A DNA stretch of 53,801 bases, from assembly GCA_032718475.1 (NCBI GenBank), contig JAUCBJ010002606.1, positions 1-53,801 of the forward strand, read 5' to 3'. Numbering within the stretch: position 1 is the first letter of the stretch; each line of letters opens with the position of its first letter. Position numbers and translations under genes: made by a program. This stretch comes from Nemertoderma westbladi (Eukaryota; Animalia; Xenacoelomorpha). Under the pieces are notes generated by a model. The model was not told the DNA's origin. It did not search any database and saw only the letters and a program-made list of their open reading frames with translations. This document shows positions 1 through 53,801 of the stretch, piece by piece.

Positions 1-285
1 ATCCCGCATTCCCGCTGGTACCGAACGTTAACTAGCTGGAAACTCCCGTGCCGTGGCGGCTTACCTGGTATCTGTTACCGGTATAGGCCTACTGACGTAC
101 CGGTACCCAGTATCCCGCATTCCCGCTGGTACCGAACGTGAATTAAACTTTTCGAAAAATGGCCCATAACGACCGCTCGTTCAAGTTTTACATACATGCC
201 AAGTCCCAGCAGCTCCAAGTTCGAGCACAGAGAGACATAGAGAGACATAGAGAGGGGCAGAGAGAATTTGGTATTATAGGTATAG

Positions 286-3200
286 AAATACACCAAAATA
301 GTTATTATTAGCCAGTAACTTGTTCTTATTGATAAGTATGTCGTGTACCTTTCGAAAAATTAGAATTTGGAAATTCTAAATTTTCGAAATTAAACTAATA
401 ACAACAAATAAGAACTGTTTACTGGCTTATAACAACAAATAAGAACTGTTTACTGGCTTATAACAACAAATAAGAACTGTTTACTGGCTTATAACAACAA
501 ATAAGAACTGTTTACTGGCTTATAACAACAAATAAGAACTGTTTACTGGCTTATAACAACAAATAAGAACTGTTTACTGGCTTATAACAACAAATAAGAA
601 CTGTTTACTGGCTTATAACAACAAATAAGAACTGTTTACTGGCTTATAACAACAAATAAGAACTGTTTACTGGCTTATAACAACAAATAAGAACTGTTTA
701 CTGGCTTATAACAACAAATAAGAACTGTTTACTGGCTTATAACAACAAATAAGAACTGTTTACTGGCTTATAACAACAAATAAGAACTGTTTACTGGCTT
801 ATAACAACAAATAAGAACTGTTTACTGGCTTATAACAACAAATAAGAACTGTTTACTGGCTTATAACAACAAATAAGAACTGTTTACTGGCTTATAACAA
901 CAAATAAGAACTGTTTACTGGCTTATAACAACAAATAAGAACTGTTTACTGGCTTATAACAACAAATAAGAACTGTTTACTGGCTTATAACAACAAATAA
1001 GAACTGTTTACTGGCTTATAACAACAAATAAGAACTGTTTACTGGCTTATAACAACAAATAAGAACTGTTTACTGGCTTATAACAACAAATAAGAACTGT
1101 TTACTGGCTTATAACAACAAATAAGAACTGTTTACTGGCTTATAACAACAAATAAGAACTGTTTACTGGCTTATAACAACAAATAAGAACTGTTTACTGG
1201 CTTATAACAACAAATAAGAACTGTTTACTGGCTTATAACAACAAATAAGAACTGTTTACTGGCTTATAACAACAAATAAGAACTGTTTACTGGCTTATAA
1301 CAACAAATAAGAACTGTTTACTGGCTTATAACAACAAATAAGAACTGTTTACTGGCTTATAACAACAAATAAGAACTGTTTACTGGCTTATAACAACAAA
1401 TAAGAACTGTTTACTGGCTTATAACAACAAATAAGAACTGTTTACTGGCTTATAACAACAAATAAGAACTGTTTACTGGCTTATAACAACAAATAAGAAC
1501 TGTTTACTGGCTTATAACAACAAATAAGAACTGTTTACTGGCTTATAACAACAAATAAGAACTGTTTACTGGCTTATAACAACAAATAAGAACTGTTTAC
1601 TGGCTTATAACAACAAATAAGAACTGTTTACTGGCTTATAACAACAAATAAGAACTGTTTACTGGCTTATAACAACAAATAAGAACTGTTTACTGGCTTA
1701 TAACAACAAATAAGAACTGTTTACTGGCTTATAACAACAAATAAGAACTGTTTACTGGCTTATAACAACAAATAAGAACTGTTTACTGGCTTATAACAAC
1801 AAATAAGAACTGTTTACTGGCTTATAACAACAAATAAGAACTGTTTACTGGCTTATAACAACAAATAAGAACTGTTTACTGGCTTATAACAACAAATAAG
1901 AACTGTTTACTGGCTTATAACAACAAATAAGAACTGTTTACTGGCTTATAACAACAAATAAGAACTGTTTACTGGCTTATAACAACAAATAAGAACTGTT
2001 TACTGGCTTATAACAACAAATAAGAACTGTTTACTGGCTTATAACAACAAATAAGAACTGTTTACTGGCTTATAACAACAAATAAGAACTGTTTACTGGC
2101 TTATAACAACAAATAAGAACTGTTTACTGGCTTATAACAACAAATAAGAACTGTTTACTGGCTTATAACAACAAATAAGAACTGTTTACTGGCTTATAAC
2201 AACAAATAAGAACTGTTTACTGGCTTATAACAACAAATAAGAACTGTTTACTGGCTTATAACAACAAATAAGAACTGTTTACTGGCTTATAACAACAAAT
2301 AAGAACTGTTTACTGGCTTATAACAACAAATAAGAACTGTTTACTGGCTTATAACAACAAATAAGAACTGTTTACTGGCTTATAACAACAAATAAGAACT
2401 GTTTACTGGCTTATAACAACAAATAAGAACTGTTTACTGGCTTATAACAACAAATAAGAACTGTTTACTGGCTTATAACAACAAATAAGAACTGTTTACT
2501 GGCTTATAACAACAAATAAGAACTGTTTACTGGCTTATAACAACAAATAAGAACTGTTTACTGGCTTATAACAACAAATAAGAACTGTTTACTGGCTTAT
2601 AACAACAAATAAGAACTGTTTACTGGCTTATAACAACAAATAAGAACTGTTTACTGGCTTATAACAACAAATAAGAACTGTTTACTGGCTTATAACAACA
2701 AATAAGAACTGTTTACTGGCTTATAACAACAAATAAGAACTGTTTACTGGCTTATAACAACAAATAAGAACTGTTTACTGGCTTATAACAACAAATAAGA
2801 ACTGTTTACTGGCTTATAACAACAAATAAGAACTGTTTACTGGCTTATAACAACAAATAAGAACTGTTTACTGGCTTATAACAACAAATAAGAACTGTTT
2901 ACTGGCTTATAACAACAAATAAGAACTGTTTACTGGCTTATAACAACAAATAAGAACTGTTTACTGGCTTATAACAACAAATAAGAACTGTTTACTGGCT
3001 TATAACAACAAATAAGAACTGTTTACTGGCTTATAACAACAAATAAGAACTGTTTACTGGCTTATAACAACAAATAAGAACTGTTTACTGGCTTATAACA
3101 ACAAATAAGAACTGTTTACTGGCTTATAACAACAAATAAGAACTGTTTACTGGCTTATAACAACAAATAAGAACTGTTTACTGGCTTATAACAACAAATA

Positions 3201-4260
3201 AGAACTGTTTACTGGCTTATAACAACAAATAAGAACTGTTTACTGGCTTATAACAACAAATAAGAACTGTTTACTGGCTTATAACAACAAATAAGAACTG
3301 TTTACTGGCTTATAACAACAAATAAGAACTGTTTACTGGCTTATAACAACAAATAAGAACTGTTTACTGGCTTATAACAACAAATAAGAACTGTTTACTG
3401 GCTTATAACAACAAATAAGAACTGTTTACTGGCTTATAACAACAAATAAGAACTGTTTACTGGCTTATAACAACAAATAAGAACTGTTTACTGGCTTATA
3501 ACAACAAATAAGAACTGTTTACTGGCTTATAACAACAAATAAGAACTGTTTACTGGCTTATAACAACAAATAAGAACTGTTTACTGGCTTATAACAACAA
3601 ATAAGAACTGTTTACTGGCTTATAACAACAAATAAGAACTGTTTACTGGCTTATAACAACAAATAAGAACTGTTTACTGGCTTATAACAACAAATAAGAA
3701 CTGTTTACTGGCTTATAACAACAAATAAGAACTGTTTACTGGCTTATAACAACAAATAAGAACTGTTACTGGCTTATAACAACAAATAAGAACTGTTTAC
3801 TGGCTTATAACAACAAATAAGAACTGTTTACTGGCTTATAACAACAAATAAGAACTGTTTACTGGCTTATAACAACAAATAAGAACTGTTTACTGGCTTA
3901 TAACAACAAATAAGAACTGTTACTGGCTTATAACAACAAATAAGAACTGCTTTACTGGCTTATAACAACAAATAAGAACTGTTTACTGGCTTATAACAAC
4001 AAATAAGAACTGTTACTGGCTTATAACAACAAATAAGAACTGTTTACTGGCTTATAACAACAAATAAGAACTGTTTACTGGCTTATAACAACAAATAAGA
4101 ACTGCTTTACTGGCTTATAACAACAAATAAGAACTGTTTACTGGCTTATAACAACAAATAAGAACTGTTTACTGGCTTATAACAACAAATAAGAACTGTT
4201 TACTGGCTTATAACAACAAATAAGAACTGTTTACTGGCTTATAACTATTTTGGTGTATTT
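286..4260. mobile_element. Palindromic/foldback (MITE-like) element whose right arm contains satellite A
   Basis: 286-330 (aaatacaccaaaatagttat..agccagtaac.tgttcttatt) is the near reverse complement of ~4219-4260 (aataagaactgtttactggcttataactattttggtgtattt). Central hairpin at 350-389 (tttcgaaaaattagaattt-gg-aaattctaaattttcgaaa). Confidence 0.6.
398..4245. repeat. Minisatellite A, 31-bp unit AACAACAAATAAGAACTGTTTACTGGCTTAT, ~124 copies
   Basis: Direct tandem periodicity; essentially identical units apart from a few 1-bp indels at ~3765-4110. Confidence 0.99.
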
Positions 4261-5058
4261 ATTACATAGAATAAAATACCTAGCACAAATGTAAAACATG
4301 CAACTTTGGAACGCCATATATCAGCTATTCAAATTACATATAATAATATATACAAATTCAGATATGCGATACATATTTAGAATCCTTGCACAGCCAGCTT
4401 TCCGTTAGTACCAACAAAACACTATAAGGTTGAATGAAGAATAACGGCGGTGTAACTTATACACTATCAACGATGTGATGTCACTGAATTATGACACTAC
4501 GTTTAAGGACATGGTGTACCAACTTTAGAAATAAAATGACTGGAAACATACGAGTGAGTCTGAAACATAAATAATCGGAAATTAACTAGAATTTTATATC
4601 AAAAGCCTGAAAAATCTTACTGAGATACAAATTTAGCTGATTGGACAAACATAATGTTTTAAATGGTTTCCCAGTGGATTTAGTGCAATTATAATCGCTG
4701 ATGTTGCATGAATGACAAGACGGCTGGGGGTATTAACAAGGGCAACCTACACCTTCAGGCCATTAGATGGAAATCAGTGATTCTCTGAGATAAGGAATGG
4801 TCAACCCCCCAACCCACTCCCACCTTACTATACCGCACTAAACGCATACGTCGAGAGCACCTGGTCGACTCCAGTGTAGTCCGTCCTCGATCGATACAGA
4901 GAAGGATCTAGAAATACTGCTGGATATCAATTAATTACGCCGACAACCGAGTAATACACAAATGAAAAATTTACTGTATGGGGCAATCAACCATCTTCGA
5001 TGCAATTCAAAAATTTATATGAAAGAATAATTACATGTGTCAAGCTAACAAAAAATCT

Positions 5059-7787
5059 TTCACCAATACAACGGACTACTGCTAATATTCACCAATACAA
5101 CGGACTACTGCTAATACCCAATACAACGGACTACTGCTAATATTCACCAATACAACGGACTACTGCTAATATTCACCAATACAACGGACTACTGTTAATA
5201 TTCACCAATACAACGGAGTACTGCTAATATTCACCAATACAACGGACTACTGCTAATATTCACCAATACAACGGACTACTGCTAATATTCACCAATACAA
5301 CGGACTACTGCTAATATTCACCAAGACAACGGATTACTGCTAATATTCACCAATACAACGGACTACTGCTAATATTCACCAATACAACGGACTACTGCTA
5401 ATATTCACCAATACAACGGACTACTGCTAATATTCACCGCAATACAACGGACTACTGCTAATATTCTCCAATACAACGGACTACTGCTAATATTCACCAA
5501 TACAACGGACTACTGCTAATATTCACCAATACAACGGACTACTGCTAATATTCACCAATACAACGGACTACTGCCAATATTCACCAATACAACGGAGTAC
5601 TGCTAATATTCTCCAATACAACGGACTACTGCTAATATTCACCAATACAACGGACTACTGCTAATATTCACCAATACAACGGACTACTGCTAATAATCCC
5701 CAATACAACGGACTACTGCTAATATTCACCAATACAACGGACTACTGCTAATATTCACCAATACAACGGACTACTGCTAATATTCTCCAATACAACGGAC
5801 TACTGCTAATATTCACCAATACAACGGACTACTGCTAATATTCACCAATACAACGGACTACTGCTAATATTCACCAATACAACGGACTACTGCTAATATT
5901 CACCAATACAACGGACTACTGCTAATATTCACCAATACAACGGACTACTGCTAATATTCACCAATACAACGGACTACTGCTAATATTCACCAATACAACG
6001 GACTACTGCTAATATTCACCAATACAACGGACTACTGCTAATATTCACCAATACAACGGACTACTGCTAATATTCACCAATACAACGGACTACTGCTAAT
6101 ATTCACCAATACAACGGACTACTGCTAATATTCACCAATACAACGGACTACTGCTAATATTCACCAATACAACGTACTACTGCTAATATTCACCAATACA
6201 ACGGACTACTGCTAATATTCACCAATACAACGGACTACTGCTAATAATCCCCAATACAACGGACTACTGTTAATATTCACCAATACAACGGAGTACTGCT
6301 AATATTCTCCAATACAACGGACTACTGCTAATATTCACCAATACAACGGACTACTGCTAATATTCACCAATACAACGGACTACTGCTAATATTCACCAAT
6401 ACAACGGACTACTGCTAATATTCACCAATACAACGGACTACTGCTAATATTCACCAATACAACGGACTACTGCTAATAATCCCCAATACAACGGACTACT
6501 GTTAATATTCACCAATACAACGGAGTACTGCTAATATTCTCCAATACAACGGACTACTGCTAATATTCACCAATACAACGGACTACTGCTAATATTCACC
6601 AATACAACGGACTACTGCTAATATTCACCAATACAACGGACTACTGCTAATATTCACCAATACAACGGACTACTGCTAATATTCACCAATACAACGGACT
6701 ACTGCTAATATTCACCAATACAACGTACTACTGCTAATACCCAATACAACGTACTACTGCTAATACCCAATACAACGGACTACTGCTAATATTCACCAAT
6801 ACAACGGACTACTGCTAATATTCACCAATACAACGGACTACTGCTAATATTCACCAATACAACGGACTACTGCTAATATTCACCAATACAACGGACTACT
6901 GCTAATATTCACCAATACAACGTACTACTGCTAATATTCACCAATACAACGGACTACTGCTAATATTCACCAATACAACGGACTACTGCTAATAATCCCC
7001 AATACAACGGACTACTGTTAATATTCACCAATACAACGGAGTACTGCTAATATTCTCCAATACAACGGACTACTGCTAATATTCACCAATACAACGGACT
7101 ACTGCTAATATTCACCAATACAACGGACTACTGCTAATATTCACCAATACAACGGACTACTGCTAATATTCACCAATACAACGGACTACTGCTAATATTC
7201 ACCAATACAACGGACTACTGCTAATATTCTCCAATACAACGGACTACTGCTAATATTCACCAATACAACGGACTACTGCTAATATTCACCAATACAACGG
7301 ACTACTGCTAATATTCACCAATACAACGGACTACTGCTAATATTCACCAATACAACGTACTACTGCTAATATTCACCAATACAACGGACTACTGCTAATA
7401 TTCACCAATACAACGGACTACTGCTAATATTCACCAATACAACGGACTACTGCTAATATTCACCAATACAACGTACTACTGCTAATATTCACCAATACAA
7501 CGGACTACTGCTAATATTCACCAATACAACGGACTACTGCTAATATTCACCAATACAACGGACTACTGCTAATATTCACCAATACAACGGACTACTGCTA
7601 ATATTCACCAATACAACGGACTACTGCTAATATTCACCAATACAACGGACTACTGCTAATATTCACCAATACAACGGACTACTGCTAATATTCACCAATA
7701 CAACGGACTACTGCTAATATTCACCAATACAACGGACTACTGCTAATATTCACCAATACAACGGACTACTGCTAATATTCACGAATA
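5059..7787. repeat. Minisatellite B, 29-bp unit CACCAATACAACGGACTACTGCTAATATT, ~94 copies
   Basis: Tandem periodicity; a linked variant block (aataatcccc / ctgttaat / ggagtact / ttctcc) recurs at ~6243, 6475 and 6991. Confidence 0.99.
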
Positions 7788-10700
7788 CCAATCGCCAATC
7801 AATCGATCAATACCAATTAATAATTAAGCAACAAAAAGTTCAAATTTAAGAATAAAATTACGTATTACATGGGAAAAAATGTATAACATTATCTTTTTCA
7901 ATATACTTCGACCCTATATTAATTTCGCTGGCGCTCGGTATTTTGTGAAAACCTGGTACTCTTCACAGGGGCGATTTTGTGGGACCTCTGGCCAAACAAA
8001 AAAATAATATTTTCCAATGTCAAATAATTTATCGCAGTTGTTCTAGTACGTGGGAATTACTGTAAGATCTTAAGATAGCCTACAAAGTAAAAACTGAATA
8101 ACCAACCAACAGCCGAAAATCAAAAAACCAAACATCGAGGTCAGCCCTACAAGGGAAATAAATAACAAGACGCTACCCCTGCAGTATAGAGTTATGGAGA
8201 GAGAAGCACTGAACAGAAAACTACGGCGTAAAAGTCAAAATTGATATCGACCAAATAAATCAACAAAAACTTCATTGAGATTGCTTTTATTATACTGCTA
8301 GAAAGGTTTCCCTCCATCCAATACAGTACCATGTAAAGTATCAAATTTCCAACCTCTCAATATGTGCATTAAGATTAATAGGAAACTTTGGGGCTTTTAT
8401 ATAAAGATTAGGAAAGTGCACTAGTGCCTCTTCTTTCTTACGAGTCCATTATCAACCATTGCAGCATATCACATTCGCAGCTTGACTTAATTTATCGTAT
8501 AATGAATATCGGCGATTAATATCGTATAATGAAGACGAGAGTTCATCGTGAATCCTAGAAAGTCTCATCTATTATTGCTTCTCCTTGTGTTCGTTCCTCA
8601 GATGTAAGTGTGGGTGGTGGCTTGGATGGGTGTGGGGGAAAATGGGAATATTGATAATTATAATCAACTACCGGTATCTAGTATTAGTTTAGGACAGATA
8701 GTGGCGTACAGTGACCGCAGTTTAAATAAGTGATAAGACAAAGCAAAACCAAAATAATTTAAGTTTAATTGGATAGTTCCATCGTTACATAAGTTACATC
8801 ACGCTTCATATAAATATTTTTACCCCCATATAAATATTTTTAATTTATAAATTTATAACATATTGTATGGCATTGTTTAGCATGTCAGTAACCACTTCAT
8901 AATAATGCATTGGCTATAATTTATGAGTTGTTGTTTCCACTTGACCTTGGTTTTGGTTGTTCAACTTCCTATATTGATGTGGCAGGAATCTACACCAGGG
9001 AATTAAACCCCACCATGTATATTGTATGTGTTAATCCCACTGCTTCTTCTGATTATGTTGGCGCGATGGCAACTGACATGGAAATAATAATTAATCTATT
9101 ACTTGTGTACTGGGGTGGTTAGCGCGGAGTATGAGAGAAATGGCAGTAATCGTGATGTGGATTATAAAAGGAATGAGTTTTTTACGTCGTCACCTATAAA
9201 ATAACAATTTAATCCCCAAGATGAAAATAATGCCTTAACATGACAACCACGCCTCTTGCCTCAAGAACTGTCGACATATATTTATCATTGTATTTCCCAA
9301 ACAAAAAATACAACTAATGAAATTGCCCACCGGAAACATCAGAAAGATAACACACTCGACTGACGTACAGTAGATACAACTCAAATCCTCATAACTCGTT
9401 TCAAAATTTGGCGAATTTTTTGAGCAGATTGAAGTAGTAGAGGCGGCATGTAATCCTAACCCTAAGGCATAATATAAGCAATTTGGCAAAATTAATCTTT
9501 AAAATAGATTTATTCGATTTACCATTTAGGAAGATGTTTTTAATATAACCTTTCCAATTTGATCCAAAACTTTTTTTGTGATTTTTAACAGACAGAACGA
9601 TACACTGCATCCAGACAGCCTTGGATTCTCATATTTAACGGACAAGACAGACATGCCGCCACCCTTTTTTTAGTAATATGTTTCATAAGAACTCCAATTG
9701 GGTATAGAAAATTAATAGCTTGCAAGCTATTTATTTATGAGAAATTGAAGCAGTGAACACTGTGCAGTAAACACCGGTTCAGTCCGCAAATCTCGTCGAT
9801 ATGAAATGAAATAAGGCCTATTGATGTCATGTCATTATTAAATGCCACATCGCTAAAGGTGACGTTGTATGGAATTCTACAAAGCTAAAAGGATAAGCTC
9901 CTCTAAAGTGATTCCTGACACGAATCTTGAGATTGTTTTAACGGATTTCTGACTTCTTGGTAGAATTAGGTAACCTACAGTAGTAATATGTTAATTAGGT
10001 AGAAAGGCAACGGATATCGTAGTGGCTAAGTGGATTCCTTCGGCAAGTCGGGTTAGGTTGCTTGCGACAGGAGCAAAGCTTACAGTCCGTGAATATTTAA
10101 GGAGGCGGATTGCCTTCCCTCAGGAATCGCACTGCCCATATAAAAATAGATGATCAGAAAATGGATAGAAACTTCTAGGTAGTTGTTAGTATAGGCGTTG
10201 TCAGAGTACATTGCACATCAGGCGTCAAGGCATATTTCCGTTGTGTTCACTCAGGCGGTGTGGGACGATACTCAGATGGGTTCTGTGACTCAAATGTCAA
10301 TCGGCATTCGCAACTGAATTATATTCAAGTTTACTTCATGAATATATTGGCCACGACAATATCGGCGGAATGTCATAGGAGAATTAATGTGTCACGGGGA
10401 AGCCCAACTTTACGCTTATGCACTGGCCGGGAAGGTAGTTGATATGTCCTTGGTAATAGTGGCTGTCGGATCATTATCGTGGCTGCCGGATCATTATCGC
10501 AACTGCTGGTGCATTATGTGACCCATTTACCCCAGATGACAGAAGGGGAAACACTGCCTATCGGCTCTAAAGGAATACTTCGCAAGACCTAGCAGAGAAA
10601 CGAGATTTCTCTCTATTTAGAACTCTAACCTACTATAAGAAATGAACCTGTTACGGTAGCGGAGTTGTGCGAATGCACGCCGTACCGTAAGCGTGAACTT

Positions 10701-10860
10701 GCGCGACTACGTGGCCAGCCAGGTGTGGATAGTTCATACTGTTGAATAACGAGTTTGATGTTTCTGTAGACTATAATATGTATATTGATCGTTGATAATA
10801 AGAAAGTAGTAAACGTAACTGAATATTAAACTGATGGTGGATAATAATCGTACTAATTGA

Positions 10861-11058
10861 TTCTTCTAGGATTGGCATGCTGCATTGCAGCTGCATTTTT
10901 AAGAATGCTGTGCCGGCTTGTAGACAAAATTGCGCCGCCACAACTCCCTATCACCCATGACATTTGCTAGATCATCCGCATCTTCAAGGCCAGTGTCCTT
11001 TAAGCTGTCCACCATGCTTATTCACTCCATGAGGTCGCCAAAGCCCAAGATTTTAGAT
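10861..11058 (-). mobile_element. Short 3'-end copy of the same RTE-like LINE found at 27902-28498
   Basis: 10866-11004 is the reverse complement of ~28354-28492 with few mismatches. 11005-11033 matches ~28301-28330, implying a ~23-bp internal deletion. Confidence 0.9.
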
Positions 11059-12832
11059 AAAGAGTTTCTTTAAAGTTGTTTAACCTACCTACAAAGCACA
11101 AGATTATGCACTGGGTGGCTACGTCCTTATTAGTAATTATTTCGCTACGTCCAATCTAAATGCTCACACTAGCTCCCGGGGTGGTTTAATAGTGAGATTG
11201 TTCCCCTTACTTGTTGTGTAATAATAGATTTAGTCCCGACTAAATATATCATTGTTGTTTTGGGTTGCCAATCTGGGTTGGCTTCCCTACCGTTGTTGGC
11301 CGCTGTATTGCTTAAAACTCCCAGTAGCTTTGGTCGCTATGGTAACAGAACCGCAAAGGGACACTCATCTGTTCGTTGAGGAATGTATTGTCTTGCGATC
11401 CTCTCCTATTGATAATATTCCCAAAGCGAAGGTGGGTGGAAAAAATAAATTAGCTACTTTTCCAAAATTTAAGAAGGATGGATCCTTTCTTTTCCACAAC
11501 AACTAGCACCACGACAGCACTCGCTTACACAGAAGTCCGTCTGTCCATTCCCGTGACTCCAAACGGTATCAGTGTCCAAAGAAAGGGCCATTAAGTTCAA
11601 ATTTTCGAATTTCTGTTTATTGTAGAATTGTACTCCCTATAAAAGGTGGTCATTTTGAAACCAAATTGGGATCTTTATGATCATTTTTGACCAATATATA
11701 ACAAAATAATATGTTTTGAAGATGCATGAAATAGGCGAATTAACAAAGTGGAGTAAATCAATGTTTTAAATTTCCAAAAAAATTTAAGCTGGTAGGTACA
11801 TACATGCCAACATGGAATTTCAATTTCAATTTGTATCGGTTTCATGAACTTTCATACAAAGATCTCTATTTTGGCATGTTCTAGGTTTTTTTGGGAGGCG
11901 AATTTAACTGAACTAATTATAATACTACCAAGAAACGAAAATACTACTTTTCACTGGGTGCAAAAAGGTGGTGCCACCACCATATATATTTCATGTATAT
12001 TTCGAAATTCTGAAATTTTCAGTTGTAAGCATTTTTGAGTGCTCCTTACTTTTCGCTAAATATCGTCCAGACGAAAAACGATATGACGAAGCCGATTGTT
12101 TATTTGATATCTCCATAAAATTTCGAACATAATGAGATAATAAAAAGAAAATCTAATTTCGAAAATTTTTCGAAAATTTCGAAATCGAATCGAAAAATCG
12201 AAATTTCACTTAGTGAAATCTAATTGACTCGAAGGTAGAATAAATTGTCAATGTGATCAAATTAGGATTGTCTTTGCAATTTATTGTTGTATTTTTTGCT
12301 TTCTGGTTTACAAAATTTATATTTTTCATTAATATTTTCATAATTTCACATTAATATTTAACACTACATAGTAATAACACAACTCTATACAAAAATTCAA
12401 AAATGAAAATGGCGCTGTCCTGACCCTGAATACATGGGATTGGGGTTTGCCTCTGCATCATCACCTTTTTTAAATATAAATGATAATAAAGAGTTTGAGT
12501 AAGTATATGTACGTGTACATGTATGTATACATGTATATGCTGTATAATTATACGGCATGTTATACTCGTATACAATGTGTAAGAGTATATAATAGCATAT
12601 ATTTAAATTATCTGCCTAGGTCTACTACTATTATTAACTACCGCCTTCTATTTGTAGATACTAACAATTCCCCATCACACAAAAAAACCACCGTAGTAGG
12701 ATAATAAGATCCTACGTTTAGAATAAATACATTGGGAAGTCGGATAGTGGTTATTTGTATTTCAAGGTTAAACACAATAGATAAAATAAGTAAGGCGACG
12801 GAATAAGTAAGGAAGGTAGCATCATATTAATA

Positions 12833-15800
12833 CCTCAGTTCCTAATACAGGGAGCAACAGTTCCTAATACAGCGAGCAACAGTTCCTAATACAGGGAGCA
12901 ACCTATCCCGAACACCTCAGTTCCTAATACAGGGAGCAACCTTTCCCGAACACCTCAGTTCCTAATACAGGGAGCAACCTTTCCCGAACACCTCAGTTCC
13001 TAATACAGGGAGCAACCTTTCCCGAACACCTCAGTTCCTAATACAGGGAGCAACCTTTCCCGAACACCTCAGTTCCTAATACAGGGAGCAACCTTTCCCG
13101 AACACCTCAGTTCCTAATACAGGGAGCAACCTTTCCCGAACACCTCAGTTCCTAATACAGGGAGCAACCTTTCCCGAACACCTCAGTTCCTAATACAGGG
13201 AGCAACCTTTCCCGAACACCTCAGTTCCTAATACAGGGAGCAACCTTTCCCGAACACCTCAGTTCCTAATACAGGGAGCAACCTTTCCCGAACACCTCAG
13301 TTCCTAATACAGGGAGCAACCTTTCCCGAACACCTCAGTTCCTAATACAGGGAGCAACCTTTCCCGAACACCTCAGTTCCTAATACAGGGAGCAACCTTT
13401 CCCGAACACCTCAGTTCCTAATACAGGGAGCAACCTATCCCGAACACCTCAGTTCCTAATACAGGGAGCAACCTTTCCCGAACATCTCAGTTCCTAATTC
13501 AGGGAGCAACCTTTCCCGAACCCCTCAGTTCCTAATACAGGGAGCAACCTTTCCTGAACACCTCAGTTCCTAATACAGGGAGCAACCTTTCCCGAACACC
13601 TCAGTTCCTAATACAGGGAGCAACCTATCCCGAACACCTCAGTTCCTAATACAGGGAGCAACCTATCCCGAACACCTCAGTTCCTAATTCAGGGAGCAAC
13701 CTATCCCGAACACCTCAGTTCCTAATACAGGGAGCAACCTTTCCCGAACACCTCAGTTCCTAATACAGGGAGCAACCTTTCCCGAACACCTCAGTTCCTA
13801 ATACAGGGAGCAACCTATCCCGAACCCCTCAGTTCCTAATACAGGGAGCAACCTATCCCGAACATCTCAGTTCCTAATACAGGGAGCAACCTTTCCCGAA
13901 CACCTCAGTTCCTAATACAGGGAGCAACCTATCCCGAACACCTCAGTTCCTAATACAGGGAGCAACCTTTCCCGAACACCTCAGTTCCTAATACAGGGAG
14001 CAACCTTTCCCGAACCCCTCAGTTCCTAATTCAGGGAGCAACCTTTCCCGAACACCTCAGTTCCTAATACAGGGAGCAACCTTTCCCGAACACCTCAGTT
14101 CCTAATACAGGGAGCAACCTTTCCCGAACACCTCAGTTCCTAATACAGGGAGCAACCTATCCCGAACCCCTCAGTTCCTAATACAGGGAGCACCTATCCC
14201 GAACATCTCAGTTCCTAATACAGGGAGCAACCTTTCCCGAACACCTCAGTTCCTAATACAGGGAGCAACCTATCCCGAACACCTCAGTTCCTAATACAGG
14301 GAGCAACCTTTCCCGAACACCTCAGTTCCTAATACAGGGAGCAACCTTTCCCGAACCCCTCAGTTCCTAAAACAGGGAGCAACCTTTCCCGAACACCTCA
14401 GTTCCTAATACAGGGAGCAACCTTTCCCGAACACCTCAGTTCCTAATACAGGGAGCAACCTTTCCCGAACACCTCAGTTCCTAATACAGGGAGCAACCTA
14501 TCCCGAACCCCTCAGTTCCTAATACAGGGAGCAACCTATCCCGAACATCTCAGTTCCTAATACAGGGAGCAACCTTTCCCGAACACCTCAGTTCCTAATA
14601 CAGGGAGCAACCTATCCCGAACACCTCAGTTCCTAATACAGGGAGCAACCTTTCCCGAACACCTCAGTTCCTAATACAGGGAGCAACCTTTCCCGAACCC
14701 CTCAGTTCCTAAAACAGGGAGCAACCTTTCCCGAACACCTCAGTTCCTAACACAGGGAGCAACAGTTCCTAATACAGCGAGCAAAAGTTCCTAATACAGG
14801 GAGCAACCTTTCCCGAATACCTCAGTTCCTAATACAGGGAGCAACCTTTCCCGAACACCTCAGTTCCTATCACAGGGAGCAACAGTTCCTAATACAGCGA
14901 GCAACAGTTCCTAATACAGGGAGAAACCTTTCCCGGACCCCTCAGTTCCTAATACAGGGAGCAACCTTTCCCGAATACCTCAGTTCCTAATACAGGGAAC
15001 CTTTCCCGAACCCCTCAGTTCCTAATACAGGGAGCAACCTTTCCCGAACACCTCAGTTCCTAATACAGGGAGCAACCTTTCCCGAACCCCTCAGTTCCTA
15101 ACACAGGGAGCAACAGTTCCTAATACAGCGAGCAACAGTTCCTAATACAGGGAGCAACCTTTCCCGGACCCCTCAGTTCCTAATACAGGGAGCAACCTTT
15201 CCCGAACCCCTCAGTTCCTAATACAGGGAGCAACCTTTCCCGAACACCTCAGTTCCTAATACAGGGAGCAACCTTTCCCGAACCCCTCAGTTCCTAATAC
15301 AGGGAGGAATCTTTCCCGAACACCTCAGTTCCTAATACAGGGAGCAACAGTTCCTAATACAGCGAGCAACAGTTCCTAATACAGGGAGCAACCTTTCCCG
15401 AACACCTCAGTTCCTAATACAGGGAGCAACAGTTCCTAATACAGGGAGCAACCTTTCCCGAACACCTCAGTTCCTAATACAGGGAGCAACCTTTCCCGAA
15501 CCCCTCAGTTCCTAATACAGGGAGCAACCTTTCCCGAACCCCTCAGTTCCTATCACAGGGAGCAACAGTTCCTAATACAGCGAGCAACAGTTCCTAATAC
15601 AGGGAGAAACCTTTCCCGGACCCCTCAGTTCCTAATACAGGGAGCAACCTTTCCCGAATACCTCAGTTCCTAATACAGGGAACCTTTCCCGAACCCCTCA
15701 GTTCCTAACACAGGGAGCAACAGTTCCTAATACAGCGAGCAACAGTTCCTAATACAGGGAGCAACCTTTCCCGGACCCCTCAGTTCCTAATACAGGGAGC

Positions 15801-18009
15801 AACCTTTCCCGAACCCCTCAGTTCCTAATACAGGGAGCAACCTTTCCCGAACACCTCAGTTCCTAATACAGGGAGCAACCTTTCCCGAACCCCTCAGTTC
15901 CTAATACAGGGAGGAATCTTTCCCGAACACCTCAGTTCCTAATACAGGGAGCAACAGTTCCTAATACAGCGAGAAACAGTTCCTAATACAGGGAGCAACC
16001 TTTCCCGAACACCTCAGTTCCTAATACAGGGAGCAACAGTTCCTAATACAGGGAGCAACCTTTCCCGAACCCCTCAGTTCCTAATACAGGGAGCAACCTT
16101 TCCCGAACCCCTCAGTTCCTAATACAGGGAGCAACAGTTCCTAATACAGGGAGCCACCTTTCCCGAACACCTCAGTTCCTAATACAGGGAGCAACAGTTC
16201 CTAATACAGGGAGCAACCTTTCCCGAACCCCTCAGTTCCTAATACAGGGAGCAACCTTTCCCGAACCCCTCAGTTCCTAATACAGGGAGCAACAGTTCCT
16301 AATACAGGGAGCAACCTTTCCCGAACCCCTCAGTTCCTAATACAGGGAGCAACCTTTCCCGAACACCTCAGTTCCTAATACAGGGAGCAACCTATCCCGA
16401 ACCCCTCAGTTCCTAATACAGGGAGCAACCTATCCCGAACCCCTCAGTTCCTAATACAGGGAGCAACCTTTCCCGAACCCCTCAGTTCCTAATACAGGGA
16501 GCAACCTTTCCCGAACACCTCAGTTCCTAATACAGGGAGCAACCTTTCCCGAACCCCTCAGTTCCTAATACAGGGAGCAACCTTTCCCGAACCCCTCAGT
16601 TCCTAATACAGGGAGCAACCTTTCCCGAACACCTCAGTTCCTAATACAGGGAGCAACCTTTCCCGAACCCCTCAGTTCCTAATACAGGGAGCAACCTATC
16701 CCGAACCCCTCAGTTCCTAATACAGGGAGCAACCTTTCCCGAACACCTCAGTTCCTAATAAAGGGAGCAACCTTTCCCGAACACCTCAGTTCCTAATACA
16801 GGGAGCAACCTTTCCCGAACCCCTCAGTTCCTAATACAGGGAGCAACCTATCCCGAACCCCTCAGTTCCTAATACAGGGAGCAACCTTTCCCGAACACCT
16901 CAGTTCCTAATACAGGGAGCAACCTTTCCCGAACCCCTCAGTTCCTAATACAGGGAGCAACCTTTCCCGAACCCCTCAGTTCCTAATACAGGGAGCAACC
17001 TTTCCCGAACACCTCAGTTCCTAATACAGGGAGCAACCTATCCCGAACCCCTCAGTTCCTAATACAGGGAGCAACCTTTCCCGGACCCCTCAGTTCCTAA
17101 TACAGGGAGCAACCTATCCCGAACCCCACAGTTCCTAATACAGGGAGCAACCTATCCCGAACACCTCAGTTCCTAATACAGGGAGCAACCTTTCCCGAAC
17201 ACCTCAGTTCCTAATACAGGGAGCAACCTTTCCCGAACCCCTCAGTTCCTAATACAGGGAGCAACCTATCCCGAACCCCACAGTTCCTAATACAGGGAGC
17301 AACAGTTCCTAATACAGGGAGCAACCTTTCCCGAACACCTCAGTTCCTAATACAGGGAGCAACCTTTCCCGAACACCTCAGTTCCTAATACAGGGAGCAA
17401 CCTTTCCCGAACACCTCAGTTCCTAATACAGGGAGCAACCTTTCCCGAACACCTCAGTTCCTAACACAGGGAGCAAAAGTTCCTAATACAGGGAGCAACA
17501 GTTCCTAATACAGGGAGCAACCTTTCCCGAACCCCTCAGTTCCTAATACAGGGAGCAACAGTTCCTAATACAGGGAGCAACCTATCCCGAACACCTCAGT
17601 TCCTAATACAGGGAGCAACCTTTCCCGAACCCCTCAGTTCCTAATACAGAGAGCAACCTATCCCGAACCCCACAGTTCCTAATACAGGGAGCAACAGTTC
17701 CTAATACAGGGAGCAACCTTTCCCGAACCCCTCAGTTCCTAATACAGGGAGCAACAGTTCCTAATACAGGGAGCAACCTATCCCGAACACCTCAGTTCCT
17801 AATACAGGGAGCAACCTTTCCCGAACCCCTCAGTTCCTAATACAGGGAGCAACCTTTCCCGAACACCTCAGTTCCTAATACAGGGAGCAACCTATCCCGA
17901 ACCCCACAGTTCCTAATACAGGGAGCAACCTTTCCCGAACACCTCAGTTCCTAATACAGGGAGCAACCTTTCCCGAACCCCACAGTTCCTAATACAGGGA
18001 GCAACCTTT
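12833..18009. repeat. Minisatellite C (left part), 38-bp unit CCTCAGTTCCTAATACAGGGAGCAACCTTTCCCGAACA with interspersed 22-bp short units
   Basis: Tandem periodicity of 38 bp; short unit CAGTTCCTAATACAG(G/C)GAGCAA; interrupted mid-unit by the LTR element. Confidence 0.99.
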
Positions 18010-18552
18010 TGTGACGGGATCCAGGAGGGATCCCGATTTATCCGGTGTGGTAATTTAGTCCACGCGTCCCCGCCGTGTATAAGGATGAAATAAAGTAACT
18101 GAGTTCTGAAGTTCGGTGTATAATAATAATAGGGCATGGGATATAGATATAGATATAATGTGTACAAGGCGGGATACGGTAACTAAAGTCCCGTGATCCC
18201 CTAACTAAACTAAAGTACAATACCAACCTACGCTAGCACTGCTGCACTGAGATAACTGAATCACTGATTAATAGGTTATTGGTTATATTGCACGGTGGCC
18301 TTATTGCTACTCAATCGATGCCTTGCCCCCCTCTGATTGGTTGTTACCCTTGTTGGCGCCCCGTGGAGTGTTCCCGTTCACTCCACCTGTTCTCTCTGGG
18401 TTAGGGGTTTGGCCCCTGACCCTCTATTGTGTGCTTCCTTCCCACTCTTATTGGGATGGCACGAGTTGGTTAATTGCCCAATCTCGTGGCTCCCAATATT
18501 GCTTATCGGCTTATAACTTTATGGGGTGTTAGCGGGATTGAATAAGCTAACA
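18010..18552 (-). repeat. 3' LTR (543 bp)
   Basis: tgtgacggg...aagctaaca; identical by eye to 24680-25222 except 18053 A vs 24723 T. Confidence 0.97.
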
Positions 18553-18561
18553 CTCCCCCCC
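18553..18561 (-). promoter_or_regulatory. Polypurine tract (GGGGGGGAG) immediately upstream of the 3' LTR
   Basis: Plus strand ctccccccc abuts the LTR end; canonical PPT position for a minus-strand element. Confidence 0.85.
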
Positions 18562-19254
18562 ATGCTATCTTCCCGGTAAGAAGATAGCATCAACCAAAAA
18601 GTGCGCTACAATCCCGCTGGATCCCGATCTAGTATCGGGTGTGGGGTGGAATTCTTTTCTCTTGGAGCCGGCTTTCCAGGCCGCCCCCTATGGGTATGAT
18701 AACGCTACCCTGTGTGCCTGGCGTCTCATGTCGGGCCGATCGCGCTCACCTCTTCACGCGACTTTTGTTTCCCCAACACTTTCGCCCTATCTCCCCTCTA
18801 CTCTCACCCTAACTCTCTCATACCCCCGGACTTCCTCGTCCCTCACTCAGCCTCTTATTCTCCCCCCCCACACTAGAATTGCGTTCGCACTCTCTCCGCA
18901 CTTCGCACTCTTACTCCGATCCTCAACTCCACTTTGACTATTTTATCTCTCCTGACGAACCTCCCCCCCCTCTCGTGCCGTCGCACTCAAGAAGCGTGAA
19001 ATTGTCAGTTGTCTCGTCCATAGTGCCATAGTCAGTTATCCCCCAGTCCCAGTAGCTAATTGAGAAAGGTTGTATGACTATAGTACTTACTCCAAACGTA
19101 TGTATTTTAGATTACTAATTACTACGTACGTACATACAAATTGCACTTATATGATTATTTGCATTAATTAAATTTACACTTAATAGTTCGTACGTTCCAC
19201 GCGGCGCCTTCCAGGCACACCACGTCTCAGTCTCACTCCCTCGACTCTGAGAAC

Positions 19255-21789
19255 CTATCTGTTCCTCCTGACGTCCTCTTCCCTGGCCCGTTTCTTGGTT
19301 ATCACCGTTCCTCTGGCATCATCCGCTTTCTGCTTTCGGACCTTCGCCGCCACTTCCTTGCTAATCCCGGTCGTTGGCTCCTTGGGCGCTGGTGTTATTA
19401 GTGCCCGATATCGCTTCGCCGGTGGCCCCTCAGAATGGCCCGGTTGTCTCCCTCGAGTGGCGTCCCATAGGATCATTTTCATTGCCTTTGGTACGTGTTC
19501 CGCCAAGAAATCCCTAAACTCCCTCCGGTTCTCTGGTGTCCACCTGTCCAGGTACCGTTGCGTGTTCATAACTCCGGCGAACGACGCCGCCGTTGCTACC
19601 TCTTGATAGGTAAACGGTAACCTTCGCTTTATGATTTCCATGTGGGTCTCCTGGTTTATGAGGAAGAAACCCCACTTGAATTCTTGGGCATTCATGCGCT
19701 GGCGCGTCATGGCCCCGACGTCCGCCCACTCCTCGAATCTCGTGAACTTCTCCTCGTCGCTCATCCAGTCGCACTCGCGCCCGTAGTGTCCCCGAAAATG
19801 GCACTTTGGACATCGGTTATGCAACCGTGGACACGCCCCCATCCTGTGGCTTGGTTCTCTACAGTAGAGACAAAAGGTTCCCCGTTGGAACCGGTATAGG
19901 CAGCTGCTTTCCTGATGGGTCTGTCTCCCACAGTAGTCGCAGCCGAGTACCAATGTCTCCCGTCCCACCTCGTCTCTCGTCCCGAGCAATCTCCGCAGTC
20001 TGTGGAGTCGCTGGTAGGCGAACTTCTCTACGTTGGTCTCCCTGTTTACGTCGATCTCTCCGCCCCTCTCGGGCATCGTCTCCCCGAATACTATCCGTGG
20101 TGCCGTCCCCGGCTGCTCGCCCAACCTGATGGTGCTCCCCGCGAAATCCATCGCCGGCTCCTCGTGCACCCAGGTCCGCTTGCCGGATCTGTTCCAGAAG
20201 GCCCTCGCCCCACTGGCCGTCACCACCCTTCCGCCAACCCAGTCCGTGTCCGAGTGGCCTATCCTTTCGATGGGCGGCATCTCTCCGAAATCGTCGCCGT
20301 CGTCTTCCTCTTCTGGTAGTGTTTCCAACCCCGGTATCCCGATGGATCCACTATGTCCCTTCCCGCCTTGGCTCTCGCCCGTAGCTCTCCATCCCTCTAG
20401 CTCCCTTAGCTTCCTTGGCAGTTGGTCGCCCTCGGCGCCCGCTGGTATGGGCATCGTTTGCAACCCCGACGTCGACTGTTTCGGCGATCCCACCGTCCAT
20501 CCCAATTCTCGCCCTAGAGACTCCCCCGAACTCCCTGACGAAGTCCAATGAAGTTCGTCTAGGCCCGCCTGTTCCTCGAAGCCGTAACTCTGTGCCCTGG
20601 CCTCCTCTTCCCTCTCCTCTGCTTCTATCCTCTCCCGTCTAGCGACTTCTTCCAGTCGCTTTGCTTCTCGTCTGTCCGCCTCTAGCTGCTCCCATCTCTG
20701 ATACGGTGTATCTGTCTCCCCGTCTACCAGATGTCGGCTGTTGTAGTACACCGACTCGCCCTTCAGCCCCGGGTGGTCTACCAGACCGTCAAAGGCCACT
20801 TTAAAGGCTCTCCTGTAGCTTAGGGGTGATCCCGATAACAGAAATGCCCCTGGTTCCCTCTCGATAACCACGGTCATGAATAAGTTAAGCAAACTTATCA
20901 TCATCCAGTCCTCCTGCAGGATATATCGCTTCTGATATACCTTTATCGCTCCCCTGCGGAACTGATATACCTCCTGCTTTCCCGGTCTCGCTCCCCACTT
21001 CAGCGAGTTCGCTAGTTCTGCCCCGTATTCTTCCCTAAACTTTCCCCAGTCCATCGGTTTGTGGCATACGAGCCCCAATAATTGGCCCATCGCCACAGCC
21101 CCGCATTGGCCTGTGTTTTCGACTACCCCCAATCCATCCGGTGCCGTCATAGCCATAAAGACTTTCTGCATATCCAGGAGGTTGGTGGCGTCCGGACCGA
21201 TGATCCTCTCCGCGTCCTCGCGAATCGCCGATCCCACCTTCGTCGTCGACTTCTCCCTTACTAAGACTTGTACCGCTTTCGGTAATCGGTCTAGTTTCGG
21301 CCCGTCCTTCTTCCCATACGTCCCTAGGTCGAATAAGAAGATGTCCCCATTTGGCGCGGCCAAATGTAGGAGTATGGTCCTGGCCGACCCTGCCGTTCCT
21401 CGTCTTGAACCCGCTTCGTCTTCCACGGTTCCCTCGTCATCTAGGATCATATATCCTCCCCTGTTGACGGACTCTATGAACCTCTTCCAGTCCTTCCTCG
21501 GTGATTCCCTCGGATACTTCGGAATCCCGAACTTCGCCTCGTCCCCTTTCACCACGTAGTGGAAGTGTTGGAAGATCGCGTTGTCCAGCGACGGCGTTCC
21601 GTAGGTCCCGACCAGCCGCTGCTCGTGCATCTCCCGGAAGTGGTCCTGCAGCGCTCGTGCCGCGTGACCCCTTTCCAACTTCTCGTAGTATCCTCTCGTC
21701 TTCTCCTCCGGGTGTCTTTCGGTGAAATCCACCAGTATTTCTTTTCCTCCTGACTCCGCCTTCCTCTTCCTGATCAACTTACTCGCCAT
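19255..21789 (-). CDS. ORF2: 844-aa protein with N-terminal DEDDy 3'-5' exonuclease domain (WRN/EXD2/mut-7/RNase D-like), charged coiled-coil/disordered linker and three CCHC zinc knuckles
   Basis: Uninterrupted ORF; first ATG at 21789 in strong Kozak context (GGAATGG). ExoI MILDDEG; LLHLAAPNGDIFLFDL; ExoII LPKAVQVLVREKSTTKVGSAIREDAERI; NLLDMQ; ExoIII-like YQKRYILQED. Knuckles CDYCGRQTHQESSC, CLYCREPSHRMGAC and CPKCHFRGHYGREC at 19771-19941. Confidence 0.85.
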   Translation of the reverse strand: MASKLIRKRKAESGGKEILVDFTERHPEEKTRGYYEKLERGHAARALQDHFREMHEQRLVGTYGTPSLDNAIFQHFHYVVKGDEAKFGIPKYPRESPRKDWKRFIESVNRGGYMILDDEGTVEDEAGSRRGTAGSARTILLHLAAPNGDIFLFDLGTYGKKDGPKLDRLPKAVQVLVREKSTTKVGSAIREDAERIIGPDATNLLDMQKVFMAMTAPDGLGVVENTGQCGAVAMGQLLGLVCHKPMDWGKFREEYGAELANSLKWGARPGKQEVYQFRRGAIKVYQKRYILQEDWMMISLLNLFMTVVIEREPGAFLLSGSPLSYRRAFKVAFDGLVDHPGLKGESVYYNSRHLVDGETDTPYQRWEQLEADRREAKRLEEVARRERIEAEEREEEARAQSYGFEEQAGLDELHWTSSGSSGESLGRELGWTVGSPKQSTSGLQTMPIPAGAEGDQLPRKLRELEGWRATGESQGGKGHSGSIGIPGLETLPEEEDDGDDFGEMPPIERIGHSDTDWVGGRVVTASGARAFWNRSGKRTWVHEEPAMDFAGSTIRLGEQPGTAPRIVFGETMPERGGEIDVNRETNVEKFAYQRLHRLRRLLGTRDEVGRETLVLGCDYCGRQTHQESSCLYRFQRGTFCLYCREPSHRMGACPRLHNRCPKCHFRGHYGRECDWMSDEEKFTRFEEWADVGAMTRQRMNAQEFKWGFFLINQETHMEIIKRRLPFTYQEVATAASFAGVMNTQRYLDRWTPENRREFRDFLAEHVPKAMKMILWDATRGRQPGHSEGPPAKRYRALITPAPKEPTTGISKEVAAKVRKQKADDARGTVITKKRAREEDVRRNR

Positions 21790-22239
21790 TCCGAACACTA
21801 CACTCGCTCACCTGCAGGGTGGTGCCTTACCAAGGCGCAATACAGATGAGTGATGTATTAAGATATTTCGTACGGTTCGATAATGGCCTACTTTCTACTT
21901 AATTGCGCCTTTTAGCCTAAATTTAACCTAATTAATTTTGAAGCTAGTAAATGAGTAAATTAGGCTCATTTCTGTCCGTTACTTTTATTATGTTCTAGAA
22001 CGACTTCCCTTGTGTTGCCACTATTTCTAACTTTCAGCCCTATTCTATTTATTTTAATTCTACTGTCCTACTACCTATTACTGCCTATGGATTATTCTAT
22101 TCTCTAATCCATATTCTGGCCTACTTTGTGGGCCTATGCAGTACAGCAGTATACGTCGTGTGGCCACACGATTTACCCAGCTGTACTCATATGCCCCCCT
22201 CCCGCTACTAACTCTACTTACTGCTAACTAATATCTATA

Positions 22240-22938
22240 TCCTATTTACCCCTTTTACCTCTTACTCTCTCTCTTCTAACTAATGGTACTGCGTACCCTC
22301 TAACTCTAACTAACGGTACTACGTACCTACTAACTCTAACTCTAACTAGCGGTACTACGTACCCTCTAACTCTAACTCTAACTAGCGGTACTACGTACCC
22401 TCTAACTCTAACTCTAACTGGCGGTACTACGTACCCTCTAACTCTAACTCTAACTAGCGGTACTACGTACCCTCTAGCTCTAACTCTAGGCACTACGTAC
22501 CTACTAACTCTCTAACTCTAGGCACTACGTACCTACTAACTAACTAACTAACTCTAGGTACTACGTACCTACTAACTCTCTAACTCTAGGCACTACGTAC
22601 CTACTAACTAACTAACTCTAGGTACTACGTACCTACTAACTCTCTAACTCTAGGCACTACGTACCTACTAACTCTCTAACTCTAGGCACTACGTACCTAC
22701 TAACTCTCTAACTCTAGGCACTACGTACCTACTAACTAACTAACTCTAGGTACTACGTACCTACTAACTAACTAACTCTAGGTACTACGTACCTACTAAC
22801 CAACTAACTCTAGGTACTACGTACCTACTAACTAACTAACTCTAGGTACTACGTACCTACTAACTCTCTAACTCTAGGCACTATGTACCTACTAACTAAC
22901 TAACTCTAGGTACTACGTACCTACTAACTAACTAACTA
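22240..22938. repeat. Element-internal tandem array of ~30-36 bp units (ACTAACTCTAGGTACTACGTACCT core)
   Basis: Tandem units between ORF1 and ORF2; core TAGGTAC-tac-GTACCTA is a 7-bp inverted repeat. Confidence 0.95.
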
Positions 22939-23080
22939 TTTTTTATTTTATTTTTATTTTATTTGTGTGGGAAGGGCGTCTCGCCCTCAATCCCACCCCC
23001 CTCAGTCCAAAACTTGGACGACTAAACTACGCACTAACTCCACTTCTAAGGTGCCCCTTCTAGAAGACAGGTAACACCTC

Positions 23081-23200
23081 TGCCCGCACCTTTTACGGAT
23101 CTAACTCTTCCATCCCAGTCCAACCTGTTGGACAACTCAGCGACCCAAGGGGTGATTCCTCCAGCAGGCAACTCTCCCACTGCCCCCCTATAGGTTCTCT
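23081..23200 (-). pseudogene. Frameshifted remnant of BEL/Pao integrase C-terminal region (DUF5641-like)
   Basis: Reading across frames on minus: REP..VGE..CLLEES-PLGR-VVQQV-G-DGRVRSVK-VR, compared with the recalled consensus R.P.VGD.VL..E....WPLGRV..V..G.DG.VRSV.V. Confidence 0.55.
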
Positions 23201-24547
23201 AATTCTTCGCTCCGTTCTCCTTGTCAATTCGATAGGTGGTCTTTTCTCCTGTTTTTGGAAATGCTGTCTGCTATTTATGTTTCTGATCTCGTGGTCGTCC
23301 CTTGGCGGCAAAGTGCCACCCTTCAACGTGTCACCCGGCGGTATAATGCCGCCCCTGTTCTTCTCCTTAATCTTAGATGCCACCTCTGTTGGCCTCCCCC
23401 TTAATATGTGTGCTGGCATTAAAGGCTTCAACGACCCCCGTTCGTCCTTCGGTATACACGATGTCTCCCTACACTCCTTTTCCTCTATTTCCTCACGCTC
23501 CCTAAGATTTCTCAAAGCCCTCTCTGCCCTCTCTCCGGTTTCTCTAATCAATGCTTCTTCCCTCGCTAACCGCACTCTCCCCTCCTCTAACCGTTCCTCC
23601 ATTTCCCTTTGACCTTGTTCTACCATGCTGAGACGGTATGCGGCACCTATCTCTCTCACCACTCTTTCTTTCGCGGAGGATGTAGCAGACTTATCAGTTA
23701 CAACGGACCCCCTCCGCCTTCCCGACCTACTAACTTTCCCCCGCTTCCCCGAACTCTCTCTGACCGACGAGGCCGAATCCTCGGGGTTAACCTCGGATCC
23801 GCCCCCCTCGGGTTCCCTCCAACCCACTAATTTTGCTCCCCGGGCATCGACCAAGTATGGCCCTATGTACACTGGCGCTACGCTAGGTTCCATACTCCCG
23901 CACTCCCATAGTTCAAACAGTTCGCCCGCAACCCCTTTTGCTCTCTCCCCGGCTAGTTCTCTCTGCCCAAAACGTATTAGGTAATTAAAGTGTCTATCCG
24001 ACTCACCTAGTCGCTTTCTCAGTCTCACCTCGTCTACCTTCGCCCCTTCCTTCTTGGCGTCCTTCATCAGCTTCCGGGTCGCGTTGTAGGCCCGTCGAAG
24101 TCGTTCTGAAACCCCGACGTCCTCGTCGCCGACCTCTCCTCCGTCCCTCCGGGTTCGGCGTCGTACCGGCGGCCCCACCGTCGCCGTTCCGGTGGGCCGT
24201 CCGTCGCCCTCGGCCTGTAGCTGGCCGGCGACATCGGTACCGATCTCTCCTCTGTCTCTTCGCGTCCGGCGTCGCACCGTCGGCCCCACCGTCGCCGTTT
24301 CGGTGGGCCGCTCGTCGCCCTCGGCCGGTAGCTGGCCGGCGATATCAGCGCGCCGTTCTCCGTCTCGTGTCGACTCGTCTCCATCTCCCTCCGTCCCGCT
24401 CTCGCTTTCTCTTGGCTCGTTCTGGACTTCCGGTTCGCCCGTTATCGATGGCTCCGGCGTCGTGGGCCTGTATCGCTTGGTCGCGGCCTCGCGGATCGTT
24501 TGATCTTCGTCCGGGGTCCGCGTCGGTGTCTCGCCCGATTCACTCAT
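23093..24547 (-). CDS. ORF1: 484-aa truncated Gag-like protein (BEL/Pao-type N-terminus, no capsid or zinc fingers)
   Basis: ATG ~130 nt downstream of the 5' LTR. EVNPEDSASSV + Ser/Arg-rich tract + SSAKER + Glu/Arg coiled coil resembles the P-x-DS-x-S-x-V / coiled-coil N-terminus I recall from BEL/Pao Gag. 37-aa internal duplication. Confidence 0.65.
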   Translation of the reverse strand: MSESGETPTRTPDEDQTIREAATKRYRPTTPEPSITGEPEVQNEPRESESGTEGDGDESTRDGERRADIAGQLPAEGDERPTETATVGPTVRRRTRRDRGEIGTDVAGQLQAEGDGRPTGTATVGPPVRRRTRRDGGEVGDEDVGVSERLRRAYNATRKLMKDAKKEGAKVDEVRLRKRLGESDRHFNYLIRFGQRELAGERAKGVAGELFELWECGSMEPSVAPVYIGPYLVDARGAKLVGWREPEGGGSEVNPEDSASSVRESSGKRGKVSRSGRRRGSVVTDKSATSSAKERVVREIGAAYRLSMVEQGQREMEERLEEGRVRLAREEALIRETGERAERALRNLREREEIEEKECRETSCIPKDERGSLKPLMPAHILRGRPTEVASKIKEKNRGGIIPPGDTLKGGTLPPRDDHEIRNINSRQHFQKQEKRPPIELTRRTERRIREPIGGQWESCLLEESPLGSLSCPTGWTGMEELDP

Positions 24548-24679
24548 CTCGTCTGGTGGCTGATGGTTCGGCTAGCTAGGCTGCAGTTTTTGATGTTCAA
24601 CTGGGGCTTCTTCCTCGGATTTAGTTACTAGTAGGTGGTTTGGGTTTTAGTTACTGTTCAGGGCACCGGGTTTAGTTAC

Positions 24680-25222
24680 TGTGACGGGATCCAGGAGGGA
24701 TCCCGATTTATCCGGTGTGGTATTTTAGTCCACGCGTCCCCGCCGTGTATAAGGATGAAATAAAGTAACTGAGTTCTGAAGTTCGGTGTATAATAATAAT
24801 AGGGCATGGGATATAGATATAGATATAATGTGTACAAGGCGGGATACGGTAACTAAAGTCCCGTGATCCCCTAACTAAACTAAAGTACAATACCAACCTA
24901 CGCTAGCACTGCTGCACTGAGATAACTGAATCACTGATTAATAGGTTATTGGTTATATTGCACGGTGGCCTTATTGCTACTCAATCGATGCCTTGCCCCC
25001 CTCTGATTGGTTGTTACCCTTGTTGGCGCCCCGTGGAGTGTTCCCGTTCACTCCACCTGTTCTCTCTGGGTTAGGGGTTTGGCCCCTGACCCTCTATTGT
25101 GTGCTTCCTTCCCACTCTTATTGGGATGGCACGAGTTGGTTAATTGCCCAATCTCGTGGCTCCCAATATTGCTTATCGGCTTATAACTTTATGGGGTGTT
25201 AGCGGGATTGAATAAGCTAACA
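24680..25222 (-). repeat. 5' LTR (543 bp)
   Basis: Direct repeat of 18010-18552, followed by TSD CCTTT and resumption of the satellite in register. Confidence 0.97.
24924..25010 (-). promoter_or_regulatory. Putative LTR Pol II promoter: CCAAT (25010-25006), TATAA (24957-24953), Inr TCAGTT with A+1 at 24927
   Basis: TATA lies exactly 30 nt upstream of an arthropod-type initiator A; CCAAT at about -80. Confidence 0.6.
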
Positions 25223-27812
25223 CCTTTCCCGAACACCTCAGTTCCTAATACAGGGAGCAACCTTTCCCGAACACCTCAGTTCCTAATACAGGGAGCAACC
25301 TTTCCCGAACCCCTCAGTTCCTAAAACAGGGAGCAACCTTTCCCGAACACCTCAGTTCCTAATACAGGGAGCAACCTTTCCCGAACACCTCAGTTCCTAA
25401 CACAGGGAGCAAAAGTTCCTAATACAGGGAGCAACTTTTCCCGAACACCTCAGTTCCTAATACAGGGAGCAACCTTTCCCGAACCCCTCAGTTCCTAAAA
25501 CAGGGAGCAACCTTTCCCGAACACCTCAGTTCCTAACACAGGGAGCAACAGTTCCTAATACAGCGAGCAAAAGTTCCTAATACAGGGAGCAACCTTTCCC
25601 GAACACCTCAGTTCCTAATACAGGGAGCAACCTTTCCCGAACCCCTCAGTTCCTAATACAGGGAGCAACCTTTCCCGAACCCCTCAGTTCCTAGTACAGG
25701 GAGCAACCTCTCCCGAACACCTCAGTTCCTAATACAGGGAGCAACCTTTCCCGAACCCCTCAGTTCCTAAAACAGGGAGCAACCTTTCCCGAACACCTCA
25801 GTTCCTAACACAGGGAGCAACAGTTCCTAATACAGCGAGCAAAAGTTCCTAATACAGGGAGCAACCTTTCCCGAACACCTCAGTTCCTATCACAGGGAGC
25901 AACAGTTCCTAATACAGCGAGCAACAGTTCCTAATACAGGGAGCAACCTTTCCCGAACACCTCAGTTCCTAGTACAGGGAGCAACCTTTCCCGGACCCCT
26001 CAGTTCCTAATACAGGGAGCAACCTTTCCCGAACCCCTCAGTTCCTAATACAGGGAGCAACCTTTCCCGAACACCTCAGTTCCTAATACAGGGAGCAACC
26101 TTTCCCGAACCCCTCAGTTCCTAACACAGGGAGCAACAGTTCCTAATACAGCGAGAAACAGTTCCTAATACAGGGAGCAACCTATCCCGAACACCTCAGT
26201 TCCTAATACAGGGAGCAACAGTTCCTAATACAGCGAGCAACAGTTCCTAATACAGCGAGCAACATTTCCTAACACAGGGAGCAACAGTTCCTAATACAGC
26301 GAGAAACAGTTCCTAATACAGGGAGCAACCTATCCCGAACACCTCAGTTCCTAATACAGGGAGCAACAGTTCCTAATACAGCGAGCAACAGTTCCTAATA
26401 CAGCGAGCAACCGTTCCTAATACAGGGAGCAACCTTTCCCGAACACCTCAGTTCCTAACACAGGGAGCAACCTATACCGAACACCTCAGTTCCTAACACC
26501 GGGAGCAACCTATCCCGAACACCTCAGTTCCTAATACAGGGAGCAACCTTTCCCGAACACCTCAGTTCTTAACACAGGGAGCAACACTTCCTAATACAGC
26601 GAGCAACAGTTCCTAATACAGCGAGCAACAGTTCCTAATACAGCGAGCAACAGTTCCTAATACAGCGAGCAACAGTTCCTAATACAGGGAGCAACCTTTC
26701 CCGAACACCTCAGTTCCTAATACAAGGAGCAACCTTTCCCGAACACCTCAGTTCCTAATACAGGGAGCAACAGTTCCTAATACAGGGAGCAACCTTTCCC
26801 GAACAGCTCAGTTCCTAATACAAGGAGCAACCTATCCCGAACACCTCAGTTCCTAATACAGGGAGCAACCTTTCCCGAACACCTCAGTTCCTAATACAAG
26901 GAGCAACCTATCCCGAACACCTCAGTTCCTAATACAGGGAGCAACCTTTCCCGAACACCTCAGTTCCTAATACAGGGAGCAACCTATCCCGAACACCTCA
27001 GTTCCTAATACAGGGAGCAAACTTTCCCGAACACCTCAGTTCCTAATACAAGGAGCAACCTTTCCCGAACACCTCAGTTCCTAATACAGGGAGCAACAGT
27101 TCCTAATACAGGGAGCAACCTATCTCGAACACCTCAGTTCCTAATACAGGGAGCAACCTTTCCCGAACACCTCAGTTCCTAATACAGGGAGCAACCTATC
27201 CCGAACACCTCAGTTCCTAATACAGGGAGCAACCTATCCCGAACACCTCAGTTCCTAATACTGGGAGCAACCTATCCCGAACACCTCAGTTCCTAACACA
27301 GGGAGCAACCTTTACCGAACACCTCAGTTCCTAATACAGGGAGCAACCTTTCCCGAACACCTCAGTTCCTAATACAGGGAGCAACCTATCCCGAACACCT
27401 CAGTTCCTAATACAGGGAGCAACCTATCCCGAACACCTCAGTTCCTAACACAGGGAGCAACCTTTCCCGAACACCTCAGTTCCTAATACAGGGAGCAACC
27501 TTTCCCGAACACCTCAGTTCCTAATACAGGGAGCAACCTTTCCCGAACACCACAGTTCCTAATACAGGGAGCAACAGTTCCTAATACAGGGAGCAACCTT
27601 TCCCGAACACCTCAGTTCCTAATACAAGGAGCAACCTATCCCGAACACCTCAGTTCCTAATACAGGGAGCAACCTTTCCCGAACCCCTCAGTTCCTAATA
27701 CAGGGAGCAACAGTTCCTAATACAGGGAGCAACAGTTCCTAATACACGGAGCAACCTTTTCCGAACACCTCAGTTCCTAATACAGGGAGCAACCTTTCCC
27801 GAACACCTCAGT
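25223..27812. repeat. Minisatellite C (right part), same 38/22-bp units
   Basis: Continues in phase after the TSD. Confidence 0.99.
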
Positions 27813-27901
27813 GATGCATAATGATGAAGAAGTAAGTAGAATGGAAATCTCAGTGCACAATGGAATGATTCTGATAAAGTTGAGGAGTATTATACGATAA
27901 T

Positions 27902-28498
27902 CCTGGGATCATGAAGTCAGGTGAGGACCTTCGAATACGTAAGGGAAAGGCATGGGCAGCCTTGAATAGGCTTTCCAGGATTTGGAAGTCACCGAGAATT
28001 AATCGGAAACTTAAGGTCCGATTATTTAGAGCAGCAGTAGTTCCAGTACTCCTCTATGGGAGTCCATGCTGGGCTCTAACTGCTAAGGACACCAAATCTC
28101 TGGATGGCACATTCACAAGAATGCTACGTCGGGTTCATTGTGTCAAGTTCAATGCACACATCTCCAACCAGACACTATATAACATTGGAGGTGTCTCATT
28201 GGTTCCCCCAAGCTTGACACTAGAACAAAATCGCCTCCGCTTTGCAGGACATTGCTTTCGCCGTGAGGACCAGCCAGTGCATAATCTTGTACTTTGGCAG
28301 CCTCATGGAGTGAATAAGCATGGTGGACAGCCCATGACTTTCTTGAGACGCATCTTAAAGGACACTGGCCTTGAAGATGCGGATAATCTAGCAAATGTCA
28401 TGGGTGATAGGGAGTTGTGGCGGCGCAATTTTGGCGACAAGCCGGCACAGCATTCTTAAAAATACAGCTGCAATGCAGCATGCCGATCCTAGTAGTAG
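27902..28498 (+). mobile_element. 5'-truncated RTE-clade non-LTR retrotransposon (C-terminal 182 aa of the RT ORF, 27911-28459)
   Basis: RIRKGKAWAALNRLSRIWKS..KLKVRLFRAAVVPVLLYGS..W, RLRFAGHCFR and DRELWR are RTE C-terminal motifs; short 3' UTR ends in (TAG)n; 11-bp TSD TATACGATAAT at 27891-27901 and 28499-28509. Confidence 0.9.
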
Positions 28499-28887
28499 TA
28501 TACGATAATAAACTAATGCAATGAACAACTGAACTTACGTCATCAATATAATAGGCGTTCCACACAGCCATTCCATATAGACAGATAGGCTTCTATCGAG
28601 GAACTGATTGACAGGTTGGGAGAAATGTGTGATGCACTGCATCACACAAACTTAAAACTCGAACTCATTAACATAGTGATGCAAAATGTAAGTTTATTGC
28701 TCATTTTTTATTAATTTAATCTCATGGTGATTTGACCTCATGGACCCCCATGGTCTCTTTGGTGTCAAATTAGTTTAGTTTATATTACAACTGACAAATT
28801 TTTTTATTTTTTGACAGTTAATTTTACGTAGAAGACTAATCTGTCGGCGCAGTATATATTGTGAGGCTGCTTATACGCCAGTGCAGT

Positions 28888-30126
28888 GTTGACGTGTCGA
28901 GGTTCATGGTGGACGTGTCGTGGTTGATGGTTGACCTTTCACATATCTCACGGTTGATGGTTGAAGTGTCACATATGTCACGGTTGATGGTGGACGTGTT
29001 GCATATGTCACGGTTGATGTTTGACGTGTCATATATGTCACGGTTGATGGCTGACGTGTCACATATGTCACGGTTGATGGTTGACGTGTCACATATGTCA
29101 CGGTTGATGGTTGAAGTGTCATATGTAACGGTTGATGGTGGACGTGTTGCATATGTCACGGTTGATGTTTGACGTGTCACATATGTCACGGTTGATGGCT
29201 GACGTGTCACCTATGTCACGGTTGATGGTTGAAGTGTAACATATGTCACGGTTGATGGTGGACGTGTTGCATATGTCACGGTTGATGTTTGACGTGTCAC
29301 ATATGTCGGTTGATGTTTGACGTGTCACATATATCACGGTTGATGGCTGACGTGTTACATATGTCACGGTTGATGGTTGACGTGTCGCATGTCACGGTTG
29401 ATGGTTGACGTATCGCATATGTCACGGTTGATGGTTAACGTGTCACGGTTTATTGTTGAAGTGTCGTAGTTGATGGTTGAGGTGTCACATATGTCACGGT
29501 TGATGACTGGTCACATGTCACGGTTGATGGTTAACGTGTCGCATATGTCATGGTTGATGGTTGACGTCTTACATATGTCACGGTTGATGGTTTAGGTGTC
29601 ACATATGTCACGGTTGATGTATTGCATATTTCACGGTTGATGGTTAAAGTGTCATGGTTGATGGTTGACGTGTCGTGGTTGATGGTTGACGTTTCACATA
29701 TGTTACGGTTGATGGTTAACGTGTCGCATATGTCATGGTTGATGGTTGACATGTCACATATGTCACGGTTGATGACTGGTCACATGTCACGGTTGATGGT
29801 TAACGTGTCGCATATGTCATGGTTGATGGTTGACGTCTCACATATGTCACGGTTGATGGTTTAGGTGTCACATATGTCACGGTTGACGTATCGCATATTT
29901 CACGGTTGATGGTTAAAGTGTCATGGTTGATGGTTGAGGTGTCGTGGCGTCTTGCATATGTCACGGTTGATGGTTTAGGTGTCACATATGTCACGGTTTA
30001 CGTATCGCATATTTCACGGTTGATGGTTAAAGTGTCATGGTTGATGGTTGACGTGTCGTGGTTGATGGTTAACGTGTCACATATGTCACAGTTGATGGTT
30101 GATGTGTCACATATGTCACGGTTGAC
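28888..30126. repeat. Degenerate minisatellite D, ~30-bp unit GTCACGGTTGATGGTTGACGTGTCACATAT with 21-bp variants
   Basis: Tandem periodicity with many substitutions and block duplications. Confidence 0.97.
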
Positions 30127-31025
30127 TCACAATTATTGTCTCGTGGGAAAAGTTAATTAAAATAAGAGAAATTGCACAAAATTTTACACGTTTCTTTTAT
30201 CGAATCCCCCATACACTATTTCATCTACAAAATTGAAAGAGTAACGGAAATAAATATCCATTAAATATTTATTAACTTAGTTTTGGCTAATTAACTTTTT
30301 TCGTCTTCTTAAAAACAGTGAGCGGATAGAGGACAATCTGCATCACATGTTTTTTTTTTTTTTTTAAATTAGTTACCCAAAATCATTCATTGTAAATAAA
30401 AATTCTTGCAAATAATCTTCTATGCCTAATAAATCATTGTCTCTAATTTAATTAAATCTATGTAATTATTGGACATAGGCCTATATATACAGTATATATA
30501 AACTGAATACAATAGAAGCAAGCATCTTCAAAATGATGAGTGTCCTTTACTAAAATGGATAAAAACGAACTTTCCTTCACTAAATTTAAGATATTAGTGA
30601 AATAAAGTAAGAATAGTGAAAAAAGGAATTACTTTCAAATTTTTCAAATAAATAAGTATCTCTACTTGGAAACACTAAACCATTTGTAGAAACTAAATAT
30701 GAAATGACATTAAGAGCATCACAGAAATTATAGTTATGTAGACAACCGGTGGATTTAATGTAATCTGTTTTTGATTGGCACACTATGGCGCAGAGTTGTC
30801 GGGGAAACAATAAACTCTTATTATTAATTTAGAAGAGAAATTAATAAATAATTGCCGTTTAATTGCATCTGAAGTTTTTGTAAATCGCCATTGCCACTCA
30901 TATATTAATCTCCATATATCTTCAGTAGGCCTTATCTTATACACAGTGACGCATAAAGTTGGGAATTATGATTATTTAACAAAAGGAATAATTGTGCGAG
31001 AATAACTATTTACATACTTGTGAGT

Positions 31026-31327
31026 AAAGTAGCACTTTACAGTGTGATGATCCGAGTACTTTGTTACACGAACGAACGTTAGTGAGTGAGTGAAAATAAA
31101 GTCACGAGGATCATAACACTGTAAAGTACTTTATTCCAAAATTGTAACATTACTCAACGCCGTTAGTATTAACAGCGAGTCGTTATTTAGCACTTTACAA
31201 CATTAGAGGACATTACAGCATTGTATTGGTCTGTACATTTACTATTGTATTGGTGTTGTAAAGTCCCTTGTGTATGTGGTAACCAATGACGGCGAGCTGT
31301 AAAGTTACGGCGTTATTGGTTACCACG
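31026..31327. mobile_element. Cluster of imperfect palindromes, probable non-autonomous DNA transposon
   Basis: actttacagtgtgatgatcc...ggatcataacactgtaaagt (31034-31128); actttacaaca...tgttgtaaagt (31192-31264); ggtaaccaatgacg...cgttattggttacc (31278-31324). Confidence 0.5.
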
Positions 31328-31807
31328 TAAACAATAGGTGGTTTTTATTAATAATTGCCTGACAGCCAGATAGGCCTACTGCATTACCTACCGGTAGCTA
31401 TTAATAACCAGTACCTATAAACTATTAACATGGTTCCAAAAGCCACCATAAATATAAGCTAACTTTTTTATAACATAATTTATGTAATTTAATTAATAAT
31501 AATTTAATTCATACAACAACTAATTTAATCTGTGCAGTTTCTATCACTTATAGCATATATACAATCATTTCGTAATGTTGCAATTTTGGAATAAAGTAAG
31601 TTACGTAATTTTTGAAATTTTTACATTGTTTAGTGACGGAAGGGCAACCATATGTACATAGATAATGCATAATGATTGTAATTGAACCGTCTTACTGTGT
31701 ATGTTTATCCCTCTCTTTATAGTTCAAGAATTTTAGATTCAACTTTAAATCCCGACGGGAGAAAAACTACCATAGAAACATACAAGTACATAGAAAATTT
31801 TACCAGG

Positions 31808-34215
31808 AAAACAAGTACCGTGATATTGCTTAACCTACCTCCCATGCCACTATTATTTAATCTAAAACAAGTACCGTGATATTGCTTAACCTACCTCCCA
31901 TGCCACTATTATTTAATCTAAAACAAGTACCGTGATATTGCTTAACCTACCTCCCATGCCACTATTATTTAATCTAAAACAAGTACCGTGATATTGCTTA
32001 ACCTACCTCCCATGCCACTATTATTTAATCTAAAACAAGTACCGTGATATTGCTTAACCTACCTCCCATGCCACTATTATTTAATCTAAAACAAGTACCG
32101 TGATATTGCTTAACCTACCTCCCATGCCACTATTATTTAATCTAAAACAATACCGTGATATTGCTTAACCTACCTCCCATGCCACTATTATTTAATCTAA
32201 AACAAGTACCGTGATATTGCTTAACCTACCTCCCATGCCACTAATATTTAATCTAAAACAAGTACCGTGATATTGCTTAACCTACCTCCCATGCCACTAT
32301 TATTTAATCTAAAACAATACCGTGATATTGCTTAACCTACCTCCCATGCCACTATTATTTAATCTAAAACAAGTACCGTGATATTGCTTAACCTACCTCC
32401 CATGCCACTATTATTTAATCTAAAACAAGTACAGTGATATTGCTTAACCTACCTCCCATGCCACTATTATTTAATCTAAAACAAGTACCGTGATATTGCT
32501 TAACCTACCTCCCATGCCACTATTATTTAATCTAAAACAATACCGTGATATTGCTTAACCTACCTCCCATGCCACTAATATTTAATCTAAAACAAGTACC
32601 GTGATATTGCTTAACCTACCTCCCATGCCACTATTATTTAATCTAAAACAAGTACCGTGATATTGCTTAACCTACCTCCCATGCCACTATTATTTAATCT
32701 AAAACAAGTACAGTGATATTGCTTAACCTACCTACCTCCCATGCCACTATTATTTAATCTAAAACAAGTACAGTGATATTGCTTAACCTACCTCCCATGC
32801 CACTATTATTTAATCTAAAACAAGTACCGTGATATTGCTTAACCTACCTCCCATGCCACTATTATTTAATCTAAAACAAGTACCGTGATATTGCTTAACC
32901 TACCTCCCATGCCACTATTATTTAATCTAAAACAAGTACCGTGATATTGCTTAACCTACCTCCCATGCCACTATTATTTAATCTAAAACAAGTACCGTGA
33001 TATTGCTTAACCTACCTCCCATGCCACTATTATTTAATCTAAAACAAGTACCGTGATATTGCTTAACCTACCTCCCATGCCACTAATATTTAATCTAAAA
33101 CAAGTACCGTGATATTGCTTAACCTACCTCCCATGCCACTATTATTTAATCTAAAACAAGTACCGTGATATTGCTTAACCTACCTCCCATGCCACTATTA
33201 TTTAATCTAAAACAAGTACCGTGATATTGCTTAACCTACCTCCCATGCCACTATTATTTAATCTAAAACAAGTACCGTGATATTGCTTAACCTACCTCCC
33301 ATCCACTATTATTTAATCTAAAACAAGTACCGTGATATTGCTTAACCTACCTCCCATGCCACTATTATTTAATCTAAAACAAGTACCGTGATATTGCTTA
33401 ACCTACCTCCCATGCCACTATTATTTAATCTAAAACAAGTACCGTGATATTGCTTAACCTACCTCCCATGCCACTAATATTTAATCTAAAACAAGTACCG
33501 TGATATTGCTTAACCTACCTCCCATGCCACTATTATTTAATCTAAAACAAGTACCGTGATATTGCTTAACCTACCTCCCATGCCACTATTATTTAATCTA
33601 AAACAAGTACCGTGATATTGCTTAACCTACCTCCCATGCCACTATTATTTAATCTAAAACAAGTACCGTGATATTGCTTAACCTACCTCCCATGCCACTA
33701 TTATTTAATCTAAAACAAGTACCGTGATATTGCTTAACCTACCTCCCATGCCACTATTATTTAATCTAAAACAAGTACCGTGATATTGCTTAACCTACCT
33801 CCCATGCCACTATTATTTAATCTAAAACAAGTACCGTGATATTGCTTAACCTACCTCCCATGCCACTAATATTTAATCTAAAACAAGTACCGTGATATTG
33901 CTTAACCTACCTCCCATGCCACTATTATTTAATCTAAAACAAGTACCGTGATATTGCTTAACCTACCTCCCATGCCACTATTATTTAATCTAAAACAAGT
34001 ACCGTGATATTGCTTAACCTACCTCCCATGCCACTATTATTTAATCTAAAACAAGTACCGTGATATTGCTTAACCTACCTCCCATGCCACTATTATTTAA
34101 TCTAAAACAAGTACCGTGATATTGCTTAACCTACCTCCCATGCCACTATTATTTAATCTAAAACAAGTACCGTGATATTGCTTAACCTACCTCCCATGCC
34201 ACTATTATTTAATCT
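31808..34215. repeat. Minisatellite E, 56-bp unit AAAACAAGTACCGTGATATTGCTTAACCTACCTCCCATGCCACTATTATTTAATCT, ~43 copies
   Basis: Tandem periodicity of 56 bp, near-identical units. Confidence 0.99.
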
Positions 34216-34271
34216 GTTTTGGTATCTTAGTAGACTCGTAATTATCCCATATGGATAAAGGATTTAGGTAA

Positions 34272-35998
34272 AATGGATTCATAGGGCCAACTGTATTATG
34301 GGGATTCATAGGGCCAACTGTATTATGGATTCATAGGGCCAACTGTATTATGGATTCATAGGGCCAACTGTATTATGGATTCATAGGGCCAACTGTATTA
34401 TGGATTCATAGGACCAACTGTATTATGGATTCATAGGGCCAACTGTATTATGGATTCATAGGGCCAACTGTATTATGGATTCATAGGGCCAACTGTATTA
34501 TGGATTCATAGGGCCAACTGTATTATGGATTCATAGGGCCAACTGTATTATGGTTTCATAGGGCCAACTGTATTATGGATTCATAGGGCCAACTGTATTA
34601 TGGATTCATAGGGCCAACTGTATTATGGATTCATAGGGCCAACTGTATTATGGATTCATAGGGCCAACTGTATTATGGATTCATAGGGCCAACTGTATTA
34701 TGGATTCATAGGACCAACTGTATTATGGATTCATAGGGCCAACTGTATTATGGATTCATAGGGCCAACTGTATTATGGATTCATAGGGCCAACTGTATTA
34801 TGGATTCATAGGGCCAACTGTATTATGGATTCATAGGGCCAACTGTATTATGGATTCATAGGGCCAACTGTATTATGGATTCATAGGGCCAACTGTATTA
34901 TGGATTCATAGGGCCAACTGTATTATGGATTCATAGGGCCAACTGTATTATGGATTCATAGGACCAACTGTATTATGGATTCATAGGACCAACTGTATTA
35001 TGGATTCATAGGGCCAACTGTATTATGGATTCATAGGGCCAACTGTATTATGGATTCATAGGGCCAACTGTATTATGGATTCATAGGGCCAACTGTATTA
35101 TGGATTCATAGGGCCAACTGTATTATGGATTCATAGGGCCAACTGTATTATGGATTCATAGGGCCAACTGTATTATGGATTCATAGGGCCAACTGTATTA
35201 TGGATTCATAGGGCCAACTATATTATGGATTCATAGGGCCAACTGTATTATGGATTCATAGGGCCAACTGTATTATGGATTCATAGGGCCAACTGTATTA
35301 TGGATTCATAGGGCCAACTGTATTATGGATTGGTAGGGCCAACTGTATTATGGATTGGTAGGGCCAACTGTATTATGGATTCATAGGGCCAACTGTATTA
35401 TGGATTCATAGGGCCAACTGTATTATGGATTCATAGGGCCAACTGTATTATGGATTCATAGGGCCAACTGTATTATGGATTCATAGGGCCAACTGTATTA
35501 TGGATTGGTAGGGCCAACTGTATTATGGATTGGTAGGGCCAACTGTATTATGGATTCATAGGGCCAACTGTATTGTGGATTCATAGGGCCAACTGTATTA
35601 TGGATTCATAGGGCCAACTGTATTATGGATTCATAGGGCCAACTGTATTATGGATTCATAGGGCCAACTGTATTATGGATTCATAGGGCCAACTGTATTA
35701 TGGATTGGTAGGGCCAACTGTATTATGGATTGGTAGGGCCAACTGTATTATGGATTGGTAGGGCCAACTGTATTATGGATTGGTAGGGCCAACTGTATTA
35801 TGGATTGGTAGGGCCAACTGTATTATGGATTCATAGGGCCAACTGTATTATGGATTCATAGGGCCAACTGTATTATGGATTCATAGGGCCAACTGTATTA
35901 TGGTTTCATAGGGCCAACTGTATTATGGATTCATAGGGCCAACTGTATTATGGATTCATAGGGCCAACTGTATTATGGATTGGTAGGGCCAACTGTAT
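34272..35998. repeat. Minisatellite F, 25-bp unit TGGATTCATAGGGCCAACTGTATTA, ~69 copies
   Basis: Tandem periodicity; TTGGTA variant appears only after ~35330. Confidence 0.99.
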
Positions 35999-36399
35999 TT
36001 AAATTTTGATAAGTTGTTGGTGTTGGAGCTGCTAATACTGGACATTTTGGGGGTCAAAATAAGCTGTTCTATTGACTTTAGTTTATTGTTTTGGTTAAAA
36101 TAACGTGCCACTGTAACCTGCTCCTTTCCCTTAATTGATAATTTTGGAATCCGGATCCGGATCCGCGTTTTACACCTACCCACATTTTGGAAGGTAAAAG
36201 AAAACCGTCGCAATTTTTTAAAATTTGTTTTTGGAGAGTCAAAATAGAGAAATGTGTTTATCAACTCAAGTATTTATAGTTATTTGCATACATGGACTTT
36301 ATCGTCTTCACTGGCAAACAAAATTTAACGAAACAACTAAACCTCATTCAGAACAGGCAAAGCGGCAATGGGGAAGCGTTTTCTGAATCTATAATTAAG

Positions 36400-36573
36400 T
36401 TAATATTCTGATCTGATTCTCGCTCTCCCAAAACTTCCCGAACGCCTGACAGTAATCAGACGAAACATTCTCATTCCGCACGATGTCTGTTCTTCAAGGC
36501 TGATCAGATTTTGCGGATCAGTCAGCACATAATTATGATGATCCGATAATGCCATCACTGGGAATCGTAACTC
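36400..36573 (-). CDS. Possible terminal coding exon (57 aa, ELRFPVMALSDHH...RRSGSFGRARIRSEY*) of the host gene
   Basis: Good acceptor (ttgacttttcctattgtag|GAG); open in phase 0, matching the phase-0 donor at 39508; no homology recognised. Confidence 0.3.
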   Translation of the reverse strand, partial: ELRFPVMALSDHHNYVLTDPQNLISLEEQTSCGMRMFRLITVRRSGSFGRARIRSEY

Positions 36574-38781
36574 CTACAATAGGAAAAGTCAATCGAAAGG
36601 ACATTATCGTAAGGACATTAGCACAAACACGATTATCTATCGTTACGTGACTTCTATGGCATTATCAGCCATTCCAAATAGAAATTAGGTTTGTCTCAAA
36701 AATTGATTCATCGCTTTTTACCTTTATCAAATAGCAGAAATCCATTGTTACCGCAGTTTCCCTTTTAGCTCAGATCCGTTCTCACGGGATTCCATTGTGA
36801 ATAAAAAGGCAGTGAAATGTCACAACCTTGAGAGCGAGTCTCCCGCTGACAGAGTAAACCATTGGACGTCCCGTTACCAACCGCTGCGGTGCACAAAGTG
36901 ATTCAATAAATATCATATTTGCAACAGAGACCATGGAGAGTCCATTATTCTCCATGCGCGATGTGACTACAGTTGCCTATCGCTGACGTACACACACATA
37001 CACGCACGTAGATTTACTATGGTATCTCGTAAAATATACGGCATTATTGACATTCAACTTTTAAATAATCTATGTATTGTAAATAAACAGTTCAAGATTA
37101 TATTATAAAAATAAGTACAAATATTTAATTAAAGTTTACAAAAAGTTTGCAAAAAATATAATATAATTAAAATAAATAGTACAGACGAGGGACATGTACT
37201 ATTACTATCACAACCAACTAACTATATTATATCGCGCGTCATCGGTATTGTACTATATTATTGTAAACATCATCGCATGTTACTATTCGCAACATATTGT
37301 GAAAGCTTTATCAATACATTGTGTTTCTTATTTGCCCTTAACCCACGCATATAATATTAATTGTTACTACAGTAGCACAGAACCCGCAACATATTGATGA
37401 GGTAGTTTAGTTCCCACATTACATCTGCTTCTTAGAATTAATTGTAGTACATAATAATTGATCACTGAAATGAGATTACTTGAAATTTCAAACAGAGATA
37501 GTTTCACCTCCCTCCACCTGAGTGGAATTATATTTCTCTTTCCGTATCGCTGTAGTTATTTTAATCAGCATTTCTGATGGGTCACTGTGTCAAAGAAGTT
37601 TGGCAAGTTACTAAATTACGACACTATTAGAGTTATTAGCACCAGGGAAGACAGGGGGCTGGCTCTTCCCCCAATTTAACTCTCCTATATGGGAAAATCG
37701 ACGCAAATATAACAGATGGAAACAAAATATGGTAAATATATGTTAACGGAGTCCTTAGCGAAAAAGCTAAAGTACAGAATTGTTCCAGAGACCTGCTAAA
37801 GTACAGCATTGTTCCAGAGACCTGCGCGTTTCTCGGAAATTATTATGAATATTAGATGAGTTTGATTTATCGCCGTAGCAACGCTGAACGTGATATCTAT
37901 TTCGCGACGTTGAACTTCGTTAAATGGGCCGGGCCGGGGATATAGTTACGATCAAGTCATACAGTGCAACGCTATATATAGTAGCCAGCGCACTCTAACG
38001 AGAAACATACATTCGTCCCAAAACTAAACTACGAATAAGAACAGACTGATTAACTGACTCATTAGCACCTCAATTCATATCTCCCGCTGCCCCTTTGCCA
38101 TTATCACTTATAACTCGCCTACAATTGTAAACCAGCAGGCAATCTGTTCATTTATTACAATGTTAGATAGTTAGATTAGTAGTTACTAATCGCCAAGTCG
38201 CCTCTGACGTACTCAGCTACGTATTTGATAGGATGTTTGTATTTCGCAGCTCAGCTCAACAATTCATCTCTTCGAATAAACGAGCTATTCATTTCAAAAC
38301 TTATGCCATAAATATGGGATTCGCGATTCAAATGGGCCCAGTTTTCCCATCTCAGTTCTGGGTCCTGCACGTCGGACGGTCGGTCGGTGTGTGTCACTGA
38401 TGGGATAGAGGGGTTATAGTTGATCGCTTATAGTGCCCAATAACCTAACCAAGAGACGTAAAATACCGGAACGTAGATAATAATAAAATACCTTTATTGA
38501 AGGGACATGGTGGGAAAGGGTTTTGAAAGATTTTTTGTTTCTTTATTTTTTTTGGCGGTTTATTCAAAATATGAAATTTTCTGAAAAAGATCCGTCCGAA
38601 TAAATCTATCCTACTTACCTAAAGAAGGCCTCTCTATTTGAGGCAGAAAGCTTATAACTATTTTTACTACGCAATTGTGTGGTGCGGGAGTTTTAACTCT
38701 CTTTCTAAAATACAGTTAAATAAAAATCAATACCTATTATATACAGGAAGAATTACATTTCGATGAATTTTTCAAACATGA

Positions 38782-38925
<144 letters not shown>

Positions 38926-39508
38926 TAAAGGTATTCAATTCACACGAAAGCAAATCAAAATCAAAATCGGTGCTCAACTCACTCTGACCAAAAAACGAAC
39001 TCAACAGTAAACACAGAAAAAAATATATTATACGACATACCGAATCAATTCTCCGATAAAACAGAGAAACACAATGAAGGCACACTCACTGCACACACCT
39101 AAGCTCATAAATTATTTGGTGTAAATTATAATATAATATATGCTGCGAGCAAAGATTGACAGAGGTTGGATCGAGTGCAGCAGGTGGCAGCGGTTGGGCA
39201 ATTAAACCGCTTATTGAATTAACCATGTGAGCCGTCGCCCGCTCAGCCTTTCAACCCTGACCACAAATAAATAATATAATATAACCTAACAAATTTGTAA
39301 GCTGAATTATTCGCTTATCAAATTCGAACTTCACTACGAAAAGCGGCTAATTGAGAAAACAAAACAAGTGCACTTTGGTTACTCCCTGAGAGAAACTTCA
39401 TTCGAATTGTAGATTAGGTAATCGAGTTGGATATAGGGACTACATGGTGTAGTGTAGGGGATCGGAATTCAAAGTAAATTACATAGAATTAATTAGAAAT
39501 CAACTAAC

Positions 39509-41013
39509 CCAACTCGATTTGTCGATGAGGGAACTCGCCCCTCCTGCTGAGGTAACGCACTTGTGGTGTTCCGGTGTCTGGGACTCGTTGTCATGGGTAC
39601 CGGTGCCTAGGGACAGCAGCTCTCCGGATGAGCCGCACGCCACCGCAGCCGCCGACGACAGACTCTGGTAGAAGTCGGCGCTGCGCGGGAAATTCAAACC
39701 GGGGTCCGACATCCTCGCCTTTATCAGATGCTTCCGGTACTCGCTGGGTGGCGCTGGGTCCACCGCGTCCTCCCCGCCTTGTGACGTCACCGTGATGACG
39801 GGTAGTTTTGAGGCGGACTGGATCCCCGGGATGGAACCGGTTTTGGGACGACCGCCGGCGGGAGTCGAGGCGGTTCGCATTACCGGTACCGCGGTAGAGT
39901 ACGGCGTAACTTCGTCGTCGTCCACTAAATGGCCGCATTTCTCGCAGATAAACACAACGTCCGGCGGTATTGGCGGATGCTGCTCCTGTTTCTTACTCTC
40001 CGGGTGGCACGAAGGCGGACCGAACTGTGACGTCATTATGACGTCACCAAACTCGTCACAGCTCTCATCAGAGGAAGAGGGTCGCGGCGACGGAGAAAGG
40101 GCTAGAGCGGCGCCGTCGAATGACCCCAAATGATTGTGGTAATTACTTTCACTTTCGTTGTAGATGCGATAAATTTCATCGAATGTGTGGTTTTTTAGCA
40201 GGTCGGCTGGATCTGCCTCTTTTGAGTTATTTGTATCCCACTCATTGGCCGAGTAATCTCTGAGGTCTCCAGTAGACGTATACTTGTGTCTCACGGCCCG
40301 TGTGTGAGTTTGAGTGTGAACCGAGTAGCATTGAATACCTGTTCCCGGCATCCTACATCCTATTGATATAGAGCCGGGTTTCGCAACTCCATTAGGCTCG
40401 ATTGGCCAATGAGACGCGTTTCCTTCCGTCCTGCAATCATCCCTCCCTTCCCTACTGAGTCGCCTGCGGGGTGACGGATCACCTAGGCCGCTCTCCCCGC
40501 CTAGGCAGTCATAGGAATGCCAACGAGCTATTCCATCCATGGATTCTTTCCTGTGGCCATCACCGCATTTATTCACGGTATTATTTGCGCCCGTCATGGA
40601 ATAATTCTTCTTTATAAACTTGGATCTTATCCATTCGGCACTTGTGTCCAAAAAGTTTACGGTTCTACTTCTCTGCTTTTTTGGCCGATTACGGTTTTTA
40701 TATTTATTTTTGTTTCTAAATATTTCCGTCGAAGGAGTTTGGGGGGCGGTTCGGGATATTTCCGAGGAGATTTCGTCGGAATCGGTAAGGCAACCGGAAT
40801 GCGACGCCGCCCGCCCGTGGGACCGGCTACGGTAGAAACGCAACGATTTCACGGCGCCACTCATCGTTCTTATTTCACCGCCATTACTTTCAGTTTCGTG
40901 ACGAGCGGAACCGGTCCATTGACTCAACTCAGACTCTGTCGCCAGTGACGTCATCCCGAAACAATCCGCCATATAGGATTCAAATACCTTCGCGTCGGTC
41001 AAATCATCCAAAG
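39509..41013 (-). CDS. Large (1505-bp) internal coding exon of an unidentified host gene; ~501 aa, Ser/Pro/Gly-rich, probably disordered
   Basis: 503-codon stop-free frame with GC well above the flanks, bounded by acceptor atttattttag|CT (41014/41013) and donor TGG|gttagt (39509/39508). No recognisable domain. Confidence 0.75.
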
Positions 41014-41448
41014 CTAAAATAAATGTTAAAAAAAAAACTGAATAATAACTTGATGGTGTTGATGCAAACTGAACAATTGCGAATGTGAAAGAAAATAGCT
41101 GATAGCATGGCGATAGAAGGCTGTCATTTGTTTTTTATATTGTATTATATATTATTTATATTTATCGGTAACAAACTTATAGTATGAAAATGATAAATTA
41201 CAAATCAAAATTATAAGTTGGTACGAATGAAACATTAGTGATGAAACCCGGAGTTGCATTCACCTTAATTATTACAGAAAGTATAAACAATATCCACTCA
41301 ATTCGTTCTCGTTTATATCGATTTAACTTTTAAATTACAATTACCAAATAATGGGGATAAATAATGGGGACACTAGAGGCGCCACTTTTCACGGTTCTCG
41401 TGGATCTCGCAGGTTACAAGAGTAGCGGATGAATATATCGGCGGATGT

Positions 41449-44400
41449 CATTACTAATGGCCCTGCGTGCCACCGCCGACATTACTAATGGCCCTGCGTG
41501 CCACCGCCGACATTACTAATGGCCCTGCGTGCCACCGCCGACATTACTAATGGCCCTGCGTGCCACCGCCGACATTACTAATGGCCCTGCGTGCCACCGC
41601 CGACATTACTAATGGCCCTGCGTGCCACCGCCGACATTACTAATGGCCCTGCGTGCCACCGCCGACATTACTAAAGGCCCTGCCTGCCACCGCCGACATT
41701 ACTAATGGCCCTGCGTGCCACCGCCGACATTACTAATGGCCCTGCGTGCCACCGCCGACATTACTAATGGCCCTGCGTGCCACCGCCGACATTACTAATG
41801 GCCCTGCGTGCCACCGCCGACATTACTAATGGCCCTGCGTGCCACCGCCGACATTACTAATGGCCCTGCGTGCCACCGCCGACATTACTAATGGCCCTGC
41901 GTGCCACGGCCGACATTACTAATGGCCCTGCGTGCCACCGCCGACATTACTAATGGCCCTGCGTGCCACCGCCGACATTACTAATGGCCCTGCGTGCCAC
42001 AGCCGACATTACTAATGGCCCTGCGTGCCACCGCCGACATTACTAATGGCCCTGCGTGCCACGGCCGACATTACTAATGGCCCTGCGTGCCACCGCCGAC
42101 ATTACTAATGGCCCTGTGTGACACCGCCGACATTACTAATGGCCCTGCGTGCCACGGCCGACATTACTAATGGCCCTGCGTGCCACCGCCGACATTACTA
42201 ATGGCCCTGCGTGCCACCGCCGACATTACTAATGGCCCTGCGTGCCACCGCCGACATTACTAATGGCCCTGCGTGCCACCGCCGACATTACTAATGGCCC
42301 TGCGTGCCACCGCCGACATTACTAATGGCCCTGCGTGCCACCGCCGACATTACTAAAGGCCCTGCCTGCCACCGCCGACATTACTAATGGCCCTGCGTGC
42401 CACCGCCGACATTACTAATGGCCCTGCGTGCCACCGCCGACATTACTAATGGCCCTGCGTGCCACCGCCGACATTACTAATGGCCCTGCGTGCCACCGCC
42501 GACATTACTAATGGCCCTGCGTGCCACCGCCGACATTACTAATGGCCCTGCGTGCCACCGCCGACATTACTAATGGCCCTGCGTGCCACGGCCGACATTA
42601 CTAATGGCCCTGCGTGCCACCGCCGACATTACTAATGGCCCTGCGTGCCACCGCCGACATTACTAATGGCCCTGCGTGCCACAGCCGACATTACTAATGG
42701 CCCTGCGTGCCACCGCCGACATTACTAATGGCCCTGCGTGCCACCGCCGACATTACTAATGGCCCTGCGTGCCACCGCCGACATTACTAATGGCCCTGCG
42801 TGCCACCGCCGACATTACTAATGGCCCTGCGTGCCACCGCCGACATTACTAAAGGCCCTGCCTGCCACCGCCGACATTACTAATGGCCCTGCGTGCCACC
42901 GCCGACATTACTAATGGCCCTGCGTGCCACCGCCGACATTACTAATGGCCCTGCGTGCCACCGCCGACATTACTAATGGCCCTGCGTGCCACCGCCGACA
43001 TTACTAATGGCCCTGCGTGCCACCGCCGAGAATACTAATGGCCCTGTGTGCCACCGCCGACATTACTAATGACCCTGCGTGCCACCGCCGACATTACTAA
43101 TGGCCCTGCGTGCCACCGCCGACATTACTAATGGCCCTGCGTGCCACCGCCGACATTACTAATGGCCCTGCGTGCCACGGCCAACATTACTAATGGCCCT
43201 GCGTGCCACCGCCGACATTACTAATGGCCCTGCGTGCCACCGCCGACATTACTAATGGCCCTGCGTGCCACCGCCGACATTACTAATGGCCCTGCATGCC
43301 ACGGCCGACATTACTAATGGCCCTGTGTGCCACCGCCGACATTACTAATGGCCCTGCGTGCCACCGCCGACATTACTAATGGCCCTGCGTGCCACCGCCG
43401 ACATTACTAATGGCCCTGCGTGCCACCGCCGTCATTACTAATGGCCCTGCATGCCACGGCCGACATTACTAATGGCCCTGCGTGCCACCGCCGTCATTAC
43501 TAATGGCCCTGCGTGCCACCGCCGACATTACTAATGGCCCTGTGTGCCACCGCCGACATTACTAATGGCCCTGCGTGCCACCACCGACATTACTAATGGC
43601 CCTGCGTGCCACCGCCGACATTACTAATGGCCCTGCGTGCCACCGCCGTCATTACTAATGGCCCTGCCTGCCACCGCCGACATTACTAATGGCCCTGCGT
43701 GCCACCGCCGACATTACTAATGGCCCTGCGTGCCACCGCCGACATTACTAATGACCCTGTGTGCCACCGCCGACATTACTAATGGCCCTGCGTGCCACCG
43801 CCGACATTACTAATGGCCCTGCGTGCCACCGCCGACATTACTAATGGCCCTGTGTGCCACGGCCGACATTACTAATGGCCCTGCGTGCCACCGCCGACAT
43901 TACTAATGGCCCTGCGTGCCACCGCCGACATTACTAATGGCCCTGCGTGCCACCGCCGACATTACTAATGGCCCTGCGTGCCACCGCCGACATTACTAAT
44001 GGCCCTGCGTGCCACCGCCGACATTACTAATGGCCCTGCGTGCCACCGCCGAGAATACTAATGGCCCTGCGTGCCACCGCCGTCATTACTAATGGCCCTG
44101 CCTGCCACCGCCGACATTACTAATGGCCCTGCGTGCCACCGCCGTCATTACTAATGGCCCTGCCTGCCACCGCCGACATTACTAATGGCCCTGCGTGCCA
44201 CCGCCGACATTACTAATGGCCCTGCGTGCCACCGCCGACATTACTAATGGCCCTGCGTGCCACCGCCGACATTACTAATGGCCCTGCGTGCCACCGCCGA
44301 CATTACTAATGGCCCTGCGTGCCACCGCCGACATTACTAATGGCCCTGCGTGCCACCGCCGACATTACTAATGGCCCTGTGTGCCACCGCCGACATTACT

Positions 44401-45108
44401 AATGGCCCTGCGTGCCACCGCCGACATTACTAATGGCCCTGCGTGCCACCGCCGACATTACTAATGGCCCTGCGTGCCACCGCCGACATTACTAATGGCC
44501 CTGTGTGCCACCGCCGACATTACTAATGGCCCTGCCTGCCACCGCCGACATTACTAATGGCCCTGCGTGCCACCGCCGACATTACTAATGGCCCTGCGTG
44601 CCACCGCCGACATTACTAATGGCCCTGCGTGCCACCGCCGACATTACTAATGGCCCTGCGTGCCACCGCCGACATTACTAATGGCCCTGCGTGCCACCGC
44701 CGACATTACTAATGGCCCTGCGTGCCACCGCCGACATTACTAATGGCCCTGCGTGCCACCGCCGACATTACTAATGGCCCTGCATGCCACCGCCGACATT
44801 ACTAATGGCCCTGCGTGCCACCGCCGACATTACTAATGGCCCTGCGTGCCACCGCCGACATTACTAATGGCCCTGCGTGCCACCGCCGACATTACTAATG
44901 GCCCTGCGTGCCACCGCCGACATTACTAATGGCCCTGCGTGCCACCGCCGTCATTACTAATGGCCCTGCCTGCCACCGCCGACATTACTAATGGCCCTGC
45001 GTGCCACCGCCAACATTACTAATGGCCCTGCGTGCCACCGCCAACATTACTAATGGCCCTGCCTGCCACCGCCGACATTACTAATGGCCCTGTGTGACAC
45101 CGCCGACA
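41449..45108. repeat. Minisatellite G, GC-rich 31-bp unit GACATTACTAATGGCCCTGCGTGCCACCGCC, ~118 copies
   Basis: Tandem periodicity with recurring variants (taaaggccctgcc, cacgg, gtcatt). Confidence 0.99.
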
Positions 45109-45319
45109 TATAGCAAAAACCCAATAACCGCCGTGACAATAGCAAAAAGTCTGAAATTCCACAAAATTTATTAGATTAGAGCCTCATGACTTAGGGTTAG
45201 GGTTGAATTACCGCTTTAATTATGGTTTGTTTTTTTGTGCCTTACCAGCAAACCCTAACCTAAAAAAACAAACCAATATCCCAGTCAGTCAGTACCTACA
45301 AAACACCCCAATGAATGGG

Positions 45320-45568
45320 AGAATCTTTTAGGCTCGTTAAGCCAAGGAATGCCTGTTCACCACCATGGGTGATCTTCCACAGTAAACTCTTCCACTCTGT
45401 TTCCCAAGTTGCCATTTATCCACCACTGAAGGATGAAAGCCGGGGTTGGGCTGGGCTGGGCTGCAGCATTTAAAGCACTGTGCCCAAATAGTGCTGCCCC
45501 CTCTAGGGATCGAACCAGGGCTCCCTAATTGGAAGCCCAGGAATGTCACCACTAGACCAAGCTGCTGC
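45320..45568 (-). mobile_element. tRNA-derived SINE
   Basis: Minus strand: A box TGGTCTAGTGG, anticodon-like loop CTTCCAA (Gly-TCC-like), B box GGTTCGATCCC, then body containing GGCTTTCATCCTTCAGTGGTGGATAAATG. The 3' boundary is approximate. Confidence 0.75.
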
Positions 45569-46220
45569 TTAACCCCAATAACCAAGCCATTTCAAGTAAG
45601 CCAAGTCAGCCAACTAAAATAAGTTGTTTGTTTTCCTTATAAAAGGTGGAGCCAGTAGTGTGAAAGAGCCGAAATAAGCAATCCGATATTTACTGAACTC
45701 TTAAATCGCCCTTTATTCAGTATATATATATATTAAAGAATCACGCCATGGTGTCGGCACAGTAAAATAACAAATTAAATATCATTAAATGCACAGCACT
45801 GTATTTTAAAACAGATTAGATTTAATGAAAATAAATAAATAAAGGTCGGAGTTTAAAACTAGGGGGTGGGGCAAGACAATGTTGCCCAGTGTCGAAGTGG
45901 CTCGTGGTTCGCGGTGCACTCAGTGAGATGATAAAGTGTGGCGGTATCCCCATACAGACGGCACCCTTTATTCAGTATGTATATAATTAAAGTACCAGTA
46001 CAAATAAATATATAGAAAACAAGTTGCTATAATGTTATACAACACAATCTATATTATATTTAAGCCAGTTGCACCACAGGAAAATTAAAAATATAAAGGC
46101 GAACGCAACAAATAATAATTGAATATCGATCTATGCGCTTCATCTTCACACTACCAATTTCCTATTTCCATTAAAAGAGAAGGAATAATATTTCATTTCT
46201 AGGTGATAAAACTGCAACTC

Positions 46221-47789
46221 TAATGGTCTTCGTGAGCTCTGTTCTGATTAATGGTCTATTTCGTGAGCTCTGTTCTGATTAATGGTCTATTTCGTGAGCT
46301 CTGTTCTGATTAATGGTCTATTTCGTGAGCTCTGTTCTGATTAATGGTCTATTTCGTGAGCTTTGTTCTGATTAATGGTCTATTTCGTGAGCTCTGTTCT
46401 GATGAGTTTAATAAAACTGCTACTCTAATGGTCTATTTCGTGAGCTCTGTTCTGATTAATGGTCTATTTCGTGAGCTCTGTTCTAATTAATGTTCTATTT
46501 CGTGTGCTCTGTTCTAATTAATGGTCTATTTCGTGAGCTCTGTTCTGATTAATGGTCTATTTCGAGAGCTCTGTTCTAATTAATGGTCTATTTCGTGAGA
46601 TCTGTTCTAATTAATGGTCTATTTCGTGAGATCTGTTCTAATTAATGGTCTATTTCGTGAGCTCTGTCCTGATTAATGGTCTATTTCGTGAGCTCTGTTC
46701 TGATTAATGGTCTATTTCGTGAGCTCTGTTCTGATTAATGGTCTATTTCGTGAGCTCTGTTCTGATTAATGGTCTATTTCGTGAGCTCTGTTCTGATTAA
46801 TGGTCTATTTCGTGAGCTCTGTTCTAATTAATGGTCTATTTCGTGAGATCTGTTCTAATTAATGGTCTATTTCGTGAGCTCTGTCCTGATTAATGGTCTA
46901 TTTCGTGAGCTCTGTTCTGATTAATGGTCTATTTCGTGAGCTCTGTTCTGATTAATGGTCTATTTCGTGAGCTCTGTTCTGATTAATGGTCTATTTCGTG
47001 AGTTCTGTCCTGATTAATGGTCTATTTCGTGAGCTCTGTTCTGATTAATGGTCTATTTCGTGAGCTCTGTTCTGATTAATGGTCTATTTCGTGAGCTCTG
47101 TTCTGATTAATGGTCTATTTCGTGAGCTCTGTTCTGATTAATGGTCTATTTCGAGAGCTCTGTTCTAATTAATGGTCTATTTCGTGAGATCTGTTCTAAT
47201 TAATGGTCTATTTCGTGAGATCTGTTCTAATTAATGGTCTATTTCGTGAGCTCTGTCCTGATTAATGGTCTATTTCGTGAGCTCTGTTCTGATTAATGGT
47301 CTATTTCGTGAGCTCTGTTCTGATTAATGGTCTATTTCGTGAGCTCTGTTCTGATTAATGGTCTATTTCGTGAGCTCTGTTCTGATTAATGGTCTATTTC
47401 GTGAGCTCTGTTCTGATTAATGGTCTATTTCGTGAGCTCTGTTCTGATTAATGGTCTATTTCGTGAGCTCTGTTCTAATTAATGGTCTATTTCGTGAGAT
47501 CTGTTCTAATTAATGGTCTATTTCGTGAGCTCTGTCCTGATTAATGGTCTATTTCGTGAGCTCTGTTCTGATTAATGGTCTATTTCGTGAGCTCTGTTCT
47601 GATTAATGGTCTATTTCGTGAGCTCTGTTCTGATTAATGGTCTATTTCGTGAGTTCTGTCCTGATTAATGGTCTATTTCGTGAGCTCTGTTCTGATTAAT
47701 GGTCTATTTCGTGAGCTCTGTTCTGATTAATGGTCTATTTCGTGAGCTCTGTTCTGATTAATGGTCTATTTCGTGAGCTCTGTTCTGAT
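46221..47789. repeat. Minisatellite H, 31-bp unit TAATGGTCTATTTCGTGAGCTCTGTTCTGAT, ~50 copies
   Basis: Tandem periodicity; interrupted at ~46404-46425; ~590-bp higher-order duplication (~46560 vs ~47150). Confidence 0.99.
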
Positions 47790-48300
47790 GAGTTTAAGTA
47801 GTTTAATTATTGGCCTTGGCAGGAATGCAAGCTGTGAATCGTGCGAACCCTATACTTCTGCCAGAATGTTGTTACCAAAATGAAAGGTAAATATTTATAC
47901 ACTAATTCGCACTTAATTAACTATCATACTAAAGTCGCACAATAAACAATAAACACGCACCACATGTATTATTGGTTGTGGTGTTGGTGTTACAAAATAA
48001 ACAATGGTGATTATGGGCACTACTAGTTTAAATTGTCATTGAACAATAACCTTTAGCGTTGCGTTCTAAATCACAACCTCCACCACTAAAATCGTAGAAA
48101 ATAAAATTCATCACTTTGTTCCTAAATTGTAAACTGCAAATTTTGTTCGACTCACAGCGAACCTTGTTCATATTATTACGAACACTGTTCCTGTTTTAGC
48201 AACTCGTCTGTTATAAATAAATCGCTAGCAAAACTATAATTGTTAACTTTGTTCCGTCCTAATAAAGCGAATTTTGTTTATTCCAAATACAGACATACAA

Positions 48301-50510
48301 GCAACAGGAACGAAGTTCATAATAATAGGAACAAAGTTCGCCCAAAAAGCAATAGGAACAAAGTTCGCCCAAAAAGCAATAGGAACAAAGTTCGCCCAAA
48401 AAGCAATAGGAACAAAGTTCGCCCAAAAAGCAATAGGAACAAAGTTCGCCCAAAAAGCAATAGGAACAAAGTTCGCAAAAATACAATAGGAACAAAGTTT
48501 GCAAAAATGCAATAGGAACAAAGTTCGCAAAAAAAGCAATAGGTAGAAAGTAAGAATAGGAACAAAGTTTGCAAAAATGCAAGAGGAAAAGAGTTCGCAA
48601 AAATGCAATATTAACAAAGTTCGCTAAAAAACCAATAGGTACAAAATTCGCAAAAAAAGCAATAGGAACAAAGTTCGCAAAAAAAGCAATAGGAACAAAG
48701 TTCGCAAAAATGCAATAGGAACAAAGTTCGCAAAAAAGCAATAGGAACAATGTTCGCAAAAATGCAATCGGAACAAAGTTCGCAAAAATTCAATAGGAAC
48801 AAAGTTCTCAAAAAAAGCAATAGGAACAAAGTTCGCAAAAATGCTATAGGAACAAAGTTCGCAAAAATTCAATAGGAACAAAGTTCTCAAAAAAAGCAAT
48901 AGGTAGAAAGTAAGAATAGGAACAAAGTTTGCAAAAATGCAAGAGGAAAAGAGTTCGCAAAAATGCAATATTAACAAAGTTCGCTAAAAAACCAATAGGT
49001 ACAAAATTCGCAAAAAAAGCAATAGGAACAAAGTTCGCAAAAAAAGCAATAGGAACAAAGTTCGCAAAAATGCAATAGGAACAAAGTTCGCAAAAAAGCA
49101 ATAGGAACAATGTTCGCAAAAATGCAATCGGAACAAAGTTCGCAAAAATTCAATAGGAACAAAGTTCTCAAAAAAAGCAATAGGAACAAAGTTCGCAAAA
49201 ATGCAATAGGAACAAAGTTCGCAAAAAAGCAATAGGAACAAAGTTCGCAAAAAAAGCAATAGGAACAAAGTTCGCAAAAAAAGCAATAGGTACAAAGTTC
49301 GCAAAAAAAGCAATAGGAACAAAGTTCTCAAAAAAAGCAAATAGGAACAAAGTTCACAAAAATGCAATAGGAACAAAGTTTGCAAAAAAAAAAGCAATAG
49401 GTACAAAATTCGCAAAAAAAGCAATAGGAACAAAGTTCGCAAAAAAAGCAATAGGAACAAAGTTCTCAAAAAAAGCAAATAGGAACAAAGTTCACAAAAA
49501 TGCAATAGGAACAAAGTTTGCAAAAAAAAAAGCAATAGGTACAAAATTCGCAAAAAAAGCAATAGGAACAAAGTTCGCAAAAATGCAATAGGAACAAAGT
49601 TCGCAAAAAAAGCAATAGGAACAAAGTTCGCAAAAAAAGCAATAGGTACAAAGTTCGCAAAAAAAGCAATAGGAACAAAGTTCGCAAAAATGCAATAGGA
49701 ACAAAGTTCGCAAAAAAAGCAATAGGAACAAAGTTCGCAAAAAAAGCAATAGGTACAAAGTTCGCAAAAAAAGCAATAGGAACAAAGTTCTCAAAAAAAG
49801 CAAATAGGAACAAAGTTCACAAAAATGCAATAGGAACAAAGTTTGCAAAAAAAAAAGCAATAGGTACAAAATTCGCAAAAAAAGCAATAGGAACAAAGTT
49901 CGCAAAAAAAGCAATAGGAACAAAGTTCTCAAAAAAAGCAAATAGGAACAAAGTTCACAAAAATGCAATAGGAACAAAGTTTGCAAAAAAAAAGCAATAG
50001 GTACAAAATTCGCAAAAAAAGCAATAGGAACAAAGTTCGCAAAAATGCAATAGGAACAAAGTTCGCAAAAAAAGCAATAGGAACAAAGTTCGCAAAAAAA
50101 GCAATAGGTACAAAGTTCGCAAAAAAAGCAATAGGAACAAAGTTCTCAAAAAAAGCAAATAGGAACAAAGTTCACAAAAATGCAATAGGAACAAAGTTTG
50201 CAAAAAAAAAGCAATAGGTACAAAGTTCGCAAAAAAAGCAATAGGAACAAAGTTCTCAAAAAAAGCAATAGGAACAAAGTTCTCAAAAAAAGCAATAGTA
50301 ACAAAGTTCGCAAAAAAAGCAATAGGTTGAAAGTAAGAATAGGAACAAAGTTTGCAAAAAAAGCAATAGGTAGAAAGTAAGAATAGGAACAAAGTTTGCA
50401 AAAATGCAACAGGAAAAACGTTCGCAAAAAAACAATAGGAACAAAGTTCGCAAAAAAACAAAATGATAATGAACAAAGTTCTCAAAAACAGCTATAAGAA
50501 CAAAGTTCGA
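48301..50510. repeat. Minisatellite I, ~27-30-bp unit GCAATAGGAACAAAGTTCGCAAAAAA with higher-order repeats
   Basis: Tandem periodicity; 360-bp block duplication (48541 vs 48901); inverted unit copies at 48113-48285. Confidence 0.98.
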
Positions 50511-51138
50511 ATTGGATTTCGAATTGGAAAATTGGCACATCCAAATTCATAATCTAAAAAACTACTGCAACTGTGTGAGTACGTCATAATAAACAGTGTA
50601 AATGTAACATGAGACTCAGTCAGACAGTACTGATAAATTGGACTTGTTCGAGGTTGAGTTTGTGTTGGGAACACCTAATATATTTAATTTAAAGTGGAAT
50701 CATTATCATTGAATCTTTAATCACTGTAAAGCGAAGGCAATTCAAGGCAAATCAAAATAGTTTTTGATGTCGTGCACGCTTCATGCCACATTGTCTAGCT
50801 GGCTACATACAGCATTAAATAAAGCAATACCCTATGGGCTATCGGAGTTCTTCTGTCATATGGTCTGGGTTGTCTACCACTTATCTAACATACATATAGG
50901 TGACCCCGTCAAACCAACTAATGAGCATATCGCTAGTAAAAGGTAAAAAAAGATGAGATAAGTAATAAATAATATTTATACTAAGTCTGAAATTAATTAC
51001 AGAATAGCAGTGTAGTCACCTACACCGCCTACACGTTCGTGGGGAGTTGGCCCAGGCTTAAGTAAGGAAGCTTAGTATAACAGCTACAACTATTTCACAC
51101 ATTGCCCTAGTCGCACTTTAGAGGGAGACTGCTGGGCA

Positions 51139-51165
51139 CCCCCCCCCCCCCCCCCCCCCCCCCCC
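51139..51165. repeat. Poly(C) tract, 27 nt
   Basis: Direct inspection. Confidence 0.95.
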
Positions 51166-51543
51166 ATTATATGTCAGCCTTTCCTGACCTCAGATATACC
51201 AAGTTTGGTTTAATTTCATCAAACATTGCGAGAGGTTGTTAAAGTTCAGAGCGGTCGCTTACTCTGAGGCTGCTACTGTAGAACTTAACTTAATAAGATA
51301 GCGACACAACATGGTGTACCACAGCACTATGAACTTGCGGCTCTACATCGTAAAAGTAAACACCAAAAATATAATATAGGGGAATAAACTTTCATTGGTA
51401 ATTAAGTAAAAGTTAAGCTACTACAGATCCCAGTGTGGTAGGGTAGGTGTAAAAGTTACGCAGATAGCTGACAACCATTATTATGAACAAAGATTAAATC
51501 GTCCTTTCCCATAGCGTGTAAAACTACATCTTGGAATTTACAC

Positions 51544-51630
51544 CACAGTGTACCAGGTGTATAGGTGTAGGCACAGTGTACCAGGTGTAGGCACAGTGTA
51601 CCAGGTGTATAGGTGTAGGCACAGTGTACC
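51544..51630. repeat. Short tandem repeat CACAGTGTACCAGGTGTA(TAGGTGTA)GG, ~3.5 copies
   Basis: Direct inspection. Confidence 0.85.
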
Positions 51631-52259
51631 AAACATACTCAAGAAAATTTAGGTTCATAGTTGAAAAACAATTTTATCACGGCATTTATTTACTACTCTT
51701 TGTATTTGAAAGTTTCATAATCATATTTATCATTGGCAATAATTGAAAACGCGTAATAGAAATCAAAACCCACCTGTAAGAATGAATATTTGTGGTTTAC
51801 GATTTGCGAACAGTCAATACGAAGCTAATATACAAACATCAACAACGCATATAATTAATAATTAATTAAATAATTAATAAAAAAGATATTAGGCCTAAGT
51901 AATTATTGATTTGAAGAAATATGTATGCAATTAAATTTATTTATGTTTTTAAAGTCATAAAACGTAAAAATAAAAAATAAAAAATACCTACCAAATAGCT
52001 AACTAATACACAACAAGCGTCTGTGTGGAACCTTCCCAGGTGTAATTCCCCACTCAGATGGCCTGGGGCTTACAGACTAAGTGAGGTAATAGGCAGTTCT
52101 GATTGGAGGATGACACATTTTTAATGATATCTCAGGCGTTTCTATGCTATTGACATATATTTAATAAAATAAATCTTACATTGACAGACCGTCTTAAAGC
52201 AGGTCCGCATTTTGTGTTGGGAACTAGATAATTATTTTGTACATTGAATTTTACAATGT

Positions 52260-52765
52260 CATCTGTGCACCTTGCACCTCCTTGGAGTTTTTGACATATA
52301 CATCTGTGCACCTTGCACCTCCTTAGACCTTGTGACATATACATCTGTGCACCTTGCACCTCGTTAGACCTTGTGACATATACATCTGTGCACCCTGCAC
52401 CTCCTTAGACCTTGTGACATATATATCTGTGCACCTTGCACCTCCTTAGACCTTGTGACATATACATCTGTGCACCTTGCACCTCCTTAGACCTTGTGAC
52501 ATATATATCTGTGCACCTTGCACCTCCTTAGACCTTGTGACATATATATCTGTGCACCTTGCACCTCCTTAGACCTTGTGACATATATATCTGTGCACCT
52601 TGCACCTCCTTAGACCTTGTGACATATATATCTGTGCACCTTGCACCTCCTTAGACCTTGTGACATATATATCTGTGCACCTTGCACCTCTTTAGACCTT
52701 GTGACATATATATCTGTGCACCTTGCACCTCCTTAGACCTTGTGACATATATATCTGTGCACCTT
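52260..52765. repeat. Minisatellite J, 41-bp unit CATCTGTGCACCTTGCACCTCCTTAGACCTTGTGACATATA, ~12 copies
   Basis: Tandem periodicity of 41 bp. Confidence 0.98.
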
Positions 52766-53801
52766 CATGCACCTTCCTATAGGTCTACTCATAAATACAT
52801 CGCGGGTCGAACAAACTTCAGCCAACCTTTTACCTATTATTGCTATAGATAATTTTTATGGACATATATCATTCACAGTCCCTCGGTATATCTCATCTCT
52901 TAAACTATGTTCGTTACTTCATCCTAGTATCTTCGCTGAGGCTATGGTATTATCATTATGTCTGTCTATGATATGATATGATACGTTGCTAAAACTTGGG
53001 AGTAAACGTGGTAGGTTAGGTTGACAACCGACAGCCGTTAATTAATGCTAATTATAAATTGGGGGAGAAATGATCAGGTAACAATTAAACTTTTAGGTGG
53101 TAACAAAGGTTACCAGCTGCTATTATCCGTTGGCGGCGTATATTTACTTAACCTCTATCACATTCATAAAACCCGGGCATCGCATGTTTAACATATGATA
53201 GAACTCAACATCCACTTACTATAGGTCTGTAGTGTACAGTAGAACGATAAGGCTTCACAAATCGAGTCCGTCTGGACTGAGTTTTAGCGGGGTTCAGTGG
53301 TCTCTAGTGCCGCCGCGGAAATAGTGTAACACAAAAATTCACAAACAAAATGCTATTAAATGAATTAAAGCACTATTATAAAACCGTAAAGTTTGGTGTT
53401 TAAAGAGGATATCTCTACAGTATTAAAACTCATTCAATTGCTAAAGTATTACGACACTAGAGATCAGAGTTATCCAGCTGGTCATAACGACTTCTTAGCA
53501 ATAAAAAAACAGACGCCATTTATGATAAGCCAACCCAGCATAGCATTATTCGCTAAAAGTACCGCAACCATGCTCCGGAATAGGGCACTTATTTATTGCC
53601 ATTATCATTAAGTAATTATCATTATGGGTGATTTGCCATAGATAGTATATTTATTGTAGACAATGTGTTCTACTGTACAGTAAAACGTGGAAAGACGTCA
53701 CCAGGGGTTGAACAAGCGCCACTCCTAATACGGTACCGTTTCTACCTGCTGCTAACTATCTATATTTTATCAGCCATACTGTCGCCAGCCAGATGAGTAA
53801 A

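Follow-up and report, generated by a model that had tools for sequence, protein, structure and literature searches.

The window, the whole 53,801-nucleotide stretch of Nemertoderma westbladi DNA that was analysed, contains a 38-bp satellite array that is interrupted by a 7,213-bp LTR retrotransposon read on the minus strand. The features of the element and its insertion site are as follows.

12832-27812: 38-bp satellite array, interrupted by the element
18005-18009: left copy of the target site duplication (TSD), CCTTT
18010-18552, minus strand: 3' LTR, 543 bp, with TG...CA ends
18553-18563, minus strand: G-rich polypurine tract (PPT) adjoining the 3' LTR
18563-18589, minus strand: predicted hairpin adjoining the PPT, from folding
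19255-21789, minus strand: ORF2, 844 codons
22275-22938: inter-ORF tandem repeat, unit of about 32 bp, variable from one copy of the element to another
23093-24547, minus strand: ORF1, 484 codons, occupying the gag position; charged and of low complexity
23396-23428, minus strand: weak integrase-tail-like motif, KPLMPAHILRG, in frame with ORF1
23465-23466: break, where this copy lacks a piece carried by contigs of all four runs
24129-24346: 111-bp (37-codon) duplication in ORF1, one unit of which is absent, in frame, in other copies
24680-25222, minus strand: 5' LTR, 543 bp, with TG...CA ends
25223-25227: right copy of the TSD, CCTTT

The two LTRs differ by a single mismatch, at LTR position 44. 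Judged by the register of the 38-bp satellite repeat, the duplicated bases are exactly the five of CCTTT. An earlier note on this DNA had described 543-bp LTRs with one mismatch, a perfect 5-bp TSD, a PPT and two long unbroken ORFs, all of which were confirmed; its view that the insertion is recent was supported, the element being a young, freshly inserted copy. With intact LTR ends and a TSD, and no reverse transcriptase (RT) or integrase of its own, it is a non-autonomous LTR retrotransposon. The probability of being free of stops by chance, at its own base composition, is 3e-9 for ORF1 and 2e-16 for ORF2.

No homologue of ORF1 was found. The protein contains no zinc knuckle and no DUF1759 domain and bears no likeness to the Gag of relatives, so that no Gag capsid or nucleocapsid is recognisable in it; the hhalign probability against Gag was 0.4, with a control at 0.1. 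A word-index search against longer proteins gave no match and an Atlas search gave no lead. The proposal that ORF1 is an N-terminal fragment of Gag, which had position as its only basis, was not borne out. Differences between copies show no significant codon bias in ORF1 (15 of 36 at codon position 3, p=0.19), and the length changes seen among copies keep the frame.

The protease, RT, RNase H and integrase core were said to be absent, and they are: Pfam searches with ORF1 and ORF2 gave no match of any kind, and a gag-pol profile built from 15 relatives gave no significant match to the element in six frames. The heavily frameshifted pol remnant of the same account failed to appear. A frameshift-aware alignment to the integrase tail scored 24.2, which is background (null mean 21.1, maximum 30.8 of 100), while the positive control scored 89.2. 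What was found is the single weak motif KPLMPAHILRG, with a score of 3.8 bits, where the best of 300 shuffles reached 3.1, in a region picked after the motif had been seen. It lies 110 codons ahead of the ORF1 stop, and the equivalent distance in relatives is 125-194 (n=13). An old internal deletion most probably removed the capsid, nucleocapsid, protease, RT, RNase H and integrase core. Deletions of such kind recur, as is seen from an unrelated, older deletion copy (L022) with a Gag knuckle, an integrase tail and ORF2. Five loci (L005, L008, L032, L052 and L075) were also without upstream pol; they have no readable LTR pair and were not counted as pol-less.

ORF2 and its family

ORF2 encodes an exonuclease domain of DEDDy type, a linker, three CCHC knuckles and a helical C-terminal part.

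19771-19941, minus strand: three tandem CX2CX4HX4C zinc knuckles, residues 623-679
20764-21609, minus strand: RNase D/Nibbler/EXD2-like exonuclease domain, residues ~67-348 of the stop-to-stop frame
21807-21819, minus strand: candidate splice acceptor, picked by eye, upstream of where ORF2 starts

The identification of ORF2 as an exonuclease, made in the earlier note, gained support from both profile and structural matches. A profile of the ORF2 family matched EXD2 (E=5.6e-12), and also T. brucei RNase D, WRN, Egalitarian and mut-7. In a structure model computed from a 25-row alignment (mean pLDDT 62), the top structural matches were RNase D, Egalitarian, Nibbler and RRP6, with Z 14.9 and rmsd 3.2 over 204 aligned residues for Nibbler. 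The Cys and His columns of the knuckles are invariant or almost so across the 25 rows. D123, E125, D198, Y295 and E299 are kept, on conserved columns of the family, and the final Asp of the DEDDy set is Glu in ORF2, as it is in 21 of the 75 rows of the family. In 24 of these 75 rows another residue replaces the first catalytic Asp, which indicates that part of the family can do without catalysis. By its modelled fold ORF2 is a DEDDy exonuclease of the RNase D/Nibbler type, and catalysis is predicted. It would probably be produced from a spliced subgenomic RNA and act as a 3'-5' exoribonuclease.

Other searches with ORF2 returned little. Word-index protein searches with ORF2 and its alignment found no match, close relatives sought in metagenome and viral contigs were not found, and the ORF2 motif pattern occurred 0 times in viral contigs. 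The Atlas gave one lead, an RNase D plus CCHC cluster, at 0.83 (below the 0.9 mark). A single-sequence fold of the exonuclease part was unusable (pLDDT 36).

The homologues of ORF2 are an unnamed family encoded behind BEL/Pao gag-pol. The long upstream ORFs in loci of ORF2 relatives matched Peptidase_A17 and DUF5641 in all 12 scanned, and pol lies upstream of the ORF2 homologue in 37 of the 45 loci with enough upstream DNA, a sample that was picked through ORF2 and outside which helpers without ORF2 fall. Both counts support the suggested affinity of ORF2 with BEL/Pao; because the ORF2 of the element itself has a long branch, and its nearest rows are without known context, the evidence for its BEL/Pao origin is indirect. 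Two further loci (L012 and L071) were rejected as chance matches to the motif pattern with no ORF2 match, and L071 has bacterial genes. In titles and the starts of abstracts, neither an exonuclease ORF in BEL/Pao nor a split LTR pair was found; Repbase, subscription journals and supplements may record such an ORF. The word 'exonuclease' occurs 0 times in PMC3118150 and PMC12440569, and the profile of Belpaoviridae names env-like genes as the sole extra genes (PMC8742986).

The closest precedents are in rotifers, namely the family TelKA2n and the DEDDy ORF3s. According to the available part of the rotifer account (PMC5408684), a DEDDy-type ORF3 is found in Juno and Vesta LTR elements and in Athena retroelements; like ORF2, it is an RNase D-like DEDDy exonuclease gene 3' of pol with intact catalytic residues. 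The same text gives no sign of selection on the rotifer exonuclease genes and identifies no function for them. As far as that text describes ORF3, ORF2 differs in its BEL/Pao carrier, its three tandem CCHC knuckles, its conserved C-terminal part, the catalytically altered branches of its family, and the fact that it survives in a family without pol and shows a signal of purifying selection there. TelKA2n is a non-autonomous LTR family of Adineta vaga; its accessory ORF is env-like and not an exonuclease, and in the portion of the account at hand it is not described as BEL/Pao and selection on its ORF is not shown (PMC5408684). Among cellular proteins, T. brucei RNase D (PDB 7c42-7c4c), Nibbler/mut-7, EXD2 and Egalitarian share the exonuclease fold with ORF2 at 12-17% identity, and T. 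brucei RNase D also couples this fold to CCHC knuckles.

Copies, selection and mobilisation

In runs of one organism from three studies, 30 of 30 bins of the element were covered, by 19,671, 8,220 and 178 contigs, at identities to the element of 85 to >99%. Among the 25 listed differences in ORF2, which come from the 40 best-supported of 702 rows, 19 are at codon position 3, and 18 are synonymous against an expected 29% (p=1.4e-5). None of the 12 listed indels falls between the start and stop of ORF1 or ORF2. The contig cover and the mostly synonymous differences in ORF2 make a many-copy pol-less family with ORF2 under selection likely; since the contigs are short, these differences are not assignable to pol-less as against full-length copies.

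At the break, contigs of all four runs run into like sequence, and the common form there looks pol-less in every run. In run X5 two loose ends at 23465 seem to overlap; this suggests an extra stretch of about 50 bases, not kilobases of pol. No contig bridging 23465 was found among the 19 of 357 pieces listed. One contig of run X3 extends 101 bases beyond this position and has no listed rejoin, so that longer forms may exist. A set of low-depth contigs matches 23364-23463 only, at 83%, with unlike flanks. The break and the contig cover in three studies uphold the earlier view of a long-lived, many-copy lineage as opposed to a lone broken copy or a misassembly.

The element is probably a young copy of a many-copy, non-autonomous, pol-less family that is derived from BEL/Pao, mobilised by the Gag-Pol of a helper and conserved in ORF2. 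A BEL/Pao helper would very likely act in trans on its RNA at every step: packaging, reverse transcription and integration. Mobilisation in trans, which had been claimed before, follows from the anatomy of the element; the helper was not seen and is inferred. A tentative account of why ORF2 was kept is that the knuckles may bind the element's RNA while the nuclease may trim the 3' ends of RNA, either silencing small RNAs or the primer. Such trimming would favour copies that encode ORF2; this account was our choice among several options. Both intact and catalytically altered versions of the gene are widespread behind BEL/Pao pol. ORF2 appears to be the sole gene retained under selection by the pol-less family, which indicates a role separable from Gag-Pol. 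The family offers a young, many-copy system for testing ORF2 in silencing-RNA trimming, primer maturation or packaging.

A rather unlikely alternative is that the element is a passenger, a deletion derivative of an active full-length family, and that the silent-change signal comes from the full-length copies or dates from before the deletion. The contigs are too short to be phased with the deletion, the 83% low-depth contigs are as expected of a diverged pol-bearing relative, the comparable deletion copy L022 has a stop in ORF2, and within-genome variation in the rotifer ORF3 is mostly neutral in the available part of its description (PMC5408684). However, the integrase tail of the element has decayed to one weak motif while ORF2 has an open frame of 844 codons and keeps the catalytic and zinc residues, and the pol-less look of the common form in all four runs also argues against a passenger.

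The earlier note suggested that the element gives the exonuclease and a partner Gag-Pol. Such a two-partner system, in which the helper has lost ORF2 and each needs the other, is distinctly unlikely, and no positive evidence for it emerged. It would explain why a family without pol keeps ORF2 under purifying selection, and no closely related pol-bearing form was conspicuous among the loose ends listed (24 of 1,252; 15 of 56). Against it, gag-pol and ORF2 lie in one element in the 37 of 45 loci of full-length relatives, so that by default the helper has its own ORF2, although a helper without ORF2 could not appear among loci found via ORF2. The fuller version, a split and mutually dependent retrotransposon that, having lost pol, the tRNA site and most of gag, primes itself from its own LTR and carries an RNA exonuclease with nucleocapsid-like knuckles needed in cis or by an ORF2-less helper, is improbable to the same degree.

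Acquisition of the same ORF by another LTR superfamily, such as gypsy, with the integrase-like motif a product of chance, is very unlikely. DEDDy ORFs do pass between unrelated retroelements in rotifers, as stated in the accessible text of PMC5408684, the motif is weak evidence obtained post hoc, and the nearest relatives of ORF2 have no context; yet the upstream ORFs are BEL/Pao in 12 of 12 scanned, the motif sits where the BEL/Pao integrase tail belongs, and the decayed primer site described below resembles that of relatives. A lone broken copy or a misassembly is hardly credible: the exact join at 23465 is bridged by no listed contig, so that the small deletion may be confined to this copy or have arisen in assembly, but the three studies give cover in all 30 bins, the sequence on either side of the join runs into matching short sequence elsewhere, and the TSD is exact.

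TR-GAG elements are non-autonomous LTR elements that have LTRs and a TSD without pol, are mobilised in trans and keep gag; the present element retains an enzyme-like accessory gene instead. LARD and TRIM elements are likewise pol-less, with LTRs and a TSD, and mobilised in trans, but in the available part of PMC5718144 they are recognised from structure alone. In its 543-bp LTRs and its total length the element is within the BEL/Pao ranges (LTRs of 0.2-1.2 kb, total of 4.2-10 kb), and it resembles BEL/Pao in its PPT, in BEL/Pao elements a tract about 10 nt long before the 3' LTR, and in an ORF2 common to full-length members (PMC8742986). Unlike Belpaoviridae, it is without pol, a recognisable capsid or nucleocapsid, and the 18-nt tRNA primer site (PMC8742986). 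Having no RT, it is classed as a BEL/Pao derivative and not as a member.

Primer site

The relatives have a tRNA-type primer site, and the element has in its place a decayed, displaced site and a 9-nt complement to its own LTR, which is new.

24656-24668, minus strand: decayed sequence resembling, as judged by eye, the tRNA-type primer site of relatives, set 11 nt off the end of the LTR
24671-24679, minus strand: LTR-adjacent 9-mer GTAACTAAA in the primer-site position, repeated at 24646-24654 and 24620-24628
24849-24857, minus strand: exact complement of the 9-mer at LTR nt 366-374, also at 18179-18187

Adjoining the 5' LTR, no tRNA-type (TGG-type) primer site is present, and there is no counterpart to the 18-nt site of BEL/Pao; the TGG-type motif was found in 16 of 23 relatives checked. 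Its absence beside the 5' LTR had been overlooked in the earlier reading. The window has no tRNA gene and the element no Rfam match of weight, and thus no element-encoded tRNA primer was found. That a fresh insertion has lost its tRNA primer site makes one ask in what way a parasite of this kind primes the RT of its helper.

The complement of the 9-mer is found in the LTRs only. A match of 9 of 9 nt at offset 0 arose in 0.001 of 5,000 LTR shuffles, and one at offsets 0-3 in 0.008, both calculated post hoc. In folds the pair probability of the 9-mer is <=0.01, and the LTR site is occupied by another hairpin. The complementarity is a weak lead for self-priming, in which minus-strand synthesis might conceivably start from the LTR-complementary 9-mer without a full tRNA. 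Tf1 and Tj1 similarly have, in the primer-site position, a sequence complementary to their own LTR and not to a tRNA, and are described in the available parts of PMC4600332 and PMC6317226 as self-priming gypsy or copia elements with their own pol. In comparison with these accounts, the complement here is 9 nt only, and the pair is not favoured by folding. Position 24671, at one end of the 9-mer, is also where other copies join the sequence of the window again. In a spliced variant the complementarity to the LTR is 10 nt at offset 1.

Structure and insertion site of the element

The pol-less LTR retrotransposon is inserted in a 38-bp satellite array, with CCTTT duplicated on either flank. Measured against the satellite phase, exactly five bases are duplicated, which marks the TSD as a footprint of integrase rather than an artefact of the repeat. 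The PPT is a G-rich tract directly before the 3' LTR and is preceded by a predicted hairpin. ORF1, in the gag position, has 484 codons (chance of occurrence 3e-9) and ORF2 has 844 (2e-16); they are separated by a variable tandem repeat with a unit of about 32 bp. The LTR pair with its one mismatch, the 5-bp TSD, the PPT and the two long ORFs described in the earlier note were thus seen again. Neither AATAAA nor ATTAAA occurs on the element's sense strand in the LTR at 24680-25222.

The element and other features of the window
18010-25222, minus strand: the element, with two 543-bp LTRs that differ by one base and end in TG...CA
27813-28495: DUF6451 fragment that ends the satellite array and likely derives from the 3' end of a non-LTR retrotransposon
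10863-11052: inverted piece related to the DUF6451 fragment, 17 kb upstream of it
398-52765: at least 10 different minisatellite arrays (units 25-56 bp), occupying much of the window
39500-41134, minus strand: low-complexity ORF of 544 codons with no Pfam match, likely a host exon

No Pfam match was found in ORF1 or ORF2, and a gag-pol profile of 15 relatives (BEL/Pao loci found through ORF2 in metagenome contigs) gave no significant match to the element in any frame, in agreement with the absence of a pol core reported in the earlier note. KPLMPAHILRG (23396-23428), in the ORF1 frame 110 codons ahead of the stop (125-194 in 13 relatives), scored 3.8 bits when aligned to the integrase tail of BEL/Pao elements, against 3.1 for the best of 300 shuffles of a region picked after the motif had been noticed. 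A frameshift-aware alignment found nothing beyond this motif, scoring 24.2 within the null (mean 21.1, maximum 30.8; control 89.2), so the 'heavily frameshifted' pol remnant proposed in that note was not confirmed. Its Gag label for ORF1 holds by position only, as ORF1 showed no likeness to the relatives' Gag, to longer proteins or to any Atlas cluster.

ORF2 and its BEL/Pao relatives

Among 1.84 billion representatives, 70 proteins matched ORF2 at E <= 0.001, nearly all in the zinc region, and none of those looked up carried an informative name. A 25-row ORF2 profile matched EXD2 at 5.6e-12, and also T. brucei RNase D, WRN, Egalitarian and mut-7. The structure model (mean pLDDT 62) matched the same nuclease group, the closest structure being Nibbler (Z 14.9, rmsd 3.2, 204 residues). 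Conserved columns of the family are filled by D123, E125, D198, Y295 and E299, and three CX2CX4HX4C knuckles (residues 623-679) follow the exonuclease domain. The acidic residues of ExoI and ExoIII are kept in 41 of the 75 family rows and the first Asp is lost in 24; the family therefore has both intact and altered branches. One well-supported branch, without the ExoI acidic residues and with ORF2 still open (loci L002, L007, L031, L033, L034, L037, L060, L062, L066, L069 and L080), resembles RNA-binding pseudo-nucleases. ORF2 reaches about 1,550-1,590 codons in L005 and L051, through a long N-terminal extension. The near-identical contigs L008, L032 and L072 carry a short form of 507 aa; in L008 and L032, gag-pol was not found in about 2 kb upstream and no LTR pair was readable.

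A DNA pattern of the zinc motif matched at least 120 metagenome loci. BEL/Pao gag-pol was present in 12/12 long ORFs scanned upstream of ORF2, and pol lay upstream in 37 of the 45 loci whose upstream DNA reached 2.6 kb or more, the profile used having itself been built on 15 of them. ORF2 is therefore a normal second gene in a broad BEL/Pao group. No gag-pol match was found upstream in 7/45 loci, two of which were chance matches. L022 (about 5180-10930, oriented), an independent and older pol-deleted BEL/Pao copy whose ORF2 holds one stop, retains only a Gag knuckle and integrase tail between LTR pieces 77-92% alike; deletions that spare ORF2 thus recur. The element's own ORF2 lies on a long branch beside two proteins of no known context, so that its BEL/Pao origin is suggested indirectly.

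BEL/Pao hosts are metazoan, which makes an animal the likely host here, and env is the only extra gene named in the ICTV profile (PMC8742986) and in passages of PMC3118150. No description of an exonuclease ORF in BEL/Pao was found in the open literature, Repbase and closed journals being outside this scope. According to PMC5408684, the rotifer element TelKA2n has the same overall loss pattern, although its own gene is env-like. The rotifer elements Juno and Vesta encode an ORF3 whose role is unknown and which, like ORF2, is of DEDDy type; where sampled, the rotifer ORF3s show neutral variation.

Copies, selection and mobilisation

Parts of the element are present in six runs from four studies. 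For runs labelled organism A, 30/30 bins were covered in three studies, by 19,671, 8,220 and 178 contigs whose identity to the element ranged from over 99% to under 90%; in the run labelled organism B, 23 bins were covered by 41 contigs. So many variant contigs imply many copies of mixed age, summed contig depth not being equal to copy number.

ORF2 holds 25 of the 40 best-supported differences (out of 702), with 19/25 at codon position 3 and 18/25 synonymous against 29% expected (p=1.4e-5). Substitutions in ORF1 showed no significant codon-position bias (15/36 at position 3, p=0.19). None of the 12 indels listed out of 111 falls in either ORF from start to stop; length variation in ORF1 comprises one 111-bp unit and one compensated pair. 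Loose contig ends at 23465/23466 in 4/4 runs mark a piece missing from the window copy. Two such ends in run X5 seem to overlap, and the piece thus appears to be about 50 bases, not pol. One contig in run X3 continues 101 bases beyond this point with no listed rejoin, and no bridging contig was present among 19 of 357 pieces. Since contigs cannot be phased with the deletion, the selection signal on ORF2 could partly stem from full-length copies.

The best reading is that the element belongs to a non-autonomous family whose mobilisation probably depends on a BEL/Pao helper acting in trans. ORF2 might then be retained because its protein acts on the element's own RNA, a suggestion put forward tentatively. 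The knuckles could stand in for the lost nucleocapsid in favouring the element's own message. The predicted nuclease, which has the small-RNA trimmer Nibbler among its closest structures, could act by shortening either silencing RNAs or the primer. Selection on ORF2 would also be accounted for if the element gave the exonuclease and a helper without ORF2 gave Gag-Pol, each partner needing the other; however, the relatives, themselves located through ORF2, have gag-pol and ORF2 in one element, and no positive evidence for such a partnership was found. As the pol, Gag and primer site by which BEL/Pao membership is judged were not recognised, the element is filed as a BEL/Pao derivative, working like other non-autonomous LTR elements.

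Primer site and priming

A TGG-type motif was found in 16 of the 23 relatives checked, mostly a few bases past a CA resembling the LTR end. The element has only a decayed look-alike of this primer site, displaced by 11 nt from the end of the LTR; copies from three studies omit it, rejoining the window at 24671 (short side 21-23 letters). The LTR-adjacent remainder, GTAACTAAA, is exactly complementary to LTR nt 366-374, a match at offset 0 reached by 0.001 of 5,000 shuffles. Complementarity of 9 nt to the LTR occurs at 20/6,107 internal anchors, four of which are the GTAACTAAA motif itself. A spliced variant has 10-nt complementarity at offset 1, a length attained by 0/300 control anchors. The element may conceivably self-prime from its own LTR, though this is somewhat doubtful. 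Predicted folds do not favour the pairing (probability at most 0.01), and a TATA-like sequence with initiator-like motifs near LTR nt 266-305, identified by eye, suggests a transcript start further upstream than nt 366-374.

A long predicted hairpin occupies the 3' third of the LTR (24723-24857, LTR nt 366-500) and contains the complement of the 9-mer. Also, in the 3' untranslated region, the 18-nt segment at 18609-18626 holds two 10-nt blocks complementary to both LTR ends, which may join the RNA ends for strand transfer or may have arisen by chance.

Follow-up and report, generated by a model that had tools for sequence, protein, structure and literature searches.

Several bdelloid rotifer elements, namely the LTR retrotransposons Juno and Vesta and the Athena/Terminon elements, carry DEDDy ORFs (PMC5408684). 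In 2017, their authors described such exonucleases as previously unreported in retrotransposons, and the case has been cited by later reviews (PMC5718144, PMC6431247, PMC6338049). Neither activity nor advantage was demonstrated for these ORFs, and in the available text of that report zinc knuckles are mentioned only in gag/pol, with a Cys-His-Cys motif in two of the DEDDy ORFs (PMC5408684). The same source presented EXD1 and Maelstrom, both piRNA factors, as DEDD derivatives that have lost activity but still bind RNA. A second comparable protein is Trypanosoma brucei RNase D (TbRND; PDB 7C42, 7C45, and 7C4B), in which C-terminal CCHC fingers increase RNA binding and cleavage; its authors considered the pairing of exonuclease and CCHC finger very unusual (PMC7797062). 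The third system is the BEL/Pao group (Belpaoviridae), whose elements are metazoan and, where they carry env, comprise LTRs, a gag-pol with Peptidase_A17 and DUF5641, and an ORF downstream of pol (PMC3118150). The word "exonuclease" occurred 0 times in the main text of that survey of 62 genomes. Our literature search, which left Repbase, Dfam, and two older papers outside its scope, found no report of an exonuclease ORF in BEL/Pao elements, and the available portions of two further papers (PMC5029228, PMC11662393) held nothing on the subject.

The window analyzed here, a stretch of 53,801 bp from Nemertoderma westbladi (contig JAUCBJ010002606.1), contains an LTR element inserted in a 38-bp satellite array. 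The features of this element, in the coordinates of the window, were as follows:

18010..25222, minus strand: whole LTR element, 7,213 bp, without detectable pol
25223..25227, minus strand: upstream copy of the target-site duplication, 5 bp, AAAGG
24680..25222, minus strand: 5′ LTR, 543 bp, TG...CA ends, one mismatch compared with the 3′ LTR
24671..24679, minus strand: primer-binding site position, not beginning with TGG; 9 nt pair with the LTR at its position 366
23093..24571, minus strand: ORF1, 492 aa between stops, placed where gag would lie
22275..22938, no strand assigned: 32-bp tandem array separating ORF1 from the exonuclease ORF
18553..18560, minus strand: polypurine tract adjoining the 3′ LTR
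18010..18552, minus strand: 3′ LTR, 543 bp
18005..18009, minus strand: downstream copy of the target-site duplication, 5 bp, AAAGG

The TG...CA ends, the short target duplication, and the polypurine tract are hallmarks of LTR retrotransposons. Since the LTRs differed at one mismatch and the 5-bp duplication was kept, the insertion was recent, and the window element is a young copy. Only ORF1, the tandem array, and the exonuclease ORF were found between the two LTRs. No pol was detected in the window copy by the ORF listing, in which ORF1 was the sole other long ORF, by tblastn with the polyproteins of relatives, or by profile searches for pol and its C-terminal domain. A scrap at 23049-23198 was considered as the end of a BEL pol and rejected, as the profile of the relatives was silent there and 42 of 200 shuffles scored equally. 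Because it has no detectable pol, the window copy is a non-autonomous carrier and not a full BEL/Pao member. ORF1 had no Pfam match, and its best match among the ORFs of relatives had an E-value of 0.09; it does not match their gag, and it is a putative gag by its position. A DSASS-like gag motif was not found in the gag ORFs of relatives, and tRNA and Rfam searches of the window gave no match.

The accessory ORF runs intact from the ATG at 21789 to the stop at 19255, and its product was divided into the following parts:

19255..21789, minus strand: accessory ORF, 844 aa, comprising exonuclease domain, linker, knuckles, and helical C-terminal domain
20800..21549, minus strand: DEDDy exonuclease domain, about aa 81-330
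19957..20577, minus strand: low-confidence linker, probably disordered, about aa 405-611, pLDDT below 50 over most of its length
19771..19941, minus strand: three CX2CX4HX4C knuckles, aa 617-673
19450..19764, minus strand: conserved helical domain C-terminal of the knuckles, about aa 676-780, with no known match

The motifs listed in the first-pass annotation were recovered: ExoI MILDDEG at 114, LHLAAP at 141, FLFDL at 151, ExoII KVGSAIRED at 184, LLDMQ at 204, and three exact CX2CX4HX4C knuckles at 617-630, 640-653, and 660-673. The ExoIII-like motif QKRYILQED was also present, at 286, but the family alignment placed the fourth acid at E293 (Y+4) and not at D294. The window protein kept D117, E119, D192, Y289, and E293 in the conserved columns of the family; the last acidic position was E in 21 of the 86 aligned rows, including this protein. 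The basic ends noted earlier were present as well (RKRK at 7, PPAKRYR at 789, and KKRAR at 832), but conserved basic tails were rejected as a family trait, as the strict C-terminal cluster occurred in only 5 of 41 complete relatives. Hydropathy, which peaked at 1.3, indicated no transmembrane segment in the window protein, and a hydrophobic window of 2.0 or more was found in only 1 of 45 relatives.

The window protein alone had no Pfam match, PF01612 included, and no PDB sequence match below E 0.18; thus, its assignment as an exonuclease needed relatives. A phmmer search over 1.84 billion representatives gave 70 matches, nearly all via the knuckles and the conserved domain behind them, and none of the ten matches looked up had a name. 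Word-index protein searches with the protein or the alignment gave no match, unlike the full phmmer search. N-terminal parts were taken from 37 long phmmer matches (two more were omitted), and a profile seeded with the query and 12 relatives recovered 16 of the remaining 25. The DEDDy pattern was visible in the family alignment. Compared with the PDB, the 27-row family profile matched EXD2 (E 5e-12), WRN (4e-5), and Egalitarian (6e-4), and it matched TbRND in both domains; a 49-row profile of the exonuclease domain only matched EXD2 (E 4e-11) and nothing else below 0.05. The AlphaFold model from the single sequence was uninformative (pLDDT 32), and the model with 27 sequences had two confident domains (pLDDT mostly 70-95). 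Foldseek placed TbRND, Nibbler (TM 0.61 by target), Egalitarian, and Rrp6 at the top ranks, and EXD2 and Exd1 were also among the structural neighbors. The family profile, the AlphaFold model, and Foldseek therefore agreed on a predicted DEDDy domain (RNase D/WRN/EXD-type) with a DnaQ/RNase H-like fold, as the motifs had suggested. The profile of the knuckles and the C-terminal domain gave nothing better than E 0.49 in the PDB. Of 39 relatives, 1 matched PF01612, at 6e-5 and narrowly short of the cut-off, as did 1 of 49 domains, at 0.002. The family is thus invisible to Pfam at its cut-off, and for this reason repeat annotations will miss it.

EXD2 (PDB 6K17), the best profile match of the nuclease domain, aligned well over the first ~125 positions, and its second half aligned poorly with the family; as the donor of the domain, EXD2 would be a lead and not a result. 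TbRND and the window protein both have a DEDD 3′-5′ exonuclease followed by C-terminal CCHC fingers in one chain (PMC7797062). However, TbRND has four fingers, a linker of about 28 aa, and no extra C-terminal domain, whereas in the window protein the linker spans some 280 aa, the knuckles number three, and the additional domain is present; the former is a cellular guide-RNA trimmer and the latter is element-encoded. At an identity of 13-15%, the common architecture may be convergent. With TbRND known, the exonuclease-knuckle fusion has a precedent; for BEL/Pao elements, no report was found in the literature searched.

The rotifer ORF3s resemble the window family in being RNase D-like third ORFs behind pol, without a membrane domain (PMC5408684). 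They differ in their carriers, which are Juno/Vesta and Athena/Terminon rather than BEL/Pao elements, and in the window family, unlike in them, three CCHC knuckles and one more domain are joined to the exonuclease. The rotifer ORF3s were described as near neutral, of recent origin, and common to different element types (PMC5408684), whereas the window family co-descends with pol under purifying selection; this comparison was made by description and not by sequence. Both halves of the architecture thus have a precedent, the DEDDy ORF3 in rotifer LTR elements and the exonuclease with CCHC fingers in TbRND.

The genomic context of relatives was examined by a degenerate motif scan of metagenome contigs, which found at least 120 loci, 80 of them with flanks; the scan of viral contigs gave 0 matches. 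Among the matches listed, the exonuclease profile matched 56 of the 80 flanked loci, and Pfam found Peptidase_A17 and/or DUF5641 in 28 of 30 large neighboring ORFs. The two ORFs without these domains sit downstream of the exonuclease gene. A same-strand upstream pol was present in 36 of the 40 loci whose upstream sequence reached 3.5 kb or more (again among the matches listed). The third-gene ("env") position that had been assumed was therefore borne out in the relatives, and it is unreadable from the pol-less window copy. This indicated that a BEL/Pao lineage carries the exonuclease gene as a true third ORF; the BEL/Pao ancestry of the window gene itself would follow from its family and not from a pol of its own. 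As for the misses, L005 and L052 resemble L051 (ORF of about 1,550 aa), and the contig may end before pol; L071 had no match to the family profile; L012, unexplained, had the C-terminal domain and no pol within 10 kb upstream. Locus L022 contained two LTR copies about 5.3 kb apart, the end of pol only, and the exonuclease gene, and is a second internally deleted, LTR-bounded carrier.

Copies of the window element were also present in sequencing data. At least half of the sampled words of the exonuclease ORF were contained in three runs from two studies. Contigs aligned along the element yielded 19,670 records in one run and 8,220 in another (neither these counts nor the summed contig depth represent a copy number) and covered all 30 bins, with identities from below 90% to above 99%. 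The element is a multi-copy family with many divergent copies. Among the best 40 of ~700 variant rows, 25 fell in the exonuclease ORF; 18 of these sites were synonymous, against an expectation of 23-30%, and in the exonuclease domain all 10 of 10 were synonymous. None of the best 12 of 111 indels lay inside the ORF. One indel fell 11 bases upstream of its ATG, which is consistent with the ATG at 21789 as the start. A contig from another study spanned 23015-23466, at the end of ORF1, with 14 differences and without pol, so the pol-less layout was not unique to the window copy.

The gene and the polymerase descended together. Across 26 loci, the distances of pol and exonuclease were strongly correlated (Mantel rho 0.87, with 0 of 999 permutations as high), and the trees of the two agreed on supported groups, the exonuclease tree being a quick one. 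dN/dS was estimated from 37 of 48 locus domains, which gave 40 pairs at 50% identity or more, three of them saturated; all 37 unsaturated pairs had values of 0.035-0.57. Together with the synonymous excess among copies of the window element, this indicated purifying selection. The first-pass annotation had also raised the prospect of an ordinary host gene decaying neutrally in element copies; the purifying selection and the pol upstream in relatives spoke against it. The window protein formed a long branch with at most 24% identity to any sampled relative and belonged to no supported group. It nevertheless retained all four acids, despite the long branch and the lack of a supported sister.

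The four catalytic acids were not kept throughout the family. Among 86 aligned domains, a set containing some near-duplicates, 44 kept all four, 2 had lost one, 28 had lost two or more, and 12 were partial; two or more were thus lost in 28 of the 74 fully covered domains. The dead domains were concentrated, with 11 of 12 dead rows forming one group in the pol tree (99/99) and 16 of 19 forming one group in the two-domain tree (support 100). Close dead pairs had dN/dS values of 0.035-0.11 compared with 0.09-0.17 for close intact pairs, the three close dead pairs being derived from three sequences and not independent. These low values indicated that the dead domain is maintained as a protein. Since selection has preserved the domain throughout a clade that lacks the catalytic acids, the conserved core of the family is not cutting; judged from these alignments, the core is likely binding instead.

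Taken together, we propose, with slightly better than even confidence, that this third, accessory gene of BEL/Pao elements encodes a predicted EXD2-like 3′-5′ exonuclease with three knuckles, which likely binds RNA, probably that of the element itself. On the model of TbRND, single-stranded RNA would be held by the knuckles together with the C-terminal domain, and its 3′ end would sit in the exonuclease pocket. In lineages with four acids, the window copy included, the pocket would also trim the 3′ end; binding alone would remain in the dead clade, as has been said of EXD1 and Maelstrom (PMC5408684). The main target would be the RNA of the element, in packaging, escort, or 3′-end handling. The element's own RNA was preferred as the target because a pol-less family keeps the gene under selection, which would not be needed if a helper could supply a shared product. 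This step is one evolutionary argument: a helper element without the gene, or selection on the whole family, would equally keep a shared product.

The same argument bears on a different target. The protein could act in trans as a silencing suppressor that binds and degrades or over-trims host piRNAs or siRNAs, with dead variants sequestering them. The structural neighbors include small-RNA trimmers and piRNA factors (Nibbler and Exd1), TbRND is a trimmer of guide RNAs (PMC7797062), the accessory gene encodes no membrane segment, and its persistence at many copies suits counter-defense. However, pol-less copies could drop a diffusible product and yet keep the gene under selection, and the fold is common to many enzymes unrelated to silencing. 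We regard this explanation as unlikely, though it is the main rival. A fuller version, in which an old BEL/Pao lineage gained a TbRND-like counter-defense enzyme that destroys small RNAs, one sub-lineage turned it into a non-cutting sponge, possibly delivered by readthrough, and pol-less elements spread while keeping the gene, is speculative and rather doubtful.

The delivery by readthrough was suggested by the junction of pol and the ORF. TGA was the pol stop in 14 of the 17 loci of the main dead clade, and C came next in 12; TGA-C is a leaky stop context. The ORF was in frame with pol past a single stop in 10 of these 17 loci (about 1 expected) compared with 2 of 23 others. This layout hints at readthrough of the pol stop, which could place the ORF in the particle. 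On the other side, these loci share ancestry, conservation of the spacer is poor, and the frame is broken in four close relatives. In the particle, DNA might be the substrate while reverse transcription or integration proceeds, with the domain proofreading or trimming cDNA ends, for instance. EXD2 and WRN are the best profile matches; that EXD2, the closest cellular match, acts on DNA as well as RNA also counts against the RNA-binding proposal. However, the in-frame layout was commonest where the catalytic acids were lost, CCHC knuckles chiefly bind single-stranded RNA, and the window copy has no pol to fuse to; a DNA role thus appears improbable.

It is very unlikely that the exonuclease matures the primer of reverse transcription by trimming a tRNA or self-primer to the paired length. 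RNase D-type enzymes do trim structured RNA ends (PMC5408684), the window copy has no TGG site and a 9-nt match to its own LTR, and relatives have only a short constant primer-site core in common. However, 9 nt were also reached by 46 of 3000 shuffles, which makes that match weak, and catalysis was lost without a change of primer type, the intact and dead clades having the same TGG-type site. The primer-processing role raised earlier therefore gained no support. Self-priming was likewise rejected as a family trait, since relatives carry TGG-type sites (22 of 28 regions examined gave a match). That the ORF is a host gene captured passively, or stands in for env, is scarcely credible: cellular proteins of the same fold exist and the ORF occupies the place of env, but the gene co-descends with pol under purifying selection, and its product is predicted to be a soluble, nuclease-like protein and not a glycoprotein such as the env of Belpaoviridae (PMC3118150).

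Binding of the element's own RNA is thus the function that we favor for a real, selected, and apparently undescribed accessory gene family of BEL/Pao retrotransposons. Some BEL-type Cer elements of C. elegans may also contain a 3′-5′ exonuclease. If so, the combination of BEL/Pao and exonuclease would not be new, and novelty might then be confined to the knuckle fusion, the C-terminal domain, and the dead clade. No known structure matches the conserved C-terminal domain.

The wider question addressed by this family is the role of non-envelope third genes in LTR retrotransposons. It offers a large, selected, and vertically inherited case with natural controls, in the form of intact and dead clades and of carriers with and without pol. 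If the protein acts on the RNA of the element, it would represent an extra step in the BEL/Pao life cycle; if its targets are small RNAs of the host, animals would have a case of an anti-silencing nuclease encoded by a transposon.

No TGG primer site was found at 24630-24679 of the window, next to the 5′ LTR of the window element. A 9-nt stretch following this LTR was complementary to the LTR itself, at positions 344 and 366 (46/3000 shuffles), and occurred three times with small changes between the occurrences. Other copies of the element seem to retain the stretch, with variable DNA behind it (joints at 24671). The complementarity weakly suggests that the stretch might serve as a self-priming signal.

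Satellite arrays occupied roughly half of the window. About ten were found, mutually unrelated and highly homogeneous, with 25–56-bp units. They and other features of the window were as follows:

398-52765: satellite arrays
10863-11007 and 28351-28495: 145-bp inverted copy, 95%
27884-28456, plus strand: 191-aa frame, by eye resembling the C-terminus of a LINE reverse transcriptase
39503-41134, minus strand: host-like exon of 544 aa, with no match in Pfam and none among longer proteins

A second internally deleted LTR element was present among the metagenome-contig loci carrying relatives of the exonuclease gene:

L022:5187-10931: retains a first ORF of 396 aa together with the end of pol and an exonuclease gene that one stop interrupts

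At four such loci the ORF was very long (1,330–1,590 aa stop to stop) and was extended at its N-terminus by 500–950 aa; a Pfam search of these versions returned no match:

L005:40-4815
L051:5002-9657
L043:1226-5476
L015:335-4318

Among the phmmer relatives, the knuckle block was duplicated in P0001 and P0068, and P0055 had a homeodomain match at its end, which is possibly a gene-call fusion.

From the end of pol to the start of the exonuclease ORF (ORF3), the two were in frame with one intervening TGA in L007, L021, L031, L034, L039, L065, L066, L068, L069, and L080, and likewise in L029 and L076. The base after this TGA was C in most of these loci. The pol-ORF3 spacer showed low conservation among them, and the frame was broken in some of their relatives. 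The in-frame, single-TGA layout might permit stop-codon readthrough, which would possibly yield a Gag-Pol-ORF3 fusion.
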